A stretch of 64,000 bases of DNA. Source: Burkholderiales bacterium. Its GTDB lineage: Bacteria > Pseudomonadota > Gammaproteobacteria > Burkholderiales > Ga0077523. Location: NCBI GenBank assembly GCA_046347985.1, contig JAXMFE010000014.1, positions 26,042 to 90,041 of the forward strand, read 5' to 3'. The notes under the pieces were generated by a model. That model did no database searches. It was not told where the DNA came from and worked only from the letters and a program-made list of their open reading frames with translations. Positions 1 to 64,000 of this stretch are shown one piece after another. Numbering within the stretch: position 1 is the stretch's first letter; every line of letters starts with the position of its first letter. The translations under genes were made by a program, and so were the position numbers.

Positions 1-2
1 GC

Positions 3-1493
3 GCGGATCTGAGGCTGACCGGGCCTGTGCCGGTCCGCGGCGACGTCTCGTCGCAGTTCCTCACGGCATTGCTCATGGCGTTGCCGCTGCTCGACGTGGA
101 CGCCGAGATCGAGGTCGTCGGCGAACTGATCTCCAAGCCCTACATCGACATCACCCTCAACCTGATGGCGAAGTTCGGAGTGATCGTGGAGCGGGATGGG
201 TGGTCGCGTTTCCGCATTCCTGGCGGGGCGCACTACGTGGCGCCCGCCGAAATCTCCGTCGAGGGAGATGCCTCGGGCGCGTCCTATTTCCTGGCAGCGG
301 GCGCCATCGGCGGGGGACCCGTGCGCGTGCTCGGGGTGGGACGGGGCAGCATCCAGGGCGACGTGCGATTTGCCGAAGCGCTGCAGGCCGCGGGCGCCGA
401 GATCGCGTGGGGTGACAACTGGATGGAAGCGCGCCGACCGCCGGACGGCCGGATCCGTGCGTTCGATCTGGATCTCAATCACATCCCCGATGCCGCGATG
501 ACGCTGGCGGTGGTCGCGTTGTTCGCCGACGCGCCGTGCACGCTGCGGAACGTGGCGAGCTGGCGCGTGAAGGAAACCGATCGTCTGGCGGCGATGGCCA
601 CCGAATTGCGCAAGTTCGGCGCGACGGTCGAAGAGGGCGCGGACTACCTTCGGGTGACGCCGGTCCGGCGGATCGACGGAGCCTCGGTGGCGACGTATGA
701 CGACCACCGCATGGCGATGTGCCTGTCACTTGCCACGCTGGCCGGGGTGCCGGTGCGCATCCAGGATCCGGCCTGTGTGGCCAAGACCTTTCCCGACTAC
801 TTCGAACGGCTGGCCGAGGTCGGTCGTGTCGAGACGGTCCCGATCATCGCGATCGACGGACCGGCCGCATCGGGCAAGGGCACGGTCGGCGATCTCGTGG
901 CCCGCGCCCTCGGATTTCGCGCGCTGGACAGCGGGTCGCTGTATCGGCTCGTTGCGCTGGCGGCCTTGCGTCGCGGCGTCGCACTGGACGACGAAGCCGG
1001 AATCGCCGCCTGTGCCGAAAGCATCGACATCGACTTCTTCGAGGGGCGCGTGCACCTCGACCGTCAAGATGTCACGGACGCGATCCGAGAAGAACGCGTG
1101 TCCGCCGGCGCGTCGACCATTGCCGTGTTGCCGAGGTTGCGGGATGCACTCCTGTGGCGGCAACGGGCGTTCCGCGCACGGCCCGGGCTGGTTGCCGAGG
1201 GGCGTGACATGGGGACGGTCGTCTTTCCCGATGCCGCGCTCAAGGTGTATCTGACCGCCTCTGCCGAGGCGCGCGCCGACCGACGATATAAACAGTTGAT
1301 AGGAAAAGGAATGCGTGCTAGCCTTCCTGCCCTTTTGCTAGAGATCGCTCAACGCGATGCGCGGGACGCGCAACGGTCGACGGCCCCTCTGGCGAAAGCC
1401 CCCGATGCGCTCGAGCTCGATACCACCGGAGTGACGCCGGAAGCCGCGAGCGATCGGATCGTAAGCTGGTTCCGCGAACGCGCGGGCCGGTAG
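3..1493 (+). CDS. aroA-cmk: EPSP synthase (5' end cut by window edge) fused in frame to cytidylate kinase
   Basis: The frame is open from the window edge. The N-part ([16 protein letters not shown] ... [11 protein letters not shown] ... [13 protein letters not shown]) is EPSP synthase. It continues without a stop into [16 protein letters not shown] (P-loop) ... DSGSLYR ... [12 protein letters not shown], which is cytidylate kinase. The position upstream of rpsA is the conserved aroA-cmk-rpsA-ihfB order. Confidence 0.9.
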
Positions 1494-1613
1494 TTCCAGG
1501 TGCCGGCAGCGGCCGCCCGACCCCTCCCCGGGGTGGAAGCCGCCGACGGCGAACCCCAACCAACCATGCCCGTCCTCACCGCCGGGTCTGACCTCTTTCA
1601 GAACCTCTCATCC

Positions 1614-3332
1614 ATGACTAACTCAACCCAACCCATCACTTCCGCCCCCGAAAGCTTTGCAGCGCTCTTCGAGGAAAGCCTGACACGCCAGGAAATGCGC
1701 TCCGGCGAGGTCATCACGGCCGAAGTGGTCCGGGTGGACGCCAACCACGTCGTCGTCAATGCGGGCCTCAAGTCCGAAAGCTTCATTCCCATCGAGGAAT
1801 TCCGCAACGATCGTGGCGAGGTCGAGGCCAAGGAAGGCGATTTCGTCTCCGTGGCCATCGAGGCGCTCGAGGATGGTTATGGCGAGACCCGCCTGTCCCG
1901 CGACAAGGCCAAGCGGCTCGCCGCCTGGACGCAGCTGGAACAGGCACTGGAAGCCGGTTCGCTGGTGCAGGGCCTGATCACCGGCAAGGTGAAGGGCGGT
2001 CTGACGGTGATGATCAACGGCATCCGCGCGTTCCTGCCCGGTTCGCTCGTGGATACACGTCCGGTCAAGGACACCACCCCCTACGAGGGCAAGCAGCTCG
2101 AGTTCAAGGTCATCAAGCTCGACCGCAAGCGCAACAACGTGGTCGTTTCCCGTCGTGCAGTGGTCGAAGCCACCCAGGGTGAGGAACGCCAGAAGCTGCT
2201 CGAGACCTTGCAGGAAGGCGCGGTGGTCAAGGGCATCGTCAAGAACATCACCGACTACGGCGCGTTCGTGGATCTGGGCGGCATCGACGGCCTGCTGCAC
2301 ATCACCGACCTGGCCTGGCGTCGCGTGAAGCACCCGTCGGAAGTCCTCGCGGTGGGCGACGAAGTCGAGGCGAAGGTCCTCAAGTTCGACCAGGAAAAGA
2401 ACCGCGTCTCCCTGGGCTTGAAGCAGCTCGGCGAAGATCCGTGGGTCGGCCTCGGTCGCCGCTACCCGACCGGGACCCGCCTGTTCGGCAAGGTCACGAA
2501 CCTGACCGACTACGGTGCGTTCGTCGAGATCGAATCCGGCATCGAAGGTCTGGTCCACGTCTCGGAAATGGACTGGACCAACAAGAACGTCCATCCCTCC
2601 AAGGTCGTCCAGCTGGGCGACGAGGTCGAAGTCATGATCCTGGAGATCGACGAGGACCGCCGCCGCATCTCCCTGGGCATGAAGCAGTGCATGTCCAATC
2701 CGTGGGAAGAGTTTTCCACGACCTACAAGAAGGGCGACAAGGTCAAGGGTCAGATCAAGTCCATCACCGACTTCGGCGTGTTCATCGGCCTGCCGGGCGG
2801 GATCGACGGCCTGGTTCACCTGTCCGACCTGTCGTGGCACGTGGCCGGCGAGGAGGCCGTGCGCAACTACAAGAAGAGCGAGGAAGTCGAGGCCGTCGTG
2901 CTCGGCATCGACGTCGAACGCGAGCGCATCTCGCTGGGCATCAAGCAGCTCGAGGGCGATCCGTTCAGCAACTATATCTCGGCCCACGACAAGAACTCCG
3001 TGGTCGAAGGTGTCGTCAAGGCGATCGACCCGAAGGGGGCCGTCGTGGCCCTGGACGGGGAAGTCGAGGGTTACCTGCGGGCATCGGAAGTTTCGCGCGA
3101 CCGCGTGGAAGACATCCGCACGCACCTGCGTGAAGGCGACAAGGTCACGGCGATGATCATCAACATCGATCGGAAGAACCGCACCATCAACCTGTCGATC
3201 AAGGCGAAGGACTTCGCGGAAGAGACCGAGGCCATGCAGCGCGTCGCTTCCGAAAGCCCGACGAACGCCGGTACGACGAACCTGGGCGCTCTGCTGAAGG
3301 CGAAGCTGGACAACAAGAACGCCGCCCAGTAA
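1614..3332 (+). CDS. rpsA: 30S ribosomal protein S1
   Basis: Six S1/OB repeats, for example [53 protein letters not shown] and [30 protein letters not shown] 1614 (MTNSTQ) is preferred over the upstream in-frame start at 1500. Confidence 0.95.
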
Positions 3333-3342
3333 GAGGGGTGCG

Positions 3343-3708
3343 ATGACCAAGTCCGAACTGATTGCCAAGCTGGCGGGGCATTTCCCCCAGCTCGGTGCCG
3401 CTGATGCCGAACTGGCGGTCAAGATGATTCTCGATGCGATGGCGAAGAGCCTGTCGCAGGGCGAGCGCATCGAGATTCGCGGGTTCGGCAGTTTCGGGCT
3501 GAACTATCGACCGCCGCGCGTGGGGCGCAATCCGAAGTCCGGCGAGAAGGTGCAGGTGCCGGCCAAGTACGTGCCCCATTTCAAGGCGGGGAAGGAATTG
3601 CGCGAGCGCGTGGACCTGCGCGCGGCCGGTGACGTCGACGATTCGGATGACGACATCGGGGTGGCTGCGGAAGCGGCCGCCGTCTCGACCAGCACGTCGG
3701 CTTCCTGA
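3343..3708 (+). CDS. ihfB: Integration host factor beta subunit with an acidic C-terminal tail
   Basis: [11 protein letters not shown] ... [49 protein letters not shown] is the HU/IHF fold signature. The gene lies immediately after rpsA. Confidence 0.93.
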
Positions 3709-3740
3709 CCGGCGGGCGCCGCATCCTGCGAGGCGGGACG

Positions 3741-4016
3741 ATGCGCTTGCTCGGTTGGCTGCTCCGGTTGGTGGTCTTCGCACTGCTGCTCGGATTCGCC
3801 ATGAAGAACACCGCACCGGTCACGGTGCGGTATTACTTCGGAACGGCATGGCAGGCGCCACTGGTCGTGGTGCTGTTGATCGTCTTCGTCGTCGGGACCG
3901 GGGCCGGTATCCTGGCCTCGCTCGGCTATCTGCTGAAGCAACGCAGACAGATCGCCCAGTTGAAGAGACAGATTCCGCAGCCTGACCCGGAGTCACGCGC
4001 GGCCGCGGACGCATAG
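3741..4016 (+). CDS. lapA: LapA-family (DUF1049) lipopolysaccharide assembly inner-membrane protein
   Basis: 91 aa with two hydrophobic helices and VTVRYYFG ... LGYLLKQRRQIAQLKRQI. It sits directly upstream of lapB, as in the yciS-yciM pair. Confidence 0.75.
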   Translation: MRLLGWLLRLVVFALLLGFAMKNTAPVTVRYYFGTAWQAPLVVVLLIVFVVGTGAGILASLGYLLKQRRQIAQLKRQIPQPDPESRAAADA

Positions 4017-4025
4017 CGAAACCGG

Positions 4026-5201
4026 ATGGAATTCGAAACCTGGTGGTTGTTGGCGCTCCCGCTGTTCTTTGCCCTGGGCTGGTTCGCCGCCCGTATCGAC
4101 ATCAAGCAGCTCGTCACCGAGTCCCGGCGCCTGCCCCATTCGTACTTCCGTGGCCTGAACTTCCTGCTCAACGAACAGCCCGACAAGGCCATCGAAGCCT
4201 TCATCGAGGTCGTGAAGGTCGAACCTGAGACCGTCGAGCTGCATTTCGCACTCGGCAATCTCTTCCGTCGGCGCGGAGAGCTGGAGCGCGCCATTCGCAT
4301 GCACCAGAACATCCTCGACCGCGAGGACCTCGGCCAGGAGCAGCGCCTGTCGGCCCTCTTCGAGCTGGGGCAGGACTACCTGAAGGCCGGTCTGCTGGAC
4401 CGCGCCGAGGAGATGTTCCAGCGCCTGATCGGCACGAACCTCGAGCAGCAGGGCCTGCGCTATCTGCTCGAGATCTACGAGCAGGAGAAGGACTGGCTCA
4501 AGGCGATCGAGACTTCCCGCAAGATGGACACGATCAGCGGCGAATCGAGTGCCAAGGACATCGCCCATTTCTATTGCGAGCTGGCCAGCGGGGAGATGCT
4601 CCACCAGCGTCTCGAGACCGCCCGCAAGTATGCGGACGAAGCCCTGGCGGTGAACCGCAAGTGCACGCGTGCCAGCATGATTCTCGGTGACGTCGAATGG
4701 CAGACCGGTCGCGTCGAGGAAGCCATCGAGACGTGGAAGCGCATCGAGGGGCAGAATCCCGCCTACCTCCCGCTGGTCGCCGATCGCCTGCTGGGTGCTC
4801 ACGCCAAGCTGGGGCGGCCGGAGCAGGGGCTGCAGTTGTTGAGCGGCTATCTCGCCAGTTATCCCTCGCTCGATCTGCTGCAGTCGCTCTACCAGGCGAC
4901 GCTGGAAGGGCAGGGCAGCGCGCCGGCATACGAACTCCTGCGCGACGAACTTCGCCGCAACCCCACGCTGGTCGGACTCAATCGATTGATCGAGATGCAA
5001 CTGGCGGACGCGGCTGCGGATCGTCGGGGCGACCTCGAACTCACGCGCAACCTGATCCAGCAGCATTCCCGCAGCTTGTCCTTGTACCGCTGCGACAGCT
5101 GCGGCTTCCGCGCCCGCCAGTTCTACTGGCATTGCCCCGCCTGCCATGCGTGGGAAAGCTACGTGCCGCGCCGAGCGGAAGAGCGAGAGATGGCGGCATG
5201 A
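4026..5201 (+). CDS. lapB: Lipopolysaccharide assembly protein LapB (TPR repeats plus C-terminal rubredoxin-like zinc finger)
   Basis: N-terminal TM helix, TPR-like repeats (LHFALGNLFRRRGELERAIRMHQ ...), and a C-terminal YRCDSCGFRARQFYWHCPACHAW CxxC...CxxC motif. Confidence 0.9.
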   Translation: MEFETWWLLALPLFFALGWFAARIDIKQLVTESRRLPHSYFRGLNFLLNEQPDKAIEAFIEVVKVEPETVELHFALGNLFRRRGELERAIRMHQNILDREDLGQEQRLSALFELGQDYLKAGLLDRAEEMFQRLIGTNLEQQGLRYLLEIYEQEKDWLKAIETSRKMDTISGESSAKDIAHFYCELASGEMLHQRLETARKYADEALAVNRKCTRASMILGDVEWQTGRVEEAIETWKRIEGQNPAYLPLVADRLLGAHAKLGRPEQGLQLLSGYLASYPSLDLLQSLYQATLEGQGSAPAYELLRDELRRNPTLVGLNRLIEMQLADAAADRRGDLELTRNLIQQHSRSLSLYRCDSCGFRARQFYWHCPACHAWESYVPRRAEEREMAA

Positions 5202-5256
5202 GCCACCCGGCGAGGGGCCCCAGCGTGCTGGGGATCGACGGCCAGGCGATTGCCGC
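5194..5256. repeat. Copy 1 of a 63-nt direct repeat with an internal hairpin (REP-like)
   Basis: cggcatgagccacccggcgaggggccccagcgtgctggggatcgacggccaggcgattgccgc. It contains the inverted repeat cccag-cgtg-ctggg. Copy 1 supplies the last codons and the TGA stop of lapB. Confidence 0.85.
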
Positions 5257-5307
5257 TGAGGCGCCGACGCGGAGAGGGAGCACGTTGCACGGAAGCGGAA
5301 GAGGCGA

Positions 5308-5370
5308 CGGCATGAGCCACCCGGCGAGGGGCCCCAGCGTGCTGGGGATCGACGATCAGGCGATTGCCGC
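5308..5370. repeat. Copy 2 of the 63-nt direct repeat (2 mismatches, 114-nt period)
   Basis: Same sequence as 5194-5256 except gc to at at positions 48-49 of the unit. It lies in the lapB-pyrF spacer. Confidence 0.85.
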
Positions 5371-5418
5371 CAGATCGCCCACCCGAGAACCATTCCCCGG
5401 CCTGGACGGCCTCACGAG

Positions 5419-6150
5419 ATGCACGCAATGAATGTCAACCACGATCCCCGCATCATCGTCGCCCTCGACTTCCCCTCCGGAGACGAGGCGCTCGCGTTCG
5501 CGAAGCGCTTGCCTCCGCGCGAATGCCGGGTGAAGGTCGGGAAGGAACTGTTCGTGAGCGCGGGCCCGGGGCTCGTGTCGGCGCTTCAGGTCGCCGGCTT
5601 CAGCGTCTTCCTCGATCTCAAGTTCCACGACATTCCCAACACGGTTGCGCAGGCCTGCACGGCGGCGGCGCGCCTGGGCGTGTGGATGGTCAACGTCCAT
5701 GCGCTGGGCGGGACGCGCATGCTGGCGGCGGCGCGTGAAGCGGTGGAGAAGTTCACCCATCGGCCCAAACTGATTGCGGTGACTGTGCTCACGAGCATGG
5801 CCTCGGAAGATCTCCGCGAACTCGGCCTGTCCGGGGATTCCGCCGGTGAGGTGGCGGTTCGTCTGGCGAGCCTCGCCAAGGGGGCAGGGCTCGACGGCGT
5901 GGTGTGTTCCGCTCAGGAGGCCAAGGCCATGCGCGCGGCTTTCGGCCCGGGATTCGACCTCGTGACGCCGGGCATCCGGCCTGCCGACGCGGATGCCGAT
6001 GACCAGGCGCGCATTGCGACGCCCGGTCGGGCGATTGCCGACGGCTCGAGCTATCTCGTGATCGGCCGTCCGATCACCCGGGCGCCCGATCCCGTGGCGG
6101 CGCTGCGGGGCATGATTGCGGAAGTCGAGGCGGCAGTCTCTCCTTCGTGA
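5419..6150 (+). CDS. pyrF: Orotidine 5'-phosphate decarboxylase
   Basis: IIVALDF ... KVGKELF ... [13 protein letters not shown] ... YLVIGRPIT are canonical OMP decarboxylase motifs. The start could also be ATG 5428. Confidence 0.93.
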
Positions 6151-6158
6151 GGCGTTCG

Positions 6159-7118
6159 ATGACAGCCAATGAAACCCTGGCCGCGATGCGCGGCGCGCGC
6201 GTGCTGGTGGTGGGCGACGTGATGCTCGATCGATACTGGTTCGGCGACGTGAACCGCATCTCGCCCGAGGCGCCGGTGCCGGTCGTGAAGATCGGACGCT
6301 CGGAAGAGCGGCTGGGCGGCGCTGCGAACGTCGCTCGCAACGTGGCCGCGCTCGGTGCGCAGGCGGAGTTGCTCGCCGTCGTCGGCGACGACGAGCCTGG
6401 CCGGCTCATCGACGACCTGCTCCGTGCCGATGGCATCAGGGCCTCCCTGCAGCGGGACACGGACATCACGACCACGGTCAAGCTGCGCGTGATCGGACGT
6501 CAACAGCAGTTGCTCCGCATCGACTTCGAGACGGCGCCCGGGCACGAAGCCCTCATGTCCAAGCTCGCGGAATTCGAGCGCCGGTTGCCGAACGTGGACC
6601 TCGTCATTCTGTCCGACTACGGCAAGGGCGGCCTCCAGCACATCGCCCGGATGATCGACAGCGCGCGGCGGCACGCGAAGGCGGTGCTGGTGGATCCGAA
6701 GGGCGACGACTACGCGCGCTATCGCGGCGCGACGCTGCTCACGCCGAATCGCTCGGAATTCCGGCAGGTCGCCGGGAACTGGGGCAGCGAGGCGGAACTG
6801 CAGGAGAAGGCGCAGCGACTGCGGCGGGATCTCGCGCTCGAAGGCCTGCTCGTCACACGCAGCGAGGAGGGGATGACGCTCTATCGCGATGTGGGCGCCC
6901 TGCATGTCCCGACGGTGGCCAAGGAAGTCTTCGACGTGAGCGGTGCGGGAGACACCGTCATCGCCACGCTCGGCACACTGCTCGCGGCCGGCCGTCCCTT
7001 CGAGGACGCCGTGCACTGGGCCAATGTCGCTGCCGGCATCGTGGTCGGCAAACTGGGAACGGCGGTGGCGACGCCGGACGAACTGCTCAACGCTCTGGGG
7101 GAAGGAGGCAACGCATGA
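6159..7118 (+). CDS. hldA: D-glycero-beta-D-manno-heptose-7-phosphate kinase (RfaE domain I, PfkB family)
   Basis: [30 protein letters not shown] ... [14 protein letters not shown] ... [15 protein letters not shown] lies 6 nt upstream of ATG 6159. An alternative GTG 6147 overlaps the pyrF stop. Confidence 0.88.
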
Positions 7119-8110
7119 TCGTCGTCACTGGCGCCGCCGGCTTCATCGGGTCGAACCTGGTCAAGGGACTCAATGACCGGGGAATCCGCGACATCATCGC
7201 GGTCGACAATCTCACCAAGGCCGACAAGTTTCGCAACCTCACGGATTGCGATATTGCGGACTATTGGGACAAGGAGGATTTCATCGAGGCGCTCGTGGAC
7301 GGTGCGTTCGACGGTGACGTTGAACTCGTCTTCCACAACGGTGCGTGCTCCGACACCATGGGCGCCGACGGCCGCTACATGATGGACAACAACTACCGGT
7401 ACACGCTCACGCTTCTCGAGTGGTGCCAGGCGGAACAGGCTCGCTTGGTCTTTGCGTCGTCGGCGGCCGTCTACGGCGCCGGTCCGGAGTTCCGCGAGGA
7501 CCGGGCCTGCGAGAAGCCGCTCAACGTCTACGGCTACTCCAAGTTCCTGGTCGATCAGGTGGTGCGCCGCCAGTGGGATTCGCTTTCGGGACAGGTCGTC
7601 GGCCTGCGCTATTTCAACGTCTACGGACCGCGCGAATCGCACAAGGCTCGCATGGCGTCGGTGGCCTACCACTGCTTCAACCAGTTCCGCGCAGACGGCA
7701 AGGTCAAGCTGTTCGAGGGGAGCGGGGGATACGGTCCCGGCGAGCAGCGGCGGGACTTCGTCTCGGTCGAGGACGTGGTGGCGGTGAATCTCTGGCTGAT
7801 GGATCACCCGGACGTATCGGGCATCTTCAATCTCGGCACCGGACGATCCCAGACCTTCAACGACGTGGCGTGCGCCACGGTCAATGCCTTGCGTCGGGCC
7901 GGTGGCGACCCGTCGCTCTCCCGCGACGAACTCGTGGCTCAGGGGCTCCTCGAGTACATGCCGTTCTTCGAGGGGCTGAAGGCGAAGTACCAGAGTTTCA
8001 CGCAGGCCGACATGACCAAGCTTCGGGAGGCCGGCTACACGGCGCCATTCCTGACCGTCGAGGAAGGGGTGGCGCGCTATGTGACCTGGCTGCAGGCCGA
8101 TGCCGCCTGA
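7115..8110 (+). CDS. hldD: ADP-L-glycero-D-manno-heptose 6-epimerase
   Basis: [20 protein letters not shown] (Rossmann fold) ... YGYSKFL ... FNVYGPRE. There is an ATGA overlap with hldA. Confidence 0.93.
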
Positions 8111-8123
8111 TGCCGGCGTGACC

Positions 8124-9011
8124 ATGACCTATCCGATCCTCGACGACTTCGTCGGCAACACGCCGCTGGTGCGCTTCAAGCGCATGCCCGGCCGGACCAC
8201 CAACGTGATCCTCGGAAAGCTCGAAGGCAACAATCCGGCCGGGTCGGTGAAGGACCGGCCTGCGCTGTCGATGATCCTCGGGGCCGAGTCGCGCGGTGAA
8301 ATCCGCCCCGGAGACACCCTGATCGAGCCGACCAGCGGCAACACGGGCATTGCGTTGGCCATGGTGGCGGCGACTCGGGGCTACCGCATGGTGCTGGTGA
8401 TGCCGGAAGACCTGTCCGTCGAGCGCCGGCAGACGATGGCCGCGTATGGTGCCGCCTTCGTGCTCACGCCCAAGGCCGGTGGCATGGAGGCCGCGCGGGA
8501 TATCGCCATCGAGATGCAGAAGCGCGGCGAAGGGCGGATGCTCGACCAGTTCGCCAACCCGGACAACCCGCTGGCGCACTATCGCGGCACCGGACCGGAG
8601 ATCTGGCGCGACACCGCCGGCAAGGTCACGCACTTCGTCAGCAGCATGGGCACGACCGGCACCATCATGGGGTGCTCGCGCTACCTGAAGGAGATGAATC
8701 CGGCCATCCAGATCATCGGCTGCCAGCCGACGGATGGGTCGCGGATCCCGGGCATCCGCAAGTGGCCGGAAGCCTATCTGCCCAGCATCTTCGATCGGTC
8801 GCGGGTCGACCGTGTGATGGACGTCAGTCAGGCCGACGCCGAGGAGACTGCGCGCCGCATGGCGCGCGAGGAAGGCATCTTTCCGGGCATCTCGGCCGGC
8901 GGGGCCGCGTGGGCCGCGCTGGCGTTGTCGAAGGAACTGGAGGACGCCGTGATCGTGACGATCGTCTGCGATCGGGGCGACCGCTACCTCTCCACCGGCA
9001 TCTTCGGGTAG
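8124..9011 (+). CDS. cysM: Cysteine synthase B (PLP-dependent)
   Basis: IGNTPLVRFKRM ... LEGNNPAGSVKDRPALSMI ... EPTSGNTGIALA ... GTTGTI. Confidence 0.9.
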   Translation: MTYPILDDFVGNTPLVRFKRMPGRTTNVILGKLEGNNPAGSVKDRPALSMILGAESRGEIRPGDTLIEPTSGNTGIALAMVAATRGYRMVLVMPEDLSVERRQTMAAYGAAFVLTPKAGGMEAARDIAIEMQKRGEGRMLDQFANPDNPLAHYRGTGPEIWRDTAGKVTHFVSSMGTTGTIMGCSRYLKEMNPAIQIIGCQPTDGSRIPGIRKWPEAYLPSIFDRSRVDRVMDVSQADAEETARRMAREEGIFPGISAGGAAWAALALSKELEDAVIVTIVCDRGDRYLSTGIFG

Positions 9012-9040
9012 CCGCGCGCGGCGGCGGGCGGAGCGCTACG

Positions 9041-10909
9041 TCAGGCGGTGGGCGTCCATTCCTCGGGCGCCCGCCACAGTGCCGCGAGCAGCAGTTCGCG
9101 CTTGAGCACGAACTCCTTCGGGAGCTTGTCGTACAGCTTCACGAACAATTCCTCGTGGAGCAGCAGTTCCCGCATCCAGTCTTCACGGCGCAGGGTCATC
9201 GCTTCCCGGAAGCTTGCCCGGACGCTGTCGGGCAATCCCTTCCATTCGATGTCGTTTTCGGTGGGCATCCAGCCGAGCGGGCTTTCCACCGCGCGCGAAT
9301 GGCCCTGGCAGCGGTCCACGATCCACTTCAGGATGCGCATGTTCTCGCCGTAACCGGGCCAGAGGAACTTGCCCTCGGCGTTCTTGCGGAACCAGTTCAC
9401 GCAGAAGATGCGCGGCGGCCGGGTGATGGACACGCCGGTCTCGAGCCAGTGATCGAAGTAGTCGCCGATGTGATAGCCGCAGAAAGGCAGCATCGCGAAC
9501 GGATCGCGACGGACTTCTCCGACCTTGTGCGCGGCGGCGGCCGTCGTTTCGGAACCCATCGTCGCCGCGAGATACACCCCGTCGGTCCAGCTGAAACTCT
9601 GCACGATCAGCGGCATCGTGGTGCTGCGTCGGCCGCCGAAGATGAACGCGGAGATCGGCACGCCCTCGGTCCGTTCCCAGTCGCGATCCAGCGACGGACA
9701 CTGCGACGCCGGCACGGTGAATCGCGCATTGGGATGGGCGGCCTTGCGTCCGCAATCCGGCGTCCAGTCCTGACCCTGCCAGTCGACGAGGTGCGCGGGC
9801 GGTTCATCGGTCATGCCTTCCCACCAGACGTCCCCGTCATCGGTCAGCGCCACGTTGGTGAACACGCAATTGCTGCGGAGCGTGTCCATCGCGTTGGGAT
9901 TCGATTGGTACGAGGTGCCGGGCGCGACACCGAAGAAACCGAACTCCGGATTGATGGCGTAGAGCCGCCCGTCGGGGCCCGGCTTGATCCAGGCGATGTC
10001 ATCGCCGATGGTCGTCACCTTCCAGCCATTGAAGGCCTCGGGCGGTATCAGCATCGCGAAGTTGGTCTTGCCGCAGGCGCTCGGAAAGGCAGCGGCAACA
10101 TACGTCTTCTCGCCCTCGGGCGACTCGACGCCGAGAATCAGCATGTGTTCCGCAAGCCAGCCCTGTTCGCGTCCCATGCTCGACGCGATGCGCAACGCGA
10201 AGCACTTCTTCCCGAGCAGTGCATTGCCGCCGTAGCCGCTGCCGAACGACCAGATCGCGTTTTCCTCGGGGAAGTGGACGATGTACTTGTGGTCCTTGTT
10301 GCAGGGCCACGCGACGTCCTTCTGGCCGGGCGCCAGCGGTGCGCCGACCGAGTGCAGGCAGGGAACGAACGCGCCGGTCTCGCCGAGCACGTCGACGGCA
10401 CCACGCCCCATCCGCGTCATCACCCGCATGCTCACTGCCACGTAGGCAGAGTCCGTGATTTCGACGCCGATATGCGACAGGGGCGAGCCGAGCGGCCCCA
10501 TGCTGAAGGGCACCACATACATCGTGCGTCCCCGCATGCAGCCGTTGAACAGTCCGTTGAGCCGCTCCTTCATGTCGGCCGGAGCCATCCAGTTGTTGGT
10601 GGGGCCGGCATCGTGTCTGTGGATGGAGCAGATGAAGGTGCGATCCTCGACGCGGGCGACGTCGCTGGGATCCGACCAGCACAGGTAGCTGCCCGGGCGC
10701 TTGGCCGCGTTCAGGCGGCGGAACGTCCCGGCGTCGACGAGTTCGCTGCAGAGACGGTCGTACTCCGCCTGGGTGCCGTCACACCACACGATTCTGTCCG
10801 GACGCGTCAGCGCGGCAACCTGACTCACCCATTGTTTCAATGCGCCATGACGGACCCAATCGGGGGCGTTCAATTCGACGGCGGGTCCCGAGATCTCTTC
10901 CAGCTTCAA
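9041..10909 (-). CDS. pckG: Phosphoenolpyruvate carboxykinase (GTP)
   Basis: [18 protein letters not shown] ... FPSACGKTN ... WFRK ... [16 protein letters not shown]. The start is uncertain. TTG at 10909 is preceded by AGGGGA and gives about 622 aa. The maximal ORF extends to 11008. Confidence 0.9.
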
Positions 10910-11051
10910 TTGACGTTGTCCCCTGTGAGTATCGCGATCCGGGCCGGCAGGCCCCGGGCCCGGAATCCTAACACCGGCCATCCCTGCGCACAGGAGGGAA
11001 AGCGGCATCCGGGAAGCCCGTTTCGCTGGGGCACTCGATGACGCAAGCGGT

Positions 11052-11885
11052 GTGCCGGGCGGTAGAATCGGCGCCCTTCCGGACTCCGCCCTCAGGCTCC
11101 CCGCCGTGACTCCCGTCCTCGTCTTCGATATCGAGACCGTGCCCGATGTTGCCGGACTGCGCCGGCTTCGAGGTCACGGCGATGACGTTTCCGACGCCCA
11201 GGTGGCGGAACTCGCCTTCCAGGCCCGGCGTGAAGCGACCGGGTCGGACTTCCTGCAGCACCACCTGCATCGCGTGGTGTGCATCTCGTGCGTGCTGCGC
11301 GACCGGGACAGCTTCAAGGTCTGGTCCCTCGGTGAGCCGGGCGAGCCCGAGGGCTCGCTGATCCGGCGGTTCTTCGAGGGTATCGAGCGCTATTCGCCGC
11401 AACTCGTCTCGTGGAACGGCGGCGGATTCGATCTCCCCGTGCTGCATTACCGTGGGCTGGTCCATGGCGTGGCGGCCGGCCGCTACTGGGACATGGGCGA
11501 GGACGATCGCGAGTTCAAGTGGAACAACTACATCAGTCGCTATCACTCGCGACATCTCGATCTGATGGACCTTCTCGCCCTGTATCAGCCGCGTGCCAGC
11601 GCGCCGCTGGACGATCTTGCCCAGCTGCTTGGCCTGCCCGGCAAGCTCGGCATGGGCGGCGGGAGGGTGTGGGACGAATTCCAGTCGGGCCGGATCGCGG
11701 GAATCCGGGACTACTGCGAGACCGACGTCGTGAACACGTACCTCGTGTACCTGCGATTCCAGTTGATGCGCGGCGCGCTCGATGCAGCCGGCCATGCGCG
11801 GGAATGCGCGCTGGTGCGATCGAGCCTCGAAAAACTCCCCGGGGACCATTGGCGGGAATTCCTGGCCGCCTGGACGGCCGCATGA
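11052..11885 (+). CDS. 3'-5' exonuclease, PolB-exonuclease-domain-like
   Basis: [11 protein letters not shown] (ExoI DxE) ... [18 protein letters not shown] (ExoII) ... [13 protein letters not shown] (ExoIII). The start is uncertain; GTG 11106 is an alternative. Confidence 0.75.
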
Positions 11886-13195
11886 AGCCGGCGGTGCGGC
11901 GCACGGTCACGATCGAGTCGCTCGACTACGAAGGCAAGGGCGTTGCACACGTGGACGGCAAGGTGGTCTTCGTGGACGGTGCTCTGACCGGTGAAACGGC
12001 CGAGATCCGGACGCTTCGCACGAAGCCGTCCCATGAGACGGCAATGACCGAGCGCATCGTCCGCGGCAGCAGCCAGCGCGTGCCGCCTCGCTGCCGGCAC
12101 TTCGGGACGTGTGGTGGATGCAGCATGCAGCACCTCGAACCGAGATCCCAGGTTGCGGTGAAGCAACGCGTGCTCGAGGACTGTCTCGCCCGCATCGGGA
12201 ACGTCGTGCCGGAGGTCCTGTTTCCGGCCATACACGGACCCGAATGGGGATATCGCTACCGTGCCCGACTGTCGGTGCGTAGGGTGGTCAAGAAAGGCGG
12301 GGTGCTCGTCGGTTTCCACGAGAAGCGCAGCAGCTATGTCGTCGAAATGGCGGAGTGCCACGTCCTGCCCGAAAAGATCTCGCGCATGCTCCTGCCGTTG
12401 CGGGCACTCATCGGCGGCTTGTCGATCCCGGATCGCGTGCCGCAGATCGAACTGGCCGTCGGCGAGGGCCCCGAGATGCTGGTGTTTCGCATCCTGGCAC
12501 CGCTGTCATCTGCCGACGTGATGCGCCTGGAGGCGTTCGCTCGGGAATGGGGGCTGCGCATTGCGTTGCAACCGAAGGGGCCCGAAACGGTGCACGCGCT
12601 GGCGCCTGCCGAAGGCACGTCTCTCGAGTATCGCCTGCCCGAATATGGTGTGAGATTGCCGTTCGCGCCCACCGAGTTCACGCAGGTCAATCACGAGATC
12701 AACCGCGTCCTCGTGCGTCGGGCGATGACGCTTCTGGCGCCGCAGCCCGGGGAGAGGATGGCGGACATGTTCTGCGGCCTGGGCAACTTCTCGTTGCCGA
12801 TGGCCGCGCTGGGTGCCCGAGTGACAGGCATCGAGGGGAGCGAGGCACTGGTGCGCCGCGCGGCCGCCAACGCGGCGACGAACCGCCTGGGTGACCGTGC
12901 CGAGTTCCGCGCGCGCGATCTGTTCACCGTCACGCCCGACGAACTGCTCGCACTGGGGCCCTTCGACGGCATGCTCATCGATCCGCCCAGGGACGGCGCC
13001 ATCGCGCTCGTCAAGGCGCTCGAAGCGGCGCCGCCCCGGCGCATCGTCTACGTGTCGTGCAGCCCGTCGACCCTCGCCCGGGACGCGGGCGTGCTCGTGA
13101 ACGTGCTGGGGTACGCGCTGAAGGGGGCGGGAGTGGTGAACATGTTTCCGCACACCGCGCATGTGGAATCCATCGCGCTGTTCATGCGCCCCTGA
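11882..13195 (+). CDS. rlmD: 23S rRNA (uracil1939-C5)-methyltransferase
   Basis: TRAM-like N-terminus ([28 protein letters not shown]), Fe-S cysteines ([14 protein letters not shown]), a SAM motif ([12 protein letters not shown]) and DPPRDG ... [16 protein letters not shown] 11882 overlaps the upstream stop (ATGA). The 594-aa track ORF is an upstream over-extension. Confidence 0.9.
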
Positions 13196-13203
13196 TCAAT
13201 GCG

Positions 13204-13233
13204 AAAAAAAGGGCGGCCGCAGCCGCCCTTTCC
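13204..13233. terminator. Bidirectional intrinsic terminator between convergent rlmD and the BI-1 gene
   Basis: aaaaaaa-gggcggc-cgca-gccgccc-ttt: a GC-rich 9-bp stem (aagggcggc / gccgccctt) flanked by an A-run and a short T-run. Confidence 0.75.
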
Positions 13234-13264
13234 TGTTGCACCGCCGTGACGCGGTGGAGATCCG

Positions 13265-13951
13265 CTATTCGCGATCGCCCGCGAATGCCATCAGCAGGTT
13301 CAGCAGGTTCACGAATATGTTGAACAGGCTCATGTACACGCCAGTCGCGGCCATGATGTAGTTGGACTCGCCCCCGTTCACGATGCGGCTGACGTCGTGG
13401 AGCAGGAACATCGAGAACACACCGATGGCGAGGCAGGAGATGGTCAGCGACAGGGCGGGCAGGTGCAGGAACATGTTCGCGAAGCTGGCGATCAGAAGCA
13501 CGATCATGCCGATCATCAGGAACTTGCCCATGAAGCTGAAATCGCGCTTCGTCGTGGTGGCGACAGCACTCATCGCGAGCAGGATACCGCCCGTGCCGGC
13601 AGCGGCCATGCCGACCAACTGCGGACCGTTCTTCAGCGCGAGGGCGAAATTCAGCATCGGCCCGAGCCACCAACCGAGGATGAAGGTCATGCACAGCAGC
13701 AGCACGACGCCCAGGCCGCTGTTGCGGTTGGCGGCAATCGCGAACTGGAGGCCGATGACCGCCCCCAGCATCACCAGACTGGCGATGACCGGGTGCTGGA
13801 GAACGATGCCGGAGGTGGACATGCCCAGCACGGCGCCGAAGACGGTCGGCACCATCGTGAGCGCGAGCAGGAGATAGGTGTTGCGGAGAACCTTTTGCTG
13901 CGACTGTCCAAGCGCCCGGGAACCGGTCAACACTTGTACGTTAGGTTGCAT
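13265..13951 (-). CDS. Bax inhibitor-1/YccA family membrane protein
   Basis: 228 aa with about 7 TM helices. N-terminal QQKVLRNTYLLLALTM and C-terminal NIFVNLLNLLMAFAG are typical of the BI-1/YccA family. Confidence 0.85.
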   Translation of the reverse strand: MQPNVQVLTGSRALGQSQQKVLRNTYLLLALTMVPTVFGAVLGMSTSGIVLQHPVIASLVMLGAVIGLQFAIAANRNSGLGVVLLLCMTFILGWWLGPMLNFALALKNGPQLVGMAAAGTGGILLAMSAVATTTKRDFSFMGKFLMIGMIVLLIASFANMFLHLPALSLTISCLAIGVFSMFLLHDVSRIVNGGESNYIMAATGVYMSLFNIFVNLLNLLMAFAGDRE

Positions 13952-14179
13952 GTGCGTAACCCCTCGTGGGTGTGGGAAAACAAAGGCTAAGACTACGAGA
14001 AGCCGTCCGGAGTTTCAATTCCAATGGTGGAGCAGGGGACGCAGTGGGTAGAATTCGCCTGTCTCGAGGGCCGATTTCCGCGAGCGCTGGACAGATCGGG
14101 CGCTTCGCGCGCCGTTCAAGGGGGTGCCGCACCGACGCCTCTCACGCGGGCGTACCGGCTCGGGGTTCTGTCCGACACA

Positions 14180-14218
14180 GGATGCGTGGCCGAGGGGATG
14201 GCGGTACCGGTCTTGAAA
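14180..14218 (+). other. Degenerate partial copy of the tRNA-Ser 5' half (acceptor/D-arm through anticodon loop)
   Basis: ggatgcgtggccgaggggatggcggtaccggtcttgaaa aligns with ggaggtgtggcagagtggtcgattgcaccggtcttgaaa of the intact tRNA 48 nt downstream. accggtcttgaaa is identical in both. Similarity stops right after the anticodon loop. Confidence 0.6.
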
Positions 14219-14227
14219 GCAGTTGCA

Positions 14228-14315
14228 GGAGGTGTGGCAGAGTGGTCGATTGCACCGGTCTTGAAAACCGGCAACGGGCAACCGTTCGTGAGTTCGAATC
14301 TCACCACCTCCGCCA
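14228..14315 (+). tRNA. tRNA-Ser (anticodon UGA), encoded CCA
   Basis: Acceptor GGAGGTG/CACCTCC, anticodon stem CCGGT/ACCGG with loop CTTGAAA (UGA), long variable arm, T-arm GAGTTCGAATCTC, discriminator G plus CCA. Confidence 0.93.
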
Positions 14316-14383
14316 GTAGAATCCAACACTTGCGCAACATCCGCCCGTATGCGGAATGCTTGCAGCAAGTAGCAAGTAGCAAG

Positions 14384-14408
14384 AAGCCCCCTTGGTCCGG
14401 GGCTTTTT
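14384..14408 (+). terminator. Intrinsic terminator downstream of tRNA-Ser
   Basis: aagcccc-cttggtcc-ggggctt followed by a T-run (ttttt). Confidence 0.6.
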
Positions 14409-14495
14409 CGTTGGCAGGCGGTTGAGAATGCCAATTGGCGAGCTCGCCGCCACAGCCGACGATCGAGTTGTCGAACGAGACGGAGCGAGCCACCG

Positions 14496-14762
14496 ATGCG
14501 TGGCGCCGACGCCTGCAACCACGCGCTGTTCACCTCGGTGAAGCTCGAGGACTTTGTTCCTCCAAAGCATTCGCTGCGACCGATTCGTGCCTGGGTCATC
14601 GACGCGCCGGCGAATTCGGACGCCGAGTTCTCGGCAATGTACGAAGGCGATGTCAGATGCGGTCGCCCGAACATCGCGCCGGAAGATCTCATGGGCGCCA
14701 TGCTGCTTCAGGTCCGCTGCAGCCGGCGGCAACGGGTCGAACCGATCCAGGACAACGATTGA
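14496..14762 (+). mobile_element. IS5/IS1182-family transposase N-terminal fragment (remnant)
   Basis: LFTSVKLEDFVPPKHSLRPIRAWV ... FSAMYEGDVRCGRPNIAPEDLMGAMLLQV matches the DUF772/InsH N-terminal domain pattern (SLEDLVP.DH.LR ... GRPSI.PE.L...LLQ). It terminates after 88 codons with no DDE domain and no recognisable inverted repeats. Confidence 0.7.
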
Positions 14763-14876
14763 GGTTGGATCGTGCGCGCGAAGCGACGCGACGATCCGAT
14801 CCGGTTGCTGCACAGACCAGGTCCGGCGACCGACGTCACAGCAATCGCGACTCATCTACCGCCTCAGGGGGATGCC

Positions 14877-15287
14877 ATGACAACCTTGCCGGACTGCTCG
14901 AAGGACAATCCGTGGAGACTGAAGACGCCGCCGGGCACGGCCGAGTACACGATGCATATCGACGAGAAGGACGGCAGGAAGATCCTCGTATGCACGGTGG
15001 GCGGCACAGTGCTGCACTACGACGCGCGGTGTATCGACGACCTGCGTGCCATGCTCCAGAAGGCAGGCGACTGGGTGGAATTGGGCGGGGCGGATGAGCA
15101 GAAGCCGGCCAAGGAGGGAACCGTAGAGGCATGGGGGCGTTCGGATGCGAACCCGATCGGTGGCTGGTATGGCCTGAAGAAGGGCCTGCGCGGTCGCTTC
15201 GCGGTGTATGTGCCGCCTCTCATGGAGGAACTCGGGCTTTGCGAGTTGGAACACAACGCCAGAAACAACAGAATGCGCGTCAAGTGA
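14877..15287 (+). CDS. Conserved hypothetical protein (recalled as a DUF-type family, possibly DUF6855)
   Basis: MTTLPDCSKDNPWRLKTPPGTAEYTMH ... ILVCTVGGTVLHYD ... KPAKEGTVEAWGRSDANPIGGWYGLKKGLRGRF ... LEHNARNNRMR. Recognised from memory as a widely conserved small protein of unknown function. Confidence 0.6.
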   Translation: MTTLPDCSKDNPWRLKTPPGTAEYTMHIDEKDGRKILVCTVGGTVLHYDARCIDDLRAMLQKAGDWVELGGADEQKPAKEGTVEAWGRSDANPIGGWYGLKKGLRGRFAVYVPPLMEELGLCELEHNARNNRMRVK

Positions 15288-15389
15288 TGGAAGTGATGCC
15301 GGACCGGCGCGATACCTTGCGGTCGACGACGTGCTGCGCCCCGCGTCGTCAGCCCTCGAGGAGCCGGTGATGAACGCTGAGGCGGCATC

Positions 15390-15866
15390 GTGACCGTCAC
15401 ACGCATGGACAACGTCGGCATCGTCGTGCAGGACCTGGACGCCGCCATCGGGTTCTTTGCCGAGCTTGGCCTCGAAGCGGAAGGGCGCGCGGCAATCCAG
15501 GGAGACTGGGCCGACGGCGTCACCGGGTTGTGCGGCATGCGCGTGGAGATCGCCATGATGCGTACGCCGGACGGTCACGGCCGGCTCGAGTTGTCCCGCT
15601 TTCTCGCGCCGCCCGTGGTTGCCGATCATCGTGAAGCGCCAGTGAACGCGCTCGGTTACCTGCGCGTGATGTTCGCCGTGGAGGACATCGACGATGCGCT
15701 CCGTCGGCTGGGCAAGCTCGGCGCGACGCTCGTCGGCGAGGTGGTCCGGTATGAAGACAGTTATCGGCTCTGCTACATCCGCGGGCCCGAAGGAATTCTC
15801 ATCGGACTCGCCCAGCGACTCGGGCAGCCGGCGTCCCGCGAGAACCCCATCGGAGCATTGCGTTGA
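15390..15866 (+). CDS. VOC (glyoxalase/bleomycin-resistance/dioxygenase) family protein
   Basis: MDNVGIVVQDLDAAIGFFAELGLE ... LRVMFAVEDIDDALRRLGKLGA ... CYIRGPEGILIGL is a paired beta-alpha-beta-beta-beta module pattern. The start is GTG 15390 or ATG 15405. Confidence 0.8.
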   Translation: MTVTRMDNVGIVVQDLDAAIGFFAELGLEAEGRAAIQGDWADGVTGLCGMRVEIAMMRTPDGHGRLELSRFLAPPVVADHREAPVNALGYLRVMFAVEDIDDALRRLGKLGATLVGEVVRYEDSYRLCYIRGPEGILIGLAQRLGQPASRENPIGALR

Positions 15867-15917
15867 GACTGCACGAATCGGCGTGTACCGGGGCGTTCAG
15901 CGGAATGCCTTCGTCTT

Positions 15918-16322
15918 GTGCGATCGGCGCCCGTCAAGATCGGTGTCGAGCCCTGGGCAATGGAGGAGGTATCGGTGGCTTTCACTGAGTGGGAGCAGAA
16001 GCGCTGCGAACGCGACCTCAAGAAGTTCATGGCGCATCGGCGTCCGACGCTTCATGTCCGGCCACGCCTGGATCTCGGCTTCAGGATCCACGGTCGGAGC
16101 GTCGAGATCTTCGAGATGCGGCCCGATTGGAAGGAGGTGGGCGAGGCCATCGAGACACCCGTGGCAATAGCGACCTTCGTCCGTAACACCAGCACGTGGA
16201 AGTTGTACTGGATGCGCGGTGACATGAAGTGGCATGGCTACCCGCCGAATCCCGTACTGCGAGACTTTTCCCAGGCGCCGGCGGTCGTCGACCGGGATGA
16301 ATTCCGTTGCTTCTTCGGCTAG
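15918..16322 (+). CDS. DUF3024-like protein
   Basis: VEIFEMRPDW ... VAIATFVRNTSTWKLYWMRGDMKWHGYPP ... DRDEFRCFFG resembles the DUF3024 pattern. The start may be ATG 15960. Confidence 0.6.
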   Translation: MRSAPVKIGVEPWAMEEVSVAFTEWEQKRCERDLKKFMAHRRPTLHVRPRLDLGFRIHGRSVEIFEMRPDWKEVGEAIETPVAIATFVRNTSTWKLYWMRGDMKWHGYPPNPVLRDFSQAPAVVDRDEFRCFFG

Positions 16323-16551
16323 ACGCCCCATGGAATCTTCCGGCCGGCCGCCGATGCCAAGCCATACCTTCCCTTGCCGCCGTCCGGATGTGCGGACAAG
16401 CCCGAAGTGACGAGGCGGGGTCAGTCCGGGGGGGGGCCGGAATTGCGCAGGCGCGAGGTGGCTTTGCCGCAGTTGGGAATCCTGCTCGCGGTCCTCGGTG
16501 CGGGCAGCCTCTATCGCTTGACCGTCATCGACCGCAACAGCGGGCAGCGCT

Positions 16552-17997
16552 TCAAGTGGTGGCAGGATGTTCGAATGCGGGCAGCGCAGCCTGCCGTGCC
16601 GTGAAGGCGACATGGGCCGCGACGGCCAGCAAGCCAAGAAAGCAGGCGACGGCTGTCCCGAGCACGGAACGAATGCCCAACAGGCACGCGGCAACCAGGA
16701 GTCCGGCGGTTACCGCTCTGAGTATTCGGGTCATGACCGCGCGCACGTTCAGGCCTTCCGCGACCAGCAGTGCACACGAGTAGCCCAGCGTCAGGACGGT
16801 CCCCGCAGCCCCGTAGGCGGCGACCGCGCGCAGCGGGTCATGAGCGAGCGCTCCCCAGAGGAGCGCGCCGCAGCGTGCTGCCGCCAGGAGCAGATTGAAC
16901 AGAAACTCGGCGCGCTGCCAATGACGGAGCACCACGAGCGAGGGCAGGTGCGCGCCCACGATGGCGGCGAACACCGAAGGCACGAGGCATCGCGCAAACT
17001 CGCCTGCCGGCGCCCAGTCGGGACCGAAGGCGAGGGTGAACGCATCCGGCGCCACCGTCGCGAACACGATGGCCGGGGTCGCGGTGAAGGCCACCAGAAG
17101 ACGAAACACGGCGTCGGCAAGTTCGGGAACACGGGCGTCGCGCTCCGCGTCGCGTATCCTCGACAGGAACGACTGCTCGATGGCCTGGGCGACGAGGTGC
17201 GCCGGTCCGACGGTGACGAGGAACGCCAGGCTGTAGAGGCCGGCCGCCTGGACCCCGAAGGACACGCCGATGATGAGCACGGACAGCTGCTGTCCGACGA
17301 TGTTCACGATGGCGGACCCGGTGGATACCAAGGGCAAGCGGCGGTGCTGCTTCGCGGCGGCCAGCAATCGCGCGCGGGAAACTTGCCGCAGCGCCTGCCG
17401 CAGTCCGGTGCGGCCGAAGAGAACGGCCAGGGCCGAGAATCGGGCAGACACGAGCCCGACCACCAGCCCTGCATTCAGGACGGCGAGCATGCCGAGCGTG
17501 ATCTGGACCGCCACCTGCACGATGCCCTGCGTGACACGGCTCGCCGCTACCTGGAAGAGTGTCCGGCGGCGCGTATGCCACCCTGCGAGGGCAAGGGCCG
17601 ATCCGCTGACGAACGTGGCAATCGGCAGGAGCCACGACAGGCGGGCGATAGAATCGAGCGGAGGCCGCCCGCCGCCGTAGACCGTGCTTGCGTGAAGCAG
17701 GACCGCCAGCAGCAGCGAGGTCAACGCTGACGCGGCGACGGATGCGACGACCAGTGCCGCGGCGTCTGCGTCGTCTTCCGGAACGGCGATGGCGAGGTGG
17801 TAGCGGAGCGTGCAGAACGACAGTGCGATGGCGAGTGTCGCCTCGAAGGTGCCGAGAACCCCGAACTGCATCGGGTCGTACAGCCGCGTGAGGACCGGGA
17901 CCGCGGCGAACGCGATCAGCGGACCCACGGCAGAGGCGCCGGCGAGGAGACCGACATGGCGGAAGAACGACGGCTCCTGCGGTATTCCTTTCGGCAT
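16552..17997 (-). CDS. Wzx-like polysaccharide/oligosaccharide flippase (MOP superfamily)
   Basis: About 480 aa with about 12-14 TM helices. N-terminal VPVLTRLYDPMQFGVLGTFEA is typical of O-antigen/EPS translocases. Start taken at MPKGIP (17997). The track ORF extends to 18069. Confidence 0.75.
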   Translation of the reverse strand: MPKGIPQEPSFFRHVGLLAGASAVGPLIAFAAVPVLTRLYDPMQFGVLGTFEATLAIALSFCTLRYHLAIAVPEDDADAAALVVASVAASALTSLLLAVLLHASTVYGGGRPPLDSIARLSWLLPIATFVSGSALALAGWHTRRRTLFQVAASRVTQGIVQVAVQITLGMLAVLNAGLVVGLVSARFSALAVLFGRTGLRQALRQVSRARLLAAAKQHRRLPLVSTGSAIVNIVGQQLSVLIIGVSFGVQAAGLYSLAFLVTVGPAHLVAQAIEQSFLSRIRDAERDARVPELADAVFRLLVAFTATPAIVFATVAPDAFTLAFGPDWAPAGEFARCLVPSVFAAIVGAHLPSLVVLRHWQRAEFLFNLLLAAARCGALLWGALAHDPLRAVAAYGAAGTVLTLGYSCALLVAEGLNVRAVMTRILRAVTAGLLVAACLLGIRSVLGTAVACFLGLLAVAAHVAFTARQAALPAFEHPATT

Positions 17998-18027
17998 GGA
18001 CGCGACTGACCGGCGGACAATGAGAAC

Positions 18028-20196
18028 ATGGAGATGACACCTGCCGGTCGCAGGACGACTACCCCGCATCGCTGGCGCTACGTACTATTCCTGTTCGGTC
18101 TGATCCTGGCAATCCTTGCCGCTGCTCATGCGGCTCACGCGAGGCTGGCATCGCTGGAGCAGTGGCGGTCCGATCCGGTCGCGCATTTCGCCGGCGGCGT
18201 TCCGGTCATGACCACGCTCGACGCCTACTACTCGCTGCGGCTCGCGAAGGCGAGGCACGACGGAACGTTCGTCGCGCACGCCGACGATCCGCTCCGGCAC
18301 TACGAACGACTGCAACGGTCCCGGGACGCCTCCGAGTACGTCGGCACGGGCGAGCCCGCCGAGTGGGCGCCGCAGCGCACACCGCGGCGGATGCCGCTGC
18401 TTGCCGAGCTGATTGCGGTGCTGATCCCCGTGGTGGGGAGTGCGGAGACGGCGGGGCTCTACCTCACGCCGGTGCTCGCGAGCCTGTTCGTGATTCCGAT
18501 GTTTCTCTACGCGTGGCGACTCGGCGTGCCTGCCGCGGGGCTGCTGGGCGCGCTCGCCGGAGCCTTCGCCCCGGTGTACCTGTCGCGCACGCAGATCGGG
18601 TTCGTCGATACGGACTGCCTGAATCTGTTCTTCCCGTGGCTGTCGGCCCTGCTGGTGTTCAGCATCGACCGCTCGGCACGAAGTCCACGTGTGCTGGTCA
18701 CCGCCGCCGCACTCGGCTTCGCGCTCTACCTGTACTTCCGCTGGTACGAGAAGGCGGCGCTCTCCGCGCTCTACTGGAGCGCGCTCGCAGGGTGGCTGAT
18801 GGTGCAGCGGCGCGGCGCCCGGGAGATCGCGCTCGCCGTGATCGTCTGTATCGTCTGCAGTCACCCGGTGCAATTGGCGCTGTGCGCGGACAACGCGGTC
18901 AGCCTGCTCGGGCGGTACTGGAGCGGGCGCACGACGAGCGATGGTGCGTCCCTGGTGGACGCGATGTTTCCCAACGTGATGGAGACCGTGAGCGAACTGC
19001 GCGGGCCGAGAGGCCCGGGCGCGGTGGGGGCCGTCCTCGGCCACTGGATCCCGGGAACCGTGGGGCTGCTCGGGTTTGGCGCCCTCGCGATCCGGCATTG
19101 GCGGGACTGCATTCCGCTGGTCCCGATCCTCGTCATGGGGGCATTCACCTTCGTCAGCGGCGCACGCTTTGCGATGTACCTGGCGCCGCTTGCAGGGCTC
19201 GGCCTGGGGTATCTGCTGACCGTCGCCGTGCGGTCGGTCGGGCTTCGCCTCGCGCCCGGACAGGATGCATCAGGTGTGTCGACCGGAGACGACACCCGGC
19301 TCGTGGCTGAGTCTCTGGCCACATACGCGGTGATGGCGGTCGCGTTCTTTGCCTGGGTGCAGCCGGCGATGGCCCGCGCCGTGCCGTTGACCTTGCCGGC
19401 CGTTCCCGCGCAGGACGTGCTGGCCGTGCAACGCGCTGCGGTGCGCATGCCGCCGGGGGCTCGCGTGTGGACGTGGTGGGATCGTGGATTCGCGTATTCA
19501 CACATCGCCGGCTGGACGGTCTATCACGACGGCTCGGCACAGTACACGCCGCAGACGCATGTCATCGCGCATACCTTCGCGTCCGATTCGCCGGGCGCCT
19601 TGCGTGCAGCGATGGCACGGGTGGATCGGATCGGGAACAGGGGCATCACGGCAATTGCCGCGCAGGTACGCGAACGCGCCGCATTGCTGCATGCGATCAC
19701 GGAACCCGAGACCGCGGCATCGGCTCAGGCGGCGCAGTTCGTCGTGTTCTCGCACGACATGCTGCGCTCGGCGATGGCGCAGCGTTACGTCGCCGGCTTG
19801 CCGATCCGGACGAAGGACGGCGCGGCGACCGCCTTCCTCCCGCTGCCTTGCTCCGGGTTTCGCGGCGATCGCCTGGAGTGCGGCAGGGCCTCGGTGGATC
19901 TCGCCGCCGGCCGGTTCGACGACGGACGGACGATCCGGCGGCTCGACATCGTCGACGGAGGCACGGTGAGCAAGCGGGTGGACTATGCGAACACCTCCGA
20001 CCTGGTCGCCGAGATCGTCATCGGACCGGACCGCAGCATCGAAGTCCTGCTCCTGCCGGACGAGGTCTACCGCTCGAATCTCAACCGGATGTTCCTCCTG
20101 GGCGAGTACGACCGGTCGCGGTTCGAGGAGGTGTACCGGGAGGTGCCTCGACTGCGCGTCTATCGCGCGGTCCCGGACGCGATCCGAGGTCCATGA
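18028..20196 (+). CDS. STT3/PglB-type oligosaccharyltransferase (GT-C fold)
   Basis: 722 aa with a multi-TM N-terminal domain plus a soluble C-terminal domain. Motifs: TTLD65AYYSLR (EL1 acidic motif), GFVD194TD196CLNLF (compare PglB YYDTDML), T320VSE323 (EL5 TIXE/SVSE), SGARFAMYLAP, W483WDRG487 (WWDYG hallmark) followed by YHDGSAQY ... THVIAHTF, and a C-terminal MFLLGEYDRSRFEEV resembling the PglB C-terminus. Confidence 0.8.
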   Translation: MEMTPAGRRTTTPHRWRYVLFLFGLILAILAAAHAAHARLASLEQWRSDPVAHFAGGVPVMTTLDAYYSLRLAKARHDGTFVAHADDPLRHYERLQRSRDASEYVGTGEPAEWAPQRTPRRMPLLAELIAVLIPVVGSAETAGLYLTPVLASLFVIPMFLYAWRLGVPAAGLLGALAGAFAPVYLSRTQIGFVDTDCLNLFFPWLSALLVFSIDRSARSPRVLVTAAALGFALYLYFRWYEKAALSALYWSALAGWLMVQRRGAREIALAVIVCIVCSHPVQLALCADNAVSLLGRYWSGRTTSDGASLVDAMFPNVMETVSELRGPRGPGAVGAVLGHWIPGTVGLLGFGALAIRHWRDCIPLVPILVMGAFTFVSGARFAMYLAPLAGLGLGYLLTVAVRSVGLRLAPGQDASGVSTGDDTRLVAESLATYAVMAVAFFAWVQPAMARAVPLTLPAVPAQDVLAVQRAAVRMPPGARVWTWWDRGFAYSHIAGWTVYHDGSAQYTPQTHVIAHTFASDSPGALRAAMARVDRIGNRGITAIAAQVRERAALLHAITEPETAASAQAAQFVVFSHDMLRSAMAQRYVAGLPIRTKDGAATAFLPLPCSGFRGDRLECGRASVDLAAGRFDDGRTIRRLDIVDGGTVSKRVDYANTSDLVAEIVIGPDRSIEVLLLPDEVYRSNLNRMFLLGEYDRSRFEEVYREVPRLRVYRAVPDAIRGP

Positions 20197-20386
20197 CGGG
20201 GGAATGTTGTCGATTCGCCTTACACGAGAGGGGCGCTGAAGCGTACGTGATCGACGAATCGACAGCCGGCGCAAGAGTTAGCGATGCCAAGCGCGTTTCT
20301 TGCTCCGGCGCCGTTTGATGCTCCAGATGGTCCCCGGACGCGCGCCGGGCACAAGCAGAACAACTCACAAGAAGGAGTCTCCGGCC

Positions 20387-21148
20387 GTGGCGTTCAAATT
20401 GCCCCTGACGTCTTCCCCCCTGAATTTGACGAAAACCCTCACGGCGGTCCTGGTTGCTGCGGGTGTTCTTTCCGGCGTCACGATGTCCGTTGCAGCGCCG
20501 ATCACCAGCACACCGCAGAACTTCGACTTCGCCATTCACACGAGCGGGAACGTGTTCATCCCCGCAGACTCGCAGGACGCTCCGGGCTTCCACACGTTTA
20601 CGGGCAGCGCCACCTCCACTTTCAATGAGTTCGATTCCTCGCTGGGAACGCTCCAGCAGGTCGTGTTCACGTGGCAGTCACCGTTGTCCGCCAGGGTCAG
20701 CTTCGGTCCTCCCGGATTCGACGACAGTCTTCATGCTTCCATCGCACCCACCGTGAGTGCCGAGATCGGCGGCGGGGTCGGGACGTTGTTCAGCAGCCCG
20801 TTCTCCGCGACCGGGGCCACCGGGCAAACGGTCCTGAACGTCACCGCGTCCGTCAACAACAGCCGGACCTATTCGGCTCCCGGCGATCTGGCCCTCTTCA
20901 TTGGCACCGGCACCTTCAACACGGTTCTGAATCTGGCAGTCAAGGTGGGGGCCGACAACGGGACTGCCGACATGTCGGCGGACTGGGGCACGCAGGCCAA
21001 CCAGGGACGACTGAGCCTGGAGTACATCTACGAAGCGCGGCCGACCACCGGGCAACTGCCGGAGCCCGGCGTGCCGCTGCTCCTGGGAACCCTGGCGGCC
21101 ATCGGCATCGGCGTGACGGTTCGCAAGCGCGGCCAGGCTGGGCGCTGA
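20387..21148 (+). CDS. PEP-CTERM sorting-domain secreted protein (possibly a choice-of-anchor-E-like domain)
   Basis: GAAGGAG lies 9 nt before GTG 20387. Signal peptide LTAVLVAAGVLSGVTMSVAAP. The C-terminus LPEPGVPLLLGTLAAIGIGVTVRKRG is PEP plus a TM helix plus a basic tail. FDSSLGTLQQVVFTW resembles choice-of-anchor domains. Confidence 0.85.
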   Translation: MAFKLPLTSSPLNLTKTLTAVLVAAGVLSGVTMSVAAPITSTPQNFDFAIHTSGNVFIPADSQDAPGFHTFTGSATSTFNEFDSSLGTLQQVVFTWQSPLSARVSFGPPGFDDSLHASIAPTVSAEIGGGVGTLFSSPFSATGATGQTVLNVTASVNNSRTYSAPGDLALFIGTGTFNTVLNLAVKVGADNGTADMSADWGTQANQGRLSLEYIYEARPTTGQLPEPGVPLLLGTLAAIGIGVTVRKRGQAGR

Positions 21149-21173
21149 ACGGCGAATCAGGCGCAATCCGCAG

Positions 21174-21205
21174 AAAGGGCATGCTTCGGCATGCCCTTTT
21201 TTTTT
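21174..21205 (+). terminator. Rho-independent terminator after the PEP-CTERM gene
   Basis: aaagggcatgc-ttcg-gcatgcccttt followed by a T-run of about 9. Confidence 0.85.
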
Positions 21206-21293
21206 CCGCTGGCGCAGAGTCCCCGGGGGACGTGGTGACGGCATGTCGGCTGCGAGACTTCGATCGGGTGGGGCGGACGACTCGGGAGCGAGG

Positions 21294-21776
21294 ATGACCA
21301 TCCCTCTGATGCCTGCTCGTTCACCCGCCCAGTGGCGCCAGGCGCGGCGGCTGGTAGAGGCTTACGTGGCCTCGCTGGACATGGATCTCGCGTTCCAAGG
21401 CATTGCGCACGAGCTGGACAATTTGCCGGCGGTGTATGGGGCGCCCAAGGGCGCGTTCCTCCTGGCGCAGGACAGCCGGCGGTTCGTCGGGTGCGCAGGA
21501 TTGCGCCCTCTCGCCGGTGACGCCGGAGAAATCAAGCGGCTGTACGTCAGCCCCGCAGTCCGAGGTCGCGGGCTGGGGCGAAACCTCGCGGAAGGCATCA
21601 TCGCCGTGGCGCGAGAGCTTGGATATGCCCGCCTGCTTCTGGACACGCTCCCCTCGATGGCCCGCGCAAGGTCCCTCTACGAGTCGCTGGGGTTCCGGGC
21701 GATTGCGCCCTATCGCCACAACCCGGTGCTGGGCACGACGTTTCTCGAACTCGCGCTCCAGGGAAGATCCCGTTGA
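21294..21776 (+). CDS. GNAT family N-acetyltransferase
   Basis: IKRLYVSPAVRGRGLGRNLAEGIIAVARELGYARLLLDT ... SLYESLGF is the acetyl-CoA-binding motif A (R/Q-x-x-G-x-G/A). Confidence 0.85.
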   Translation: MTIPLMPARSPAQWRQARRLVEAYVASLDMDLAFQGIAHELDNLPAVYGAPKGAFLLAQDSRRFVGCAGLRPLAGDAGEIKRLYVSPAVRGRGLGRNLAEGIIAVARELGYARLLLDTLPSMARARSLYESLGFRAIAPYRHNPVLGTTFLELALQGRSR

Positions 21777-22006
21777 CTCCGGCGGTCGCCATGCGGACGT
21801 CCTTTCCGCTGCCGTACACCCGGCGGATCGAGCGGGTCTCGGGAACGTCGCGAACACGGTGCACGGGCCGAAGGCCGGTCCGAGGTCAGGGGGGGCCGAT
21901 CGACGTTGCAGCCTCAGCGGATCATCCGGAATTCCCGGCGGCGCTTCGTTACCGGGTCCGGGGGGGCCATGGGACTTCGTTGATGTTCAGGCGGAGGCAG
22001 GCAGCA

Positions 22007-22404
22007 TGAACAAGCCCGAACTCGAGTGGGAATCTGGCGGTTCGATCCCCACGTTGTGCGAGTCGCCTCTCGTCCCGTTGAACTTCCAGCCCGATGCAAC
22101 CGATCCGGCCCCGCGCCTGGCGTCGCGATCGCTCGAACGCGTGCTCGAGATCGCCGCCGGCACGGGCGTCGTGACGCGCAGCCCGGTGGAAGTTCTGCCC
22201 GAGGCCGGGTCCATCGTCGCGACCGACCGCAATCAATCGATGATCGATCAGGCCGCTGCGATCGGCACGCGTCGTCCCGTGGGGTGGCGACCTGAATCGC
22301 GCACAACATCGATGCCGAGGGTTGTCCTGCGGGAAAGATGCCGCCTCGACTCGCCGGTCGGCACAATGCCATGGCCAGCCATCTCCGCGAAGACGATCCC
22401 GTGA
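22007..22404 (+). pseudogene. Class I SAM-dependent methyltransferase fragment (frameshifted/truncated)
   Basis: RVLEIAAGTGVVTRSPVEVLPEAGSIVATDRNQSMIDQAAAIG is methyltransferase motif I plus post-I. Similarity is lost after ...RRPVGWR and no downstream motifs remain in frame. Confidence 0.55.
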
Positions 22405-22970
22405 CTGATCCTGCCCGCTACTACGACCTGGAAGGCTATCTCTTCGGGGAGGTCTCGGCGCGTTCCAGAAGCACCGGCCAACTCTCGGCGTTCGATTTCT
22501 TCTGCATCGTCATCGGGAAGGCCAATCGCGCGAAGTCGAAGGTGGCGAAGCGTTTGCCGGGGCGTGGCTGTGCCGATCTGCCGATGGCGGTCCAGGCGCT
22601 CACACGTTCCGTCGCAAGTGCGCAAAGCCACAAGGCGCGTCTGAGGGGACTCGTCGAGGACTGGGGTTTTCGTTTGCCCATGGCTTCCGCGATTCTCGCG
22701 GTCCCTTATCCGGACGATTTCACCGTGTATGACGTTCGTGTCTGCGATGTCCTGGATGACTTCCAGGATGCACGGAACAGGACTCGATTCGAGGACCTGT
22801 GGGCACGGTACGCAGCCTATGCGAAGCGTGTCCAGGCGTCCGTTCCGGATGCTGCGACGCTGAGAGACAGGGACCGCCATCTCCGGGACAAGTCCTTCCG
22901 TGCTCCGTTGGAGGGAGATAGCGAGGGCGCGTTCGGCGTTGCGACGGACGACAGGGAACGGGAGGCATGA
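22338..22970 (+). CDS. Conserved hypothetical protein
   Basis: YYDLEGYLFGEV ... LSAFDFFCIVIGKANRAKSKVAKRL ... GFRLPMASAILAVPYPDDFTVYDVRVCDVL. The pattern is recalled from a conserved uncharacterised family. The start may be ATG 22371. Confidence 0.5.
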   Translation: MPPRLAGRHNAMASHLREDDPVTDPARYYDLEGYLFGEVSARSRSTGQLSAFDFFCIVIGKANRAKSKVAKRLPGRGCADLPMAVQALTRSVASAQSHKARLRGLVEDWGFRLPMASAILAVPYPDDFTVYDVRVCDVLDDFQDARNRTRFEDLWARYAAYAKRVQASVPDAATLRDRDRHLRDKSFRAPLEGDSEGAFGVATDDREREA

Positions 22971-23338
22971 CCGTTGCGCCGGCAGTCGTAGCCGAAGGGC
23001 CGTGGTCGACGCACGACTCATGGGTTCGTGCGCCCCGGCTCCGGGTCGTCAGTGCTCCGTCGGCCGTCGGACGCGTCCGCTCACCCGAGCGACGTGTTTT
23101 GCCGGGACTGCGGAGCCGGGAGTCGGATCCCGCGCCGACATCCTTCGGGAGCCGGAGCGTTCACCGCCCATCGTCGGTCATCGGGCAGCGTGAGTCGGCC
23201 GGACCCGTGCACCGCGACGAAGGCATCGACCAAGGGGCGAGGAGTGATGAGCGTCAAGTCTTGCAAACGTGTCTCGTCGCATTGCTGCCGGTGCTGCTCT
23301 CGGGCGGTGCCACGGCGGTTCGGCCCTGCCTGACCCCA

Positions 23339-23652
23339 TGAAGGTGCAGATCACCGTGCCCTACGACGCCTTCGACACGTCTCCGACGATGCGGAAGGAT
23401 CGGGGTTGCGCCGCGTTCATCGAAGTGGGCGGCAAGTGCCTCCTCTTCGATACGGGCAACGACGCCGACATCCGCCCGCGCAACGTGAAAGCGAAGGGCA
23501 TCGATCGGCGCACACTCGACTGCGTGGTCGTGTCGCGTCGACACGGCGGTCACAGGGGCGGCACGGCGTACCTCCCCAGGGTCGATCCCATGGCGCGGAT
23601 CGAGCGCGCCCACGAGCGGCACCCACTTTGCACGGAGGGCATGCGCCCGTGA
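23339..23652 (+). pseudogene. MBL-fold metallo-hydrolase N-terminal fragment with a degenerate metal motif
   Basis: ITVPYDAF ... RGCAAFIEVGGKCLLFDTGNDADI ... GIDRRTLDCVVVSRRHGGHRGG. The HxHxDH motif reads RRHGGH, and the ORF ends after about 104 codons against about 270 expected. Confidence 0.55.
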
Positions 23653-23870
23653 AGGAACTCCTGTCGACCCGGTGGGGCAAGATCGGCGCGGCCCTGGTGA
23701 TACTCGGTTGGAGTCCGCTCGGGGTGATCTCGGCGCTTTCCGCCCTCGGGCTCTGGCCGGATCCGAATCCCAATCCGGTGGGACCGGCATTGCTCTTCAC
23801 GCTCACGTTCTGGCCGGCCGTCATCTGCCTGGGCATCGCCTGGGTCAGGCTGCGCCGCGACATCCGGTAG
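23649..23870 (+). CDS. Small hypothetical two-TM membrane protein
   Basis: GTG 23649 overlaps the preceding stop. There are two hydrophobic helices (IGAALVILGWSPLGVISALSALGLW and ALLFTLTFWPAVICLGIAWV). No family was recognised. Confidence 0.3.
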   Translation: MKELLSTRWGKIGAALVILGWSPLGVISALSALGLWPDPNPNPVGPALLFTLTFWPAVICLGIAWVRLRRDIR

Positions 23871-24035
23871 GACGCCTTGCCGCCGTCCGCGAGCGCAAAG
23901 GAAGTGACCGGAGCGGCACGCGTCGTGACCTTCGGCGTCGATGCTCGATCCCGATCGAGCGGTGCATGCGAGCCCGCGGGCTGCCGGCGCTTCCTATAAT
24001 CGAGGCCTCGACGGCGCACCAGGACGGGAGGCCAT

Positions 24036-25496
24036 GTGCCATCACCTCGCAAGTTGCGACACCGCATCCGCCGCGCGATCGCTGCCCTGGCGGTGAGCGC
24101 CGCCTACGGGGCCCCCGCCGCGCCCTTCGACATCGAAACCTTGCAGGGCGCGCTGGCGTCCGTCCAGCAACGGCACCACATCGCCGGCTACGCGCTGGCC
24201 ATCGTCGACCGCCAGGGGCCGGTCTTCCTCGGCGGTGGTGGAGTGGCCCGGCGCGAGGGCGCGGTGCCTGTCGATGCAGATACCGTGTGGCGTGTCGGCT
24301 CCATCACGAAGGTCTTCACGGGCATCGCGACGATCATCGCGGCCCGGGAGCAGGGGTACGCGCTGGACGCACCCGTCCGATCCCTCGTGCCGGACGCGCC
24401 CTTCGAGAACCCGTGGGAAGCCACCGACCCCGTGCGCGTGGCCCAGCTCATGGAACACACCGCCGGCTTCCTCGATCTCAGCAAGCGGGAGTTCGATTCC
24501 AGCGATCCGTCGCCGCTCTCCCTGGCGCAGGCCTTTGCCGTGAATCCGGCCTCGCGCATCGTGCAATGGCCGCCCGGACGGTTCATCTCGTATACCAACA
24601 CGGGGGCCGGCATTGCCTCCCTGGTCATCGAGAAGGCCACCGGCCAACGCTACGAAGATTTCGTGCGTACCCGCATCCTCGATCCGCTCGGGATGACGCA
24701 TTCCGGGTACTTCCTGGACGAGCCGACGCGGAGCCACCTTGCGGGCGGCTACGACAAGGACGGCGTCACCCCCATCCCGTACTGGCACACGATCTACCGC
24801 GCCTTCGGCGGCCTCAACGTGACCGTGGCCGACATGGCCCGGTTCCTCCACTGGATGCTGGTGCCCGAGCGCAAGGCAATCCTGTCGTCGACCGAACTCG
24901 CGCGGCTGGAGACGCCGGGCACGACCCTTTCGGCCAGGGCCGGGCTGGAGTACGGCTACGCGATGGGGATCTACCACTACGTTCACGACGGCGTGCCGTG
25001 GAAAGGACACGGCGGCGATGCCGACGGTTACCTCTCGCGTTTCGGGGTCGTGCGCCAAGCGGGCATCGCGTATTTCATCGTGATCAACGCCTTCAACGGC
25101 GACGCGATGGAGGAGATGCAGACCCTCATCGAGCGCGAACTGACCAAGCATGTCGAACGTGCGCCGATTCCTCCGGTGGCCAGGCTGACACGCGAGGAAC
25201 TGTGTGCGCTGGAAGGGCGTTACGAGGCCGTGACGCGGCGCTTCACGTGGGCCGGCGACGCGGACGACCCGGTGTTGAACTTCCGTGTCGAAGGCGATCA
25301 CCTGATCGCGGCGACTCCGCTCGGGCGAGAGAAGCATTACTACCCGGTCACGCGCAGACACTTCCGGCGGGACAACGAACCCGTGCCGACCAGTGCGTTC
25401 GTCGAGGACGCGGATGGCGCCCTGGTGTTCCAGGGGGACATGGGGAACCTGAAGCGCCCGCCATTGGAACCGGCGGCATCGTGCCGGAACCGCTGA
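24036..25496 (+). CDS. Serine hydrolase, beta-lactamase/transpeptidase-like (class C/esterase family)
   Basis: Signal-like N-terminus (AIAALAVSAAYGAPA), SxxK nucleophile motif in WRVGSITKVFTG, and YTNTG (a YxN-like motif). Confidence 0.85.
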   Translation: MPSPRKLRHRIRRAIAALAVSAAYGAPAAPFDIETLQGALASVQQRHHIAGYALAIVDRQGPVFLGGGGVARREGAVPVDADTVWRVGSITKVFTGIATIIAAREQGYALDAPVRSLVPDAPFENPWEATDPVRVAQLMEHTAGFLDLSKREFDSSDPSPLSLAQAFAVNPASRIVQWPPGRFISYTNTGAGIASLVIEKATGQRYEDFVRTRILDPLGMTHSGYFLDEPTRSHLAGGYDKDGVTPIPYWHTIYRAFGGLNVTVADMARFLHWMLVPERKAILSSTELARLETPGTTLSARAGLEYGYAMGIYHYVHDGVPWKGHGGDADGYLSRFGVVRQAGIAYFIVINAFNGDAMEEMQTLIERELTKHVERAPIPPVARLTREELCALEGRYEAVTRRFTWAGDADDPVLNFRVEGDHLIAATPLGREKHYYPVTRRHFRRDNEPVPTSAFVEDADGALVFQGDMGNLKRPPLEPAASCRNR

Positions 25497-25821
25497 TCCA
25501 TTCTCCGAGACGCGCCATCGGGACTTTGGTGCATAGGACTATGGACCAATCGTCGGGTCTTCTGACAGACGGGCCGCGACGATCCGGGTCGGCCAACGCC
25601 GGAGACGGTGCGGGTCACGGCGCGCGGTATCGCCATCTGCGCCCGGTTGTCACGACGTGGAGGCAGGGTCGCGCGAGGGGAGCACTTCCCCGATCCGGCC
25701 CGACACCGCCGTGCCGCTGCGCCCGAACGTGGTGCATCGTCGGCAGAGAAATTGCACACCCTCCGGCGACGTGGTTGTGGACGGCGCCGATCCCGAACCA
25801 CTCATCGTGACGGACACGCTC

Positions 25822-26892
25822 ATGCGCACCGGGACCGAATCCCCGCCCCACCTGCAATCGCTTCCGACCCGCCGCCCGGCTCGCGGCGCCTTCCGTCCGT
25901 CGCTCTGCGCTCTCATCGGTGCCACGGCCATCGTCGCGACGGGCTGCGGAACCGTGCCGCGACCCGCGCCCATGCCCAAGCCCCACCCGTTGGGCGAGTC
26001 CTACGGGCAACTCTACGATCCCGCGAAATACGAGGCCTGCCGGCAGAAGACGCCGGGCGATTCCCGGTGCCGGAAATTCATCCTCAAACGCAACGAGAAC
26101 CCGGAGCTCTGGCCGTATCCGGACGTTCCTCCGATGAAGTGGCCGGACCCGCCCAAGGGGAGCGTCTACCGGCCGGGGATGACCGGTGTCGAGTACTGGC
26201 GCGCACTCTGCAAGGCCGAGGCCGGCGAGTTCATCTACAAGACCGTGGAGAACGTGGACGGGATCTATCAGATCCGACCCCGCCGACACGAGACGGACTA
26301 TGCGCTGATGGATCCGTATGTGGTCGAGGATCCGTATGGGCACACGATTGGGGAAGAGGATCAGGAGATCTTCTTTTCTTATGTGTACCCGAGGGAGCGT
26401 TGGGAACCGGACCTTGCGGGTTACTCGTATATGGAAAGCGCGCCGCTAGTCGAAGATGCGAAATCGACGTCTCCGGAGAGGCACTCGTCGCTAAGGCAAG
26501 CCCGATCGGAGAACACACGTTTCGAGCGCTATTTCGGATACGACAGAAGGTACGTGAACACAATGCGCATGGAGTGGACGGGTTCGTTGGCGAGCAACAT
26601 CGGCTTCACGTGGCGGGGGATTCGGCGAACGACGGACCGGGAGTTGGGCGTCGCCGGTGGCGAACTTGTTGTCGTCGATTTGCGCACAAACGAAGTACTC
26701 GGGTTACGACGAGGATTCGTTTTGGGTAGCAACCTCGATGAGGGCAGAACTGTTTGGAGTTGGAACGCGTGCCCCGAATACTCTGCAATGGATGGAAAAG
26801 GAAGGCGCCTCAAAAGAAACAAATACTTTGATTTCGGGCTTTGGTTCATTTCAAAAGTAGCTAAGCCGTCCGGACAGCGGTATCCCAAATGA
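25822..26892 (+). CDS. Hypothetical lipoprotein, translationally coupled to the RTX giant gene
   Basis: Lipobox-like LIGATAIVATGC after a basic N-terminus. No recognised domain. The stop TGA (26890-26892) overlaps the ATG (26889) of the next gene. The 3' third has distinctly lower GC. Confidence 0.65.
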   Translation: MRTGTESPPHLQSLPTRRPARGAFRPSLCALIGATAIVATGCGTVPRPAPMPKPHPLGESYGQLYDPAKYEACRQKTPGDSRCRKFILKRNENPELWPYPDVPPMKWPDPPKGSVYRPGMTGVEYWRALCKAEAGEFIYKTVENVDGIYQIRPRRHETDYALMDPYVVEDPYGHTIGEEDQEIFFSYVYPRERWEPDLAGYSYMESAPLVEDAKSTSPERHSSLRQARSENTRFERYFGYDRRYVNTMRMEWTGSLASNIGFTWRGIRRTTDRELGVAGGELVVVDLRTNEVLGLRRGFVLGSNLDEGRTVWSWNACPEYSAMDGKGRRLKRNKYFDFGLWFISKVAKPSGQRYPK

Positions 26893-29800
26893 GTGAAGTG
26901 GAGGAATTCTCAGGGGCGGCACTTCGGGCGCTCGAAGCTCAGCTCAGTGCGGATTCGTACTTGGTAGATGGAAGTGGGGTGCCTGTACAAGATCTGAGGG
27001 CCGCGTTGCGATCTGGGAACAACAACTTGGCGCCTTCAGTCCTTGTCGACGGAGTCCCGACTCAGAACGAATTGTTGATCTCAATTCCGACCGCAAGTCC
27101 TGATTCTCCGATACTGCCGGGCGCCACTCGTTTCCCAGTCTCACGGGCAGACCAGTTTGGGGCTTCAAGCGGCTATTCAGTTGTAACGCAAACCCTAAAC
27201 GACGCCACCGGCCTCTCCATCACCGTCCTTCGTTCGAACGCGGACCCCGGCGCCTACACGGTCGCCTTCCGCAGCAGCGAATTCCAGACGCAGCGCAACG
27301 GCGGCGATCGTGAGCGCGACATCTACGGCGCCGACATCGATATGCTGGAGCACGGATTCGCCTGGGGCCAACTGGCCGCGGCGGACCGTTGGCTGACGCA
27401 GGCGCGCGCGCCCGGTGGACTGCTCGCAGACGCGCAGTCGGTGACGCTGACGGGGTACTCCCTCGGCGGTCACATCGCGACGGTGATGACGGAGCTGCAC
27501 GCCGAGGACATCGCTTCGACTTGGGTCTTCAACGGTGCCGGACGTGGAGCGGTGGCGCCGGGTTACACGATCCGCGAACTGCTCGATGCCTACACCGCAC
27601 TGGTCGCGGATCCCGACGCGCGCATTCCCTGGTTGATCGCGCCGCGACCGTCCGACCCGATCTCGGAGGCAATGTTGCTTGCGGCCCGCCGGGAGTCCGG
27701 CAATCCCCTGTCGGACGGCAGGGCCACGCTGTACGAATCGGCCCGTCACCGGTGGGCCAACGCCGTTCTTGGTCCCTACGCGAGCGGTCTCGTGTTGTCG
27801 TCGTCGATCATCGATGACGCCATCGATCCGGTGGCCGACGCCAAGACGTACTACGTGTACGGGATGGCCACGCATCACGACGACACGATGACGGCGCTGA
27901 CCGGCATCGCGCCGACGGCGAACCGGATACGGGTGTTCATCGAGGACCAGCCGCTGTACTTCGGTCTCCAACTGGGGGTCTTCTCGTCGGCGGCGGAGAA
28001 GTTGAACAGCGACTTCATGCGCACGCACAGCATCACGCTGCTGGCGGATTCGCTGGCGCTCAGCCGCATCTTCGCGCGGGTGGACGAGGCGCTGACGCAG
28101 GACGGGATCGACACGATCTTCGCCATCGCCTCGAATCAGATCAGTCGGGCGGATTTCAATGCCAGCGCCGCAAGCGTCGAGGCGAATTCGCTGGAGAACG
28201 CGCTGGATGCGTTGCGCTGGGCGTTGCTTCCCGAGAGCGCCCTGGTCGGCAAGCGCACGACCGACTGGGATCCGAGCCCCGACGGCTTCGGCAATCTCGA
28301 CAACCGCAACCGGTTCTACGATCGGATCAACGAACTCGGTCTGCAACTCGACCGGACGGCCGGTACGCACTACACGATCACGCCGCTCGCCACGATGACG
28401 TGGAAAGGGGACACCGGATTCTCCGGATTCTTCACGCGGCAGACCGTCGCCTATGTCATCGGACGACCGTTGTCGCCTGCCGTGCTCGCGATGCGTGCGA
28501 AGGAAGATTCGTACGTCGGGGAGGCCTACCGGACGGCGCTGGAGAATCTCGCGCCGTTCGCGCTCGTGGCCGACCGGGCCATCTACGACCCGGCGAAGGT
28601 CGCGCTCGACCGGTTCTCCGAGCAGTACCTGAAGGACCGGGCCCTGTTCCTCTCCAAGCGCCTGGAGATGAACCTCGACAACAAGACGGCGCCCGGCGGG
28701 GCCGGTGTCATTCCCGTGTTCCTAGAAGATCGCGCGTCGGGGACGCGGATCGACTGGATCCGCAAGGAGCCGGACCGGCGCGGCACGGACAACCCCATTC
28801 ACGTCAAGTTCGGCCTCGACGACAACCCGGCGCTGGAGACCATCGACGGCGGCGGCAATGACGACCGGCTGTACGGACGAGGCGGCAACGATGTCCTCCA
28901 CGGTTTCGCGCTCAACGATCACCTGGAAGGCAACGAGGGCGACGACGAGTTGTGGGGCGGGTCGGGACGCGATGCGTTGCTCGGCGGACGGGGCGACGAT
29001 GTCCTGCACGGGGAATCGGGCAACGATGACCTCGATGGCGGCGCCGGCAGCGATTGGCTGTACGGGGGCGACGACAACGACCGTCTGACGGGCGGCAATG
29101 ACGACGACCGGCTGTTCGGCGGACGCGGATTCGATACGTACGTCGTCGGGTTCGGCAACGACACGATCGTGGACGACGGGGATGGCGGAACGATTCGGAC
29201 CGTCGCCGGGACGTCCGTCTCGGGCGCATTCGAGAAGCGCGGCGAGAGCTACGTTCTCCAGACCAACGGGTCCGTCACGGCGCGCCTGGAGGGGACGTCC
29301 CTGTGGGTATTTCTCGGCCCGCTCGGCAGCGTGCGCATCGACGGCTTCCGGAGCGGCGACCTGGGCATCACGCTGGTCGACGTTCCCGCCAAGGGGGCGA
29401 TGGCCCGCGGCTACGTGGGGGACTTCGTGCCCGTACCCGCGGGGGACGTGGGCTGGTTGCGGGACGAGTGGGGGAACGTGGTCGTCAGCACCGTGGCCGA
29501 GGACGGACGTCGGGACGAATACCTCGGATCGCCGTCGGACGATTCGATCTTCACCTACTTCGGACGGGACGTCGTGTCCGAGAGCTGGGGCGGCGACGAC
29601 GTCATCTCGCTCGGGTTCGACGACGACTCGGGGAGCGGCGGGAGCGGCAACGACACCGTTTCCGGCGATGCCGGGTGGGATGCGGTGGTCGGCGGAGACG
29701 GGGACGACCGCCTGTTCGGCGATCACGAGCGGTCCGTGGCCGACGCGATTGCCGCGGGCGTGCTGGCGGATCCGCGCTTCGCGGAGGCCGATTGGCTCGA

Positions 29801-32800
29801 CGGCGAAACGGGTAACGATGTCATCGACGGTGCCGACGGGGACGACCTCCTGTTCGGCGGACTCGGTGACGACATCCTGGTCGGCGGCACCGGCAACGAC
29901 CTGATCCTGGCGGATCAGACGATGGCGCCATCGCTGTCCGTGCTGGATTGGGCGGCGACCGATCGCCATCCCGGCTGGCATTGGGAGCCGCAGGTCGCCG
30001 ATCCGTTCACCGTGCGGGTTTCGGAGGCCGACCGGCATCAGCACAGCGACTCGACCGTGATCTATGCCGGTGGTGCCGGGAATGACGTCGTCCACGCCGG
30101 TTCGGGGAACGACTTCGTGGCGGCGGGCGGCGGCAGCGACATCGTCGTCGGGGGTGATGGGGCGGACGTGATCGCCGGCAACGACGGCGACGACACGCTT
30201 CAGGGCAATGCCGGGGACGATCGCATCACCGGCGACAGCGGAACGTCCCGCATCGAGGACCACATCGTCGTGGCGGGCAACGATGTTCTCGAAGGCGGCA
30301 GCGGCAACGATTGGCTGCAGGGCGAGGGCGGCGACGACTATCTCGACGGCGGAACGGGCAACGACGTGCTGTTCGGCGATGGCGATTCGGTCGACGGCGG
30401 CGCCCAGGGAGACGACACGCTGGTGGGCGGTGACGGCGATGATCGCCTCGTCGCGGATGGCGGGCGCGATCTGCTGCAGGGCGGCGATGGTCGGGACGTG
30501 CTCGAGGGGGGCACGGGCGACGACGTTCTCCTGGGCGGTGACGGCGACGATCGTCTCGGCGGTGGCGATGGCGACGATCTGCTGGATGGCGGCAAGGGGG
30601 CGGACCTCCTGCGGGGAGGCGCCGGCAACGATACCTACCTCGTGGACGACCGTGACCGCGTCGAGGATGACGAGGGCGAGAACACGATTCGCTTCGCGAA
30701 CGGCGTGACGCCCGACGCCGTGGGAATGACGGTGCAGAACCGGGGCGGCGTCGTCTACGCGCAGATTTCGACCGGCAGCGCAGTGCTGGTGGAATGGAAG
30801 GTCCGGGCGCTGCCCGGTCAGGCGAGCGCAGCGGCGTCCCCGGTTCCGCTTCCGACGTCCTCCTTCGTGCTCGAGTTCGAAGACGACAGCCGTTACGACA
30901 GTGCCGAGATGCTGGGACGTTGGTGGGGCGACGCGGCCACGCTGACGGGAACCCATGGCGACGACAACCTTGCCGGTTACGGTGGAGACGACGATCTCCG
31001 TGGCCTCGCGGGCGACGACATCCTCCACGGATATGGCGGGAACGACCGGCTGGCAGGGGGCTTCGGCGCCGACACGCTGGTCGGCGGCGCAGGCGACGAC
31101 GTGATCGATGGCGGTGGCGGCGGCGACACGTACGTCTTCTCGTTGGGCGACGGCCACGATGTCGTCACCTCCGGTCCTGGCGACGTCCTGGTGCTGGGGG
31201 CCGGCGTCGCGCCGGAGAATCTCCAACTCGTCCGGCAGCCCGACGGCGACCTGCGAATCGACCTGCCGATGTGGGGCGATTCGATCCGGTTCCGGAATGC
31301 CTTCGGCGCAGCGGGTCAGGTCTTGCCACGCATCGAGTTCGTCGACGGCGGCGTCGTGTCGCGGGCGGAGCTGCTGGACCTGCCGGTGGCCCCGATCGAA
31401 GGCACGGCGGGCAACGACCACCTCACGGGTGGCGCGGAAGCCGAAATGCTCCTCGGTCTCGCGGGAGACGATGCTCTCGACGGCGGGCCGGGCAACGACA
31501 CGCTGGTCGGCGGCCCCGGCGCCGATTCGTATGCGATGTCGCTGCGCATGGGGTTCGATACCGTCCAGGAGGAGGCCGGGACCGGCGGCGTCGTCCGGCT
31601 GGGAGCGGGATTGTCCTGGGACGCCCTCGTGCCCGAGCGCGACGGCGCGGATCTGATCCTCCGCGTTGCCGGAACCGGCGGCGAATCGCGTCAGGGCCTG
31701 CGGATCGTCGGTGCGGGGGCGTCGGCATCGGGCTGGTTGGTTGCCGGCGACGGCACGCAGACCCGGTCGATGGCGGAGGTCGTGGCCTCGTTCGAGTCCG
31801 GACTGTCGTCGGATCCGGACTTCGTGCTGAAGCGCGATTTCCGCTTCGCCTTCGTGCACGCGCACGATGCGCTGGCCCGGTCCGAGGGGCTGGTGCACCG
31901 CGACGACTTCGACTACGCCAGTCCCGCGTACGACGCCCAGTTCGTCCAGAGCCGGGTCGTGACGGTGACGCATCGTCTCGACGCCGAGGAGAACGTCGTG
32001 GCCTCGGAGAGCCACGACAGAACGCCCTGGGCGGACGTGTCGCCGACGCTTCTTCACCGCGATCTGCGGTCCCTTGTCTATCTCGATGTCGACGCGACGG
32101 GACCGGATCCGATCATCGTCGGCGATCGAGGCGTCGAGACGAGCGAGTGGAGCGAAACCGCGGGACTCGCGAGAACGACCGGTGCGGAGCGCCGGGTGGA
32201 CGTTTCCACCGAGACGATCCGGATCCTCGCCGATCCCGCAGATGTTCCGCCGGGCGAGCCGGTCCGGGAGCGTTCCTACGACGTGACGTTCGAGCGGGAC
32301 GTGCGCTTCGTCGAGACTGCCGGCAGCGACGTTCCCGTCCAGGTCGTGCAGCGCACGATCACCGTCCCCGTCGTGCGGGGCGACGACGACGACAATCGCA
32401 TCCGGTACCGGGCGCGGGCGATCATCGACGGCGGCGACGGGAACGACGTGATCGAACCGACGGCGGACTGGTTCGAGCGCTTCGACGATCTGCCGACGCG
32501 GAACGGTGTTCTCGTGGACGCCGGCGCGGGCGACGATCGGGTCCAGGGACAAAGCCTCGAAGACGTGCTGCTCGGCGGCACGGGAAGCGATCAACTGCGC
32601 GCGGGCGGTGGCCGGGATCTGCTGATCGGCGGCGATGGCAGCGACAAGATGGACGGCGGCGCCGGTGCAGACCGGTACCTGCTGCGCGCGGGCGAGCACG
32701 GCATCGACATCGTCACGGACGTGAGCGCGGATCTCGTCGTGGCCGAGACCACGGCGCAGGCGCTGCTGGAGCACTGGTATGCGAACGAGCACGCCGGGGA

Positions 32801-35543
32801 GGCGCTGCCGCTGCGGATCTACGAACGCGACGAGCCCCTGTTCGAAGCCGCCGGACTCGTCGCGAACGACGTCGTGGTCCTGCCGGACGGCGTGACGCTG
32901 GACGGCCTCACCGTCCGGCTCGGGCGGGCCGGTGCAGCGGAACTCGGTTTGTCGGCGGACGATCTTGCCCTGATGAGCAACGGCGCCGTGGGGATGGATC
33001 CGGAACCCAGCCCGTGGGACACCCTCGATCTCACGTGGGGCGGCGGGGACGGCGTGCGCCTGTTCATGGGCGATTGGTCCCGACCCGTCGATCAAGCCGA
33101 CCCGGCCGCCGGCAACTTCCTCCTCGAGTACGCCACGCTCGGCGGACTGGGCGCAGGCGTCGAGCGCATCGAGTTCAGCGATGCCACGAGCGTGGGCGTC
33201 GGCGACCTGCGGCGGCAGGCCCTGCATGCGCTGCCGGGGCTCGATGTCGCACGCGGACAGGGCGTCGTGACCGTCGATGCGCACGGACCTCTCGAGGCGC
33301 TCCGGTTCGCCGAGGGCATCCGACCTTGGGACGTCGAGGCTCGGGCAGCGGGTGCCGACCTCCGTCTGCAGGTGCGTGGGTCCGACGACACGGTGACGGT
33401 CGTCGGGTGGTTCGGACCGGTCGAGCCGACGATCCGCCGGTTCGCGTTCGCCGATGGAGGCGAGTGGCTCGCGCGGGATCTGGCGTCCTCGGTCCTGATG
33501 GGCGCAGGAAGCGCGGATGACGACCGGGTGGTGGGGCACGCGCGCTACGGGGCGACACTGGACGCAGCGGATGGCGACGACGTGATCGTCTCGTATCAGG
33601 GCAACGACGCCGTCGACGGCAATGCCGGTGACGACTGGATCGACGTCGGCGGGGGGGACGACGAACTGGTCGATCGTGCCGGGAACAACATCCTCCGCGC
33701 CGGGACGGGCGACGACCGGGCCGTGATCGGCGGGCAGCACGCGGTCTTCGATGGCGGCGACGGAAGCGACTGGATTCGACTGGGCGCCGCGTCGGTGCTG
33801 GTGGATGGGGGGCGCGGGAACGACACGGTGACGGGGCACGCCGGCTCGCTCATGCTCCGCATGCGAAGCGACGGGGGCGTAGACCGGTTCGACGCGGACA
33901 CGGACGTTCTGACGCTCCTCACGGATCGGCATCTCGACGTCTCCGCGCTGGTCTTCGAGATCGACGGTCGCGATCTCCTGATCCGCCTTGGCGCCGATGC
34001 GTCCGTCCGGGTCGTGAACGGTGGGGCGAGCGAAAGATTCGGACGCCTGAGACTGCAGACGGTGTCCGACCGCATCCGGCTCTACGATCTCGGCGAGGCG
34101 CTGGCCGACTTGCGGTGGGCACGTTCGGCATCGCCCGGTCTGACGACGCTTGCCGTCCCCCGCGAGCGATGGGGAACGCCGATCGTGGACGCCGTCGATA
34201 CGGCGGTCGGCGGCGACTGGGCCGTCGCCGCGTTTCCCGAGGCAGGTACGCTTGCCCCGGGCGGGCACTGGCTCGAGACCGTGGTCGATCCGGCATTCGG
34301 AAGTCCCGGGCAGACCGTGACGCAGCGCTGGCGCAATGCCGCGCCCGTGGTGAGCCATCCGATCGCGGATCAACGCCTCCAGGAAGGCGAGACCTCGACG
34401 CTGGTCCTGTCGCCGGATCTGTTTCGGGATGCCGACGCAGGCGACTCGGCGACCCTGTCGGCATCGCTCGGCGACGGTTCCGCGTTGCCGTCGTGGATCC
34501 GGTTCGACCCGGCCCGCGGCATCTTCGAGTTCTCACCCGGCGCCGCCGACGTCGGCACGCGGTCGCTGCGGCTCACGTCCACGGACAGCGAAGGCGAATC
34601 TGCGTCCACGACATTCGACGTCGACGTGGAGGCGGTGGCCGGACCGGTCAACTGGTTCGGCTCGACCGGGGACGACGAGATTCTGGTGCGGCCCGGCACC
34701 TACGACGTCAGTGCCGGTGCAGGCAACGATGCGATCGTCGGTCCGGCGACGTCGGCGATCCTGCGCGGGGAGAGTGGCGACGATCTGCTGATCGGTCAGT
34801 CGAAGGAGGACACGCTGTTCGGCGGTCCGGGCGCAGACATCCTTCAAGGCGGCGCGGGGCACGACGCGCTCCGCGGGGACGGCGGCCACAACCTCCTCAT
34901 CGGCGATGCCGGCAACGACTGGCTGTTCGGGCAGGACGAACAGGATTTCATCGCGGGCGGCGCGGGGGACGATGATCTTCGGGTCGTGGACGGCCGATAC
35001 GTCGTGGCCCTGAATCGCGGCGACGGCGCAGACCGGCTCACCACGTTCGGGCGGGCGGAGACCGTGCTCTCCCTCGGTGGTGGAATCCGTGCATCGGATC
35101 TCGCGCTGGCGCGCGACGGTGACGACCTGACGCTCGATGCGGGCGCCGGCGACAGCGTGACGCTCGTCGGGTGGTACTCGATGTTCGCCCGACAGAGCGT
35201 TTCGGTCCTGCAGATGATCGACGCGGGGGACGGGTCGGGCGATGCCGAGGTGATGCATCGGGACTTCCGCGCGCTGACGAGCGCCTTCGACGCGGCGCGC
35301 ACGGCCGCGCCCGGCTTGTCGCGATGGGCCTTGGCCGATGCGGTGGCCGGTTTCGACGCAAGCGTCACCGATGACGGCGCGGCCTTCGGCGGCGACCTTG
35401 CCGTGGCCTACGCCGGCGGCGGGTTCTCGGGTGTCAACGTCGCCCGCGCCTTCGAAATCCTCCAGTCGGACGACTTCGCGGCCGCGCCCCAGACGCTGCG
35501 GGATCCGGCGTGGTTGAAGTCGCCGCTGTCGCGAACCCTGTAG
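26889..35543 (+). CDS. Giant RTX calcium-binding protein with an N-terminal alpha/beta-hydrolase (lipase-like) domain and a cadherin-like domain
   Basis: 2884 aa. Nucleophile elbow TLTGYS191LGGH. There are at least 8 blocks of GGxGxDxUx nonapeptides (for example GGNDDRLYGRGGNDVLHG ... GGAGSDWLYGGDDNDRLTGG). About 5 modules look like DLxLxxxGxxDxVTVxGWF (HCBP-related-like). One He_PIG/dystroglycan-type cadherin-like domain is present (NAAPVVSHPIADQRLQEGETS ... LPSWIRFDPARGIFEFSPGAADVG). Confidence 0.9.
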   Translation: MSEVEEFSGAALRALEAQLSADSYLVDGSGVPVQDLRAALRSGNNNLAPSVLVDGVPTQNELLISIPTASPDSPILPGATRFPVSRADQFGASSGYSVVTQTLNDATGLSITVLRSNADPGAYTVAFRSSEFQTQRNGGDRERDIYGADIDMLEHGFAWGQLAAADRWLTQARAPGGLLADAQSVTLTGYSLGGHIATVMTELHAEDIASTWVFNGAGRGAVAPGYTIRELLDAYTALVADPDARIPWLIAPRPSDPISEAMLLAARRESGNPLSDGRATLYESARHRWANAVLGPYASGLVLSSSIIDDAIDPVADAKTYYVYGMATHHDDTMTALTGIAPTANRIRVFIEDQPLYFGLQLGVFSSAAEKLNSDFMRTHSITLLADSLALSRIFARVDEALTQDGIDTIFAIASNQISRADFNASAASVEANSLENALDALRWALLPESALVGKRTTDWDPSPDGFGNLDNRNRFYDRINELGLQLDRTAGTHYTITPLATMTWKGDTGFSGFFTRQTVAYVIGRPLSPAVLAMRAKEDSYVGEAYRTALENLAPFALVADRAIYDPAKVALDRFSEQYLKDRALFLSKRLEMNLDNKTAPGGAGVIPVFLEDRASGTRIDWIRKEPDRRGTDNPIHVKFGLDDNPALETIDGGGNDDRLYGRGGNDVLHGFALNDHLEGNEGDDELWGGSGRDALLGGRGDDVLHGESGNDDLDGGAGSDWLYGGDDNDRLTGGNDDDRLFGGRGFDTYVVGFGNDTIVDDGDGGTIRTVAGTSVSGAFEKRGESYVLQTNGSVTARLEGTSLWVFLGPLGSVRIDGFRSGDLGITLVDVPAKGAMARGYVGDFVPVPAGDVGWLRDEWGNVVVSTVAEDGRRDEYLGSPSDDSIFTYFGRDVVSESWGGDDVISLGFDDDSGSGGSGNDTVSGDAGWDAVVGGDGDDRLFGDHERSVADAIAAGVLADPRFAEADWLDGETGNDVIDGADGDDLLFGGLGDDILVGGTGNDLILADQTMAPSLSVLDWAATDRHPGWHWEPQVADPFTVRVSEADRHQHSDSTVIYAGGAGNDVVHAGSGNDFVAAGGGSDIVVGGDGADVIAGNDGDDTLQGNAGDDRITGDSGTSRIEDHIVVAGNDVLEGGSGNDWLQGEGGDDYLDGGTGNDVLFGDGDSVDGGAQGDDTLVGGDGDDRLVADGGRDLLQGGDGRDVLEGGTGDDVLLGGDGDDRLGGGDGDDLLDGGKGADLLRGGAGNDTYLVDDRDRVEDDEGENTIRFANGVTPDAVGMTVQNRGGVVYAQISTGSAVLVEWKVRALPGQASAAASPVPLPTSSFVLEFEDDSRYDSAEMLGRWWGDAATLTGTHGDDNLAGYGGDDDLRGLAGDDILHGYGGNDRLAGGFGADTLVGGAGDDVIDGGGGGDTYVFSLGDGHDVVTSGPGDVLVLGAGVAPENLQLVRQPDGDLRIDLPMWGDSIRFRNAFGAAGQVLPRIEFVDGGVVSRAELLDLPVAPIEGTAGNDHLTGGAEAEMLLGLAGDDALDGGPGNDTLVGGPGADSYAMSLRMGFDTVQEEAGTGGVVRLGAGLSWDALVPERDGADLILRVAGTGGESRQGLRIVGAGASASGWLVAGDGTQTRSMAEVVASFESGLSSDPDFVLKRDFRFAFVHAHDALARSEGLVHRDDFDYASPAYDAQFVQSRVVTVTHRLDAEENVVASESHDRTPWADVSPTLLHRDLRSLVYLDVDATGPDPIIVGDRGVETSEWSETAGLARTTGAERRVDVSTETIRILADPADVPPGEPVRERSYDVTFERDVRFVETAGSDVPVQVVQRTITVPVVRGDDDDNRIRYRARAIIDGGDGNDVIEPTADWFERFDDLPTRNGVLVDAGAGDDRVQGQSLEDVLLGGTGSDQLRAGGGRDLLIGGDGSDKMDGGAGADRYLLRAGEHGIDIVTDVSADLVVAETTAQALLEHWYANEHAGEALPLRIYERDEPLFEAAGLVANDVVVLPDGVTLDGLTVRLGRAGAAELGLSADDLALMSNGAVGMDPEPSPWDTLDLTWGGGDGVRLFMGDWSRPVDQADPAAGNFLLEYATLGGLGAGVERIEFSDATSVGVGDLRRQALHALPGLDVARGQGVVTVDAHGPLEALRFAEGIRPWDVEARAAGADLRLQVRGSDDTVTVVGWFGPVEPTIRRFAFADGGEWLARDLASSVLMGAGSADDDRVVGHARYGATLDAADGDDVIVSYQGNDAVDGNAGDDWIDVGGGDDELVDRAGNNILRAGTGDDRAVIGGQHAVFDGGDGSDWIRLGAASVLVDGGRGNDTVTGHAGSLMLRMRSDGGVDRFDADTDVLTLLTDRHLDVSALVFEIDGRDLLIRLGADASVRVVNGGASERFGRLRLQTVSDRIRLYDLGEALADLRWARSASPGLTTLAVPRERWGTPIVDAVDTAVGGDWAVAAFPEAGTLAPGGHWLETVVDPAFGSPGQTVTQRWRNAAPVVSHPIADQRLQEGETSTLVLSPDLFRDADAGDSATLSASLGDGSALPSWIRFDPARGIFEFSPGAADVGTRSLRLTSTDSEGESASTTFDVDVEAVAGPVNWFGSTGDDEILVRPGTYDVSAGAGNDAIVGPATSAILRGESGDDLLIGQSKEDTLFGGPGADILQGGAGHDALRGDGGHNLLIGDAGNDWLFGQDEQDFIAGGAGDDDLRVVDGRYVVALNRGDGADRLTTFGRAETVLSLGGGIRASDLALARDGDDLTLDAGAGDSVTLVGWYSMFARQSVSVLQMIDAGDGSGDAEVMHRDFRALTSAFDAARTAAPGLSRWALADAVAGFDASVTDDGAAFGGDLAVAYAGGGFSGVNVARAFEILQSDDFAAAPQTLRDPAWLKSPLSRTL

Positions 35544-35552
35544 CGCGGCGCG

Positions 35553-36164
35553 CTACGCCCCGCTGCCGCGTTTCAACTCCATCAGCGGCACCGCCCCTTC
35601 CGCCTCGAACCGCCTGCGGTCGGGTTCCATCTCGGTGAGCGGTGCCACCTCCCGCATCGTCGTCATGCTCCGGACGGCGAGCTTCTGATAGCCGCGGGTG
35701 CCGTCGGACTTCCACGCGATCTCGGCATCGGTGAGTTCGCGCATCACCTTCGCCGGGACACCGCCCGCCAGACTCCGCGCCGGGATGATCATGCCCGCCT
35801 TCACGAAGGCGCTGGCGGCGACGATGCTCGCTTCGCCGACGACGGCGTTGTCCATGATCACGGCGTTCATGCCGATCAGCGCGTTGCGGCCGATGCGGCA
35901 GCCGTGGAGCACGGCGCCGTGCCCGATGTGGCCGTCGACTTCCACGATCGTGTCGGTGCCGGGAAAGCCGTGCATCACGCAGGTGTCCTGCAGGTTCGAG
36001 CCTTCCTCGAGGATCAACCGGCCGAAGTCGCCGCGCAGGCTGGCCAGCGGCGCGATGTAGCAGCGCGGACCGACGATGACGTCGCCGATCAGCACGGCGG
36101 TGGGGTGGACGAAGGCGGTGGGATGGATGACGGGGCGGACGCCGTCGAGTTCGTAGCAGGGCAT
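35553..36164 (-). CDS. Gamma-carbonic-anhydrase-like/PaaY-CaiE-type hexapeptide-repeat protein
   Basis: [32 protein letters not shown] ... left-handed beta-helix hexapeptide repeats with His ligands (MHGFPG ... [10 protein letters not shown]). The 203-aa length matches the PaaY type. Confidence 0.8.
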
Positions 36165-36388
36165 GGCACGTCGCGAAGAGGGGGAGGGCCGATGTTACCC
36201 CGGGGCACGGCGGGTGCCCGGGTGTACCCTCCGCGGGCGCATTCCGCGGCGGTCGCGTCTCGGGAGCGCAGTCGAACGACGTGCCGGACAGGCGAGGCGC
36301 CGTGCGTCCCGGGATCGCGCAACGGCTCGCCCGGAATCCGCCGGCGTGCGGTGCCCGATCGCGGGGTACGGCGAGGCAGAGGGGAACG

Positions 36389-37192
36389 ATGCCAGCGTAC
36401 GGTAGACCGACGCAGAGTGTGGCGGTGGCGTGGGGGATTCGACGTCTGGCGTGGGTCGCGGCCGCCGTGGCGGGCATCGGCCTGCCGGGCATCGTGCGTG
36501 GAGACGCGTCGCGCCCCGGGGAAGTTCACCTCCGCTCGGACGAGCACTGGACATTCAAGCTGACGCCGTCGTACTACGCGACCTCGCACGAACCGGGCGC
36601 CGTCGACATCAACCTGCGAGCCAACCGCGGCGAGCACGCGTTGTGGATCGGCGAATACCGACGGTCGGGCGAGTTCCGGCAGACTCGCTCCGGGTACGAG
36701 TTCACGCTCGAATCGAAGGTGGGCAAGATCGTGCCGTCGCTGATGTTCGCCACGCGAGGATTCGTGGGCGGCGCGGTCAATGCGGAGATCGGCCGCGAGA
36801 CGTTCGGGATGCTGGGCCTCGGCCGTACCAACGCCCGGGACTTCTACAACCTGAATTTCGATCCGAACGATGCGTTCGTGCTCGGCGCGGGGCTGCGGCC
36901 CGACGACCACACGACGTGGTCCGTGTTCCGGGTCCAGGACAACCGCTTCCAGACCGGGCAGCGGATCACGCACGCGGTCTGGCGCCATGCGCCGGCGGAG
37001 GGCGGGCACCGCTGGACGGTCGACGCCTCCTACAAGCACGGTCGGCCGGCGGCCGGCGCCGATTTCGTCTCGGGCAAGGGACTGTCGGTCACGTACGACC
37101 GGGGTCACGCCTTCGTGCGTGCGGCCTGGGACGAAAAGGTCAACTACTCGCGGGACGACATGCTGCGTCTGTCCGTGGGCGTGCGCTTCTGA
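36389..37192 (+). CDS. Hypothetical outer-membrane beta-barrel protein
   Basis: Signal peptide (LAWVAAAVAGIGLPGIVRG), alternating amphipathic beta-strand pattern, and a terminal aromatic residue (...LSVGVRF). Confidence 0.55.
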   Translation: MPAYGRPTQSVAVAWGIRRLAWVAAAVAGIGLPGIVRGDASRPGEVHLRSDEHWTFKLTPSYYATSHEPGAVDINLRANRGEHALWIGEYRRSGEFRQTRSGYEFTLESKVGKIVPSLMFATRGFVGGAVNAEIGRETFGMLGLGRTNARDFYNLNFDPNDAFVLGAGLRPDDHTTWSVFRVQDNRFQTGQRITHAVWRHAPAEGGHRWTVDASYKHGRPAAGADFVSGKGLSVTYDRGHAFVRAAWDEKVNYSRDDMLRLSVGVRF

Positions 37193-37252
37193 GCGTCGGT
37201 GTCGGGGCGGAGGGACCCACGGAGGACCGGATCGCTGCCCCGCACAGGGACA

Positions 37253-38218
37253 TCAGAGCCAGCCGGCCCGCCGGAAGCGCCGATACAGGAACGCGCATGC
37301 GCCGGTGATCAGGAGCAGCGCCACGGGGTAGCCGTACTGCCATCGCAATTCCGGCATCACCTCGAAGTTCATGCCCCAGATGCCGGCGAAGGCCGTCGCG
37401 ACCGCGAAGATGCCGGCCCAGGCGGCCAGGCGCTTGGTGACTTCCGATTCCTCGATGGTGGCCATCGACAGGTTCACCTGGATGGCGGTCGAGATCGTCT
37501 CGCGCATGGTGTCCAGCGTGCCGTTGATGCGCGTCAGGTGGTCGTACACGTCGCGGAAGTAGTCGGTGGTGTCGCGGCACACCTGCGGCACGCGCCCGCT
37601 CGTGAGCTTGCCCACGCCTTCCAGCAGTGGTGCCACGGCGTGCCGCAGCACGGTGGTCTTGCGCTTGAGTTCGTAGAGCCGCTCGATGTTGCTGCGGGCG
37701 GTGCCGCGATCGAAGATGCGTTCCTCGATGGTCTCCAGTTCCGTCTCCAGCGCGTCCAGCAGCGGGAAGTAGCGGTCGACCACCGCATCCATGAGGGCGT
37801 AGAAGACGAAGCCGGATCCGTGGCTCAGCAGATGGGGCTCGCTCTCGCACCGCTGCCGCACGCCCAGGAAATCGTGGCGGCTGCGGTTGCGGACGGAGAG
37901 CACGAAATTCCGGCCGACGAAGATGTCGACCTCGCCCACGGTCAGCGCGCCGTCCTCGAGCTCCGGCATGTGGACGACCGTGAAGACGGTGTCGCCGTAC
38001 TCCTCGACCTTCGGCCGTTGATGACCGTGGCGGGCATCCTCCACGGCCAGCTCGTGCAGGCCGAACTCGTGCTGCATCTCGGTGAGTTCCGCGTCGGAGG
38101 CGTCCCGCAGCGCCACCCAGACGAAGCAGCCATCGCGCGCGAGGTAGTCCGAGATCTCGGACACGGGAAAATCCGCCAGCCGTCTTCCGTCCTGATAGGC
38201 GACACAGTTGATGAGCAT
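37253..38218 (-). CDS. corA: Magnesium/cobalt transporter CorA
   Basis: MLINCVAYQDG ... HELAVEDA ... two C-terminal TM helices with GIWGMNF (GMN motif). Start taken at MLINC; the track ORF is over-extended upstream. Confidence 0.92.
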   Translation of the reverse strand: MLINCVAYQDGRRLADFPVSEISDYLARDGCFVWVALRDASDAELTEMQHEFGLHELAVEDARHGHQRPKVEEYGDTVFTVVHMPELEDGALTVGEVDIFVGRNFVLSVRNRSRHDFLGVRQRCESEPHLLSHGSGFVFYALMDAVVDRYFPLLDALETELETIEERIFDRGTARSNIERLYELKRKTTVLRHAVAPLLEGVGKLTSGRVPQVCRDTTDYFRDVYDHLTRINGTLDTMRETISTAIQVNLSMATIEESEVTKRLAAWAGIFAVATAFAGIWGMNFEVMPELRWQYGYPVALLLITGACAFLYRRFRRAGWL

Positions 38219-38336
38219 GGGGGCTCCGGGCCAAGGGGCGACCCGCGATGGTGGCACAGAGGGCGTCCGCGGCGCGAGGCGCGAAGGTCGCGACGCAGCG
38301 GCGGGCGAGGCGACCGGCGCGCGGGATAATGCAACG

Positions 38337-39092
38337 ATGGTCGAGAGCCTCGGTGCAGACGGCGGAGCCGGTTCCCGTTCGGACAGGAGCGTGCCCCCGT
38401 TCGTCTCCTGCATTCTGCCGACGCGGGACCGCCCGGCCTTCGTCCCGGGCGCAATCCACGACTTCCTCCGCCAGACCTACGCGCACGCCGAACTCGTCGT
38501 CTTCGACAACGGCGAGACGCCGGTGGCGCCGCTGGTCCCGGCGCATCCGCGGATCCGGTACGTGCGACACGATCGTCGCGACCCCATCGGGGCGTTGCGG
38601 AACCTGGCCTGCGAGCAGGCGCGCGGGGAGTTCGTGGCGCATTGGGATGACGACGACTGGAGCGCGCCCTGGCGCCTCGAGTACCAGGTGGCCGGGATGC
38701 AGCGCGCGCACGCCGACATCGGCGGCATCCGTTCCGTCCTGTTCTGGGATTTCCTTGCGGATCGGGTCTGGCGCTACACGTATCCGGAGGACGACCGCCG
38801 GTGGGTGCTGGGTGGGTCGCTCCTGTATCGGCGCGAGTACTGGCGGCGGCATCCCTTTCCCGAGATTGCCGTCGGAGAGGACTCGCAGTTCGTCTGGAAC
38901 GCGGCGGACGCCGTGTTCGCGGTCCAGGCGGACGATCGCTTCTACGTGGCCACCGTCCACCCGGGCAACACAAGCCCCCGGAACACGGCGGGTGCCTGCT
39001 GGTCGCCGTGGTCGGGCGATCTGCGGTCGGTGATGGGAGGCGACGTCGAGCGCTATCGCGCCCTGGCGGCTACCCCAGCCCGAAGCGCCTGA
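38337..39092 (+). CDS. Family 2 glycosyltransferase
   Basis: FVSCILPTRDRPAFV ... LRQTYAHAELVVFDNG ... WDDDDW (DxD-type). The 3' end overlaps the mgtA 3' end by 23 nt (convergent). Confidence 0.8.
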   Translation: MVESLGADGGAGSRSDRSVPPFVSCILPTRDRPAFVPGAIHDFLRQTYAHAELVVFDNGETPVAPLVPAHPRIRYVRHDRRDPIGALRNLACEQARGEFVAHWDDDDWSAPWRLEYQVAGMQRAHADIGGIRSVLFWDFLADRVWRYTYPEDDRRWVLGGSLLYRREYWRRHPFPEIAVGEDSQFVWNAADAVFAVQADDRFYVATVHPGNTSPRNTAGACWSPWSGDLRSVMGGDVERYRALAATPARSA

Positions 39093-41694
39093 CGAGCCAT
39101 GCCTTCACCGTCTGCGTCAGGACGAGATAGCCGGCGAGGATCACCAGCAGCGCGAGCCAGTACCGGACGGGCAGCGGCTTGAAGCCCAGGAGTTCCGCGA
39201 AGGGCGAGTAGGGGAGCCACATCCCGAGCAGGCAGATGGCCACGGTGGTCACCAGGAGGGCGCCGCTCGCGCGGCTCTGCAGGAACGGGATCCGCCCGGT
39301 GCGGATCACGTGCACGACGAGTGTCTGCGACAGCAGCGATTCCACGAACCAGCCGGTCTGGAACAGCGCGGGATCGGTCCAGGCGCCGAAGACGTGGAGC
39401 AGCGTGAAGTAGGTGACGTAGTCGAAGATCGAACTGATCGGCCCGATCAGCAGCATGAAGCGCCCGATGTGTCCGATGTCCCAGCGGCGGGGAGAGCGCG
39501 TGTACTCGCGGTCGACCTGATCCGTCGCCACCGCCGTCTGCGAGATGTCGTAGAGGAGGTTGTTGAGCAGGATCTGCACGGGCGCCATCGGCAGGAAGGG
39601 CAGGAAGGCCGAGGCGCCGAGCACGCTCAGCATGTTGCCGAAGTTCGAGCTGGCGCCCATCTTGAGGTACTTCACGATGTTGCCGAAGACCTTGCGGCCC
39701 TCGATGACGCCCTCGTCGAGCACGAGCAGGTTCTTCTCGAGCAGCACGATGTCCGCGCTTTCCTTGGCGATGTCGACCGCGGTGTCGACGGACACGCCCA
39801 CGTCGGCGGCCTTCAGCGCGGGGCTGTCGTTGATGCCGTCGCCGAGGAAGCCGACGACGTGGCCCGACCGGCGCAGGGCCTCGATGATGCGGGCCTTCTG
39901 CAGCGGAGCAAGCTTCGCGAAGACGGTAGCGGTGCGCGCGGCCTTCGCGAGCTGCGCGTCGTCCATGGCCTCGATGTCGCGGCCGAGCAGGCAATGCGCG
40001 GTGGACAGGCCCACGTCGCGGCAGACCTTGCGGGTGACGACGTCGTTGTCGCCCGTCAGCACCTTGACGCTCACGCCGTGACGGTGCAGATGCCGGATGG
40101 CGTCGGCCGCCGAGTCCTTGGGCGGATCGAGGAACGCGATGTAGCCCGCCAGCGTCAGACCGGTCTCGTCCTCGACGGTGTAGGGGCCGGGACGTGCGGG
40201 CATCGACTTCGTCGCCACGGCAATGACGCGGAAGCCGTCCTCGTTGAGGTCGCGCACGACGGCCTGCAGGTCTTCGAGATGGCCCGGCACGAGATCCACG
40301 AGGTCGCCGCCGCGTTCGGCATGCGCGCAGACGCTGAAGATCTCCTCGACGGCACCCTTGCAGACGAGCACGTGCGTGTCGCTTTCCTTCGACACGACCA
40401 CGGACATGCGGCGGCGCTGGAAGTCGAAGGGGATCTCGTCGACCTTGGTGAAGCGGCGGCCGACGCCCAGCGCCTCGTGCACGTCGCCGTGTTCGAGGAT
40501 GGCGACGTCCAGCAGGTTGCGGAGGCCCGACTGATAGTGGCTGTTGAGGTACGCGTAGTCGAGCACGCGCGCGCTCTCCTGGCCGAAGATGTCGATGTGA
40601 CGTTTCAGGAGGACGCGGTCCTGCGTGAGCGTGCCGGTCTTGTCGGTGCACAGGATGTCCATCGCGCCGAAGTTCTGGATGGACGCGAGCCGCTTCACGA
40701 TGACCTGCTTGCGCGACATCGCGAGCGCGCCCTTGCCGAGGTTGATGGTCACGAGCATCGGCAGCATCTCGGGCGTGAGGCCCACTGCGACCGCCACCGC
40801 GAACAGGAACGCTTCGGTCCAGTGACCTTTCGTCAGACCGTTCACGAAGAAGACCAGGGGCACCATCACGACCATGAAGCGCAGCAGCAGGCCGATGAAG
40901 CGATTCACGCCCTGGTCGAAGCTCGTCTGCGGCTGGGCGCGATCGAGGCCCTCGGCGATGGACGCGAAGTACGTGCGCCCCCCGGTCGCAGCCACGACGG
41001 CCGTGGCGGTTCCGCTGATGACGTTGCTGCCCATGAAGCAGAGGGTCGCTTCCTCCAGCGGCGAGTCGACGGGCGCATCCGGCGCCGTGGCGTGCTTCTC
41101 CGCGGGCAGCGATTCACCGGTGAGCGCGGCCTGGTTGACGAACAGATCCTTCGAGGCGAGCAGCCGCAGGTCCGCCGGAATCATGTCGCCGGCCCGCAAC
41201 TGCACGATGTCGCCGGGCACCAGCTCGTGGATCGGGATCTCGCATTCGGGCGTCGGTGCCTCGGGCGGCTCGGTGCCGGACCGCCGCCGGACGGTTGCGG
41301 TCGTGTGCACCATCGCCCTCAGCTTCTCGGCCGCGCGGTCGGCGCGGTGTTCCTGCACGAACGAGAGCAGGGTGGACAGCACGACCATGATCGCAATGAC
41401 GATGGCGCCGCCGGCTTCGCCGGTGAGGTCGGCGACGACGGCAAGGACGATGAGCAGCAGCGGCAGCGGCGTCGCGAACATCGCGGCGAGCCGCAGGAGC
41501 GGCGATCGACGCGAGCGGCGCGCGACGACGTTCTCGCCCTCACGCTGCAGCCGTTCGAGGGCTTGCGCGTTCGTCAGCCCGGTCGGCGAGGCGTCGAGGC
41601 GGACGAGCGCCCCGGCCGGTTCGAGGCGGGCGAGATCGGCGGCCGCGACGGTCGGCGTGTCGGGGTGGCGAGGCGGGAACGCGGGGGAGGCCAT
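39070..41694 (-). CDS. mgtA: Magnesium-translocating P-type ATPase
   Basis: LTGESLP, CTDKTGTLTQD (phosphorylation site), KGAVEE, MLTGDN (VKVLTGDN), GDGINDSPALKAADVGVSV, 10 TM pattern. Start at MASPAF (41694) or MSCAV (41733). The 1459-aa track ORF continues antisense through rhlE and is not real. Confidence 0.92.
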   Translation of the reverse strand: MASPAFPPRHPDTPTVAAADLARLEPAGALVRLDASPTGLTNAQALERLQREGENVVARRSRRSPLLRLAAMFATPLPLLLIVLAVVADLTGEAGGAIVIAIMVVLSTLLSFVQEHRADRAAEKLRAMVHTTATVRRRSGTEPPEAPTPECEIPIHELVPGDIVQLRAGDMIPADLRLLASKDLFVNQAALTGESLPAEKHATAPDAPVDSPLEEATLCFMGSNVISGTATAVVAATGGRTYFASIAEGLDRAQPQTSFDQGVNRFIGLLLRFMVVMVPLVFFVNGLTKGHWTEAFLFAVAVAVGLTPEMLPMLVTINLGKGALAMSRKQVIVKRLASIQNFGAMDILCTDKTGTLTQDRVLLKRHIDIFGQESARVLDYAYLNSHYQSGLRNLLDVAILEHGDVHEALGVGRRFTKVDEIPFDFQRRRMSVVVSKESDTHVLVCKGAVEEIFSVCAHAERGGDLVDLVPGHLEDLQAVVRDLNEDGFRVIAVATKSMPARPGPYTVEDETGLTLAGYIAFLDPPKDSAADAIRHLHRHGVSVKVLTGDNDVVTRKVCRDVGLSTAHCLLGRDIEAMDDAQLAKAARTATVFAKLAPLQKARIIEALRRSGHVVGFLGDGINDSPALKAADVGVSVDTAVDIAKESADIVLLEKNLLVLDEGVIEGRKVFGNIVKYLKMGASSNFGNMLSVLGASAFLPFLPMAPVQILLNNLLYDISQTAVATDQVDREYTRSPRRWDIGHIGRFMLLIGPISSIFDYVTYFTLLHVFGAWTDPALFQTGWFVESLLSQTLVVHVIRTGRIPFLQSRASGALLVTTVAICLLGMWLPYSPFAELLGFKPLPVRYWLALLVILAGYLVLTQTVKAWLVRRFGLG

Positions 41695-41925
41695 GCGGAA
41701 AGTGTGCGACACCGCGCATGACATTGTCTCGTGGCGGGGCAAGATTCGCTCAAGAAACTTTCCCTGCCGCCGACAATTCGTGTTAGGTTCCGCGCTGCGG
41801 CATTTGTGACCAGTCCCCTCGCCGCGCCCTCTAGTCCTATTGACCCCACGTTGTCCCCCTCGACTGGCCGCCCGGCTCTCCGCCGGTGATATGGGTCGAC
41901 GCGTACTTCTCCCCATCGGAGTCTC

Positions 41926-43791
<1,866 letters not shown>

Positions 43792-43846
43792 GATTGAATC
43801 CCTGATGCGCTGATCGTCCCGGCTCGGGACGGCGGCGGGTCGAATC

Positions 43847-43878
43847 GCGGGCAGTCCGGTGCGAACCGGACTGCCCGC
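43847..43878. terminator. Strong hairpin between convergent rhlE and the hydroxylase gene
   Basis: gcgggcagtccggt-gcga-accggactgcccgc is a perfect 14-bp stem. The T-tract is weak (agtcatttc). Confidence 0.65.
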
Positions 43879-43937
43879 AGTCATTTCAGCGTCGCGTGGG
43901 CGCGAGGCCCGCGGTTCAGCGCGGACGGCTCGGCCGC

Positions 43938-44876
43938 TCAGCGATCGAGGCCTGCCGCGCTCGGCGTCAGATCGGGCACGGCGATATCGCCGGGGCGGGC
44001 GCCCAGGACTGCCGCTCGAGCACGCCGTTGCCGCAGCGGCTGCGTCAGCATCGACGGCAACCGGTTCTCCGACGGGTCCCGGAAATACTCGAGGCCGAGG
44101 TCCATGGCGCCATGGCCCTTCTCGGGTTGCGCCCGGTAGGTCCCGAACCAGCGGTCCCAGCAGGTGAGGATCACGCCGAAGTTGCTGTTGGTCTCGTGCT
44201 CGTCGGCGGAGTGATGGATGCGATGCACATCGGGCGTGACGATCACCGTGCGAAGCGCCGCATCCAGCCACCGGGGCAGATCGAGGTTGCCGTGGCGAAG
44301 TGCGTTGTGGATCAGTGTGAAGAACTGGAAGGCGAGCACCGACTCGACGGAAATGCCGAGGAGGAACACGACGCCGATCGCGATGAATCCGTCGATCACG
44401 TAGTCACCCGGGTGATGGCGCAGCCCGGTCGCGACATCCATGTCGACGTCCGAGTGATGCACGACGTGAAGCTGCCACAGGATCGGCAAGGCGTGATACG
44501 CGCGATGCTTCAGATAGCCCGTGAGGTCGATCAGGAGGAAGCCGAGCACGAAGTTGACGGGCCCCGGGAGCGGGACCGCATGGAGCAGCCCCCACTCGAT
44601 CTGCCCGGCTTCGATGGCCGCCACGAGCGCCGAGGCGGCCAGTGCTGCGCGGGCGACGTAGGTATCGATGATCCAGAGAACGGCGATGTGGAGCCAGCGC
44701 TGCCCGGTCGGCCGGGAAGGCTTGCGGCGCGGGGCAAGTGTCTCCAGCACCATCACGATGACGATGGGAACGTAGAAGGCCAGATTGACGAGGCGATCGA
44801 ATTCGGCAGGCATGGCTTTCGGCTCCGGCGTGGTCTTCGGCGGGCGCTGACCGGGAACTCCCGGCGCAGGCGCCAT
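43938..44876 (-). CDS. Sterol desaturase/fatty-acid hydroxylase superfamily membrane protein
   Basis: Histidine boxes HRAYH, HVVHHSD and HRIHHSADEHE, with a multi-TM N-terminal half. The start may be the internal MPAEFD (44813). Confidence 0.85.
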   Translation of the reverse strand: MAPAPGVPGQRPPKTTPEPKAMPAEFDRLVNLAFYVPIVIVMVLETLAPRRKPSRPTGQRWLHIAVLWIIDTYVARAALAASALVAAIEAGQIEWGLLHAVPLPGPVNFVLGFLLIDLTGYLKHRAYHALPILWQLHVVHHSDVDMDVATGLRHHPGDYVIDGFIAIGVVFLLGISVESVLAFQFFTLIHNALRHGNLDLPRWLDAALRTVIVTPDVHRIHHSADEHETNSNFGVILTCWDRWFGTYRAQPEKGHGAMDLGLEYFRDPSENRLPSMLTQPLRQRRARAAVLGARPGDIAVPDLTPSAAGLDR

Positions 44877-44885
44877 CGAATCACT

Positions 44886-45065
44886 TCACTTCCGGCGGTT
44901 GCGCCAGATGAGCACGCCCGCGGCGACGGCCACGGCGATCAACGTGATCGTGTCCGGTTCGGGAACGCGGATGGGGACATCCAGGGCGGAAGCGGGTGTG
45001 GACAGTGCGAGGCTCCACCAGCCGACGATCAGGGATGGGGTATGGGCAACGCTGCGCACGTTCAT
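44886..45065 (-). CDS. 59-aa PEP-CTERM mini-protein (signal peptide directly followed by the sorting signal)
   Basis: AGGAGA lies 7 nt before the ATG. MNVRSVAHTPSLIVGWWSLALSTPASA (signal-like), then LDVPIR, then VPEPDTITLIAVAVAAGVLIWRNRRK (PEP plus TM plus basic cluster). It ends 10 nt upstream of the hydroxylase start. Confidence 0.65.
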   Translation of the reverse strand: MNVRSVAHTPSLIVGWWSLALSTPASALDVPIRVPEPDTITLIAVAVAAGVLIWRNRRK

Positions 45066-45288
45066 GGACGGTCTCCTCGTTCTCGTATGAGTGGAAGTGC
45101 ACGGGCGATTGTCGGATTTCACTCGTTCCCGCCGATGATGCGTCACCGCGTTCCGGAGACGCAAGCGGAATGACGGCAAGTCGCGTGGCACACGCGCCGT
45201 GGGCCGGGCGGGATCGTCTGACGCGTCCGGAACCCTTCCTCCGAGGGTCGCGAAATCCCGTGCCGCAGCGAAGAGAGGAGATGCGGGT

Positions 45289-46332
45289 CTACCCATTTCG
45301 GATTCTTGCCACGAGCCCGGCCACGAACTCCTTCGTCGTCGCCTTGCCGCCGAGGTCGCCGGTGCGGGTCAGATCGGTGTTCAGCGTTCCGTCGATGGCG
45401 GTGCGCAGCCGAGCGGCGAGGTCCTGCCGGCCCACGTGATCGAGCATCATCCCGGCGGCGAGCATCAGCGCGATCGGGTTCGCGATGCCCTTGCCGGCGA
45501 TGTCGGGGGCGGACCCGTGCACGGCTTCGAAGATGGCGGCGTGCTCGCCGATGTTGCCGCCGGGCGCCATGCCCAGCCCGCCGACCAGCCCCGCGATCTC
45601 GTCGGAGAGGATGTCGCCGAACAGGTTCGTGGTGACGAGCATGTCGAACTGCCACGGATTCATCACCAGCTTCATCGCACAGGCGTCGACGATGACGTCG
45701 TTCATCTCGAACCGGCCCTTGTACTCCGCCTCGTACATCTGCCAGGCGGTCTCGAGGAAGATGCCGGTGAGCGCCTTCATGATGTTGGCCTTGTGCACGA
45801 CCGTCACCTTGCGGCGGCCCGTCCGGATCGCGTGCTCGAACGCGAAGCGCAGGATGTTGCGGGAGCCCTGGCGTGTGTTGACGCCGGTGGCGATGGCCAC
45901 GGCATGCGGATCGCCGTCGATGGGGATGTAGTGCTCGTACCCCATGTACAGCCCCTCGTTGTTCTCGCGCACGAGGACGAGGTCGATGTCCTCGAACCGG
46001 CCGCCCGGCACGAGCGTGCGCGCCGGGCGCAGATTCGCATAGAGTTTGAATTCCTCGCGCAGCCGCACGTTGGACGACCGATAGCCGCCGCCGACGGGCG
46101 TTTCCAGGGGGCCTTTCAGCGCGAGCTTCGTGCGGCGGATGCTGTCCAGCGTCGCAGCGGGCAGGGGATCGCCGGCCGCCTTCACGCCTCCCATTCCCGC
46201 GACCGCCGTCTCCCATTCGAACGGCGCGTCGAGGGCGTCGAGCGCCGCCAGCGTGGCGTCCATGATCTCGGGGCCGATGCCGTCGCCGGCGATGAGGGTG
46301 GCGGGCATGCGGGAAGCGGAAGTCGAAGTCAT
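45289..46332 (-). CDS. Isocitrate/isopropylmalate dehydrogenase family protein (NAD-IDH-like)
   Basis: ATLIAGDGIGPEI ... SSNVRLREEFKLYANLRP ... LVLVRENNEGLY ... NLFGDILSDE ... GSAPDIAGKGIANP. Confidence 0.88.
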   Translation of the reverse strand: MTSTSASRMPATLIAGDGIGPEIMDATLAALDALDAPFEWETAVAGMGGVKAAGDPLPAATLDSIRRTKLALKGPLETPVGGGYRSSNVRLREEFKLYANLRPARTLVPGGRFEDIDLVLVRENNEGLYMGYEHYIPIDGDPHAVAIATGVNTRQGSRNILRFAFEHAIRTGRRKVTVVHKANIMKALTGIFLETAWQMYEAEYKGRFEMNDVIVDACAMKLVMNPWQFDMLVTTNLFGDILSDEIAGLVGGLGMAPGGNIGEHAAIFEAVHGSAPDIAGKGIANPIALMLAAGMMLDHVGRQDLAARLRTAIDGTLNTDLTRTGDLGGKATTKEFVAGLVARIRNG

Positions 46333-46562
46333 CGGAAAGTCCTGTGGGGTCGGCGGTGCGGCGGGGAATCGCCATGCCGGATGCAAGGGACGCGCCCGCG
46401 GGTCGGGATGCCGAGGGTCCGGTGTGGGGCCATGGCAGGTCGCGGCAGGTCGAGCATGCACGAACGCGGGGCGACGGACTTGATCTGAGGCAGGGTCGCG
46501 ACGGTTCCGCGTGGGTCACAATGCGCGGGCCGAACCGCCCGTGCCTGCCCGCCGCCCCGCCG

Positions 46563-48152
46563 ATGACGCCGCTGTCCCAACTCGTCGATGCCCTTCGCGA
46601 TCCGTCGCGCTACCCGCACGCCGTCGGTTCGGTGGCGGTGATCGAGACCCACATCTCGGTCGTGCTGCTGGCGGGCGACTACGCCTACAAGTTCAAGAAG
46701 CCCGTCGACTTCGGCTTCCTCGACTTCCGTTCCCTCGAGGCGCGGCGGCACTACTGCGAGGAGGAACTGCGACTCAATCGGCGGACCGCGCCGGATCTCT
46801 ATCTGTCGGTCGTCACCGTGACGGGGACGGCTGCGGATCCCGTGCTCGACGGGTCCGGCGACCCCATCGAATTCGCCGTGAAGATGCGCCGGTTCGAAGA
46901 CGACGCACTGCTCGACCGGATGGCGAAGCGCGGGAGCTTGCGGGCGGACCAGGTCGACGCAGTCGCGGCCATGATCGCCGACTTCCACGAACGCATCGAA
47001 CGGGCGACGGCGGATTCACCGCATGGCCTGCCGGCGGACGCACTGGCGGCGGCGGAGCAGAACGTCGCGCAGATGCTTCCGCTGGCCGGCAGCGACGCCC
47101 TGCGGCAGCGGCTGGACCGCCTCGGCCGGTGGACTCGCGAGGCGTTCGCGCGGGTCGCCGGCGTCATGCAGGAACGCCGCAACAAGGGCTTCGTGCGCGA
47201 GTGTCACGGCGATCTGCATCTCGGCAACATCGCGTGGATCGACGGTGCGCCGGTCGCGTTCGACGGCATCGAGTTCAATGCCGGCCTGCGCTGGATCGAC
47301 GTGATGAGCGAGGTCGCCTTCGTCGTCATGGATCTCGCCGGGCATGGGCAGACGAGCCTGGCCTGGCGCTGCCTCGACCGGTATCTGGAGCATTCCGGCG
47401 ACCACGGCGGCATGCGCGTGCTGCGTTTCCACCTCGTGTACCGGGCCATGGTGCGCGCGAAGATCGCCGCGCTCCGCGGTCATCAGGCGGACGTCGACAC
47501 CGCGGAGCGCGACCGGCAGGCCCGCGCGATGGAGGTCCATCTGTCCCTGGCGGAGCGGCTGTCGGTCCCGGCGCGCCCCGCGATTCTCATCACCCATGGC
47601 CTGTCGGGGTCGGGCAAGTCCACGGTGGCGGCCGCCCTGGTCGCGGCCGGCGCCGGCATCCGGGTGCGGTCCGACGTCGAGCGCAAGCGGCTGTACGGCG
47701 CCGGACCGGCAGGCTCGCGGCCGGCGGTCGATCCCGCGATCCTCTACGGCGCCGAAGCGACCCGGCGGACGTACGCGCACCTGTTGTCGGTGGCGCGCGC
47801 GGTGGCGCCGTCGGGCTGGCCGGTCATCGTGGACGCCGCATTCCTCCGACGCGACGAGCGCCGGGCATTCCGCGCGCTGGCGGCGGACCTGGGCGCGGCC
47901 TTCGCGATCCTGTCCTGCACTGCGCCCGAGGCCGTGCTGCGGACCCGCGTGCGCCAACGCGCCCGTGCCGGCCGGGACCCTTCCGATGCCGACGAGGCCG
48001 TGCTCTCACGCCAGCTGCAGTGGGTCGAGCCGCTCGCCTATGACGAAACCGAGATGGCAATTCCCGTGGATACCACGGAAGATGCCGCGGGCCTGGCAGC
48101 CCGGATCGAGGCCGTGGCGGCGCGGTTCCGGCCCGCCGGCGCGCGCGAATGA
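46563..48152 (+). CDS. Bifunctional aminoglycoside-phosphotransferase-like kinase/P-loop ATP-binding protein
   Basis: IETHISVVLLAGDYAYKFKKPV ... CHGDLHLGNI (APH/kinase catalytic loop), plus a C-terminal ITHGLSGSGKST (P-loop). Confidence 0.8.
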   Translation: MTPLSQLVDALRDPSRYPHAVGSVAVIETHISVVLLAGDYAYKFKKPVDFGFLDFRSLEARRHYCEEELRLNRRTAPDLYLSVVTVTGTAADPVLDGSGDPIEFAVKMRRFEDDALLDRMAKRGSLRADQVDAVAAMIADFHERIERATADSPHGLPADALAAAEQNVAQMLPLAGSDALRQRLDRLGRWTREAFARVAGVMQERRNKGFVRECHGDLHLGNIAWIDGAPVAFDGIEFNAGLRWIDVMSEVAFVVMDLAGHGQTSLAWRCLDRYLEHSGDHGGMRVLRFHLVYRAMVRAKIAALRGHQADVDTAERDRQARAMEVHLSLAERLSVPARPAILITHGLSGSGKSTVAAALVAAGAGIRVRSDVERKRLYGAGPAGSRPAVDPAILYGAEATRRTYAHLLSVARAVAPSGWPVIVDAAFLRRDERRAFRALAADLGAAFAILSCTAPEAVLRTRVRQRARAGRDPSDADEAVLSRQLQWVEPLAYDETEMAIPVDTTEDAAGLAARIEAVAARFRPAGARE

Positions 48153-48250
48153 GCCGTCGGCGTTGGCATCGGATGTGCTCCAATGCCCGCGCCGAGGCAG
48201 GCGACGATCTGCCGCCCACCTTCCGAACCACCCGCGACGAGGACCTCTGA

Positions 48251-49036
48251 ATGACCACACAACAGCTCTTCTACGAAAACGCCGTCCCCATCTCGCATCA
48301 ACGGCACGGAGGATGGTCCGTCGAGGTCGGGGCCGATTTCGGTTTCAGCCGGCACGTCAACTCGCTCCCGGTCATGGCCGTGGAGTTCCCGTTTGCTTCG
48401 ACCGAGTACGCCATCGTCTTCGCCGGCAGCGATCAGGCCGTGATGCCGGCGGCCATCGTCGGGGTCCGGAACAACGAGAACCTGTTCGTGGACGACGCCG
48501 GCGCCTGGACGGCCAGGTACGTGCCGGCCTTCGCCCGCCGCTATCCGTTCATCTTCGCATCCAGCCAGGACGGTCAGACCTTCACCCTCTGCATCGACGA
48601 GGCCTTTCCGGGTGTGAACCAGGCCGGACGCGGGGCGGCACTGTTCGACCCCGAAGGCAAGCCGACCGAGTACGTGCAGAATGTCCTCAAGTTCCTGCAG
48701 GAGTACCAGGCCCAGTTTCAGCGGACCCAGCAGTTCTGCAAGAAGCTCCGCGACCACAACCTGCTGGAGCCCATGCAGGCCCAGATCACGACGGCCAAGG
48801 GCGAGAAGATGTCGCTGTCCGGCTTCATGACCATCAGCCGGGATCGCCTCAAGACGCTCACGGGCGAGGCCCTGGCCGACCTGGCCAAGACGGACGAACT
48901 GGAGCTGATCTACCTGCACCTGCACTCGATGCGCAACTTCCAGAGCATGATCGAGCGGCTCGAGAAGGCGCCGGTCGTGTCGGTCGACACCTCGGTGAAG
49001 GACCCGCTCCCGGCGGGCACCGGCACCGTCAACTAG
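48251..49036 (+). CDS. SapC family protein
   Basis: LFYENAVPISHQRH ... LPVMAVEFPFASTEYAIVF ... YVPAFARRYPFIF. Confidence 0.8.
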   Translation: MTTQQLFYENAVPISHQRHGGWSVEVGADFGFSRHVNSLPVMAVEFPFASTEYAIVFAGSDQAVMPAAIVGVRNNENLFVDDAGAWTARYVPAFARRYPFIFASSQDGQTFTLCIDEAFPGVNQAGRGAALFDPEGKPTEYVQNVLKFLQEYQAQFQRTQQFCKKLRDHNLLEPMQAQITTAKGEKMSLSGFMTISRDRLKTLTGEALADLAKTDELELIYLHLHSMRNFQSMIERLEKAPVVSVDTSVKDPLPAGTGTVN

Positions 49037-49047
49037 GCAGTGACCCC

Positions 49048-49070
49048 GGCGGAGGCGCTGCGCCTCCGCC
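49048..49070. terminator. Hairpin between convergent sapC and the SDR gene
   Basis: ggcggaggcg-ctg-cgcctccgcc is a perfect 10-bp GC-rich stem. There is no clear U-tract. Confidence 0.5.
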
Positions 49071-49085
49071 GTTCGCCGGGCGGCG

Positions 49086-49835
49086 TCAGACCGCCAGGTA
49101 ACCCCCGTCCACCACCAGTTCCGTCCCGGTGATGTACGAGGCCTCGTCCGAGGCCAGGAACAGCACCGCGGTCGCCACTTCCTCCGCCCGTCCGGCCCGG
49201 CCCAGCGGCACATTCTCCAGCGCCTTCTGCCGCACCGACGGATCGGCACTCAGCACCGAGGTCAGCATCGGCGGCATGATGCCCGGGTGCACCGAGTTGA
49301 CGCGGATGCCGTCCTTCCCGAATTGCACGGCAGCCGATTTCGTGAGGACGTGGATGCCGGCCTTGGCCGCGTTGTAGCCCATGTGCACGAACGTCTGTCC
49401 GACGAGTCCGGAGATCGAGGACACGTTCACGATGGACCCGCCCCCGGACTTCTGCATCGCGAGCACGCCGTGCTTCACGCCGAGGAAGGTGCCGCGGGCG
49501 TTCACGGCCATCAGGCGGTCGAAGTGCTCGGTGGACAGCCGGTCCGGCATGGAGCCGCTGATCCCGGCATTGTTGACGAGGATGTCGAGCCGCCCCAGCC
49601 GCCGCACGGTCTCCGCCACGAGCGCTTCCCATTCCGCTTCCCGGGTCACGTCGAGGTGGCGATAGCTCGCCTTTCCGCCGCTCGCGGTGATCGAGGCCGC
49701 GACCGCCTCGCCTTCCGGGTCGAGGAGATCGGCGATCACCACGGTGGCCCCCTCCCCGGCGAACAGGCGGGCCGTGCTTTCTCCCATGCCGTGAGCGGCG
49801 CCGGTGACGATCGCTGTCTTGCCCTGGAGTCTCAT
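49086..49835 (-). CDS. SDR family oxidoreductase
   Basis: GKTAIVTGAAHGMG (TGxxxGxG), NNAG, and the YNAAK catalytic Y-x-x-x-K. Confidence 0.9.
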   Translation of the reverse strand: MRLQGKTAIVTGAAHGMGESTARLFAGEGATVVIADLLDPEGEAVAASITASGGKASYRHLDVTREAEWEALVAETVRRLGRLDILVNNAGISGSMPDRLSTEHFDRLMAVNARGTFLGVKHGVLAMQKSGGGSIVNVSSISGLVGQTFVHMGYNAAKAGIHVLTKSAAVQFGKDGIRVNSVHPGIMPPMLTSVLSADPSVRQKALENVPLGRAGRAEEVATAVLFLASDEASYITGTELVVDGGYLAV

Positions 49836-49844
49836 GGCCGCCCC

Positions 49845-50237
49845 TCAGGTCCTGGCCGGGAGGCGTGTGGCCTGCCACGAGACGAACTGCGGCCCGCCGG
49901 AACGCTGCGCCCACAGCGCATGGAACAGCAGGTCGAGCGACAAGTCCTGCCCGCCTGCGGTGACCTCGAAGGCAGTGCGGCCCGAGAGGACGGCCAGTGC
50001 GCCGTAGCACCGGACGGTGACATCGCCCAGCGTCATCCGGCGATAGCGCACCGCGCCCGAGCGCAGCGACCCGAGATAGCTCGCCTTGGTGTCGCAGTTC
50101 GTGCTGGAGTGGATGTAGACGAGGTCGTCACCCAGCATGCGTTCGAGCGCCGCGAAGTCGTTGGCCTCCTGCGCGCGATACCGTGCGGCTTCGGCCGCCA
50201 GGGCCTCGTCCACCGAGATCGTCCCGGTGCACGGCAT
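49845..50237 (-). CDS. NTF2-like (DUF4440/SnoaL-like) protein
   Basis: About 130 aa: AAEAARYRAQEANDFAALERMLGDDLVYIHSS ... The start is uncertain; in-frame alternatives run up to 50390. Confidence 0.6.
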   Translation of the reverse strand: MPCTGTISVDEALAAEAARYRAQEANDFAALERMLGDDLVYIHSSTNCDTKASYLGSLRSGAVRYRRMTLGDVTVRCYGALAVLSGRTAFEVTAGGQDLSLDLLFHALWAQRSGGPQFVSWQATRLPART

Positions 50238-50386
50238 CGCGCCGCTGCCGGCTTCCACGATGCCCGGATGCAGCCACCGCCACATCGCCCGAATCCCGTC
50301 GATTCTCATCCTCGCTCCTCCCCAAGGTCGGCCCGGCCGTCGTGGCCGGACGCACCGCCCGACTATGCGAAACGCGACGGGCAGCG

Positions 50387-52420
50387 TCAATCGCGGCGAA
50401 CGTCCTGCGCCGCGGCGGCCGCGCGTCGCTGACCGAAGGCCACGAACCAGTCGATCGACGCCGGATTCGCCATCGAGTCGCGATTGACCGATGTCTCCAC
50501 CGGGTGTCCCAGCAGGATCTTCTTCACCGGCACTTCGAGCTTCTTGCCCGAGATCGTGCGCGGCACCTCGGGAATCGCGAACACGTCGTTGGGGACGTGC
50601 CGCGCCGAGAGCTTCGTGCGGATCGCATCGAGCAATGCCTTCTTGAGGGACTCCGGGACGACGTCCGAACGATCGCGCAGCACGACGAACAGCGCCATGA
50701 AGGACTCCCGCCCCAGGTACTCGAGGTCGATCACGAGCGAATCGGCGACCGCCGGGAATTCCTCGACGACGCGGTACAGTTCGCTTGTCCCCATGCGGAT
50801 GCCGTGGCGGTTGATCGTCGAATCCGACCGGCCGTAGATCACCGAGGTCACCGATTCCGGTCGCGGGATCAGCTTGAGCCAGTCGCCGTGCCGCCAGACG
50901 CCCGGATAGACGTCGAAATAGCTCTCGAAATAGCGCTTGCCGTCGGTGTCGCCCCAGAAGTACAGCGGCAGCGAGGGCAGGGGCAGTGCGCAGACGAGTT
51001 CGCCCACCTGGTCGAGCACCGGGTTCCCCGCATCGTCATAGGCGTAGGTCGCCGTGCCCAGCGGACGGCACTGCATCTCGCCCGCATAGATCGGCAGGAT
51101 CGGGCACGCGCCGACGAAGGCTGCGCCCGGATCGGTACCGCCGGAGATCGAGGCGAGGAGCACATCGCCGTTCACGTGCTCGTAGACCCAGCGGTACTGC
51201 TCCTCCGTCAGCGGCGAGCCGGTGCTCCCGAGCGAGCGGATCGACGAGAGATCGAACTGCTTCGCCGGGTCCGATCCCGCCTTCATGTTCAGGCCGAGGA
51301 AAGCCGGACTGGTGCCGAAGAAGGTGATCCGCTCCGTCTCGGCGAGCCGCCAGAGCGTGGTCAGGTCGGGATGCCCGGGATTGCCGTCGAACTGCACGAT
51401 CGTGCAGCCCAGCTGCAGCGTCGAGACCAGCAGGTTCCACATGATCCAGCTCGTCGACGAGAACCAGAAGAAGCGGTCGCGTTCGTCGACGTCGAGATGC
51501 AGGCCGATGCCCTTGAAGTTCTCCATCACCGTGCCGCCGTGGCCGTGGACGATGGGCTTGGGCATGCCGGTGGTCCCGGACGAGTAGACGATCCAGAGCG
51601 GATGGTCGAAGGCCACCGGCACGAAGCGCGGGGTGGCGGGTCGGGCCAGCACGTCGCCGATCCGGACGACCGTCACGCTGCGGTCCGCAGGCAACGCCGG
51701 CAGGTCGAAGTCCGCCTCGGCGTCGAGGTAGGGCACGAAGATCACCGCTTCGAGCGTCGGCAGCTGAGCGACCAGTTCACGGACCACGTCGCGCCGGTCG
51801 ATGGCCTTGCCGTTGTAGCGGTAACCGTCCACGGCGAACAGCGCGCGCGGACCGATCTGCCGGAATCGGTCGAGCACGCTCACGGGCCCCATGTCCGGCG
51901 AACAGCTCGACCACACGGCGCCGAGGCTCGCGGTGGCGAGCACGGCCATGACGCTCTCGGGGATGTTGGGCATGTAGGACACGACCCGGTCGCCGGGACG
52001 GATGCCCAGGTCGGAGAGCGCCTGCGTGATCGCGCCCACGCTGCGCGCCAGTCCGGCCCACGGGATCTCGCGTCGGGGCTGCGTTTCGGAGACGAAGACG
52101 ATCGCGGGGCGGGATTCGGCGTCCGCCCGCTGCGACATCGACAGCAGATGCTCCGCATAGTTGAGCGTCGCGCCCTCGAACCATTTCGCACCGGGCATCA
52201 CGCGGCGATCGAGCACCTGCCGGTACGGGGAGTGGAAGCGGACGGCGAAGTGCTCGCGGATCGTGTCCCAGAAGTCCTCGAGGTGATCGACGGACCACTG
52301 CCAGAACGATTCGTAGTCGGGGAACGTCAACCCGCGGTGCTCGGCGAGCCATGCGCGGTAGCGAGTGAAGCGCGAGCGTGCGATGCGCTCCGGGGACGGT
52401 GTCCAGAGAGGGGAAGTCAC
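50387..52420 (-). CDS. Acetoacetate-CoA ligase (acetoacetyl-CoA synthetase)
   Basis: LWTPSPERIARSRFTRYRAWL ... WFEGATLNYAEHLL ... YSSGTTGMPKPIVH (AMP-binding) ... SGKKLEVPVKK. 677 aa. Confidence 0.88.
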   Translation of the reverse strand: MTSPLWTPSPERIARSRFTRYRAWLAEHRGLTFPDYESFWQWSVDHLEDFWDTIREHFAVRFHSPYRQVLDRRVMPGAKWFEGATLNYAEHLLSMSQRADAESRPAIVFVSETQPRREIPWAGLARSVGAITQALSDLGIRPGDRVVSYMPNIPESVMAVLATASLGAVWSSCSPDMGPVSVLDRFRQIGPRALFAVDGYRYNGKAIDRRDVVRELVAQLPTLEAVIFVPYLDAEADFDLPALPADRSVTVVRIGDVLARPATPRFVPVAFDHPLWIVYSSGTTGMPKPIVHGHGGTVMENFKGIGLHLDVDERDRFFWFSSTSWIMWNLLVSTLQLGCTIVQFDGNPGHPDLTTLWRLAETERITFFGTSPAFLGLNMKAGSDPAKQFDLSSIRSLGSTGSPLTEEQYRWVYEHVNGDVLLASISGGTDPGAAFVGACPILPIYAGEMQCRPLGTATYAYDDAGNPVLDQVGELVCALPLPSLPLYFWGDTDGKRYFESYFDVYPGVWRHGDWLKLIPRPESVTSVIYGRSDSTINRHGIRMGTSELYRVVEEFPAVADSLVIDLEYLGRESFMALFVVLRDRSDVVPESLKKALLDAIRTKLSARHVPNDVFAIPEVPRTISGKKLEVPVKKILLGHPVETSVNRDSMANPASIDWFVAFGQRRAAAAAQDVRRD

Positions 52421-52569
52421 GGTACGTCGAAGCCGGTCGATGGAAGTGTGCGGATCTTACGGGGTCGGTACGGGGCTGCGCCATGCGCGTGTCCGTGTTG
52501 AGCGGATGCGGCGCCGCCAGTACGATCGACACCCGGTCCCGTTGCCGGACCTTCACCCAGGAGCGCCCC

Positions 52570-52872
52570 ATGATCGTCACCGTGTTTCGTTCCCGCTTGA
52601 GTTCCGACCCGGCCGCGCAGGAGGAGTACGCGCGGTGGGCCGGCCGCATCGGGGAGCTGGCCCGGTCGATGCCCGGCTACGTGTCGCACAAGGGCTTCAC
52701 GGCCCCGGACGGCGAACGCGTCACGATCGTCGAATTCGAGAACGAGGAGGCCCTGCGAGCCTGGTCGGCCCATCCCGATCACGTCGCGGCGAAGCAGAAG
52801 GGGCGCAGCGCCTTCTACACCGAGTACAGGATCCAGGTCTGCACGGTGCTGCGCGAGCGCTCCTTCCCGTGA
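52570..52872 (+). CDS. Antibiotic-biosynthesis-monooxygenase (ABM/Dabb) domain protein
   Basis: MIVTVFRSRL ... ARSMPGYVSHKGFTAPDGERVTIVEFENEEALRAWSAHPDHVAAKQKG. Confidence 0.8.
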   Translation: MIVTVFRSRLSSDPAAQEEYARWAGRIGELARSMPGYVSHKGFTAPDGERVTIVEFENEEALRAWSAHPDHVAAKQKGRSAFYTEYRIQVCTVLRERSFP

Positions 52873-52921
52873 CGGCAGCGCCGCCGTCATTCCCGTCCTT
52901 GCCCTGGAGATCGGTTGCGCC

Positions 52922-53506
52922 ATGAAAGCTTCCCGTCGTGTCTGGATCGAGCGGGTCCTCGCCGTGCCGTTCGCAGGCGTGTCGTCCCTGCCGCTGCGCG
53001 CGTGGGCGCTGCCGACGCCCCCTGCCTGTGAGGCGGACGAACCGGTAACCGTCCCGCAGATGGAGGGGCCGTTCTTCAAGCCGCGCTCGCCGTTGCGCCA
53101 TTCGCTGCGGGATGCCGCGATCCCCGGCAAGCCGCTCGTGGTCACCGGCCGGGTGCTCGCGCGCGACTGCCGGCCCGTTCCCGGCGCGCTCCTCGACTTC
53201 TGGCACTGCGACGCGGGCGGCGAGTACGACAACGTCGGCTTCGCGCTGCGGGGACATCAGTTCACCGATGCCGACGGCCGCTATCGGCTCGAGACCATCG
53301 TGCCGGGGCAGTATCCCGGGCGGGTACGCCATGTCCATGTGAAGGTCCAGGCGGCCAACGGTCCCGTGCTGACGACCCAGCTGTACTTTCCCGGGGAGCC
53401 CGGCAACGCGAAGGACTTTCTCTTCCGACCTGAATTGTTGATGTCCCGCGCCCCGACCGCGCGCGGGGACGAAGCCCGCTTCGACTTCGTGGTCCGCACC
53501 GCCTGA
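52922..53506 (+). CDS. Intradiol ring-cleavage dioxygenase family protein (secreted)
   Basis: Signal-like N-terminus. MEGPFF ... GRVL.RDCRPVPGALLDFWHCDAGGEY ... RYRLETIVPGQYPGRVRHVHVKV (Tyr/His iron ligands region). Confidence 0.85.
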   Translation: MKASRRVWIERVLAVPFAGVSSLPLRAWALPTPPACEADEPVTVPQMEGPFFKPRSPLRHSLRDAAIPGKPLVVTGRVLARDCRPVPGALLDFWHCDAGGEYDNVGFALRGHQFTDADGRYRLETIVPGQYPGRVRHVHVKVQAANGPVLTTQLYFPGEPGNAKDFLFRPELLMSRAPTARGDEARFDFVVRTA

Positions 53507-53661
53507 CGCGATGCTGCGTGCGCATCCGTCCTGACGGCCCGTCGTCAACTTCGTTCCAGTCCTGCGCAAACGCGTCCTATCCCTTCCTTCGCCCGCGGTC
53601 CTAGCCTCGATGCCACGGTCCGTCGGCCGATTCGCCGGCGGCATGGGCGGGGAGGACGATC

Positions 53662-56001
53662 ATGGCGACAGGGGGAAGGCGCGGCGCAGCAGGCAAGGGC
53701 GGCGGCACGGCGGCGGATCGCAGCGAGGACGTCGAGGGACTGCTCCGGGATCTCGATCCGGAGGACCGCGAGGATGCGCAGAGCGGTGACTTCCGTTTCG
53801 GCCTCGAGGAACTCCTCAAGACCTACCGGCCGCTGATCGAGGAGGAGCTGAAGCGTTCCGACGAGGCCGAGGCGCTCGCGAAGGAGGCCATCTCCGTCGC
53901 GCCCACCTGCGAGGACGAGTACGCCGCGGCCCGGCAATTCATCGCGCGCTTCTTCACCGACGAGGTGGCGGTGCGCCTGTTGCCGCTGGCGGCGCGCGAA
54001 CTGCTCGGCAATCCCGAACGCTGGCGCTGGTGTCTCGCGCACATCCGCTGCTGCGTGATCTTCGGCTGGCTGCTGTGCCGCAAGCCGCGCACCTTCCGCG
54101 GCTCCAACTACTACCTCTACCGGTTCTGGCGCTGCGTGCGCGAGGCGGTGGGCTTCCCGCTGGGCACGACGCTCGGCGAGCGCGACCGGCAGGATTTCGC
54201 GCGACTCGTCCGGGCGCTGGCGGACGCCTACAAGCCCTATCTGACCGATCAGCTGGCCAGCGTCGATTTCCCCGAAGGCATCCCGGACGAGGTGCTCGCC
54301 GGCACGCTCGACTGCTTCAGCGACGAAGACGCCACCAGCGGCATCTTCGAGCGGCTGCTGTCGCCGGACATCGCACCGGCCCTGCTCGGCGAAGCCGCTT
54401 TCGAGAAGCATCGCCAGGACGCCTTCTTCTGGTTCTGCCGGTGCTGGTGCCTGTGCGCGATCCGGTTCGGGTGCTGCCTGGCCCGGGCGCGCAACCTGCG
54501 CGAGGCCGTGCGCTGCCTGCTGTTCTACCGGCGCTGCCTGCGGGATTGCCTGCAGCCCCTGCGCTGCGACCTCCAGCAGCCGACCGGCTGCGTGGCCGAG
54601 TCCGTGAACACGGATCTCGCGGCGCTCGTGGTGCCCGTCATCGGGACGGCGTCGGGCGGCATGTTCCACCACTATGTGCTCGAGTGGTCGCGCGACGGCG
54701 TCGCGTGGCATGCCGATTCGTTCTTCTACCCCCCGATTCCGCCGGGCAACGCCGTGCAGGGCAACACGGCGGTCAACAACGGCGTGCTCGCGTACTTCGA
54801 CACGAGCGCGATGGATCCCGGCTTCTACTTCCTGCGCATGACGGTCACATCGACGCAGGGGACGACGCGGGTGTGCCGGACGGAGTTCTCGCTCTTCAAG
54901 CAGGAGGTCCGGATCCTCAGCGTCGACGGCGCTGCGCTCGACACGGTGTGGTCCGATCCCGGGGCGCGCTTCGTCGAGAACGTTCCCGGCATCTGCGAGG
55001 ATCCGCCCGGCACCTGGAAGCGCGCACCCGGCGTCGAGGAGATGTCCTTCGGCGACTGCCTCTACCTCTACGGCGGCGCGTTCGTCGGCGGCTGCGACGG
55101 GCAGAGGATCAGGCGCTACATGATCGACACGAAGCCCGGGTTCGAGACCAACTGCTTCAGCGGCGGCTGGAGCAACGTCTGGAAGGTCGAGTACAACACG
55201 ATCTGGCAATACCGCGACATGAACCTGCGCAAGGACACCGCCAACCTCACGTCAGTCTGGGTGTCCGACTGCATCGTGCCCGTGCCGTTCCCCCCGTACT
55301 GCCTGCACTCGGAACCGCAGGCGCGGCTGGCGCCATCCTGCTGGCAGAGCCACACGGCCTTGTGCGTGGCCAGCGGCCTGTTCACGCTCCGCCTGATGGT
55401 CGAGGACACCGACGGCAACCTGTACTGCGACACGCAGCGTGTCTGGATCGACAACAAGCCGATCTGCGCCGCCATCCGCATCGACGCCGTGCCGAAGTGC
55501 GCCGACGTGAACGTGAGCGCATTCGCCGATCCGCCGGACTGCGGCACGCCGTGGCATCTGCCGCTGTCGGGCATCGCGTACGACGACTACATCGACGACA
55601 CGCTGCCGCTCACCCGGCCGAACGACAACTTCGACTACTACGTCGTGACGGTGACGAAGCAGGGTGGGCCGACCTTCACGATCCCCGTGTCGTTCGGACC
55701 GAGTTCCGCGTGCACCCAGGGGACCATGCGCGTCGGCAAGTGCGAGCCCTGCAATGCCCTCGATCCGCGCGCCGGCGACGTCTACGGATTGCTCGCCAAC
55801 TTCGATCTGCGTGCCGTGGACGACGTGTGCCAGGGGAGCCTGCCCTATCCGGTGCCCACCGGGTTCGCGCTGGCGCGCGGCGAGTGCTGCGTCTACGTGT
55901 TCGAGCTGACGGTGTACGACCGGACTGCGCGGTCGAGCGGCGTCAACTGGGCGCAGGCGAACTGGCCGGTGAAGATCTGCAACGACCTCAAGGCGCCGTG
56001 A
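53662..56001 (+). CDS. Cysteine-rich 779-aa hypothetical protein (Cys-cluster N-terminal region plus about three beta-sandwich-like modules)
   Basis: GGAGGA lies 6 nt before the ATG. There is no signal peptide. Cys clusters: CLAHIRCCVIFGWLLC and FFWFCRCWCLCAIRFGCCLA ... RCLLFYRRCLRDCLQPLRCD. The C-terminal modules show the pattern VIGTASGG..HHYVLEWS ... GVLAYFDTS ... GFYFLRMTV and GLFTLRLMVEDTDGN ... VWIDNKP, which is common in extracellular Ig-like domains. No family was recognised. Confidence 0.7.
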   Translation: MATGGRRGAAGKGGGTAADRSEDVEGLLRDLDPEDREDAQSGDFRFGLEELLKTYRPLIEEELKRSDEAEALAKEAISVAPTCEDEYAAARQFIARFFTDEVAVRLLPLAARELLGNPERWRWCLAHIRCCVIFGWLLCRKPRTFRGSNYYLYRFWRCVREAVGFPLGTTLGERDRQDFARLVRALADAYKPYLTDQLASVDFPEGIPDEVLAGTLDCFSDEDATSGIFERLLSPDIAPALLGEAAFEKHRQDAFFWFCRCWCLCAIRFGCCLARARNLREAVRCLLFYRRCLRDCLQPLRCDLQQPTGCVAESVNTDLAALVVPVIGTASGGMFHHYVLEWSRDGVAWHADSFFYPPIPPGNAVQGNTAVNNGVLAYFDTSAMDPGFYFLRMTVTSTQGTTRVCRTEFSLFKQEVRILSVDGAALDTVWSDPGARFVENVPGICEDPPGTWKRAPGVEEMSFGDCLYLYGGAFVGGCDGQRIRRYMIDTKPGFETNCFSGGWSNVWKVEYNTIWQYRDMNLRKDTANLTSVWVSDCIVPVPFPPYCLHSEPQARLAPSCWQSHTALCVASGLFTLRLMVEDTDGNLYCDTQRVWIDNKPICAAIRIDAVPKCADVNVSAFADPPDCGTPWHLPLSGIAYDDYIDDTLPLTRPNDNFDYYVVTVTKQGGPTFTIPVSFGPSSACTQGTMRVGKCEPCNALDPRAGDVYGLLANFDLRAVDDVCQGSLPYPVPTGFALARGECCVYVFELTVYDRTARSSGVNWAQANWPVKICNDLKAP

Positions 56002-56014
56002 AGCGGGGCACGTC

Positions 56015-56419
56015 ATGGGCGAGGGCTTGGACGGCCCCGGTGTCTGGCCGGCGCTCGCCCTGACGTCGTTTGCCGTCTGGCGCGTCTCGCACCTGCTCGC
56101 CAACGAGGACGGTCCGGGTCACCTGATCCTGCGGCTGCGCGTCCGGCTCGGCGACGGGTGGGCGGGCACGCTGCTCGACTGCTTCCATTGCGTGAGCCTG
56201 TGGGTGTCCGCGCCGTTCGCGCTGGCTCTCACGCGGGATCCGCTGGAGTGGGTCGTGGCGTGGTTCGGCGTGTCCGGGGTGGCGTGCGTGCTCGAGCGGG
56301 TGTCGGGGCGGACCTTGGCCGCCGGGGGCATGCGAACCGACGAAGGAGAGGATGACCATGGGATGTTGTGGACAGGGGCGTCAGGCGCTCCGGAGGGAAC
56401 CCGACCCGGGGAGCCGTGA
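56015..56419 (+). CDS. DUF1360-like membrane protein with a CxxC motif
   Basis: FAVWRVSHLLANEDGP ... GTLLDCFHCVSLWVSAPFAL resembles the DUF1360 pattern (L..C.WC...W.A). About 3 TM helices. Confidence 0.6.
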   Translation: MGEGLDGPGVWPALALTSFAVWRVSHLLANEDGPGHLILRLRVRLGDGWAGTLLDCFHCVSLWVSAPFALALTRDPLEWVVAWFGVSGVACVLERVSGRTLAAGGMRTDEGEDDHGMLWTGASGAPEGTRPGEP

Positions 56420-56669
56420 ACGGTCGTCGGCGCGGGCAGTGGTCTCGCGGCCGGTACCGGGATCCGGGGCGTCGCGGTCGGCACCGTCGGCGCCGGCCCG
56501 GGGTGCGCTTCGCGTGCGCTACCTGGCGAGCAGTCCGGTCCGGGTGGTCGGCGCGGTCACCGGGCAGCGCTATGACTTCTCCGGGGAGCGCCCGGAGCAG
56601 GCGGTGGACGCCCGGGACGCCGCCGTCCTGCTGGCCACGCCGCACTTCGCGCGCTCGCCGCGAATGTGA
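56358..56669 (+). CDS. Small hypothetical protein starting MGCCGQG
   Basis: AAGGAGAG lies 7 nt before ATG 56358. There is a 62-nt overlap with the preceding gene. It has a disordered middle and a C-terminal LRVRYLASSPVRVVGAVTGQRYDFSGERPEQAVDARDAAVLLATPHF module. Confidence 0.5.
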   Translation: MGCCGQGRQALRREPDPGSRERSSARAVVSRPVPGSGASRSAPSAPARGALRVRYLASSPVRVVGAVTGQRYDFSGERPEQAVDARDAAVLLATPHFARSPRM

Positions 56670-56751
56670 GCCGGTCGGGAACCCGGCGCCGGCGAAGGGA
56701 GTCCATCGGACTCGGCAGTACAACAGGTTGGGTCGGGGGTGGGAGTGCGGG

Positions 56752-57585
56752 ATGCGCGACCTGATCGTCGTATGGGTGGACTTGCGGACGAATGCCCACG
56801 ATCCGAGTCCGGTGCCGGTGGCGGCCGCGGGCCTCCGGCTCGCGTGCGTCCGCACCTCCTCGGCGATCGACGACGTGCTGGCGGCGGTCACGGAACGCGG
56901 GGTCCTGTGTTTCGAGTTCGACACGCCCGACCGGCCGGGGCTGCTGGCGCTGGCCGCGGCCAAGGTCCGGCGCCCCTCGATGCCCATCCTGATGCTCACG
57001 GAATCGCACTCCGAATCGCTCGCGGTGTGGGCATTGCGGGCGCGTGTGTGGGACTACCTGGTCGCCCCGGTCGGGGTCGACGGGCTGCGCGAGCGTCTGC
57101 GCGCCCTCGACACGATCGCCGACGCCATGTGCGGGCGCGTCAATGCCTGCCCGGTGCCGCCGCTGCCCCCCGAGGTTCAGGTCCGCGCGCGACGCATCGC
57201 CACGGCCACGCGGGCCGCGCACGAGTACCTCCAGGCGCACTTCAACGAGCCGCTCGGGACGCGGAAGATGGCCGAACGGTGTCATCTCAGCACGTCGGAG
57301 TTCTGCCGCGCCTACAAGCGGGAACACGGCATCCCGTTCGGCGAATCGGTGCTGCGGCAACGGGTGGCGGCCGCCCGTGAATTGCTGGGCTCGCCGCAGG
57401 CCGTGATTTCCGACGTCGCCTGCGCCGTGGGATTCAACGATCCGTCGTATTTCTCGCGGGTGTTCCGACGTTTCACCGGAATGTCCGCCTCGGCCTACCG
57501 GCTCGCGTGCCTGACCCGCGGCCGCGTGCCGGAGGGGTCGGGCCCGGTCCTGCACGGCCTCGCGATCGGGGGCGAGATCGGCTGA
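56752..57585 (+). CDS. AraC-family transcriptional regulator with an N-terminal receiver-like domain
   Basis: The N-terminus is CheY-like (VLCFEFDTPDRPGL ... MPILMLTES ... VWDYLVAPV, with the conserved Lys position replaced by Ala). The C-terminal HTH_18 reads RKMAERCHLSTSEFCRAYKREHG ... DVACAVGFNDPSYFSRVFRRFTGMSASAYR. Confidence 0.85.
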   Translation: MRDLIVVWVDLRTNAHDPSPVPVAAAGLRLACVRTSSAIDDVLAAVTERGVLCFEFDTPDRPGLLALAAAKVRRPSMPILMLTESHSESLAVWALRARVWDYLVAPVGVDGLRERLRALDTIADAMCGRVNACPVPPLPPEVQVRARRIATATRAAHEYLQAHFNEPLGTRKMAERCHLSTSEFCRAYKREHGIPFGESVLRQRVAAARELLGSPQAVISDVACAVGFNDPSYFSRVFRRFTGMSASAYRLACLTRGRVPEGSGPVLHGLAIGGEIG

Positions 57586-57591
57586 TCCGGC

Positions 57592-58932
57592 TCAGCTCGA
57601 ACTCGGCGGGGCCGTGCGTCCTGCGACGGCCTGGAGGGCGCGATCCAGCACCTCCCGATTCCACGGAACGAAGTCGTAGTGCGCCCGCACGACGGGCAGG
57701 TTCGGGCGGATCAGGGTGGCCAGATCGATGGGGGTCCCGGCGATGACGACTTCCGCACGCGAATCGTCGATCGTCGCGCGCAACGCCTCGCGGTCCGCCG
57801 GGCTGTAACCCACCGCCGGCAGGACGACACCGAGGTGCGGATAGGCGCGATACAGGGCCTCGATCTCCGGCGCCGCGCTCTCGCGCGGATCGATGATCCG
57901 GCCGACCTCCGCGGCGAGTGCTGCCGCGAAGCCGGCGCCGGTGGACATGCCGCCATGGGTGAGGGTGGGGCCGTCGTCGACGACCATCACGCGCTTGCCG
58001 CGCACCGCCTCGGGCTGATCGAGGTAGACGACCGAGGCGCCCCGGACGATCTCCGCGAGCGGATTGAGGCGGCGGATCGTCCGCTCCATGCGGGCCGGGC
58101 CGTCTCCCGGCGCGGCGTTGGCCTTGTTGACGATGACGATGTCCGCCATCCGCACATTGGTCTCGCCGGGATGATGCGTGTCGATCTGATCCGGGCGCAG
58201 CGCATCCGTGACCACCAGGTGCAGGTCGGGGCGCAGGAACGGGAAATCGTTGTTGCCGCCTTCCCAGAGCAGGACGTCCGCTTCCGCCTCGGCCGCGGCG
58301 AGGATGGCGGCGTAGTCGACTCCGGCGAACACCACGTGTCCGGCGGCCAGATGCGGTTCGTATTCCTCCCGCTCCTCGGCCGTGCAGTCGGCGCGCGTCA
58401 GGTCGTCCCGGGTGGCGAAGCGCTGTACGGCCTGTCGGCCGAGATCGCCGTAGGGCATCGGATGGCGCAGCACCGCCACCCGGACGTCGCGTTCGGAACA
58501 CCAGTTCGAGACCCAGCGCGCGATCTGCGACTTGCCGCAACCGGTGCGCACCGAGGAGATGGCGATCACGGGACAGTGGGCGCGGAGCATCGTCCGCTCC
58601 GGACCGAGGAGCGTGAAGTCGGCGCCCGCGGCGAGCGCGCGCGACGCGAGATGCATGACGTCCGGGTGCGAGGTGTCGCTGTAGGCGAAGACCACCTCGT
58701 CCACGCGGTGGGAGCGGCACAGGCCCTCGAGGTCGGCTTCCGGCAGGATCGGGATGCCGTCCGGGTACAGCGGACCGGCCAGCGATGCGGGGTAGTGCCG
58801 ACCCGCGATGCCCGGAATCTGGGTGGCCGTGAAGACGACCACCTCGTGGACGGCCGATTCGCGGAACACGACGTTGAAGTTGTGGAAGTCGCGTCCGGCG
58901 GCTCCCAGGATCAGGACACGGCGGCGGTTCAT
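57592..58932 (-). CDS. COG2403-type predicted GTPase/cyclic 2,3-diphosphoglycerate-synthetase-like protein
   Basis: MNRRRVLILGAAGRDFHNFN ... VIAISSVRTGCGKSQ (P-loop-like) ... LWEGGNNDFPF ... VIVNKAN. The ATG overlaps the upstream stop (ATGA). Confidence 0.7.
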   Translation of the reverse strand: MNRRRVLILGAAGRDFHNFNVVFRESAVHEVVVFTATQIPGIAGRHYPASLAGPLYPDGIPILPEADLEGLCRSHRVDEVVFAYSDTSHPDVMHLASRALAAGADFTLLGPERTMLRAHCPVIAISSVRTGCGKSQIARWVSNWCSERDVRVAVLRHPMPYGDLGRQAVQRFATRDDLTRADCTAEEREEYEPHLAAGHVVFAGVDYAAILAAAEAEADVLLWEGGNNDFPFLRPDLHLVVTDALRPDQIDTHHPGETNVRMADIVIVNKANAAPGDGPARMERTIRRLNPLAEIVRGASVVYLDQPEAVRGKRVMVVDDGPTLTHGGMSTGAGFAAALAAEVGRIIDPRESAAPEIEALYRAYPHLGVVLPAVGYSPADREALRATIDDSRAEVVIAGTPIDLATLIRPNLPVVRAHYDFVPWNREVLDRALQAVAGRTAPPSSS

Positions 58933-59741
58933 GGGGGGCTCCGGAGGTGGGGGCGCGAGGGCGCGGGTTTCGCCCGGACGGGGCGCGACGGGCGGGCGGT
59001 GTCGACGACGACGAGATAGCGTCCGGACCACGGGGTGGGTTGCCACGCGTCGTTCAGCACCCGGGGCGAGCGGCCGGCCAGGCGCGCCTGCTCGTAGTCC
59101 GCATCGAGAATGCCGTATCGATCGAGAAACACGTTCATCGCGGCGGGAATGCGCACGCATCCCTTCGAGCACGCCGATCCCAGCTTCGGCTCCAGCCGCG
59201 CCGGATCGGTGGCGTGCAGCTGCAGGCGCAATTCGCCCGGGTGGCGGTCTCCCCAGCCGCGCGGCGCGGTCACCCACCCGAAATCGAACACGCGCAGCCC
59301 GCGCTCGCCGTACCCGCGGATGCCCTGCTCGTTGCGCGTGCCCTCGGCGCGGAAGTCCGGGTTGGCGACGCTGTGGTCGAACACGCCGAGCGGCGTCTCG
59401 AAGGACTCGTAGCGTCCCGGCTTGCCGGTGGAACAGGGGGACGCGCCGATGAACCGGAGGCTGCCGCTGCCCGACTGCCAGTAGACGAAGGCCGCCTGCA
59501 CCTTGGGCGCACGGTCGACGATCAGGAAGAACTGCGAGGCGAGCGGCCACAAGTCATGCGCCCGCAAGCTGTCCCTCAGCAATCCCGCATAGCGCGCCTG
59601 TTCCGCGTCGGGCACGGCGAGACGGCGATCCACTTCCCGCTCGTACAGATCGCGGTAGGCATCGGCATCGCCGGCGGCGAGGGCATGCGTCGACGCAAGA
59701 AGCAGGGCGGCGGCCGCCCATCGACGGGACGCGGGAATCAT
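58929..59741 (-). CDS. L,D-transpeptidase (YkuD) family protein
   Basis: Signal peptide AAAALLLASTHALAAG. Catalytic region LQLHATDPARLEPKLGSACSKGCVRIP (H...S-x-G-C-V-R). Confidence 0.8.
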   Translation of the reverse strand: MIPASRRWAAAALLLASTHALAAGDADAYRDLYEREVDRRLAVPDAEQARYAGLLRDSLRAHDLWPLASQFFLIVDRAPKVQAAFVYWQSGSGSLRFIGASPCSTGKPGRYESFETPLGVFDHSVANPDFRAEGTRNEQGIRGYGERGLRVFDFGWVTAPRGWGDRHPGELRLQLHATDPARLEPKLGSACSKGCVRIPAAMNVFLDRYGILDADYEQARLAGRSPRVLNDAWQPTPWSGRYLVVVDTARPSRPVRAKPAPSRPHLRSPP

Positions 59742-60529
59742 CAGCGGACGAGGACGGCCGTGCATGGCAGGGTATCGAGCGCGGCATCGAGCGAACCGTC
59801 CTGCGGGCTTGCGCCGGCGGACGGCAGCACGACGACGTCGTGGCGTCCCGCCCCGGCCAGGGCGGCGAGCGGTGCAGGGTTTGCGTCGGATTCGATCACC
59901 ACGCGCACGGGCATGGCCGCCGACGGCAGGCGCGCGCGGACCCAGCCCAGGGCCGTGGCGGTGGCCTGTCGTGACGGATCCGGCACCACGACGACGAGGC
60001 GCGACCGGTCGGATCGCGCCAACGCCGCAGCCAGACGCAATGCCCGCTCGCCGGCGGGCGTCTCCGTCTCGATGCGGACGATCACCTGGGGCGGGACATG
60101 CGGCGCCGACGTCGCGGGCGATGCGGGCGCCCGGCGCGGCGGGACCAGCACGACATCGACGGCGGGCGCCTTGCGGCGGACTTCGGCGTCGAACCGGCCG
60201 CGCCGCGTCTCGAAGGTGCAGACGAAGCGGTGTTCGACGGCCAGGCGGCGCAGGTCGCGCTCCATCTGGCGGGCCGCCGACTGCAGGGCCCGCTCCACGT
60301 CGTCCGTCAGGATCGCGCGCGAGATGCCCGACGTGCGACCGACTTCGCGCGTGAACGGCAGCGCCGCGAGGTGGAGCAGATCCAGGTCCTCCACGAACAG
60401 CGCGTCCACGGCGAGGTCCTGCCCCTCGACGAGCGTGGCCAGGATCCTGCGTACGCCGTTGCCCGTCCACGCGGACGACACCGCGAGCAGGAGACGACCG
60501 GGCGCCGCAGGATCGCGCGTTTCCGGCAT
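59741..60529 (-). CDS. Hypothetical protein, possibly a tandem universal-stress-protein-like fold
   Basis: Two halves each show a USP-like strand-helix pattern (RLLLAVSS ... LFVED and IVRIETETPAGERALRLAAALA ... LVVVVP). The stop overlaps the next start (TGATG). Confidence 0.4.
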   Translation of the reverse strand: MPETRDPAAPGRLLLAVSSAWTGNGVRRILATLVEGQDLAVDALFVEDLDLLHLAALPFTREVGRTSGISRAILTDDVERALQSAARQMERDLRRLAVEHRFVCTFETRRGRFDAEVRRKAPAVDVVLVPPRRAPASPATSAPHVPPQVIVRIETETPAGERALRLAAALARSDRSRLVVVVPDPSRQATATALGWVRARLPSAAMPVRVVIESDANPAPLAALAGAGRHDVVVLPSAGASPQDGSLDAALDTLPCTAVLVR

Positions 60530-60535
60530 GTCGGT

Positions 60536-63043
60536 TCAGCCCTTCCGGCCGGGCTTGGGCACGGGCTCGGGTTCCGGTGCGGGCGCCGCCCGCGACCGCT
60601 CCCTGACCCGCTTGATGCGCACGGCCATGTTCGAGAACGCCTGACGCATGACGGACAGCTCCAGCAGCCGGGCGGAGACGAGGAAGTTGAGCGTGCCTTC
60701 GGGGAAGACGCCGTCCTCGTCGGCCGCGCCGGCCGGGATGCCGGTCAGCAGCGTCGCGGCATCGTCGACGTGCTCGACGGGATGGACGTGGAAGCGGCCT
60801 GCCGCTGCGGCCTCGACCACGTCCTCCCGCAGCATCAGGTGTTTCACGTTCGCGGCGGGGATGACCACCCCCTGGTCGCCGGTCAGGCCGCGCGCGACGC
60901 ACAGGTCGAAGAAGCCTTCGATCTTCTCGTTGACGCCCCCGATGGGTTGCACCCGGCCGTGCTGGTTCACGGACCCCGTCACCGCGAAGCACTGGCGGAT
61001 CGGCACGTTCGCCAGCGACGAGAGCAGCACGACCAGTTCGGCCAGGGAGGCACTGTCACCCTCGACCTCGCCGTAGGTCTGCTCGAAGGCCAGGGTGCCG
61101 GACAGCGACTGCGGCCGGTCGGACGCGTAACGCGAACTGAGGAAGGCGGCCAGGGTCATCACGCCCTTCGCGTGGATGGGGCCGCCGAGTTGCACTTCGC
61201 GATGGATGTCGATGACCTCGCCGTCGCCGAGCCGCGTCGTGGCGGTGATGCGCGTCGGATGACCGAAGCGCGAGCGGCCGATCTCGCTGACCGACAGGCC
61301 GTTGATCTGCCCGACCGCGGCGCCGTCCGTGTCGATGAGGATCGTGCCGCGGACGATGCCTTCGAGCAGCCGGGCGCGGATGCGGCCGACCCGGCGTTCC
61401 CGCGCGTCGAGGGCGCTGCGCACGTGGGCGAGCGAGACGTGCGGCGCACCCGCTTCGCGGGCCCGCAGGTCGGATTCGCGCAGCAGGTCGCGGAGCGCTT
61501 CGATCTGCGTCGACAGGCGCTCGGCATCCTCGGCATCGCGGGCCGCCTCGTCGACGAGGCGGGCGACGGCATCGCGCGCGAAGGGCAGCAGCGTGTCCCT
61601 CCGGGCGAGCGTGGCGATCAGGCGGGCGTAGAGGATCTCGCTGTCCGCGCTGCGCGGCAGCTCGTCCTCGAAGTCGGCGGAGACCTTGAACAATTCCTCG
61701 AACTCGGGATCGAGCGCGAGCAGCAGGTAGTACACGGCCCGCTCCCCGACCAGCACCACCTTCACGTCGATCGGGATGGGCTCGGCGTCGAGGGCGATGG
61801 TCGAGACCCACCCGAGGCTCTGCCCCATGGTCTCCGGCCGCAAACGGCCGGTCGCGAGCGCGCGCTTGAGTCCGTCCCAGGCGAAGGGCTGCTGGAGCAG
61901 CTTGTGCGCATCGAGGACGAGATAGCCGCCGTTGGCCCGGTGCAGGGCGCCGGGCTGGATCAGGGCGAAATCGGTGATCAGCATCCCGAGCCGCGCCATG
62001 TTCTCGATGCGGCCGATCAGGTTCGGGAAGGTCGGGTATTCCTCCACCACGACCGGCGCCCCGCCGCCGCCGGGCTCGCTGCCGACGAGCACGTTCACTT
62101 CGTAGCGCCGGAACGCCAGGTCGTCGTCCAGGGCCATCGCGATCGGGTTGCCTTCCTGCGGCTCGGGGGCGCGCCGGAACTGGTCGATGGTCTCGAGCAC
62201 GTCGGCCTGGACGGCATCGAGGAACGACTGCACGCCGGCCTCCGCCGGAAACCTGGCCTTGACTTCGATGGTGAGCGCGCCCACGACGGTGAGCGTCATC
62301 TCCCGCGTGAGCTCCTTGATGGCGTTGCGCTTGGCCTTCTGCAGCGATTGCGCCTCCCGCACGGCCACCTGCAGCTTCTCGTGCAGGGACTCCATGCGTT
62401 CCTGGATGGCATGGCGGCGTTCCTCGGGCAGGGCCTGGAAATCCTCCGGGCTGATGACCTGGTTGTCGCGCATCGGCGCGAACGAGAAGCCGGCCGGCGT
62501 GTGGATCAGGGCGATGTCGTCCTTGGCGGACTCGCCGCCGAGCTCGCCGAACAGGCGCTCCTGCTGGCTCGAGTAGTCGGTGTCGATCTGCTCGGCGCGC
62601 GAGCGGAACTCGTCGCTTTCCAGCACGGCCGGAATCGAGGCGCGGAGTTCCTCCACGTATTGACGCATCTCCGACCGCAGACGCGTGCCTTCGCCGGGAG
62701 CGAGCTTCAACGCCCGCGGACGATTGGGCGCCTCGAAATTATTGACGTAGCACCAGTCGGCCGGCGGCGGATCGGACTTCGCCCGTTCGCGCAGCACTTC
62801 CTCGACGAGGCCGCGCTTGCCCACGCCGGCCGGACCGAGCATGAAGACGTTGTAGCCGCGCGATCGCATGCGCATCGCGAGGTCCAGCGCCTCGCGCGCG
62901 CGGTCCTGACCCACGATCGACGGGAGATCCGCCAGATCCGCGGTCGTCGAGAAGGCGGCATCGTCGAAGGTCGCGTGGCGGCGCAGAGCCGACGACGGCA
63001 AGGCGGGGGGCAGGCGGACGGGCGACGGTTTCTTGCGGGCCAT
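60536..63043 (-). CDS. Lon-family protease with an AAA+ module carrying a long helical insertion (LonC-like)
   Basis: Walker A MLGPAGVGKRGL, a long coiled insertion, then a C-terminal S16 domain (GDSASLAELVVLLSSLANVPI ... TGSVNQHGRVQPIGGVNEKIEGFF) with Ser-Lys dyad context. Start taken at MARKKP (63043). Confidence 0.85.
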   Translation of the reverse strand: MARKKPSPVRLPPALPSSALRRHATFDDAAFSTTADLADLPSIVGQDRAREALDLAMRMRSRGYNVFMLGPAGVGKRGLVEEVLRERAKSDPPPADWCYVNNFEAPNRPRALKLAPGEGTRLRSEMRQYVEELRASIPAVLESDEFRSRAEQIDTDYSSQQERLFGELGGESAKDDIALIHTPAGFSFAPMRDNQVISPEDFQALPEERRHAIQERMESLHEKLQVAVREAQSLQKAKRNAIKELTREMTLTVVGALTIEVKARFPAEAGVQSFLDAVQADVLETIDQFRRAPEPQEGNPIAMALDDDLAFRRYEVNVLVGSEPGGGGAPVVVEEYPTFPNLIGRIENMARLGMLITDFALIQPGALHRANGGYLVLDAHKLLQQPFAWDGLKRALATGRLRPETMGQSLGWVSTIALDAEPIPIDVKVVLVGERAVYYLLLALDPEFEELFKVSADFEDELPRSADSEILYARLIATLARRDTLLPFARDAVARLVDEAARDAEDAERLSTQIEALRDLLRESDLRAREAGAPHVSLAHVRSALDARERRVGRIRARLLEGIVRGTILIDTDGAAVGQINGLSVSEIGRSRFGHPTRITATTRLGDGEVIDIHREVQLGGPIHAKGVMTLAAFLSSRYASDRPQSLSGTLAFEQTYGEVEGDSASLAELVVLLSSLANVPIRQCFAVTGSVNQHGRVQPIGGVNEKIEGFFDLCVARGLTGDQGVVIPAANVKHLMLREDVVEAAAAGRFHVHPVEHVDDAATLLTGIPAGAADEDGVFPEGTLNFLVSARLLELSVMRQAFSNMAVRIKRVRERSRAAPAPEPEPVPKPGRKG

Positions 63044-63205
63044 GGGCGCCGGAGGACGGTCGAGGATGCCGCGATGTTGCCCCGTAACCGCCCGTCCCGC
63101 CAGCATCCGTCACGCGATCGACCGGCAGGCCGGATTCGTTGACCGATGTCAAAGCCCGGATGCAGACGTCCGCGCACTCTGGTTCGAAGAAGAAGGAGAG
63201 GCACC

Positions 63206-64000
63206 GTGGTCGATGCCGTCATCCGCAAGGCCGTCTCGCGTACTGCACCGGCAAATCTGCTGGACTACGAGGCGGCGTGCCGCAGCTTTTCGTGGGACGA
63301 CACCCGCCGCGGGCTCGCGGGCCTCCCGGAGGGCCGCGGACTGAACATCGCGCACGAGGCCGTGGATCGGCACGCCGCGGGGCCGCGCGCCTCGCGCTGC
63401 GCGCTGCGCTGGCTCGGTCGCGACGGGGCGATCCGCAGCTTCTCCTATGCCGACCTGTCGACCTGGACCTCCTGTTTCGCCAATGTGCTGGCCGCGCTCG
63501 GTGTCGACGCGGGCGAGCGCGTGTTCGTGCTGGCCGGCCGCATTCCCGAGCTGTACTTCGCGGTGCTCGGTGCGCTCAAGCACCGTTGCGTCGTGTCGCC
63601 CCTGTTCTCGGCCTTCGGGCCCGAGCCGATCGCCACACGCATCGGCATCGGCGAGGGCAGCGTCCTCGTCACCACCAGCGGGCTGTACCGGAAGAAGGTG
63701 GCCGTCCTGCGGGACCGTCTGCCGAGCCTGCGGCACGTGCTCGTCGTGCCCGACGCGGACGACGACGAGATTCCTCCCGGCGCGCTCGACCTGCGGCAGC
63801 TTCTCGGGGCCGCGTCTTCGGACTACGCGATCGGCCCGACCGACCCGGAAGACCTGGCGCTGCTCCACTTCACGAGCGGCACGACCGGCCGGCCGAAGGG
63901 CGCGATGCATGTGCATGCGGCGGTCGCTGCGCACCGGGTCACGGCGGCGCTGGCGCTGGACCTGCGGGAGGATGACGTCTTCTGGTGCACCGCCGATCCC
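63206..64000 (+). CDS. AMP-dependent acyl/acetyl-CoA synthetase (3' end beyond the window)
   Basis: AAGGAGAG precedes GTG 63206. My own translation of frame 2 gives VVDAVIRKAV ... NIAHEAVDRHA ... LRWLGRDG ... LLHFTSGTTGRPKGAMHVH ... DVFWCTADP (AMP-binding motif I). It is absent from the ORF track because no stop lies in the window. Confidence 0.85.
   Translation, partial: MVDAVIRKAVSRTAPANLLDYEAACRSFSWDDTRRGLAGLPEGRGLNIAHEAVDRHAAGPRASRCALRWLGRDGAIRSFSYADLSTWTSCFANVLAALGVDAGERVFVLAGRIPELYFAVLGALKHRCVVSPLFSAFGPEPIATRIGIGEGSVLVTTSGLYRKKVAVLRDRLPSLRHVLVVPDADDDEIPPGALDLRQLLGAASSDYAIGPTDPEDLALLHFTSGTTGRPKGAMHVHAAVAAHRVTAALALDLREDDVFWCTADP

What the first reader, a model, noticed from the sequence alone, without database searches (positions are those of the whole stretch)
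16552..20196. PglB/STT3-type oligosaccharyltransferase divergently paired with a Wzx-like flippase in a high-GC proteobacterium
The 722-aa product of 18028-20196 carries, in the right order, every landmark I associate with bacterial PglB:
- an EL1 acidic motif (TTLD65AYYSLR);
- the TM DxD (GFVD194TD196CL; compare YYDTDML in Campylobacter PglB);
- the EL5 TIXE/SVSE motif (T320VSE);
- an Arg-containing GARFAMYLAP segment;
- the hallmark W483WDRG (WWDYG);
- a DGGKH-region-like YHDGSAQY ... THVIAHTF;
- a PglB-like C-terminus (LGEYDRSRFEEV).

Its start lies only about 30 nt from the start of a divergent MOP/Wzx flippase gene. N-linked OSTs of this type are established mainly in Epsilon- and some Deltaproteobacteria.

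Here the pair sits alone, in what looks like a tRNA-Ser-associated island. There is no pgl-type sugar-assembly gene set and no PglK-type ABC flippase. That suggests a minimal module that may hijack an existing Und-PP-linked glycan (O-antigen or EPS).
Basis: partly seen in the sequence, partly recalled or inferred. Interest (0 to 1): 0.85.

Follow-up and report, generated by a model that had tools for sequence, protein, structure and literature searches.

The report
N-glycosylation module for a PEP-CTERM protein
The gene is a genuine PglB-type enzyme that attaches sugars to asparagine, and it lies in a conserved three-gene unit with a lipid-sugar flippase and a surface protein that carries a conserved attachment site, which points to a dedicated bacterial glycosylation system not described before.

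Summary
It passes Pfam STT3. A family profile aligns almost end to end with C. lari PglB (E 1e-55). The AF2 model (pLDDT 91.6) matches PglB best (TM about 0.7, against ArnT/PMT about 0.3). D65, R187, D194/D196, E323, R380 and W483-W484-D485 are conserved.

A Wzx-like MOP flippase gene starts 30 nt away on the other strand. No pgl glycosyltransferase set or PglK is found in the 64 kb.

The next gene (20387-21148) encodes a 253-aa PEP-CTERM, choice-of-anchor-E protein. In a monophyletic STT3 clade this gene abuts the OST in about 24 of 27 loci with enough flank, and the flippase in about 22 of 25. None of more than 120 more distant PglB loci has either.

Of 21 linked proteins, 19 carry D-N-x-[S/T] at one alignment column (window N191, a predicted hairpin loop). 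None of 30 distant homologues does.

Best reading: a dedicated flippase, OST and acceptor module that N-glycosylates an exosortase substrate. Activity, glycan and donor pathway are untested. The tRNA-Ser island idea is only weakly supported. I found no literature linking PEP-CTERM proteins to PglB or STT3 in bacteria.

The parts
16552..17997 (-). Wzx-like MOP flippase gene (481 aa), divergent from the OST gene
   Evidence: Pfam Polysacc_synt_3 E 7e-11, 42.3 bits against a cut-off of 23. NCBIfam MOP flippase models hit only below their cut-offs. Called as 481 aa on public contigs L173 and L174. Orthologues sit next to the STT3 gene across the clade.
17998..18027 (.). 30-nt divergent intergenic region between the flippase and OST start codons
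   Evidence: Read directly from the sequence. The gaps are 46 nt in L001 and 29 nt in L002.
18028..20196 (+). PglB/STT3-type oligosaccharyltransferase gene (722 aa)
   Evidence: Pfam STT3 68.6 bits against a cut-off of 24.5. The family profile against C. lari PglB 5ogl gives E 1.4e-55 over nearly the full length. AF2 pLDDT 91.6, pTM 0.90. Foldseek top hits are PglB 6gxc, 5ogl and 3rce, TM 0.67-0.72.
18220..18222 (+). Codon for D65, the EL1 catalytic Asp (equivalent to C. lari PglB D56)
   Evidence: Invariant in 42 homologues. Aligned to D56.
18607..18615 (+). Codons for D194-T195-D196, the DxD motif (equivalent to PglB D154/D156)
   Evidence: D196 is invariant and D194 is at least 90% conserved. 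Aligned to D154-T-D156.
18994..18996 (+). Codon for E323 of the EL5 T-x-x-E motif (equivalent to PglB E319)
   Evidence: Invariant. Aligned to E319.
19474..19488 (+). Codons for W483-W484-D485-R486-G487, a variant of the WWDYG motif (C. lari 463-467)
   Evidence: W, W, D and G are invariant. The Tyr position varies within the clade: N, L, R or Y.
20387..21148 (+). Gene for a PEP-CTERM / choice-of-anchor-E protein (253 aa, GTG start, AAGGAG ribosome-binding site); the proposed dedicated acceptor
   Evidence: NCBIfam choice_anch_E 42.7 bits against a cut-off of 23.8. The C-terminus reads ...QLPEPGVPLLLGTLAAIGIGVTVRKRGQAGR. Called as P0058, 253 aa. Orthologues lie next to the STT3 gene in about 24 of 27 clade loci.
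20957..20965 (+). Codons for N191-G192-T193, the conserved D-N-x-[S/T] sequon of the acceptor
   Evidence: Translation gives GADNGTADM. The same alignment column carries D-N-x-[S/T] in 19 of 21 STT3-linked proteins. It falls in a predicted loop (191-195) between the last two beta-strands.
21059..21145 (+). PEP-CTERM sorting signal: P225-E-P227, a hydrophobic helix and a basic tail
   Evidence: Sequence. P225, E226 and P227 are invariant in alignment A3. The AF2 model has a helix at 229-250.
14228..14315 (+). tRNA-Ser(TGA), 2.2 kb beyond the flippase gene's 3' end
   Evidence: ARAGORN. The window holds no repeat of its 3' end.
14496..14762 (+). DUF772 transposase-like fragment (88 aa) next to the tRNA
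   Evidence: Gene call and weak Pfam hit on the identical public contigs L173 and L174.

Best explanation
The locus is a three-gene N-glycosylation module.

**Proposed pathway**
1. A lipid-linked oligosaccharide, presumably on undecaprenyl pyrophosphate, is assembled by enzymes encoded elsewhere in the genome.
2. The Wzx-like MOP flippase (16552-17997, minus strand) moves it to the periplasmic face of the inner membrane.
3. The PglB-type oligosaccharyltransferase (18028-20196) transfers the glycan en bloc to an asparagine.
4. The preferred, possibly dedicated, acceptor is the product of the next gene (20387-21148). This is a Sec-exported beta-sandwich protein of the choice-of-anchor-E family. 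Its PEP-CTERM helix holds it at the inner membrane until an exosortase processes it.
5. The target residue is N191, in a conserved D-N-x-[S/T] sequon in a hairpin loop 34 residues before the PEP motif.

**What is shown**
- The enzyme family, fold and catalytic residues.
- The gene linkage across a clade.
- Conservation of the sequon specifically in OST-linked proteins.

**What is inferred**
- Catalytic activity.
- The identity of the acceptor and the site.
- The lipid carrier and the glycan.
- The order of events relative to exosortase cleavage.

The enzyme lacks the Arg that reads the -2 acidic residue in Campylobacter PglB (R331 aligns with A335). Its sequon rule therefore probably differs from D/E-x-N-x-S/T. 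The conserved Asp is at -1.
For: **OST identity**
- Pfam STT3 is above its gathering score.
- The best PDB sequence hits are C. lari PglB.
- The AF2 model has pLDDT 91.6.
- Foldseek gives PglB TM 0.67-0.72, eukaryotic STT3 and AglB about 0.55, ArnT 0.34 and PMT about 0.3.
- Among 42 homologues, D65, R187, D196, E323, R380, W483, W484, D485 and G487 are invariant, and D194 and T320 are at least 90% conserved. These map onto PglB D56, R147, D154/D156, E319, R375 and WWD463-465.

**Linkage**
- My HMM screen covered 174 fetched loci, with an NJ tree of the STT3 sequences.
- All loci with the PEP-CTERM gene fall in one clade of 25 out of 146 sequences.
- The PEP-CTERM gene lies 0-433 nt from the OST 3' end in about 24 of 27 loci with at least 900 nt of flank.
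- The flippase is adjacent in about 22 of 25.
- Neither gene was found in more than 120 more distant loci.
- Gene order and orientation differ between the two sub-clades (divergent flippase with co-directional acceptor, versus co-directional flippase with convergent acceptor). The three genes stay together all the same.

**Acceptor**
- The choice-of-anchor-E domain is above its cut-off, and the protein carries a PEP-CTERM tail.
- D-N-x-[S/T] occupies one alignment column in 19 of 21 linked proteins, with x variable and S/T alternating.
- None of 30 distant homologues has it (Fisher p = 4e-12).
- Three distant homologues whose context I checked are not next to an STT3 gene. Two have Cys at that column, and the third (P0073) has a G-N-A-S sequon without the preceding Asp.
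- The sequon lies in a predicted loop between strands.

**Literature**
- Desulfovibrio PglBs glycosylate an RDNAT site (PMC4894442).
Against: - There is no biochemical evidence at all.
- No exosortase gene lies in the window, so sorting of the acceptor is assumed.
- No glycan assembly genes are linked, so the donor is unknown.
- Two clade loci with ample flank (L089, L091) lack the PEP-CTERM gene.
- Two loci (L090, L127) keep the PEP-CTERM gene but have Cys in place of the sequon Asn and no flippase nearby.
- The related Gammaproteobacteria loci L009 and L010 have collagen-like proteins as neighbours instead.
- The D-N-x-[S/T] motif could be a structural turn of this sub-family rather than a modification site.
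- The STT3 context of most of the distant comparison proteins is unknown.
- The window protein scores below the cut-off on the PEP-CTERM HMMs (13.1 against 16), although its orthologues pass.
- The Tyr of WWDYG and the Ile of the MxxI motif are replaced (R486, S581).
- OST and acceptor genes are separated by 190 nt and need not be co-transcribed.
Confidence: 0.6

Rival explanations
1. It is a general N-glycosylation system. The OST modifies many periplasmic and surface proteins that carry N-x-S/T. The neighbouring PEP-CTERM protein is only one substrate, or an abundant one, and not a dedicated partner.
For: Characterised PglB enzymes have many substrates (background). The catalytic apparatus is fully conserved. 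Other secreted proteins near related OSTs also carry DN[GA]T sites, for example the collagen-like proteins of L009 and L010. Clade loci L089 and L091 lack the PEP-CTERM gene.
Against: The tight linkage of one protein family to the OST persists across about 35-100% OST identity despite rearrangement. The sequon is conserved specifically in the linked proteins. The other PEP-CTERM proteins I inspected have 0 or 1 sequon and no DN-x-[S/T].
Confidence: 0.2
2. The STT3 homologue transfers a glycan to something other than a protein asparagine, such as a lipid, a polysaccharide or water (free oligosaccharide release). The PEP-CTERM protein would then be a functionally associated surface or matrix component rather than the acceptor.
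For: No activity data exist. The Tyr of WWDYG, the Tyr468 equivalent (F488), the H485 equivalent (Q505) and the Ile of MxxI all differ from C. lari PglB. PglB is known to release free oligosaccharides (my own background knowledge). The flippase and OST could feed an exopolysaccharide-related pathway typical of PEP-CTERM organisms.
Against: WWD, the motif that binds the +2 Ser/Thr of the peptide, is invariant, as are all catalytic acidic residues. The closest structural and sequence relatives are all protein N-OSTs. A conserved sequon in the neighbouring protein would be an unexplained coincidence.
Confidence: 0.1
3. It is a horizontally acquired, decaying or silent remnant on a tRNA-Ser island with no current function.
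For: tRNA-Ser and a transposase fragment lie 2-3.5 kb away. Flanking genes differ among genomes, and L002 has an integrase and toxin-antitoxin genes nearby. Some relatives have frameshifted genes (L005, L012, the L003 flippase).
Against: All three window ORFs are intact, with high GC3 like their neighbours. The catalytic residues are intact. There is no GC anomaly, integrase or att repeat. Conservation across a clade implies purifying selection. The frameshifts occur in draft metagenome-assembled genomes and may be assembly errors.
Confidence: 0.05

Closest known systems
Campylobacter PglB and the pgl N-glycosylation system (C. lari PglB structures 3RCE, 5OGL, 6GXC)
   Same: It is a single-subunit GT-C oligosaccharyltransferase of about 710-720 aa with the same fold (TM about 0.7). 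The same catalytic residues are present: D56, R147, D154/D156, E319, R375 and WWD. The C-terminal periplasmic domain is colinear, down to the LGxYD..FE motif.
   Different: - Only about 20% identical, and far below the NCBIfam PglB equivalog cut-off (65 bits against 1300).
- No adjacent pgl glycosyltransferases.
- A Wzx-type MOP flippase replaces the ABC flippase PglK.
- WWDYG becomes WWDRG, Y468 becomes F, and MxxI becomes MxxS.
- One candidate acceptor is encoded next door, whereas Campylobacter has many dispersed substrates.
Desulfovibrio and deep-sea-vent PglB homologues (D. desulfuricans, D. gigas, Deferribacter desulfuricans, Nitratiruptor, Sulfurovum)
   Same: They are non-Campylobacter bacterial N-OSTs with altered or relaxed -2 specificity. 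Desulfovibrio enzymes accept an RDNAT site, which has Asp at -1 like the sequon conserved here (PMC4894442; PMC6025236). Deferribacter-type loci turned up as distant relatives.
   Different: Those lineages share at most about 30% identity with the window protein and fall outside the module clade. None of their loci has the flippase or the PEP-CTERM gene. They typically have Arg where the module clade has Trp/Phe192, and Lys where C. lari has I572.
Archaeal AglB associated with archaeosortase A and PGF-CTERM proteins (NCBIfam TIGR04154, archaeo_STT3)
   Same: An STT3-family OST is linked, genomically or by co-occurrence, to substrates of an exosortase/archaeosortase-type C-terminal sorting system. 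The window OST gives a weak hit to this model (26 bits). Archaeosortase substrates such as the H. volcanii S-layer glycoprotein are N-glycoproteins (PMC6098224).
   Different: That is the archaeal domain, with dolichol carriers, a PGF rather than a PEP motif and multi-substrate OSTs. The hit is far below the model cut-off of 450. The bacterial counterpart proposed here has not been described in the searchable literature.
PEP-CTERM/exosortase (EpsH/XrtA) system substrates, including the choice-of-anchor E domain family (NF033208)
   Same: The downstream protein has a signal peptide, a choice-of-anchor-E domain and the tripartite PEP-CTERM tail.
   Different: This sub-family is the only one found tied to an STT3 gene, and it carries the D-N-x-[S/T] site. 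More distant members mostly have Cys or no sequon at that column, and the three I checked are not next to an STT3 gene.
Dedicated O-OST and acceptor pairs (for example TfpO/PilO with pilin, PglS with ComP) - from my own knowledge, not tested here
   Same: The logic is the same: an oligosaccharyltransferase is encoded beside its single dedicated acceptor protein and draws on Und-PP-linked glycans made elsewhere.
   Different: Those enzymes are Wzy_C-family O-OSTs that modify Ser or Thr. This one is an STT3-family enzyme with an Asn sequon.

Membership tests
STT3/PglB/AglB oligosaccharyltransferases (GT-C, Pfam PF02516) | Profile match to STT3 above the curated threshold, and better than to other GT-C families | tested here: met
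   PF02516 scores 68.6 bits against a cut-off of 24.5. No ArnT, PMT or Wzy_C hit appears for the window protein. PDB sequence hits are PglB and STT3 only.
STT3/PglB/AglB oligosaccharyltransferases (GT-C, Pfam PF02516) | Catalytic acidic residues: EL1 Asp, the transmembrane DxD and the EL5 Glu | tested here: met
   D65, D194/D196 and E323 are present. They are invariant or at least 90% conserved in 42 homologues. They align to PglB D56, D154/D156 and E319.
STT3/PglB/AglB oligosaccharyltransferases (GT-C, Pfam PF02516) | WWDYG motif, which binds the +2 Ser/Thr of the sequon | tested here: met
   W483, W484, D485 and G487 are invariant. The Tyr is replaced by Arg here and is variable in the clade.
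STT3/PglB/AglB oligosaccharyltransferases (GT-C, Pfam PF02516) | PglB-like three-dimensional fold: a transmembrane domain plus a periplasmic domain | tested here: met
   The AF2 model has pLDDT 91.6 and pTM 0.90. Foldseek top hits are 6gxc, 5ogl and 3rce with E about 1e-22 and TM 0.67-0.72. ArnT scores 0.34 and PMT about 0.3. I did not inspect residue-level active-site geometry.
STT3/PglB/AglB oligosaccharyltransferases (GT-C, Pfam PF02516) | MI (MxxI) or DK (DxxK) motif in the periplasmic domain | tested here: inconclusive
   M578 aligns to PglB M569 and is invariant in the clade. The I572 position is S581 here, and K, S, A or G within the clade.
STT3/PglB/AglB oligosaccharyltransferases (GT-C, Pfam PF02516) | Transfer of a lipid-linked oligosaccharide to Asn of N-x-S/T | not testable with these tools
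   This needs expression and mass spectrometry.
Campylobacter-type PglB orthologue (NCBIfam NF050801 equivalog) within a pgl locus | Equivalog-level similarity to PglB | tested here: not met
   65.2 bits against a cut-off of 1300. About 20% identity to C. lari PglB.
Campylobacter-type PglB orthologue (NCBIfam NF050801 equivalog) within a pgl locus | Arg331, which reads the -2 Asp/Glu of the D/E-x-N-x-S/T sequon | tested here: not met
   It aligns to A335. The column is Q, L, R or A in the clade.
Campylobacter-type PglB orthologue (NCBIfam NF050801 equivalog) within a pgl locus | Adjacent pgl glycosyltransferases, sugar-modifying genes and the PglK ABC flippase | tested here: not met
   Pfam scans of window ORFs and gene calls around the homologues found none adjacent. 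A MOP flippase is present instead.
MOP/Wzx (PST) flippases | Profile match to a polysaccharide-biosynthesis MOP family above threshold | tested here: met
   PF13440 Polysacc_synt_3 scores 42.3 bits against 23. NCBIfam MOP and Wzx models are below their cut-offs. There is no PDB sequence hit. I did not test lipid-linked oligosaccharide flipping.
PEP-CTERM exosortase substrates | C-terminal PEP motif, hydrophobic helix and basic cluster, plus an N-terminal signal peptide | tested here: met
   The tail reads LPEP-GVPLLLGTLAAIGIGVTV-RKRGQAGR, and there is an N-terminal hydrophobic helix at 14-28. The window protein is below the HMM cut-off (TIGR02595, 13.1 against 16). Orthologues pass PF07589 (23.7-25.1 against 20.7). 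PEP is invariant in A3.
PEP-CTERM exosortase substrates | An exosortase (EpsH/Xrt) encoded in the same genome | not testable with these tools
   None was found among the window ORFs scanned, and I could not search the rest of the genome. A second PEP-CTERM gene in the window (44886-45368) and further ones in L001 and L002 suggest that such a system exists.
Choice-of-anchor E domain proteins (NCBIfam NF033208) | Domain model above the curated cut-off | tested here: met
   42.7 bits against 23.8 for the window protein. L001 scores 35.2 and L004 43.9.
tRNA-associated genomic island | Integrase, a direct repeat of the tRNA 3' end, and a compositional anomaly | tested here: not met
   There is no integrase by Pfam or by tblastn with the L002 integrase. 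There is no repeat longer than 13 nt. GC is flat at 0.62-0.69. Only a weak DUF772 transposase fragment lies beside the tRNA.

The most novel reading that the evidence does not exclude
This is the first bacterial system in which an STT3/PglB-type N-oligosaccharyltransferase is dedicated to a substrate of the PEP-CTERM/exosortase sorting pathway. The OST, a Wzx flippase and the acceptor would form a portable three-gene cassette. The enzyme would read a sequon with Asp at -1 (D-N-x-S/T) rather than the Campylobacter -2 rule. That would make it the bacterial counterpart of the archaeal AglB-archaeosortase link. It would also give the first concrete mechanism for the long-suspected glycosylation of PEP-CTERM proteins.
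Probability: 0.5. Interest if true: 0.8.

Novelty: new variant of a known kind. Interest (0 to 1): 0.72.

Why it matters
- **Taxonomic reach.** Bacterial PglB-type N-glycosylation has been characterised almost only in Campylobacterota, Desulfovibrio and a few vent organisms. This would extend it to high-GC Beta- and other Proteobacteria of soil, sediment and sludge.
- **PEP-CTERM biology.** These proteins are widespread in floc- and biofilm-forming bacteria. They have been suspected since 2006 to be glycoproteins, but no enzyme had been tied to them. This module gives a testable enzyme, substrate and site triplet.
- **Glycoengineering.** A compact OST with a natural acceptor domain, a non-canonical sequon context, no R331 and an altered LLO-contacting Tyr could broaden the glycans and sites that can be used for glycoconjugate production.
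- **Rarity.** Only about 7 of 1.84 billion representative proteins share at least 36% identity with it. This may explain why the clade has escaped notice.

Tried and rejected
- **Sigma-54 promoter.** I searched for TGGCAC-N5-TTGCW upstream of the PEP-CTERM gene, as reported for proteobacterial PEP-CTERM genes. There were 20 matches against 20 expected in the window, and none in the 20197-20386 gap.
- **Promoter and terminator scan, 16300-21400.** Nothing above the shuffled expectation.
- **att-type repeats and integrase.** No repeat of the tRNA-Ser 3' end. tblastn of the L002 integrase and of L001/L002 flanking proteins against the window found nothing, so the flanks are not syntenic.
- **Flippase against PDB.** The sequence search gave no hits.
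- **Structure search for the acceptor.** Only weak beta-sandwich/jelly-roll matches, the best being Bdellovibrio Bd1399 at TM 0.35-0.49. Uninformative.
- **First acceptor structure job.** I redid it with database proteins (A3).
- **Naming the organism.** Exact cluster look-ups returned no names.
- **Haft et al. 2012.** The paper (PMC3256604) is not held.
- **First tree script.** It timed out. I redid it with a faster distance calculation.
- **R325 hypothesis.** I considered whether R325, two residues after E323, is a clade-specific reader of the -1 Asp. It is Arg in only 12 of 25 clade members, so I dropped the idea.
- **GNAT gene.** I considered the GNAT gene after the acceptor as a fourth module member, because one also follows the L001 acceptor gene. 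The two are not detectably homologous by tblastn and differ in orientation, so I rejected it.

Full report
**1. The observation**

ORF 18028-20196 (+) is open and encodes 722 aa.
- D65 in TTLDAYYSLR
- D194 and D196 in GFVDTDCL
- T320-V-S-E323
- R380 in GARFAMYLAP
- W483-W-D-R-G487
- YHDGSAQY at 499-506
- THVIAHTF at 510-517
- LGEYDRSRFEEV at 691-702

The divergent ORF (16552-18069 at its longest) most likely starts at the ATG at 17997. That gives 481 aa, as called on two identical public contigs, and leaves a 30-nt gap before the OST ATG. tRNA-Ser(TGA) is at 14228-14315. GC content is about 0.62-0.70 throughout, with no local anomaly. GC3 of the three genes is 0.80-0.84, like their neighbours.

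**2. The 722-aa protein is a PglB-type STT3**

- Pfam STT3 scores 68.6 bits against a gathering score of 24.5. No other GT-C family is hit.
- The best solved-structure sequence matches are the three C. lari PglB entries, in three colinear segments.
- A profile of 42 homologues (A1) aligns to PglB 5ogl with E 1.4e-55 from residue 84 to 712. It also picks up the C. jejuni PglB C-terminal domain, eukaryotic STT3A/B and archaeal AglB.
- The AlphaFold2 model built on A1 is confident (mean pLDDT 91.6, pTM 0.90).
- Foldseek against the PDB ranks 6gxc, 5ogl and 3rce first (E about 1e-22, TM 0.67-0.72). Eukaryotic STT3 and A. fulgidus AglB come next (TM about 0.5-0.6). AftA, DPY19, ArnT and PMT are far behind (TM 0.3-0.45).

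Across the 42 homologues D65, R187, D196, E323, R380, W483, W484, D485, G487 and H500 are invariant, and D194 and T320 are at least 90% conserved. From the HMMER alignments and my own alignment that includes PglB residues 84-712, the residues map as follows:

| Window | C. lari PglB |
|---|---|
| D65 | D56 |
| R187 | R147 |
| D194 / D196 | D154 / D156 |
| E323 | E319 |
| R380 | R375 |
| WWD 483-485 | WWD 463-465 |
| F488 | Y468 |
| Q505 | H485 |
| M578 | M569 |
| S581 | I572 |
| A335 | R331 |

The metal, catalytic and pyrophosphate-binding residues and the WWD peptide clamp are intact. The Arg that reads the -2 acidic residue of the Campylobacter sequon is absent, and several LLO- or peptide-contacting positions differ.

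The protein is not an equivalog of Campylobacter PglB. NCBIfam NF050801 gives 65 bits against a cut-off of 1300, and identity to C. lari PglB is about 20%.

**3. Rarity and relatives**

The word-indexed search of 5.8 billion proteins found 57 relatives. The exhaustive HMMER search of 1.84 billion representatives found 161 at E ≤ 1e-30, and only about 7 with at least 36% identity. Named close relatives come from Betaproteobacteria, Burkholderiaceae, Burkholderiales and Rhodoferax MAGs and from soil metagenomes. More distant ones (at most about 34% identity) come from Deferribacteres, Nitrospirae, Thermodesulfobacteria, Aquificae, SAR324 and 'Deltaproteobacteria'. I could not name the window's own organism.

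**4. The missed third gene**

The ORF immediately downstream runs from 20387 to 21148. It has a GTG start preceded by AAGGAG and is called as the 253-aa protein P0058. It ends in ...TTGQLPEPGVPLLLGTLAAIGIGVTVRKRGQAGR, a textbook PEP-CTERM signal. Its body matches the NCBIfam choice-of-anchor E domain (42.7 bits against 23.8). The genes next to the OST in L001, L002, L003 and L004 are homologous PEP-CTERM proteins.

I built HMMs for this protein family and for the flippase and screened all 174 fetched loci:
- The PEP-CTERM family gene lies 0-433 nt from the 3' end of the OST gene in about 24 of 27 loci that have at least 900 nt of downstream flank and an OST at least about 32% identical to the window's.
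- The flippase is adjacent in about 22 of 25 such loci with upstream flank.
- Neither was detected in any of more than 120 loci with more distant OSTs.

In an NJ tree of 146 STT3 sequences rooted on C. lari PglB, all PEP-linked OSTs form one clade of 25. Its five other members are L094, L100 and L104, whose contigs end too soon, and L089 and L091, which are true exceptions.

The clade has two sub-clades with different gene arrangements:
- **Window, L001, L002, L087, L088:** flippase divergent, acceptor co-directional.
- **L004, L005, L093, L097, L099, L101 and others:** flippase co-directional 1-12 nt upstream, acceptor convergent 10-65 nt downstream.

Linkage that survives such rearrangement is the classic signature of functional coupling.

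**5. A conserved sequon in the linked protein**

I aligned 21 OST-linked PEP-CTERM proteins. One column, about 35-45 residues before the PEP motif, reads D-N-x-[S/T] in 19 of them. Examples are ADNGT, PDNNS, SDNLT, WDNGT, SDNAT, ADNST, VDNST and DDNAT. The middle residue varies (G, N, L, A, S), and Ser and Thr alternate at +2, which is the pattern expected of a glycosylation sequon rather than a fixed structural motif. Many members of the second sub-clade carry a second copy (PDN[GT]T) seven to nine residues upstream.

The two exceptions, L090 and L127, have D-C-x-[S/T]. They are also the two loci with no flippase within 4 kb.

Closer database homologues also keep an N-x-[S/T] sequon here. P0059, P0060, P0062 and P0064 have D-N-x-[S/T]. 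P0063 has V-N-N-S by the MAFFT alignment, though hmmalign did not place it in the column.

In 30 more distant choice-of-anchor-E/PEP-CTERM homologues aligned to the same model:
- None has D-N-x-[S/T] at the column (19/21 against 0/30, Fisher p = 4e-12).
- 8 have some N-x-[S/T] there (19/21 against 8/30, p = 9e-6).
- Many have Cys instead.

I looked up the genomic context of three of these distant homologues. None is near an STT3 gene.

In the AF2 model of P0058 (pLDDT 74), N191-G-T193 sits in the loop (191-195) of the hairpin joining the last two beta-strands (177-190 and 196-216). This is a locally less confident, presumably flexible region, the kind of site PglB-type enzymes use. In window coordinates the sequon is 20957-20965.

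The other PEP-CTERM proteins I inspected (window 44886-45368; L001 6382-7023 and 1796-3256; L002 5907-6668) have none or one sequon and no DN-x-[S/T]. In the related Gammaproteobacteria loci L009 and L010 the OST follows genes for collagen-like secreted proteins. Their C-terminal domains carry DNGT, DNAT and DNAS, which hints that the Asp(-1)-Asn context matters to this enzyme lineage. Desulfovibrio PglBs are reported to glycosylate an internal RDNAT site (PMC4894442).

**6. Surroundings**

The order is:
- housekeeping genes (PALP enzyme, PEPCK, a PolB-exonuclease-like protein, an RNA methyltransferase, Bax1-I)
- tRNA-Ser
- a DUF772 transposase fragment
- DUF6855
- glyoxalase
- DUF3024
- the flippase, the OST and the PEP-CTERM gene
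- GNAT
- a metallo-beta-lactamase fragment and a serine beta-lactamase-family protein
- a 2884-aa RTX protein

There is no integrase, no repeat of the tRNA 3' end, and no homology between these flanks and those of L001 or L002. The module sits in different contexts in different genomes, and L002 has an integrase and toxin-antitoxin genes nearby. Horizontal mobility of the cassette is therefore plausible, but the window shows no defined tRNA-Ser island.

No glycosyltransferase cluster, initiating phosphoglycosyltransferase or exosortase gene was found among the window ORFs scanned. The only sugar-related genes are a lone GT2 (38199-39092) and a hexapeptide acyltransferase (35553-36194).

**7. 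Mechanism proposed**

- **Shown:** the enzyme family, its fold and its catalytic residues; the Wzx-like family of the neighbour; the PEP-CTERM/choice-of-anchor-E nature of the downstream protein; clade-wide linkage; sequon conservation specific to linked proteins.
- **Inferred:** an Und-PP-linked oligosaccharide made elsewhere is flipped by the MOP protein. The OST transfers it to N191 of the acceptor while the acceptor is tethered to the inner membrane by its PEP-CTERM helix. An exosortase then processes the glycoprotein for export to the cell surface or matrix.

The loss of the R331 equivalent and the conserved Asp at -1 suggest a sequon rule different from D/E-x-N-x-S/T. I put this explanation at about 0.6. 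The rivals are a general N-glycosylation system (0.2), a non-protein acceptor or hydrolytic role (0.1) and a silent relic (0.05).

**8. Comparison with what is known**

It works like PglB and belongs to the STT3/PglB family, but it is not a Campylobacter-type pgl system. There is no pgl gene set, a Wzx-type flippase replaces PglK, R331 is missing, and the equivalog test fails.

The nearest conceptual parallels are:
- the archaeal AglB-archaeosortase A association (NCBIfam TIGR04154; a weak hit; review PMC6098224);
- bacterial O-OSTs encoded beside a dedicated acceptor (from my own knowledge).

Full-text searches for PEP-CTERM or exosortase together with oligosaccharyltransferase, PglB, STT3 or N-glycosylation returned only archaeal or unrelated papers. 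Haft et al. [quoted passage not shown] The characterised PglBs listed in the literature are from Campylobacter, Helicobacter, Desulfovibrio, Nitratiruptor, Sulfurovum and Deferribacter (PMC6025236).

I therefore rate this a new variant of a known kind: a known enzyme class in a new lineage, in a new and conserved genetic architecture, with a specific predicted substrate.

**9. Verdict**

Interest is 0.72. The result is computational only, but it yields a sharp and cheap experimental test with one enzyme, one substrate and one asparagine.

Noticed in passing
window 44886-45368 (-): A second PEP-CTERM gene (Pfam PF07589, 22.2 bits). Read from its likely Met (MNVRSVAHT...), the product is only about 59 aa. 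It consists of a signal peptide, about 8 residues (DVPIRV) and the PEP-CTERM tail, so there is almost no mature domain.
   Followed up: partly
window 26889-35543 (+): A giant 2884-aa protein with 16 RTX calcium-binding repeat matches, an HCBP_related domain and a He_PIG Ig domain. It is probably a type I-secreted adhesin. A hexapeptide transferase and a GT2 gene lie just downstream.
   Followed up: no
window 39070-43509 (-): The P-type cation ATPase ORF is 1479 aa, but the ATPase domains begin only at about residue 633. Either there is a long N-terminal extension or the stop-to-stop ORF overstates the gene.
   Followed up: no
window 57592-63109 (-): A LonB/LonC-like protease (AAA_32, LonB lid, LonC helical and Lon_C domains) lies upstream of two large ORFs with no Pfam match (57592-59553 and 59741-60535) on the minus strand.
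   Followed up: no
window 14496-14762 (+): A DUF772 (IS-family transposase N-terminal) fragment of 88 aa lies directly after tRNA-Ser. It is followed by DUF6855, glyoxalase and DUF3024 genes. This is the only mobile-element trace near the module.
   Followed up: partly
L090 6252-7085 and L127 6130-6885: In these two OST-linked PEP-CTERM proteins the conserved sequon Asn is Cys (D-C-V-T and D-C-D-S). They are also the only two clade loci with no flippase within 4 kb. More distant choice-of-anchor-E homologues often have Cys at this column too.
   Followed up: partly
L009 1579-5199 and L010 1412-2779: In two Gammaproteobacteria MAGs the related OST is preceded by genes for secreted proteins with long collagen-like G-P-[ST] repeats. 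Their Cys-rich C-terminal domains carry DNGT, DNAT and DNAS sequons. In L009 the flippase lies downstream of the OST.
   Followed up: partly
STT3 alignment of loci L001-L166 (window residues 192, 486, 488, 581): In the wider non-Campylobacter bacterial STT3 family the position of C. lari I572 is Lys in 110 of 120 sequences (D-M-[IL]-x-K, more like the archaeal/eukaryotic DK motif than MxxI). The position of Y152 is Arg in 114 of 120. The module clade instead has Trp/Phe at 192, has lost the Tyr of WWDYG, and has Phe for Y468.
   Followed up: partly
L005 10001-12242, L012 1908-4062 and 6302-8107, L003 15689-17058: Several MAG copies of the module have split genes: the OST is in two pieces in L005, the flippase in two to three pieces in L012 and L003, and the acceptor is truncated in L012. 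I could not tell assembly errors from real decay.
   Followed up: no

What the first reader, a model, noticed from the sequence alone, without database searches (positions are those of the whole stretch)
53662..57585. Uncharacterised cysteine-centred cluster: 779-aa Cys-rich protein, DUF1360-like CxxC membrane protein, MGCCG small protein and an AraC/receiver regulator
Four same-strand genes lie at 53662-57585. The first three are separated by 13 nt and by a 62-nt overlap. The fourth follows after an 82-nt gap.

1. The large protein has no signal peptide, an acidic N-terminus, and two remarkable Cys clusters embedded in hydrophobic/aromatic stretches (CLAHIRCCVIFGWLLC; FFWFCRCWCLCAIRFGCCLA ... 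RCLRDCLQPLRCD). About three modules follow whose sequence pattern resembles extracellular Ig-like beta-sandwiches, themselves studded with Cys.
2. The membrane protein has the DUF1360-like LLDCFHCVSLW motif.
3. The 103-aa protein begins exactly MGCCGQG (well-placed SD) and ends in a conserved-looking beta-rich module.
4. The regulator has an atypical receiver domain.

I cannot assign any of the first three to a characterised function. The shared Cys theme suggests a thiol/disulfide, metal-handling or covalently cross-linked assembly system.
Basis: partly seen in the sequence, partly recalled or inferred. Interest (0 to 1): 0.8.

Follow-up and report, generated by a model that had tools for sequence, protein, structure and literature searches.

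The report
Conserved cysteine-paired three-gene module
Three adjacent genes (a 779-residue protein with 38 cysteines that appear to work in pairs, a small membrane protein with a CxxC motif, and a small protein that always begins Met-(x)-Cys-Cys-Gly-Gln) form a module that recurs in more than ten bacterial phyla, and none of the three has a known function.

Summary
All four ORFs, the 13-nt gap, the 62-nt overlap, the 82-nt gap and the quoted motifs are present. The large ORF is real coding sequence (GC3 0.92).

- **Conservation.** Large protein, then DUF1360-like membrane protein, then small "CCGQ" protein occur in that order on one strand in about 70 of 80 species genomes from more than 10 phyla. 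No other neighbour is conserved.
- **Regulator.** The AraC/receiver gene is lineage-specific and not part of the core.
- **Large protein.** It has no signal peptide. Its N-terminal all-helical domain is an internal duplication with no PDB fold match. A tandem Ig-like β-module follows.
- **Cysteines.** They behave as pairs: counts are mostly even, and distant cysteines are gained and lost two at a time. One helical hairpin carries a palindromic Cx3Cx6C…Cx6Cx3C motif.
- **Membrane protein.** Its invariant CxxC and third Cys are predicted to face the cytoplasm.
- **Small protein.** All 71 variants start M(x)CCGQxR, followed by an Ala/Pro-rich linker and a conserved 50-residue domain.

Best reading (about 0.4): a self-contained thiol–disulfide relay that serves a disulfide-stapled, membrane-proximal protein. 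The main rival is soft-metal handling. The function has not been demonstrated.

The parts
53662..56001 (+). Large Cys-rich protein: 779 aa, 38 Cys, no signal peptide.
   Evidence: ORF listing. GC3 is 0.92. More than 513 homologs at 52-71% identity, all annotated 'hypothetical' and none with a Pfam domain. AF2 model with pLDDT 86.6.
53779..54159 (+). N-domain repeat 1 (residues ~40-166). It ends in the Cys-rich helical hairpin H118-140/H145-162, which carries C124, C130, C131, C139 and C158.
   Evidence: hhalign of repeat 1 against repeat 2 gives probability 99% and E 1.7e-17. Helices come from the AF2 models.
54169..54561 (+). N-domain repeat 2 (residues ~170-300). It ends in hairpin H254-275/H279-296, which carries the palindromic motif C261-x3-C265-x6-C272 ... 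C285-x6-C292-x3-C296.
   Evidence: C265 and C292 are lost together in 4 sequences and never singly. The N-domain model has pLDDT 88.8 and pTM 0.85. It has no PDB fold match: best E 0.3, TM below 0.25.
54562..55998 (+). Tandem Ig-like β-sandwich module (residues 301-779) with 20 Cys.
   Evidence: DSSP of the AF2 model. Foldseek gives generic matches to tandem Ig/FN3/cadherin/S-layer repeats in the PDB and to viral tail proteins. Paired Cys turnover at 498/589, 742/773, 560/602 and 445/684.
56015..56419 (+). DUF1360-like small membrane protein: 134 aa, three hydrophobic segments.
   Evidence: Pfam PF07098 at 25.9 bits (cutoff 21), and 38 of 39 homologs hit the same family. Present directly downstream of the large gene in most loci. 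Alignment A5.
56180..56191 (+). Invariant C56-x-x-C59 at the start of the second hydrophobic segment. It is preceded by invariant D55 and followed by S61 and W63. A third invariant Cys, C91, lies at 56285-56287.
   Evidence: Invariant columns in A5. The motif is shared with an actinophage DUF1360 protein. K+R counts place it at the cytoplasmic face.
56343..56348 (+). Shine-Dalgarno sequence AAGGAG, 9 nt upstream of the small ORF's ATG, lying inside the 3' end of the membrane-protein gene.
   Evidence: Read directly from the sequence.
56358..56669 (+). Small protein, 103 aa. It has the N-terminal motif M-G-C-C-G-Q-G-R (Cys codons at 56364-56369). An Ala/Pro/Ser-rich linker spans about 56382-56507 and a conserved C-terminal domain spans about 56508-56666.
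   Evidence: All 71 distinct homologs begin M(x)CCGQxR. C3, C4 and G5 are invariant. 67 of 71 have exactly two Cys. A profile search found 219 stand-alone homologs of about 100-120 aa, none with a Pfam domain.
56752..57585 (+). AraC-type regulator with a degenerate receiver-like N-domain. It is a lineage-specific neighbour and not part of the core module.
   Evidence: HTH_18 at 68.5 bits; Response_reg at 22.3 bits, below the 30.2 cutoff. A 48%-identical ortholog sits in the same position in Ca. Accumulibacter loci. It is absent next to the triad in most other lineages.

Best explanation
The core is a three-gene module that works on cysteine chemistry at the cytoplasmic face of the inner membrane. 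The AraC regulator is not part of it.

The large protein is the product, or client, of the system. It is made without a signal peptide. It consists of an internally duplicated helical domain, whose two Cys-rich helical hairpins form the centre, followed by a tandem Ig-like module. Its 38 cysteines form about 19 pairs, most probably disulfide staples.

The two small partners would supply the chemistry.
- The DUF1360-like protein would be a small polytopic membrane thiol oxidoreductase. Its invariant D-C-x-x-C and a third Cys sit at the cytoplasmic membrane interface.
- The small protein would be a swinging-arm carrier. Its conserved C-terminal domain docks on the large protein, and a flexible Ala/Pro-rich linker lets its invariant N-terminal vicinal Cys-Cys shuttle between the membrane protein and the client.

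Shown: the anatomy, the co-inheritance, the paired behaviour of the cysteines and the absence of any known family.

Inferred: the cytoplasmic location, that the pairs are disulfides, and the direction and nature of the relay.
For: 1. Co-inheritance.
- The order large, then membrane, then small on one strand is found in about 70 of 80 GTDB species genomes. They span Beta-, Alpha- and Deltaproteobacteria, Acidobacteriota, Verrucomicrobiota, Chloroflexota, Nitrospirota, NC10, Rokubacteria, Actinobacteriota, Gemmatimonadota, Bacteroidota and Deferribacteres.
- Clustering of flanking ORFs finds no other recurrent neighbour.

2. Paired cysteines in 201 full-length homologs.
- C498/C589 are both present in 132 sequences, both absent in 69, and never single. 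A rough grouping gives at least 7 independent events.
- C742/C773: 194 both, 7 neither, 0 single, at least 5 events.
- C265/C292: 196 both, 4 neither by substitution, 0 single.
- C139/C271, C124/C259 and C560/C602 behave likewise.
- Cys counts are even in 149 sequences against 52 odd; among called proteins the split is 115 against 23. The commonest counts are 36, 38, 34 and 40.

3. Geometry. In the predicted antiparallel hairpin H254-275/H279-296, the sums 261+296, 265+292 and 272+285 all equal 557. That gives three rungs at a/d-like spacing. C742 and C773 lie at the far ends of a β-hairpin.

4. The partners carry cysteines where a relay needs them.
- The membrane protein's C56, C59 and C91 are invariant. 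K+R counts are 0 for the N-terminus, 3.9 for loop 1, 0.9 for loop 2 and 1.9 for the tail, which puts these Cys at the cytoplasmic face.
- The small protein's C3, C4 and G5 are invariant, and Q6 and R8 are at least 90% conserved. 67 of 71 homologs have no other Cys. The linker is 15-80 aa and 56% A/P/S/T.
- The CCGQ motif is kept even where the two genes do not overlap.

5. Cytoplasmic location. No family member has a signal peptide. Variants that replace the helical domain with a two-helix transmembrane hairpin have positively charged flanks on both sides, which places the β-module in the cytoplasm.

6. The partners track Cys richness. The transmembrane-hairpin variants have only 7-13 Cys. The one such variant whose locus was examined (P0196; L091, L092) has neither partner gene nearby.
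Against: - No redox cofactor domain and no thioredoxin fold is present.
- The membrane protein has no sequence similarity to DsbB, VKOR or CcdA and has three hydrophobic segments, not four.
- Stable structural disulfides are unusual in the cytoplasm of mesophilic bacteria.
- Vicinal Cys-Cys disulfides are strained and rare (established knowledge).
- Four genomes (L018, L073, L076, L081) keep a 36-38-Cys large protein with no partner gene within 6 kb, and two (L040, L055) lack the membrane gene.
- The 18 N-domain cysteines are almost never lost, even at 39% identity, whereas the β-module pairs turn over. That degree of constraint fits a functional metal or redox centre better than simple staples.
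- The Cys statistics are not corrected for phylogeny beyond a rough grouping.
- I could not read the coordinates of the AF2 models, so no S-S distances were measured.
Confidence: 0.4

Rival explanations
1. A soft-metal or metalloid handling module, for example for Cu(I), Hg(II), As(III) or Cd(II). In this model the small three-helix membrane protein passes a thiophilic ion across or along the membrane through its Cys triad. The small protein's N-terminal Cys-Cys arm acts as a metallochaperone. The Cys-lined helical domain of the large protein stores or sequesters the metal. The arrangement would work like MerT/MerP to MerA, ArsD to ArsA, or the Csp copper storage bundles.
For: - Everything points to a cytoplasmic, and so reducing, location.
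- There are four vicinal Cys-Cys pairs: C130/131, C271/272 and C742/743 in the large protein and C3/C4 in the small one. Vicinal pairs are typical of Hg and As handling proteins (established knowledge of MerA, MerT and ArsD).
- The 18 N-domain Cys are almost invariant across the whole family, as expected for ligands.
- The membrane protein has about the size and helix count of MerT (recalled from memory; not tested beyond the absence of a Pfam hit).
Against: - No hit to MerT, HMA, Csp (DUF326), ArsD or any other metal family in Pfam or NCBIfam.
- No MerR-, ArsR- or CsoR-type regulator or efflux pump recurs next to the module.
- Cysteines in the β-sandwiches are gained and lost strictly two at a time at distant positions, and total counts are even. 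This is the classic disulfide signature, not that of 3-4-ligand metal sites.
- The genomic contexts are housekeeping, not resistance islands.
Confidence: 0.25
2. A bacterial S-acylation and membrane-tethering system. The membrane protein would be an acyltransferase using a Cys/His/Asp site at the cytoplasmic interface. It would lipidate the N-terminal Cys-Cys of the small protein, and possibly the Cys-rich helices of the large protein. The small protein would then tether the large protein to the membrane through its C-terminal domain.
For: - The M-x-C-C motif followed by basic residues resembles eukaryotic palmitoylation sites such as GAP-43 MLCCMRR (established knowledge; a resemblance only).
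- The residue before CC is always G, S, A, P or T, or is absent, so the initiator Met can be removed.
- Family members that carry their own transmembrane hairpin are Cys-poor. The one whose locus was examined has neither partner gene. This is what one expects if the partners provide membrane anchoring.
- Conserved H26, E31, D32, D55, C56, C59, C91 and R95 cluster at the predicted cytoplasmic interface.
Against: - There is no DHHC, MBOAT, Lgt or Lnt similarity.
- Invariant G5 and Q6 and the strict positional conservation of every Cys in the large protein are not typical of fuzzy acylation strings.
- AF2 buries the Cys-rich helices in a globular domain with high confidence.
- The model does not explain the paired Cys turnover.
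Confidence: 0.1
3. The large protein is an extracytoplasmic, disulfide-rich surface or matrix protein, adhesin-like or S-layer-like. It would leave the cell by a non-classical route: a holin-like role for the DUF1360 protein, lysis, or vesicles. It would then be oxidised outside by the general Dsb system.
For: - Disulfide-like Cys pairing and tandem Ig-like domains are typical of extracellular proteins. The best Foldseek matches are adhesin repeats, cadherins and S-layer proteins.
- DUF1360 proteins also occur in actinophages as small membrane proteins.
Against: - No signal peptide, Tat motif, lipobox or known C-terminal secretion signal occurs in any of the 200 homologs.
- Transmembrane-hairpin variants are predicted to keep the β-module in the cytoplasm.
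- No secretion-system, lysis or cell-wall hydrolase gene is linked to the module.
- The small partner also lacks a signal peptide.
- The Foldseek matches are generic, with TM-scores of 0.1-0.2.
Confidence: 0.1

Closest known systems
DsbB/DsbA and VKOR membrane thiol-oxidase systems
   Same: A small polytopic membrane protein with an invariant CxxC at the end of a transmembrane helix plus a further essential Cys. It is encoded alongside a soluble protein that carries a reactive Cys pair and serves a client full of Cys pairs.
   Different: - No sequence similarity: a profile search of all PDB chains found nothing.
- Three predicted helices, not four.
- The CxxC is predicted to face the cytoplasm, not the periplasm.
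- The soluble partner has no thioredoxin fold and uses a vicinal Cys-Cys on a disordered arm.
- Use of a quinone is unknown.
Disulfide-stapled helical hairpins (twin Cx3C small Tim proteins, twin Cx9C CHCH proteins, plant α-hairpinins) and their dedicated Mia40/Erv1 relay
   Same: A palindromic Cys spacing on the two arms of an antiparallel helical hairpin (C-x3-C-x6-C ... C-x6-C-x3-C). The client also lacks a classical signal peptide and is served by a dedicated relay.
   Different: The system is bacterial. The hairpins are embedded in a 260-residue duplicated domain with many further Cys. There is no Mia40-like CPC protein and no Erv/ALR flavin domain. The disulfides have not been demonstrated.
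Csp1/Csp3 copper storage proteins (Cys-lined four-helix bundles)
   Same: A helical domain in which many Cys on neighbouring helices point at each other. Csp3 is cytosolic.
   Different: There is no Pfam DUF326 hit. The fold has no PDB match, including the Csp entries. It is fused to an Ig-like module and comes with two dedicated partner proteins.
MerT/MerP-MerA and ArsD-ArsA thiol hand-over chains
   Same: A membrane protein of about 120 aa with three helices and essential Cys. Vicinal Cys pairs sit on flexible arms that pass a ligand from protein to protein.
   Different: There is no homology, no mer- or ars-type regulator, no reductase or pump, and no resistance-island context.
Pfam DUF1360 (PF07098), including actinophage small membrane proteins (phrog_781; Rhodococcus phage ReqiPine5 gp09)
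   Same: The membrane protein belongs to this family. R23, D32, R42 and the C-x-x-C-x-S-x-W motif are shared with the phage protein.
   Different: This subfamily adds the invariant third Cys (C91) and the E-D-G-P motif. It is always paired with the CCGQ protein. DUF1360 itself has no known function.

Membership tests
Pfam DUF1360 (PF07098) | Score at or above the curated gathering cutoff | tested here: met
   25.9 bits against a cutoff of 21. The match covers only profile positions 51-100 of 102. 38 of 39 homologs also hit the family, with a best E of 1.7e-8.
Pfam DUF1360 (PF07098) | Small polytopic membrane protein with the C-x-x-C-x-S-x-W motif | tested here: met
   Three hydrophobic segments. 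The motif is invariant in A5 and shared with phage ReqiPine5 gp09.
AraC/XylS transcription regulators | C-terminal double helix-turn-helix (HTH_18 / HTH_AraC) above the cutoff | tested here: met
   HTH_18 at 68.5 bits (cutoff 33.6); HTH_AraC at 48.6 bits (cutoff 26.6).
Response-regulator receiver domain (PF00072) | Score above the cutoff and the conserved Asp/Thr/Lys set | tested here: not met
   22.3 bits, below the 30.2 cutoff. Reading the sequence, an Asp (FEFD) and a Thr (LMLT) are present, but the conserved Lys-Pro is Ala-Pro (LVAPV). The domain is receiver-like but degenerate.
DsbB / VKOR / CcdA membrane thiol oxidoreductases | Sequence or profile similarity to the family | tested here: not met
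   The A5 profile against all PDB chain sequences at E up to 10 gave no DsbB, VKOR or CcdA hit. Pfam finds only DUF1360.
DsbB / VKOR / CcdA membrane thiol oxidoreductases | Active-site CxxC at a transmembrane helix end, facing the compartment of the client | tested here: inconclusive
   The CxxC lies at the start of hydrophobic segment 2. The positive-inside rule puts it on the cytoplasmic side, where the signal-less client and the small protein are. This is prediction only.
DsbB / VKOR / CcdA membrane thiol oxidoreductases | Electron transfer to a quinone or another acceptor | not testable with these tools
   This needs biochemistry.
Csp copper storage proteins (Pfam DUF326) | Family HMM hit, or a four-helix bundle fold match | tested here: not met
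   No Pfam hit at E up to 0.1. The N-domain model has no PDB match: best E 0.3, TM below 0.25.
DHHC protein S-acyltransferases | DHHC Cys-rich domain | tested here: not met
   No Pfam hit for the membrane protein other than DUF1360. There is no D-H-H-C motif in alignment A5.
Sec/Tat-exported Ig-repeat adhesins and S-layer proteins | N-terminal signal peptide or another known export signal | tested here: not met
   The acidic, non-hydrophobic N-terminus is predicted to be disordered. No 19-residue window in the first 250 residues exceeds Kyte-Doolittle 1.4. The same holds across the 40 aligned homologs.
Sec/Tat-exported Ig-repeat adhesins and S-layer proteins | Tandem Ig-like β-sandwich domains | tested here: met
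   Foldseek E of 1e-7 to 1e-5 against RTX-adhesin repeats, SiiE, cadherins and S-layer proteins, but with TM-scores of only 0.1-0.2.
Twin-CxnC disulfide-stapled helical hairpins | Mirror-image Cys spacing on two antiparallel helices | tested here: met
   C261/C265/C272 on one arm and C285/C292/C296 on the other, with residue numbers summing to 557 for each rung, on predicted helices 254-275 and 279-296. C265 and C292 co-vary.
Twin-CxnC disulfide-stapled helical hairpins | Disulfide bonds actually formed | not testable with these tools
   Model coordinates are not readable here, and the redox state needs an experiment.
Known anti-phage defence systems (PADLOC) | Any component model hit | tested here: not met
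   No hit for any of the four proteins.

The most novel reading that the evidence does not exclude
Bacteria from many phyla carry a self-contained oxidative-folding pathway that faces the cytoplasm. A DUF1360 membrane protein would act as a thiol oxidase of a new type, inverted in orientation relative to DsbB and VKOR. A carrier protein would deliver a vicinal Cys-Cys disulfide on a flexible arm. Together they would build about 19 disulfides in a dedicated membrane-proximal protein whose N-terminal domain has a fold not seen in the PDB. This would also give the first function for DUF1360, including its phage members.
Probability: 0.25. Interest if true: 0.85.

Novelty: categorically new. Interest (0 to 1): 0.72.

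Why it matters
- The module is found in more than ten phyla, yet two of its three proteins belong to no Pfam, NCBIfam, PHROG, PADLOC or PDB family. The third is a domain of unknown function.
- The large protein combines three features that do not normally go together: no export signal, about 19 co-evolving cysteine pairs, and a confidently predicted helical domain with no structural relative.
- If the pairs are disulfides made on the cytoplasmic side, this would be a new kind of bacterial oxidative-folding machinery. It would also be a natural route to disulfide-rich proteins inside cells.
- If the pairs bind metal, this would be a new metal-storage architecture with its own importer and chaperone.
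- Either way the module gives DUF1360 a testable role. Cultured carriers exist in which to test it: Massilia glaciei, Rugamonas rubra ATCC 43154, Pelomonas sp. Root1444, Neoroseomonas soli and Albitalea terrae.

Tried and rejected
- **Shadow-ORF explanation for the large gene.** Rejected. GC3 is 0.92 throughout, the antisense and alternative-frame ORFs show the shadow pattern, and there are hundreds of homologs.
- **Small ORF as a by-product of the conserved tail of the membrane gene.** Rejected. The 'GMLRxE' tail conservation is itself the shadow of MGCCGQKR. The CCGQ motif persists in loci where the genes do not overlap and the tail is absent (L004, L069, L066).
- **Family searches.** Pfam, NCBIfam, PADLOC and PHROGs found nothing beyond DUF1360/phrog_781 and AraC.
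- **PDB sequence searches.** The single sequence and the profiles of the small and membrane proteins gave nothing meaningful.
- **Foldseek, full-length model.** Against PDB and BFVD it gave only generic tandem Ig/FN3 matches.
- **Foldseek, N-domain alone.** No match.
- **Homology between the small protein and the large one.** None.
- **A conserved fourth gene.** None. The AraC regulator, two-component genes and everything else are sporadic.
- **A conserved promoter or terminator.** The scans were uninformative.
- **Literature.** Nothing on DUF1360/PF07098 function or on the sequence motifs.
- **Phage origin.** No phage genes flank the module in any locus. Only the DUF1360 protein has weak phage relatives.
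- **Limits.** I could not read atomic coordinates of the AF2 models, so Cys-Cys distances and complex models were not obtained.

Full report
**1.

The spacing is a 13-nt gap, a 62-nt overlap and an 82-nt gap.
- The small ORF's ATG at 56358 lies 9 nt downstream of AAGGAG. The in-frame ATG at 56352 is too close to the SD and does not match the family's start.
- All quoted peptide motifs are present.
- The large ORF is not a shadow ORF of GC-rich DNA. GC by codon position is 0.63/0.49/0.92, and GC3 stays at 0.86-0.97 in every 300-nt window. The long ORFs that overlap it in other frames have GC1 of about 0.9 and GC3 of 0.5-0.64.
- In the overlap and small-gene region, GC3 alone is ambiguous between two frames. 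Homology settles the frame (see section 2).

**2. It is a conserved module**

*The large protein family*
- The large protein has more than 513 homologs in a 5.8-billion-protein collection, at 52-71% identity over its full length. All are unnamed or 'hypothetical', and none has a Pfam domain.
- An exhaustive HMMER scan of 1.84 billion cluster representatives found only 206 clusters. The family is compact and sharply delimited.

*Gene order across genomes*
- A scan of one genome per GTDB species returned 80 loci from many phyla: Beta-, Alpha- and Deltaproteobacteria, Acidobacteriota (many), Verrucomicrobiota, Chloroflexota, Nitrospirota, NC10/Methylomirabilota, Rokubacteria, Actinobacteriota, Gemmatimonadota, Bacteroidota and Deferribacteres. 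The nearest relatives (70% identity) are in Candidatus Accumulibacter.
- I built HMMs from five seed pairs and scanned all six-frame ORFs of these loci. The DUF1360-like gene and then the small gene follow the large gene on the same strand in about 70 of 80 loci. Several of the exceptions are contig ends.
- True exceptions:
  - L018, L073, L076 and L081 have neither partner within 6 kb.
  - L040 and L055 have the small gene but not the membrane gene.
  - Away from contig ends, no locus has the membrane gene without the small one.

*Neighbours*
- All-against-all clustering of flanking ORFs found no further recurrent gene.
- The receiver-AraC regulator follows the triad only in the window's own lineage: 48% identity in Accumulibacter loci.
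- Regulators of similar architecture lie next to the triad in L055 and L088. The regulator is a local addition, not part of the core.
- Other genes around the triad in the window are unrelated housekeeping genes.

**3. Anatomy of the large protein**

*Overall fold*
- AlphaFold2 with a 56-sequence alignment gives mean pLDDT 86.6.
- The N-terminus is disordered and acidic.
- Residues about 17-296 are all-helical.
- Residues 301-779 are an all-β region.
- The β-region matches only generic tandem Ig/FN3-like repeats: RTX-adhesin repeats, SiiE, cadherins, S-layer proteins and phage tail proteins. E values are 1e-8 to 1e-5, but TM-scores are only 0.1-0.2.

*The helical domain*
- Modelled alone, it is very confident (pLDDT 88.8, pTM 0.85). 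It has no match in the PDB: best E 0.3, TM below 0.25.
- It is an internal tandem duplication. Residues 40-166 and 170-300 align with hhalign probability 99%, E 1.7e-17 and 26% identity.
- Each repeat ends in a Cys-rich helical hairpin.

**4. The cysteines behave as pairs**

*Conservation*
- In 201 full-length homologs, the 18 Cys of the helical domain are each at least 95% conserved. Sixteen to eighteen of them are kept even in homologs at 39% identity.
- The 20 Cys of the β-module turn over.

*Turnover is pairwise*
- C498/C589: both present in 132 sequences, both absent in 69, never single.
- C742/C773: 194 both, 7 neither, 0 single.
- C265/C292: 196 both, 4 neither by substitution, 0 single.
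- C139/C271: 190 both, 7 neither, 1-2 single.
- C124/C259, C83/C218, C560/C602 and C445/C684 behave similarly.
- A rough grouping by nearest relatives gives at least 7, 5, 4, 3 and 2 independent events for the 498/589, 742/773, 265/292, 124/259 and 139/271 pairs.

*Counts and geometry*
- Total Cys counts are even in 149 sequences and odd in 52; among called proteins the split is 115 to 23. The modes are 36, 38, 34 and 40. The window protein has 38.
- In hairpin H254-275/H279-296 the Cys spacing is a mirror image (C261-x3-C265-x6-C272 ... C285-x6-C292-x3-C296). Residue numbers sum to 557 for each rung, as expected for residues that face each other in an antiparallel helical hairpin.
- C742 and C773 lie at the far ends of a β-hairpin.
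- An even count, strictly pairwise gain and loss, and mirror-image hairpin motifs are the textbook signature of disulfide bonds. This rests on established knowledge of twin-CxnC proteins and of even-Cys-count statistics.

*Caveats*
- I could not read the model coordinates.
- The statistics are only roughly corrected for relatedness.

**5. The partners**

*Membrane protein*
- It is a genuine DUF1360 member (25.9 bits against a cutoff of 21; 38 of 39 homologs hit).
- Its invariant residues are W22, R23, D32, G33, P34, R42, G51, D55, C56, C59, S61, W63, W83, G88 and C91.
- K+R counts are 0 before segment 1, 3.9 in loop 1, 0.9 in loop 2 and 1.9 in the tail. This gives an N-out/C-in topology. D55-C56-x-x-C59 and C91, together with H26, E31 and D32, would then sit at the cytoplasmic interface (an inference from the positive-inside rule).
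- An actinophage DUF1360 protein keeps R23, D32, R42 and C-x-x-C-x-S-x-W but lacks C91.

*Small protein*
- All 71 distinct sequences begin M(x)CCGQ[K/N/G]R, where x is G, S, A, P or T, or is absent.
- 67 of 71 have no other Cys.
- A 15-80-residue linker follows that is 56% Ala/Pro/Ser/Thr.
- A conserved, basic domain of about 50 residues comes last (LRYLE.SPI.VRGP.TGR.Y.FS...PVQ.VD.RDA..LL.T.FFRR).
- A profile search found 219 homologs, all stand-alone proteins of about 100-120 residues with no Pfam domain. Neither the PDB nor Pfam has anything similar. The small protein is not related to the large one.

*The overlap*
- The conserved 'GMLRxE' in the tail of the membrane protein is the out-of-frame image of MGCCGQKR.
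- Where the genes do not overlap, CCGQ remains and the tail motif is gone. Selection therefore acts on the small protein's frame.

**6. Informative variants**

- Some distant relatives share only the β-module.
- In P0196, P0206 and similar proteins the helical domain is replaced by two strongly hydrophobic helices with positively charged flanks on both sides. This is a membrane hairpin that leaves the β-module in the cytoplasm.
- These variants have only 7-13 Cys. The one whose locus was examined (P0196; L091, L092) has neither partner gene nearby.
- P0146 and P0174 instead carry four repeats of a Cys-rich helix (C-x3-C-x-W-L-C-x-W-x-C-x-R-V-C-x2-L-C). The one short contig available shows no partners within 850 bp.
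- No variant has a signal peptide.
- The β-module therefore seems to work at the cytoplasmic side of the membrane, and the two partner genes go with the Cys-rich helical domain.

**7. Most likely mechanism, and rivals**

*Preferred: a dedicated thiol-disulfide relay (confidence about 0.4)*
- The DUF1360 protein would be a membrane thiol oxidoreductase with cytoplasm-facing Cys.
- The small protein would be a swinging-arm carrier. Its C-terminal domain docks on the client, and its vicinal Cys pair shuttles to the membrane protein.
- The large protein would be a heavily stapled, membrane-proximal product.

*Evidence against the preferred model*
- No cofactor domain and no thioredoxin fold is present.
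- The membrane protein has no similarity to DsbB, VKOR or CcdA.
- Stable disulfides are rare in the cytoplasm of mesophiles.
- Four genomes keep a Cys-rich large protein without adjacent partners.
- The near-absolute conservation of the 18 N-domain Cys looks more like a functional centre than like simple staples.

*Main rival: soft-metal handling (0.25)*
- It would run from a MerT-like membrane protein to a Cys-Cys chaperone arm to a Cys-lined storage domain.
- It fits the reducing location and the four vicinal Cys pairs.
- It does not fit the strictly pairwise Cys turnover in β-sandwiches, the even counts, or the absence of any metal regulator, pump or resistance context.

*Third: S-acylation and membrane tethering (0.1)*
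- The N-terminus resembles eukaryotic palmitoylation motifs.
- This model explains why variants with their own membrane hairpin can do without the partners.
- It does not explain invariant G5 and Q6 or the paired Cys.

*Fourth: export by an unknown route and oxidation outside the cell (0.1)*
- The lack of any export signal or linked secretion gene argues against it.
- So does the predicted orientation of the hairpin variants.

**8. Comparison with known systems, and novelty**

- The module works most like DsbB/DsbA or VKOR, or like the Mia40/Erv1 relay that serves twin-CxnC hairpins. It is a member of none of them. Each defining feature that could be tested by sequence or fold was not met (see the membership table).
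- The only family memberships that hold are DUF1360 for the membrane protein and AraC for the accessory regulator.
- The regulator's receiver-like domain scores below the Pfam cutoff and lacks the conserved Lys.
- I found no paper on DUF1360 function or on these motifs.
- I rate the system as categorically new in the sense that no described kind of system accommodates it.
- The genes themselves are already in databases as hypothetical proteins, and no function has been shown here.

**9. Verdict**

The finding is real, widely conserved and unexplained. Interest is 0.72.

Noticed in passing
L005 11127-12996 (= L006 5223-7092, L044), Bryobacteraceae: Directly downstream of the triad lie a 71-aa ORF, an MbnB/TglH/ChrH-family (DUF692, PF05114) enzyme and a 243-aa partner. 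This is the layout of a bufferin/methanobactin-like Cys-modifying peptide cluster. An ECF sigma factor and a 153-aa ORF lie divergently upstream. It could be coincidence, or a second Cys/copper-related system placed next to the module.
   Followed up: no
L004 2497-7244 and 11167-18232 (= L033), Bryobacterales: Here the triad is embedded among seven SpoIIE/PP2C phosphatase genes plus STAS and HATPase_c_2 partner-switching genes. A DUF2383 (ferritin-like) gene lies just upstream. This may hint at stress-response control in that lineage.
   Followed up: no
window 53555-53590, about 75-105 nt upstream of the large gene's ATG: A short element, TTCCA(G/A)TC-N17-CTA(T/A)C, keeps the same spacing in the window and in three Ca. 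Accumulibacter loci, while the rest of the intergenic region has diverged. It may be a promoter or operator. The sigma-70 consensus scan did not pick it up.
   Followed up: partly
window 56340-56419: The tail of the membrane protein shows apparent conservation ('GMLRxE'). This is only the out-of-frame image of the small protein's MGCCGQKR start in the 62-nt overlap. It is a clear example of shadow conservation between overlapping genes.
   Followed up: yes
L093 2965-3288 (Rhodococcus phage ReqiPine5 gp09): This actinophage DUF1360 membrane protein keeps the C-x-x-C-x-S-x-W motif and sits just upstream of head-morphogenesis genes. The CxxC therefore seems to be a hallmark of the whole DUF1360 family, phage members included.
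   Followed up: partly
window 60536-63106 (-): An 856-aa LonC/LonB-like AAA+ protease (AAA_32, LonC_helical and Lon_C domains). It is followed by a 262-aa ORF with no Pfam hit at 59741-60529 (-).
   Followed up: no
window 57592-58932 (-) and ~58929-59765 (-): A 446-aa ORF with only a weak CobW/HypB/UreG-type nucleotide-binding match lies next to a YkuD L,D-transpeptidase-like ORF that appears to carry an N-terminal signal sequence.
   Followed up: no
window 26001-27000: A local GC dip to 0.574 in a window that otherwise runs at 0.62-0.75, with GC skew +0.146. It may be an RNA gene or foreign DNA.
   Followed up: no
L076 5095-5730 (Geobacter sp.): In this partner-less locus, a LuxR-type HTH regulator lies immediately upstream of the large gene on the same strand. 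This is another lineage-specific regulator attached to the same gene.
   Followed up: no
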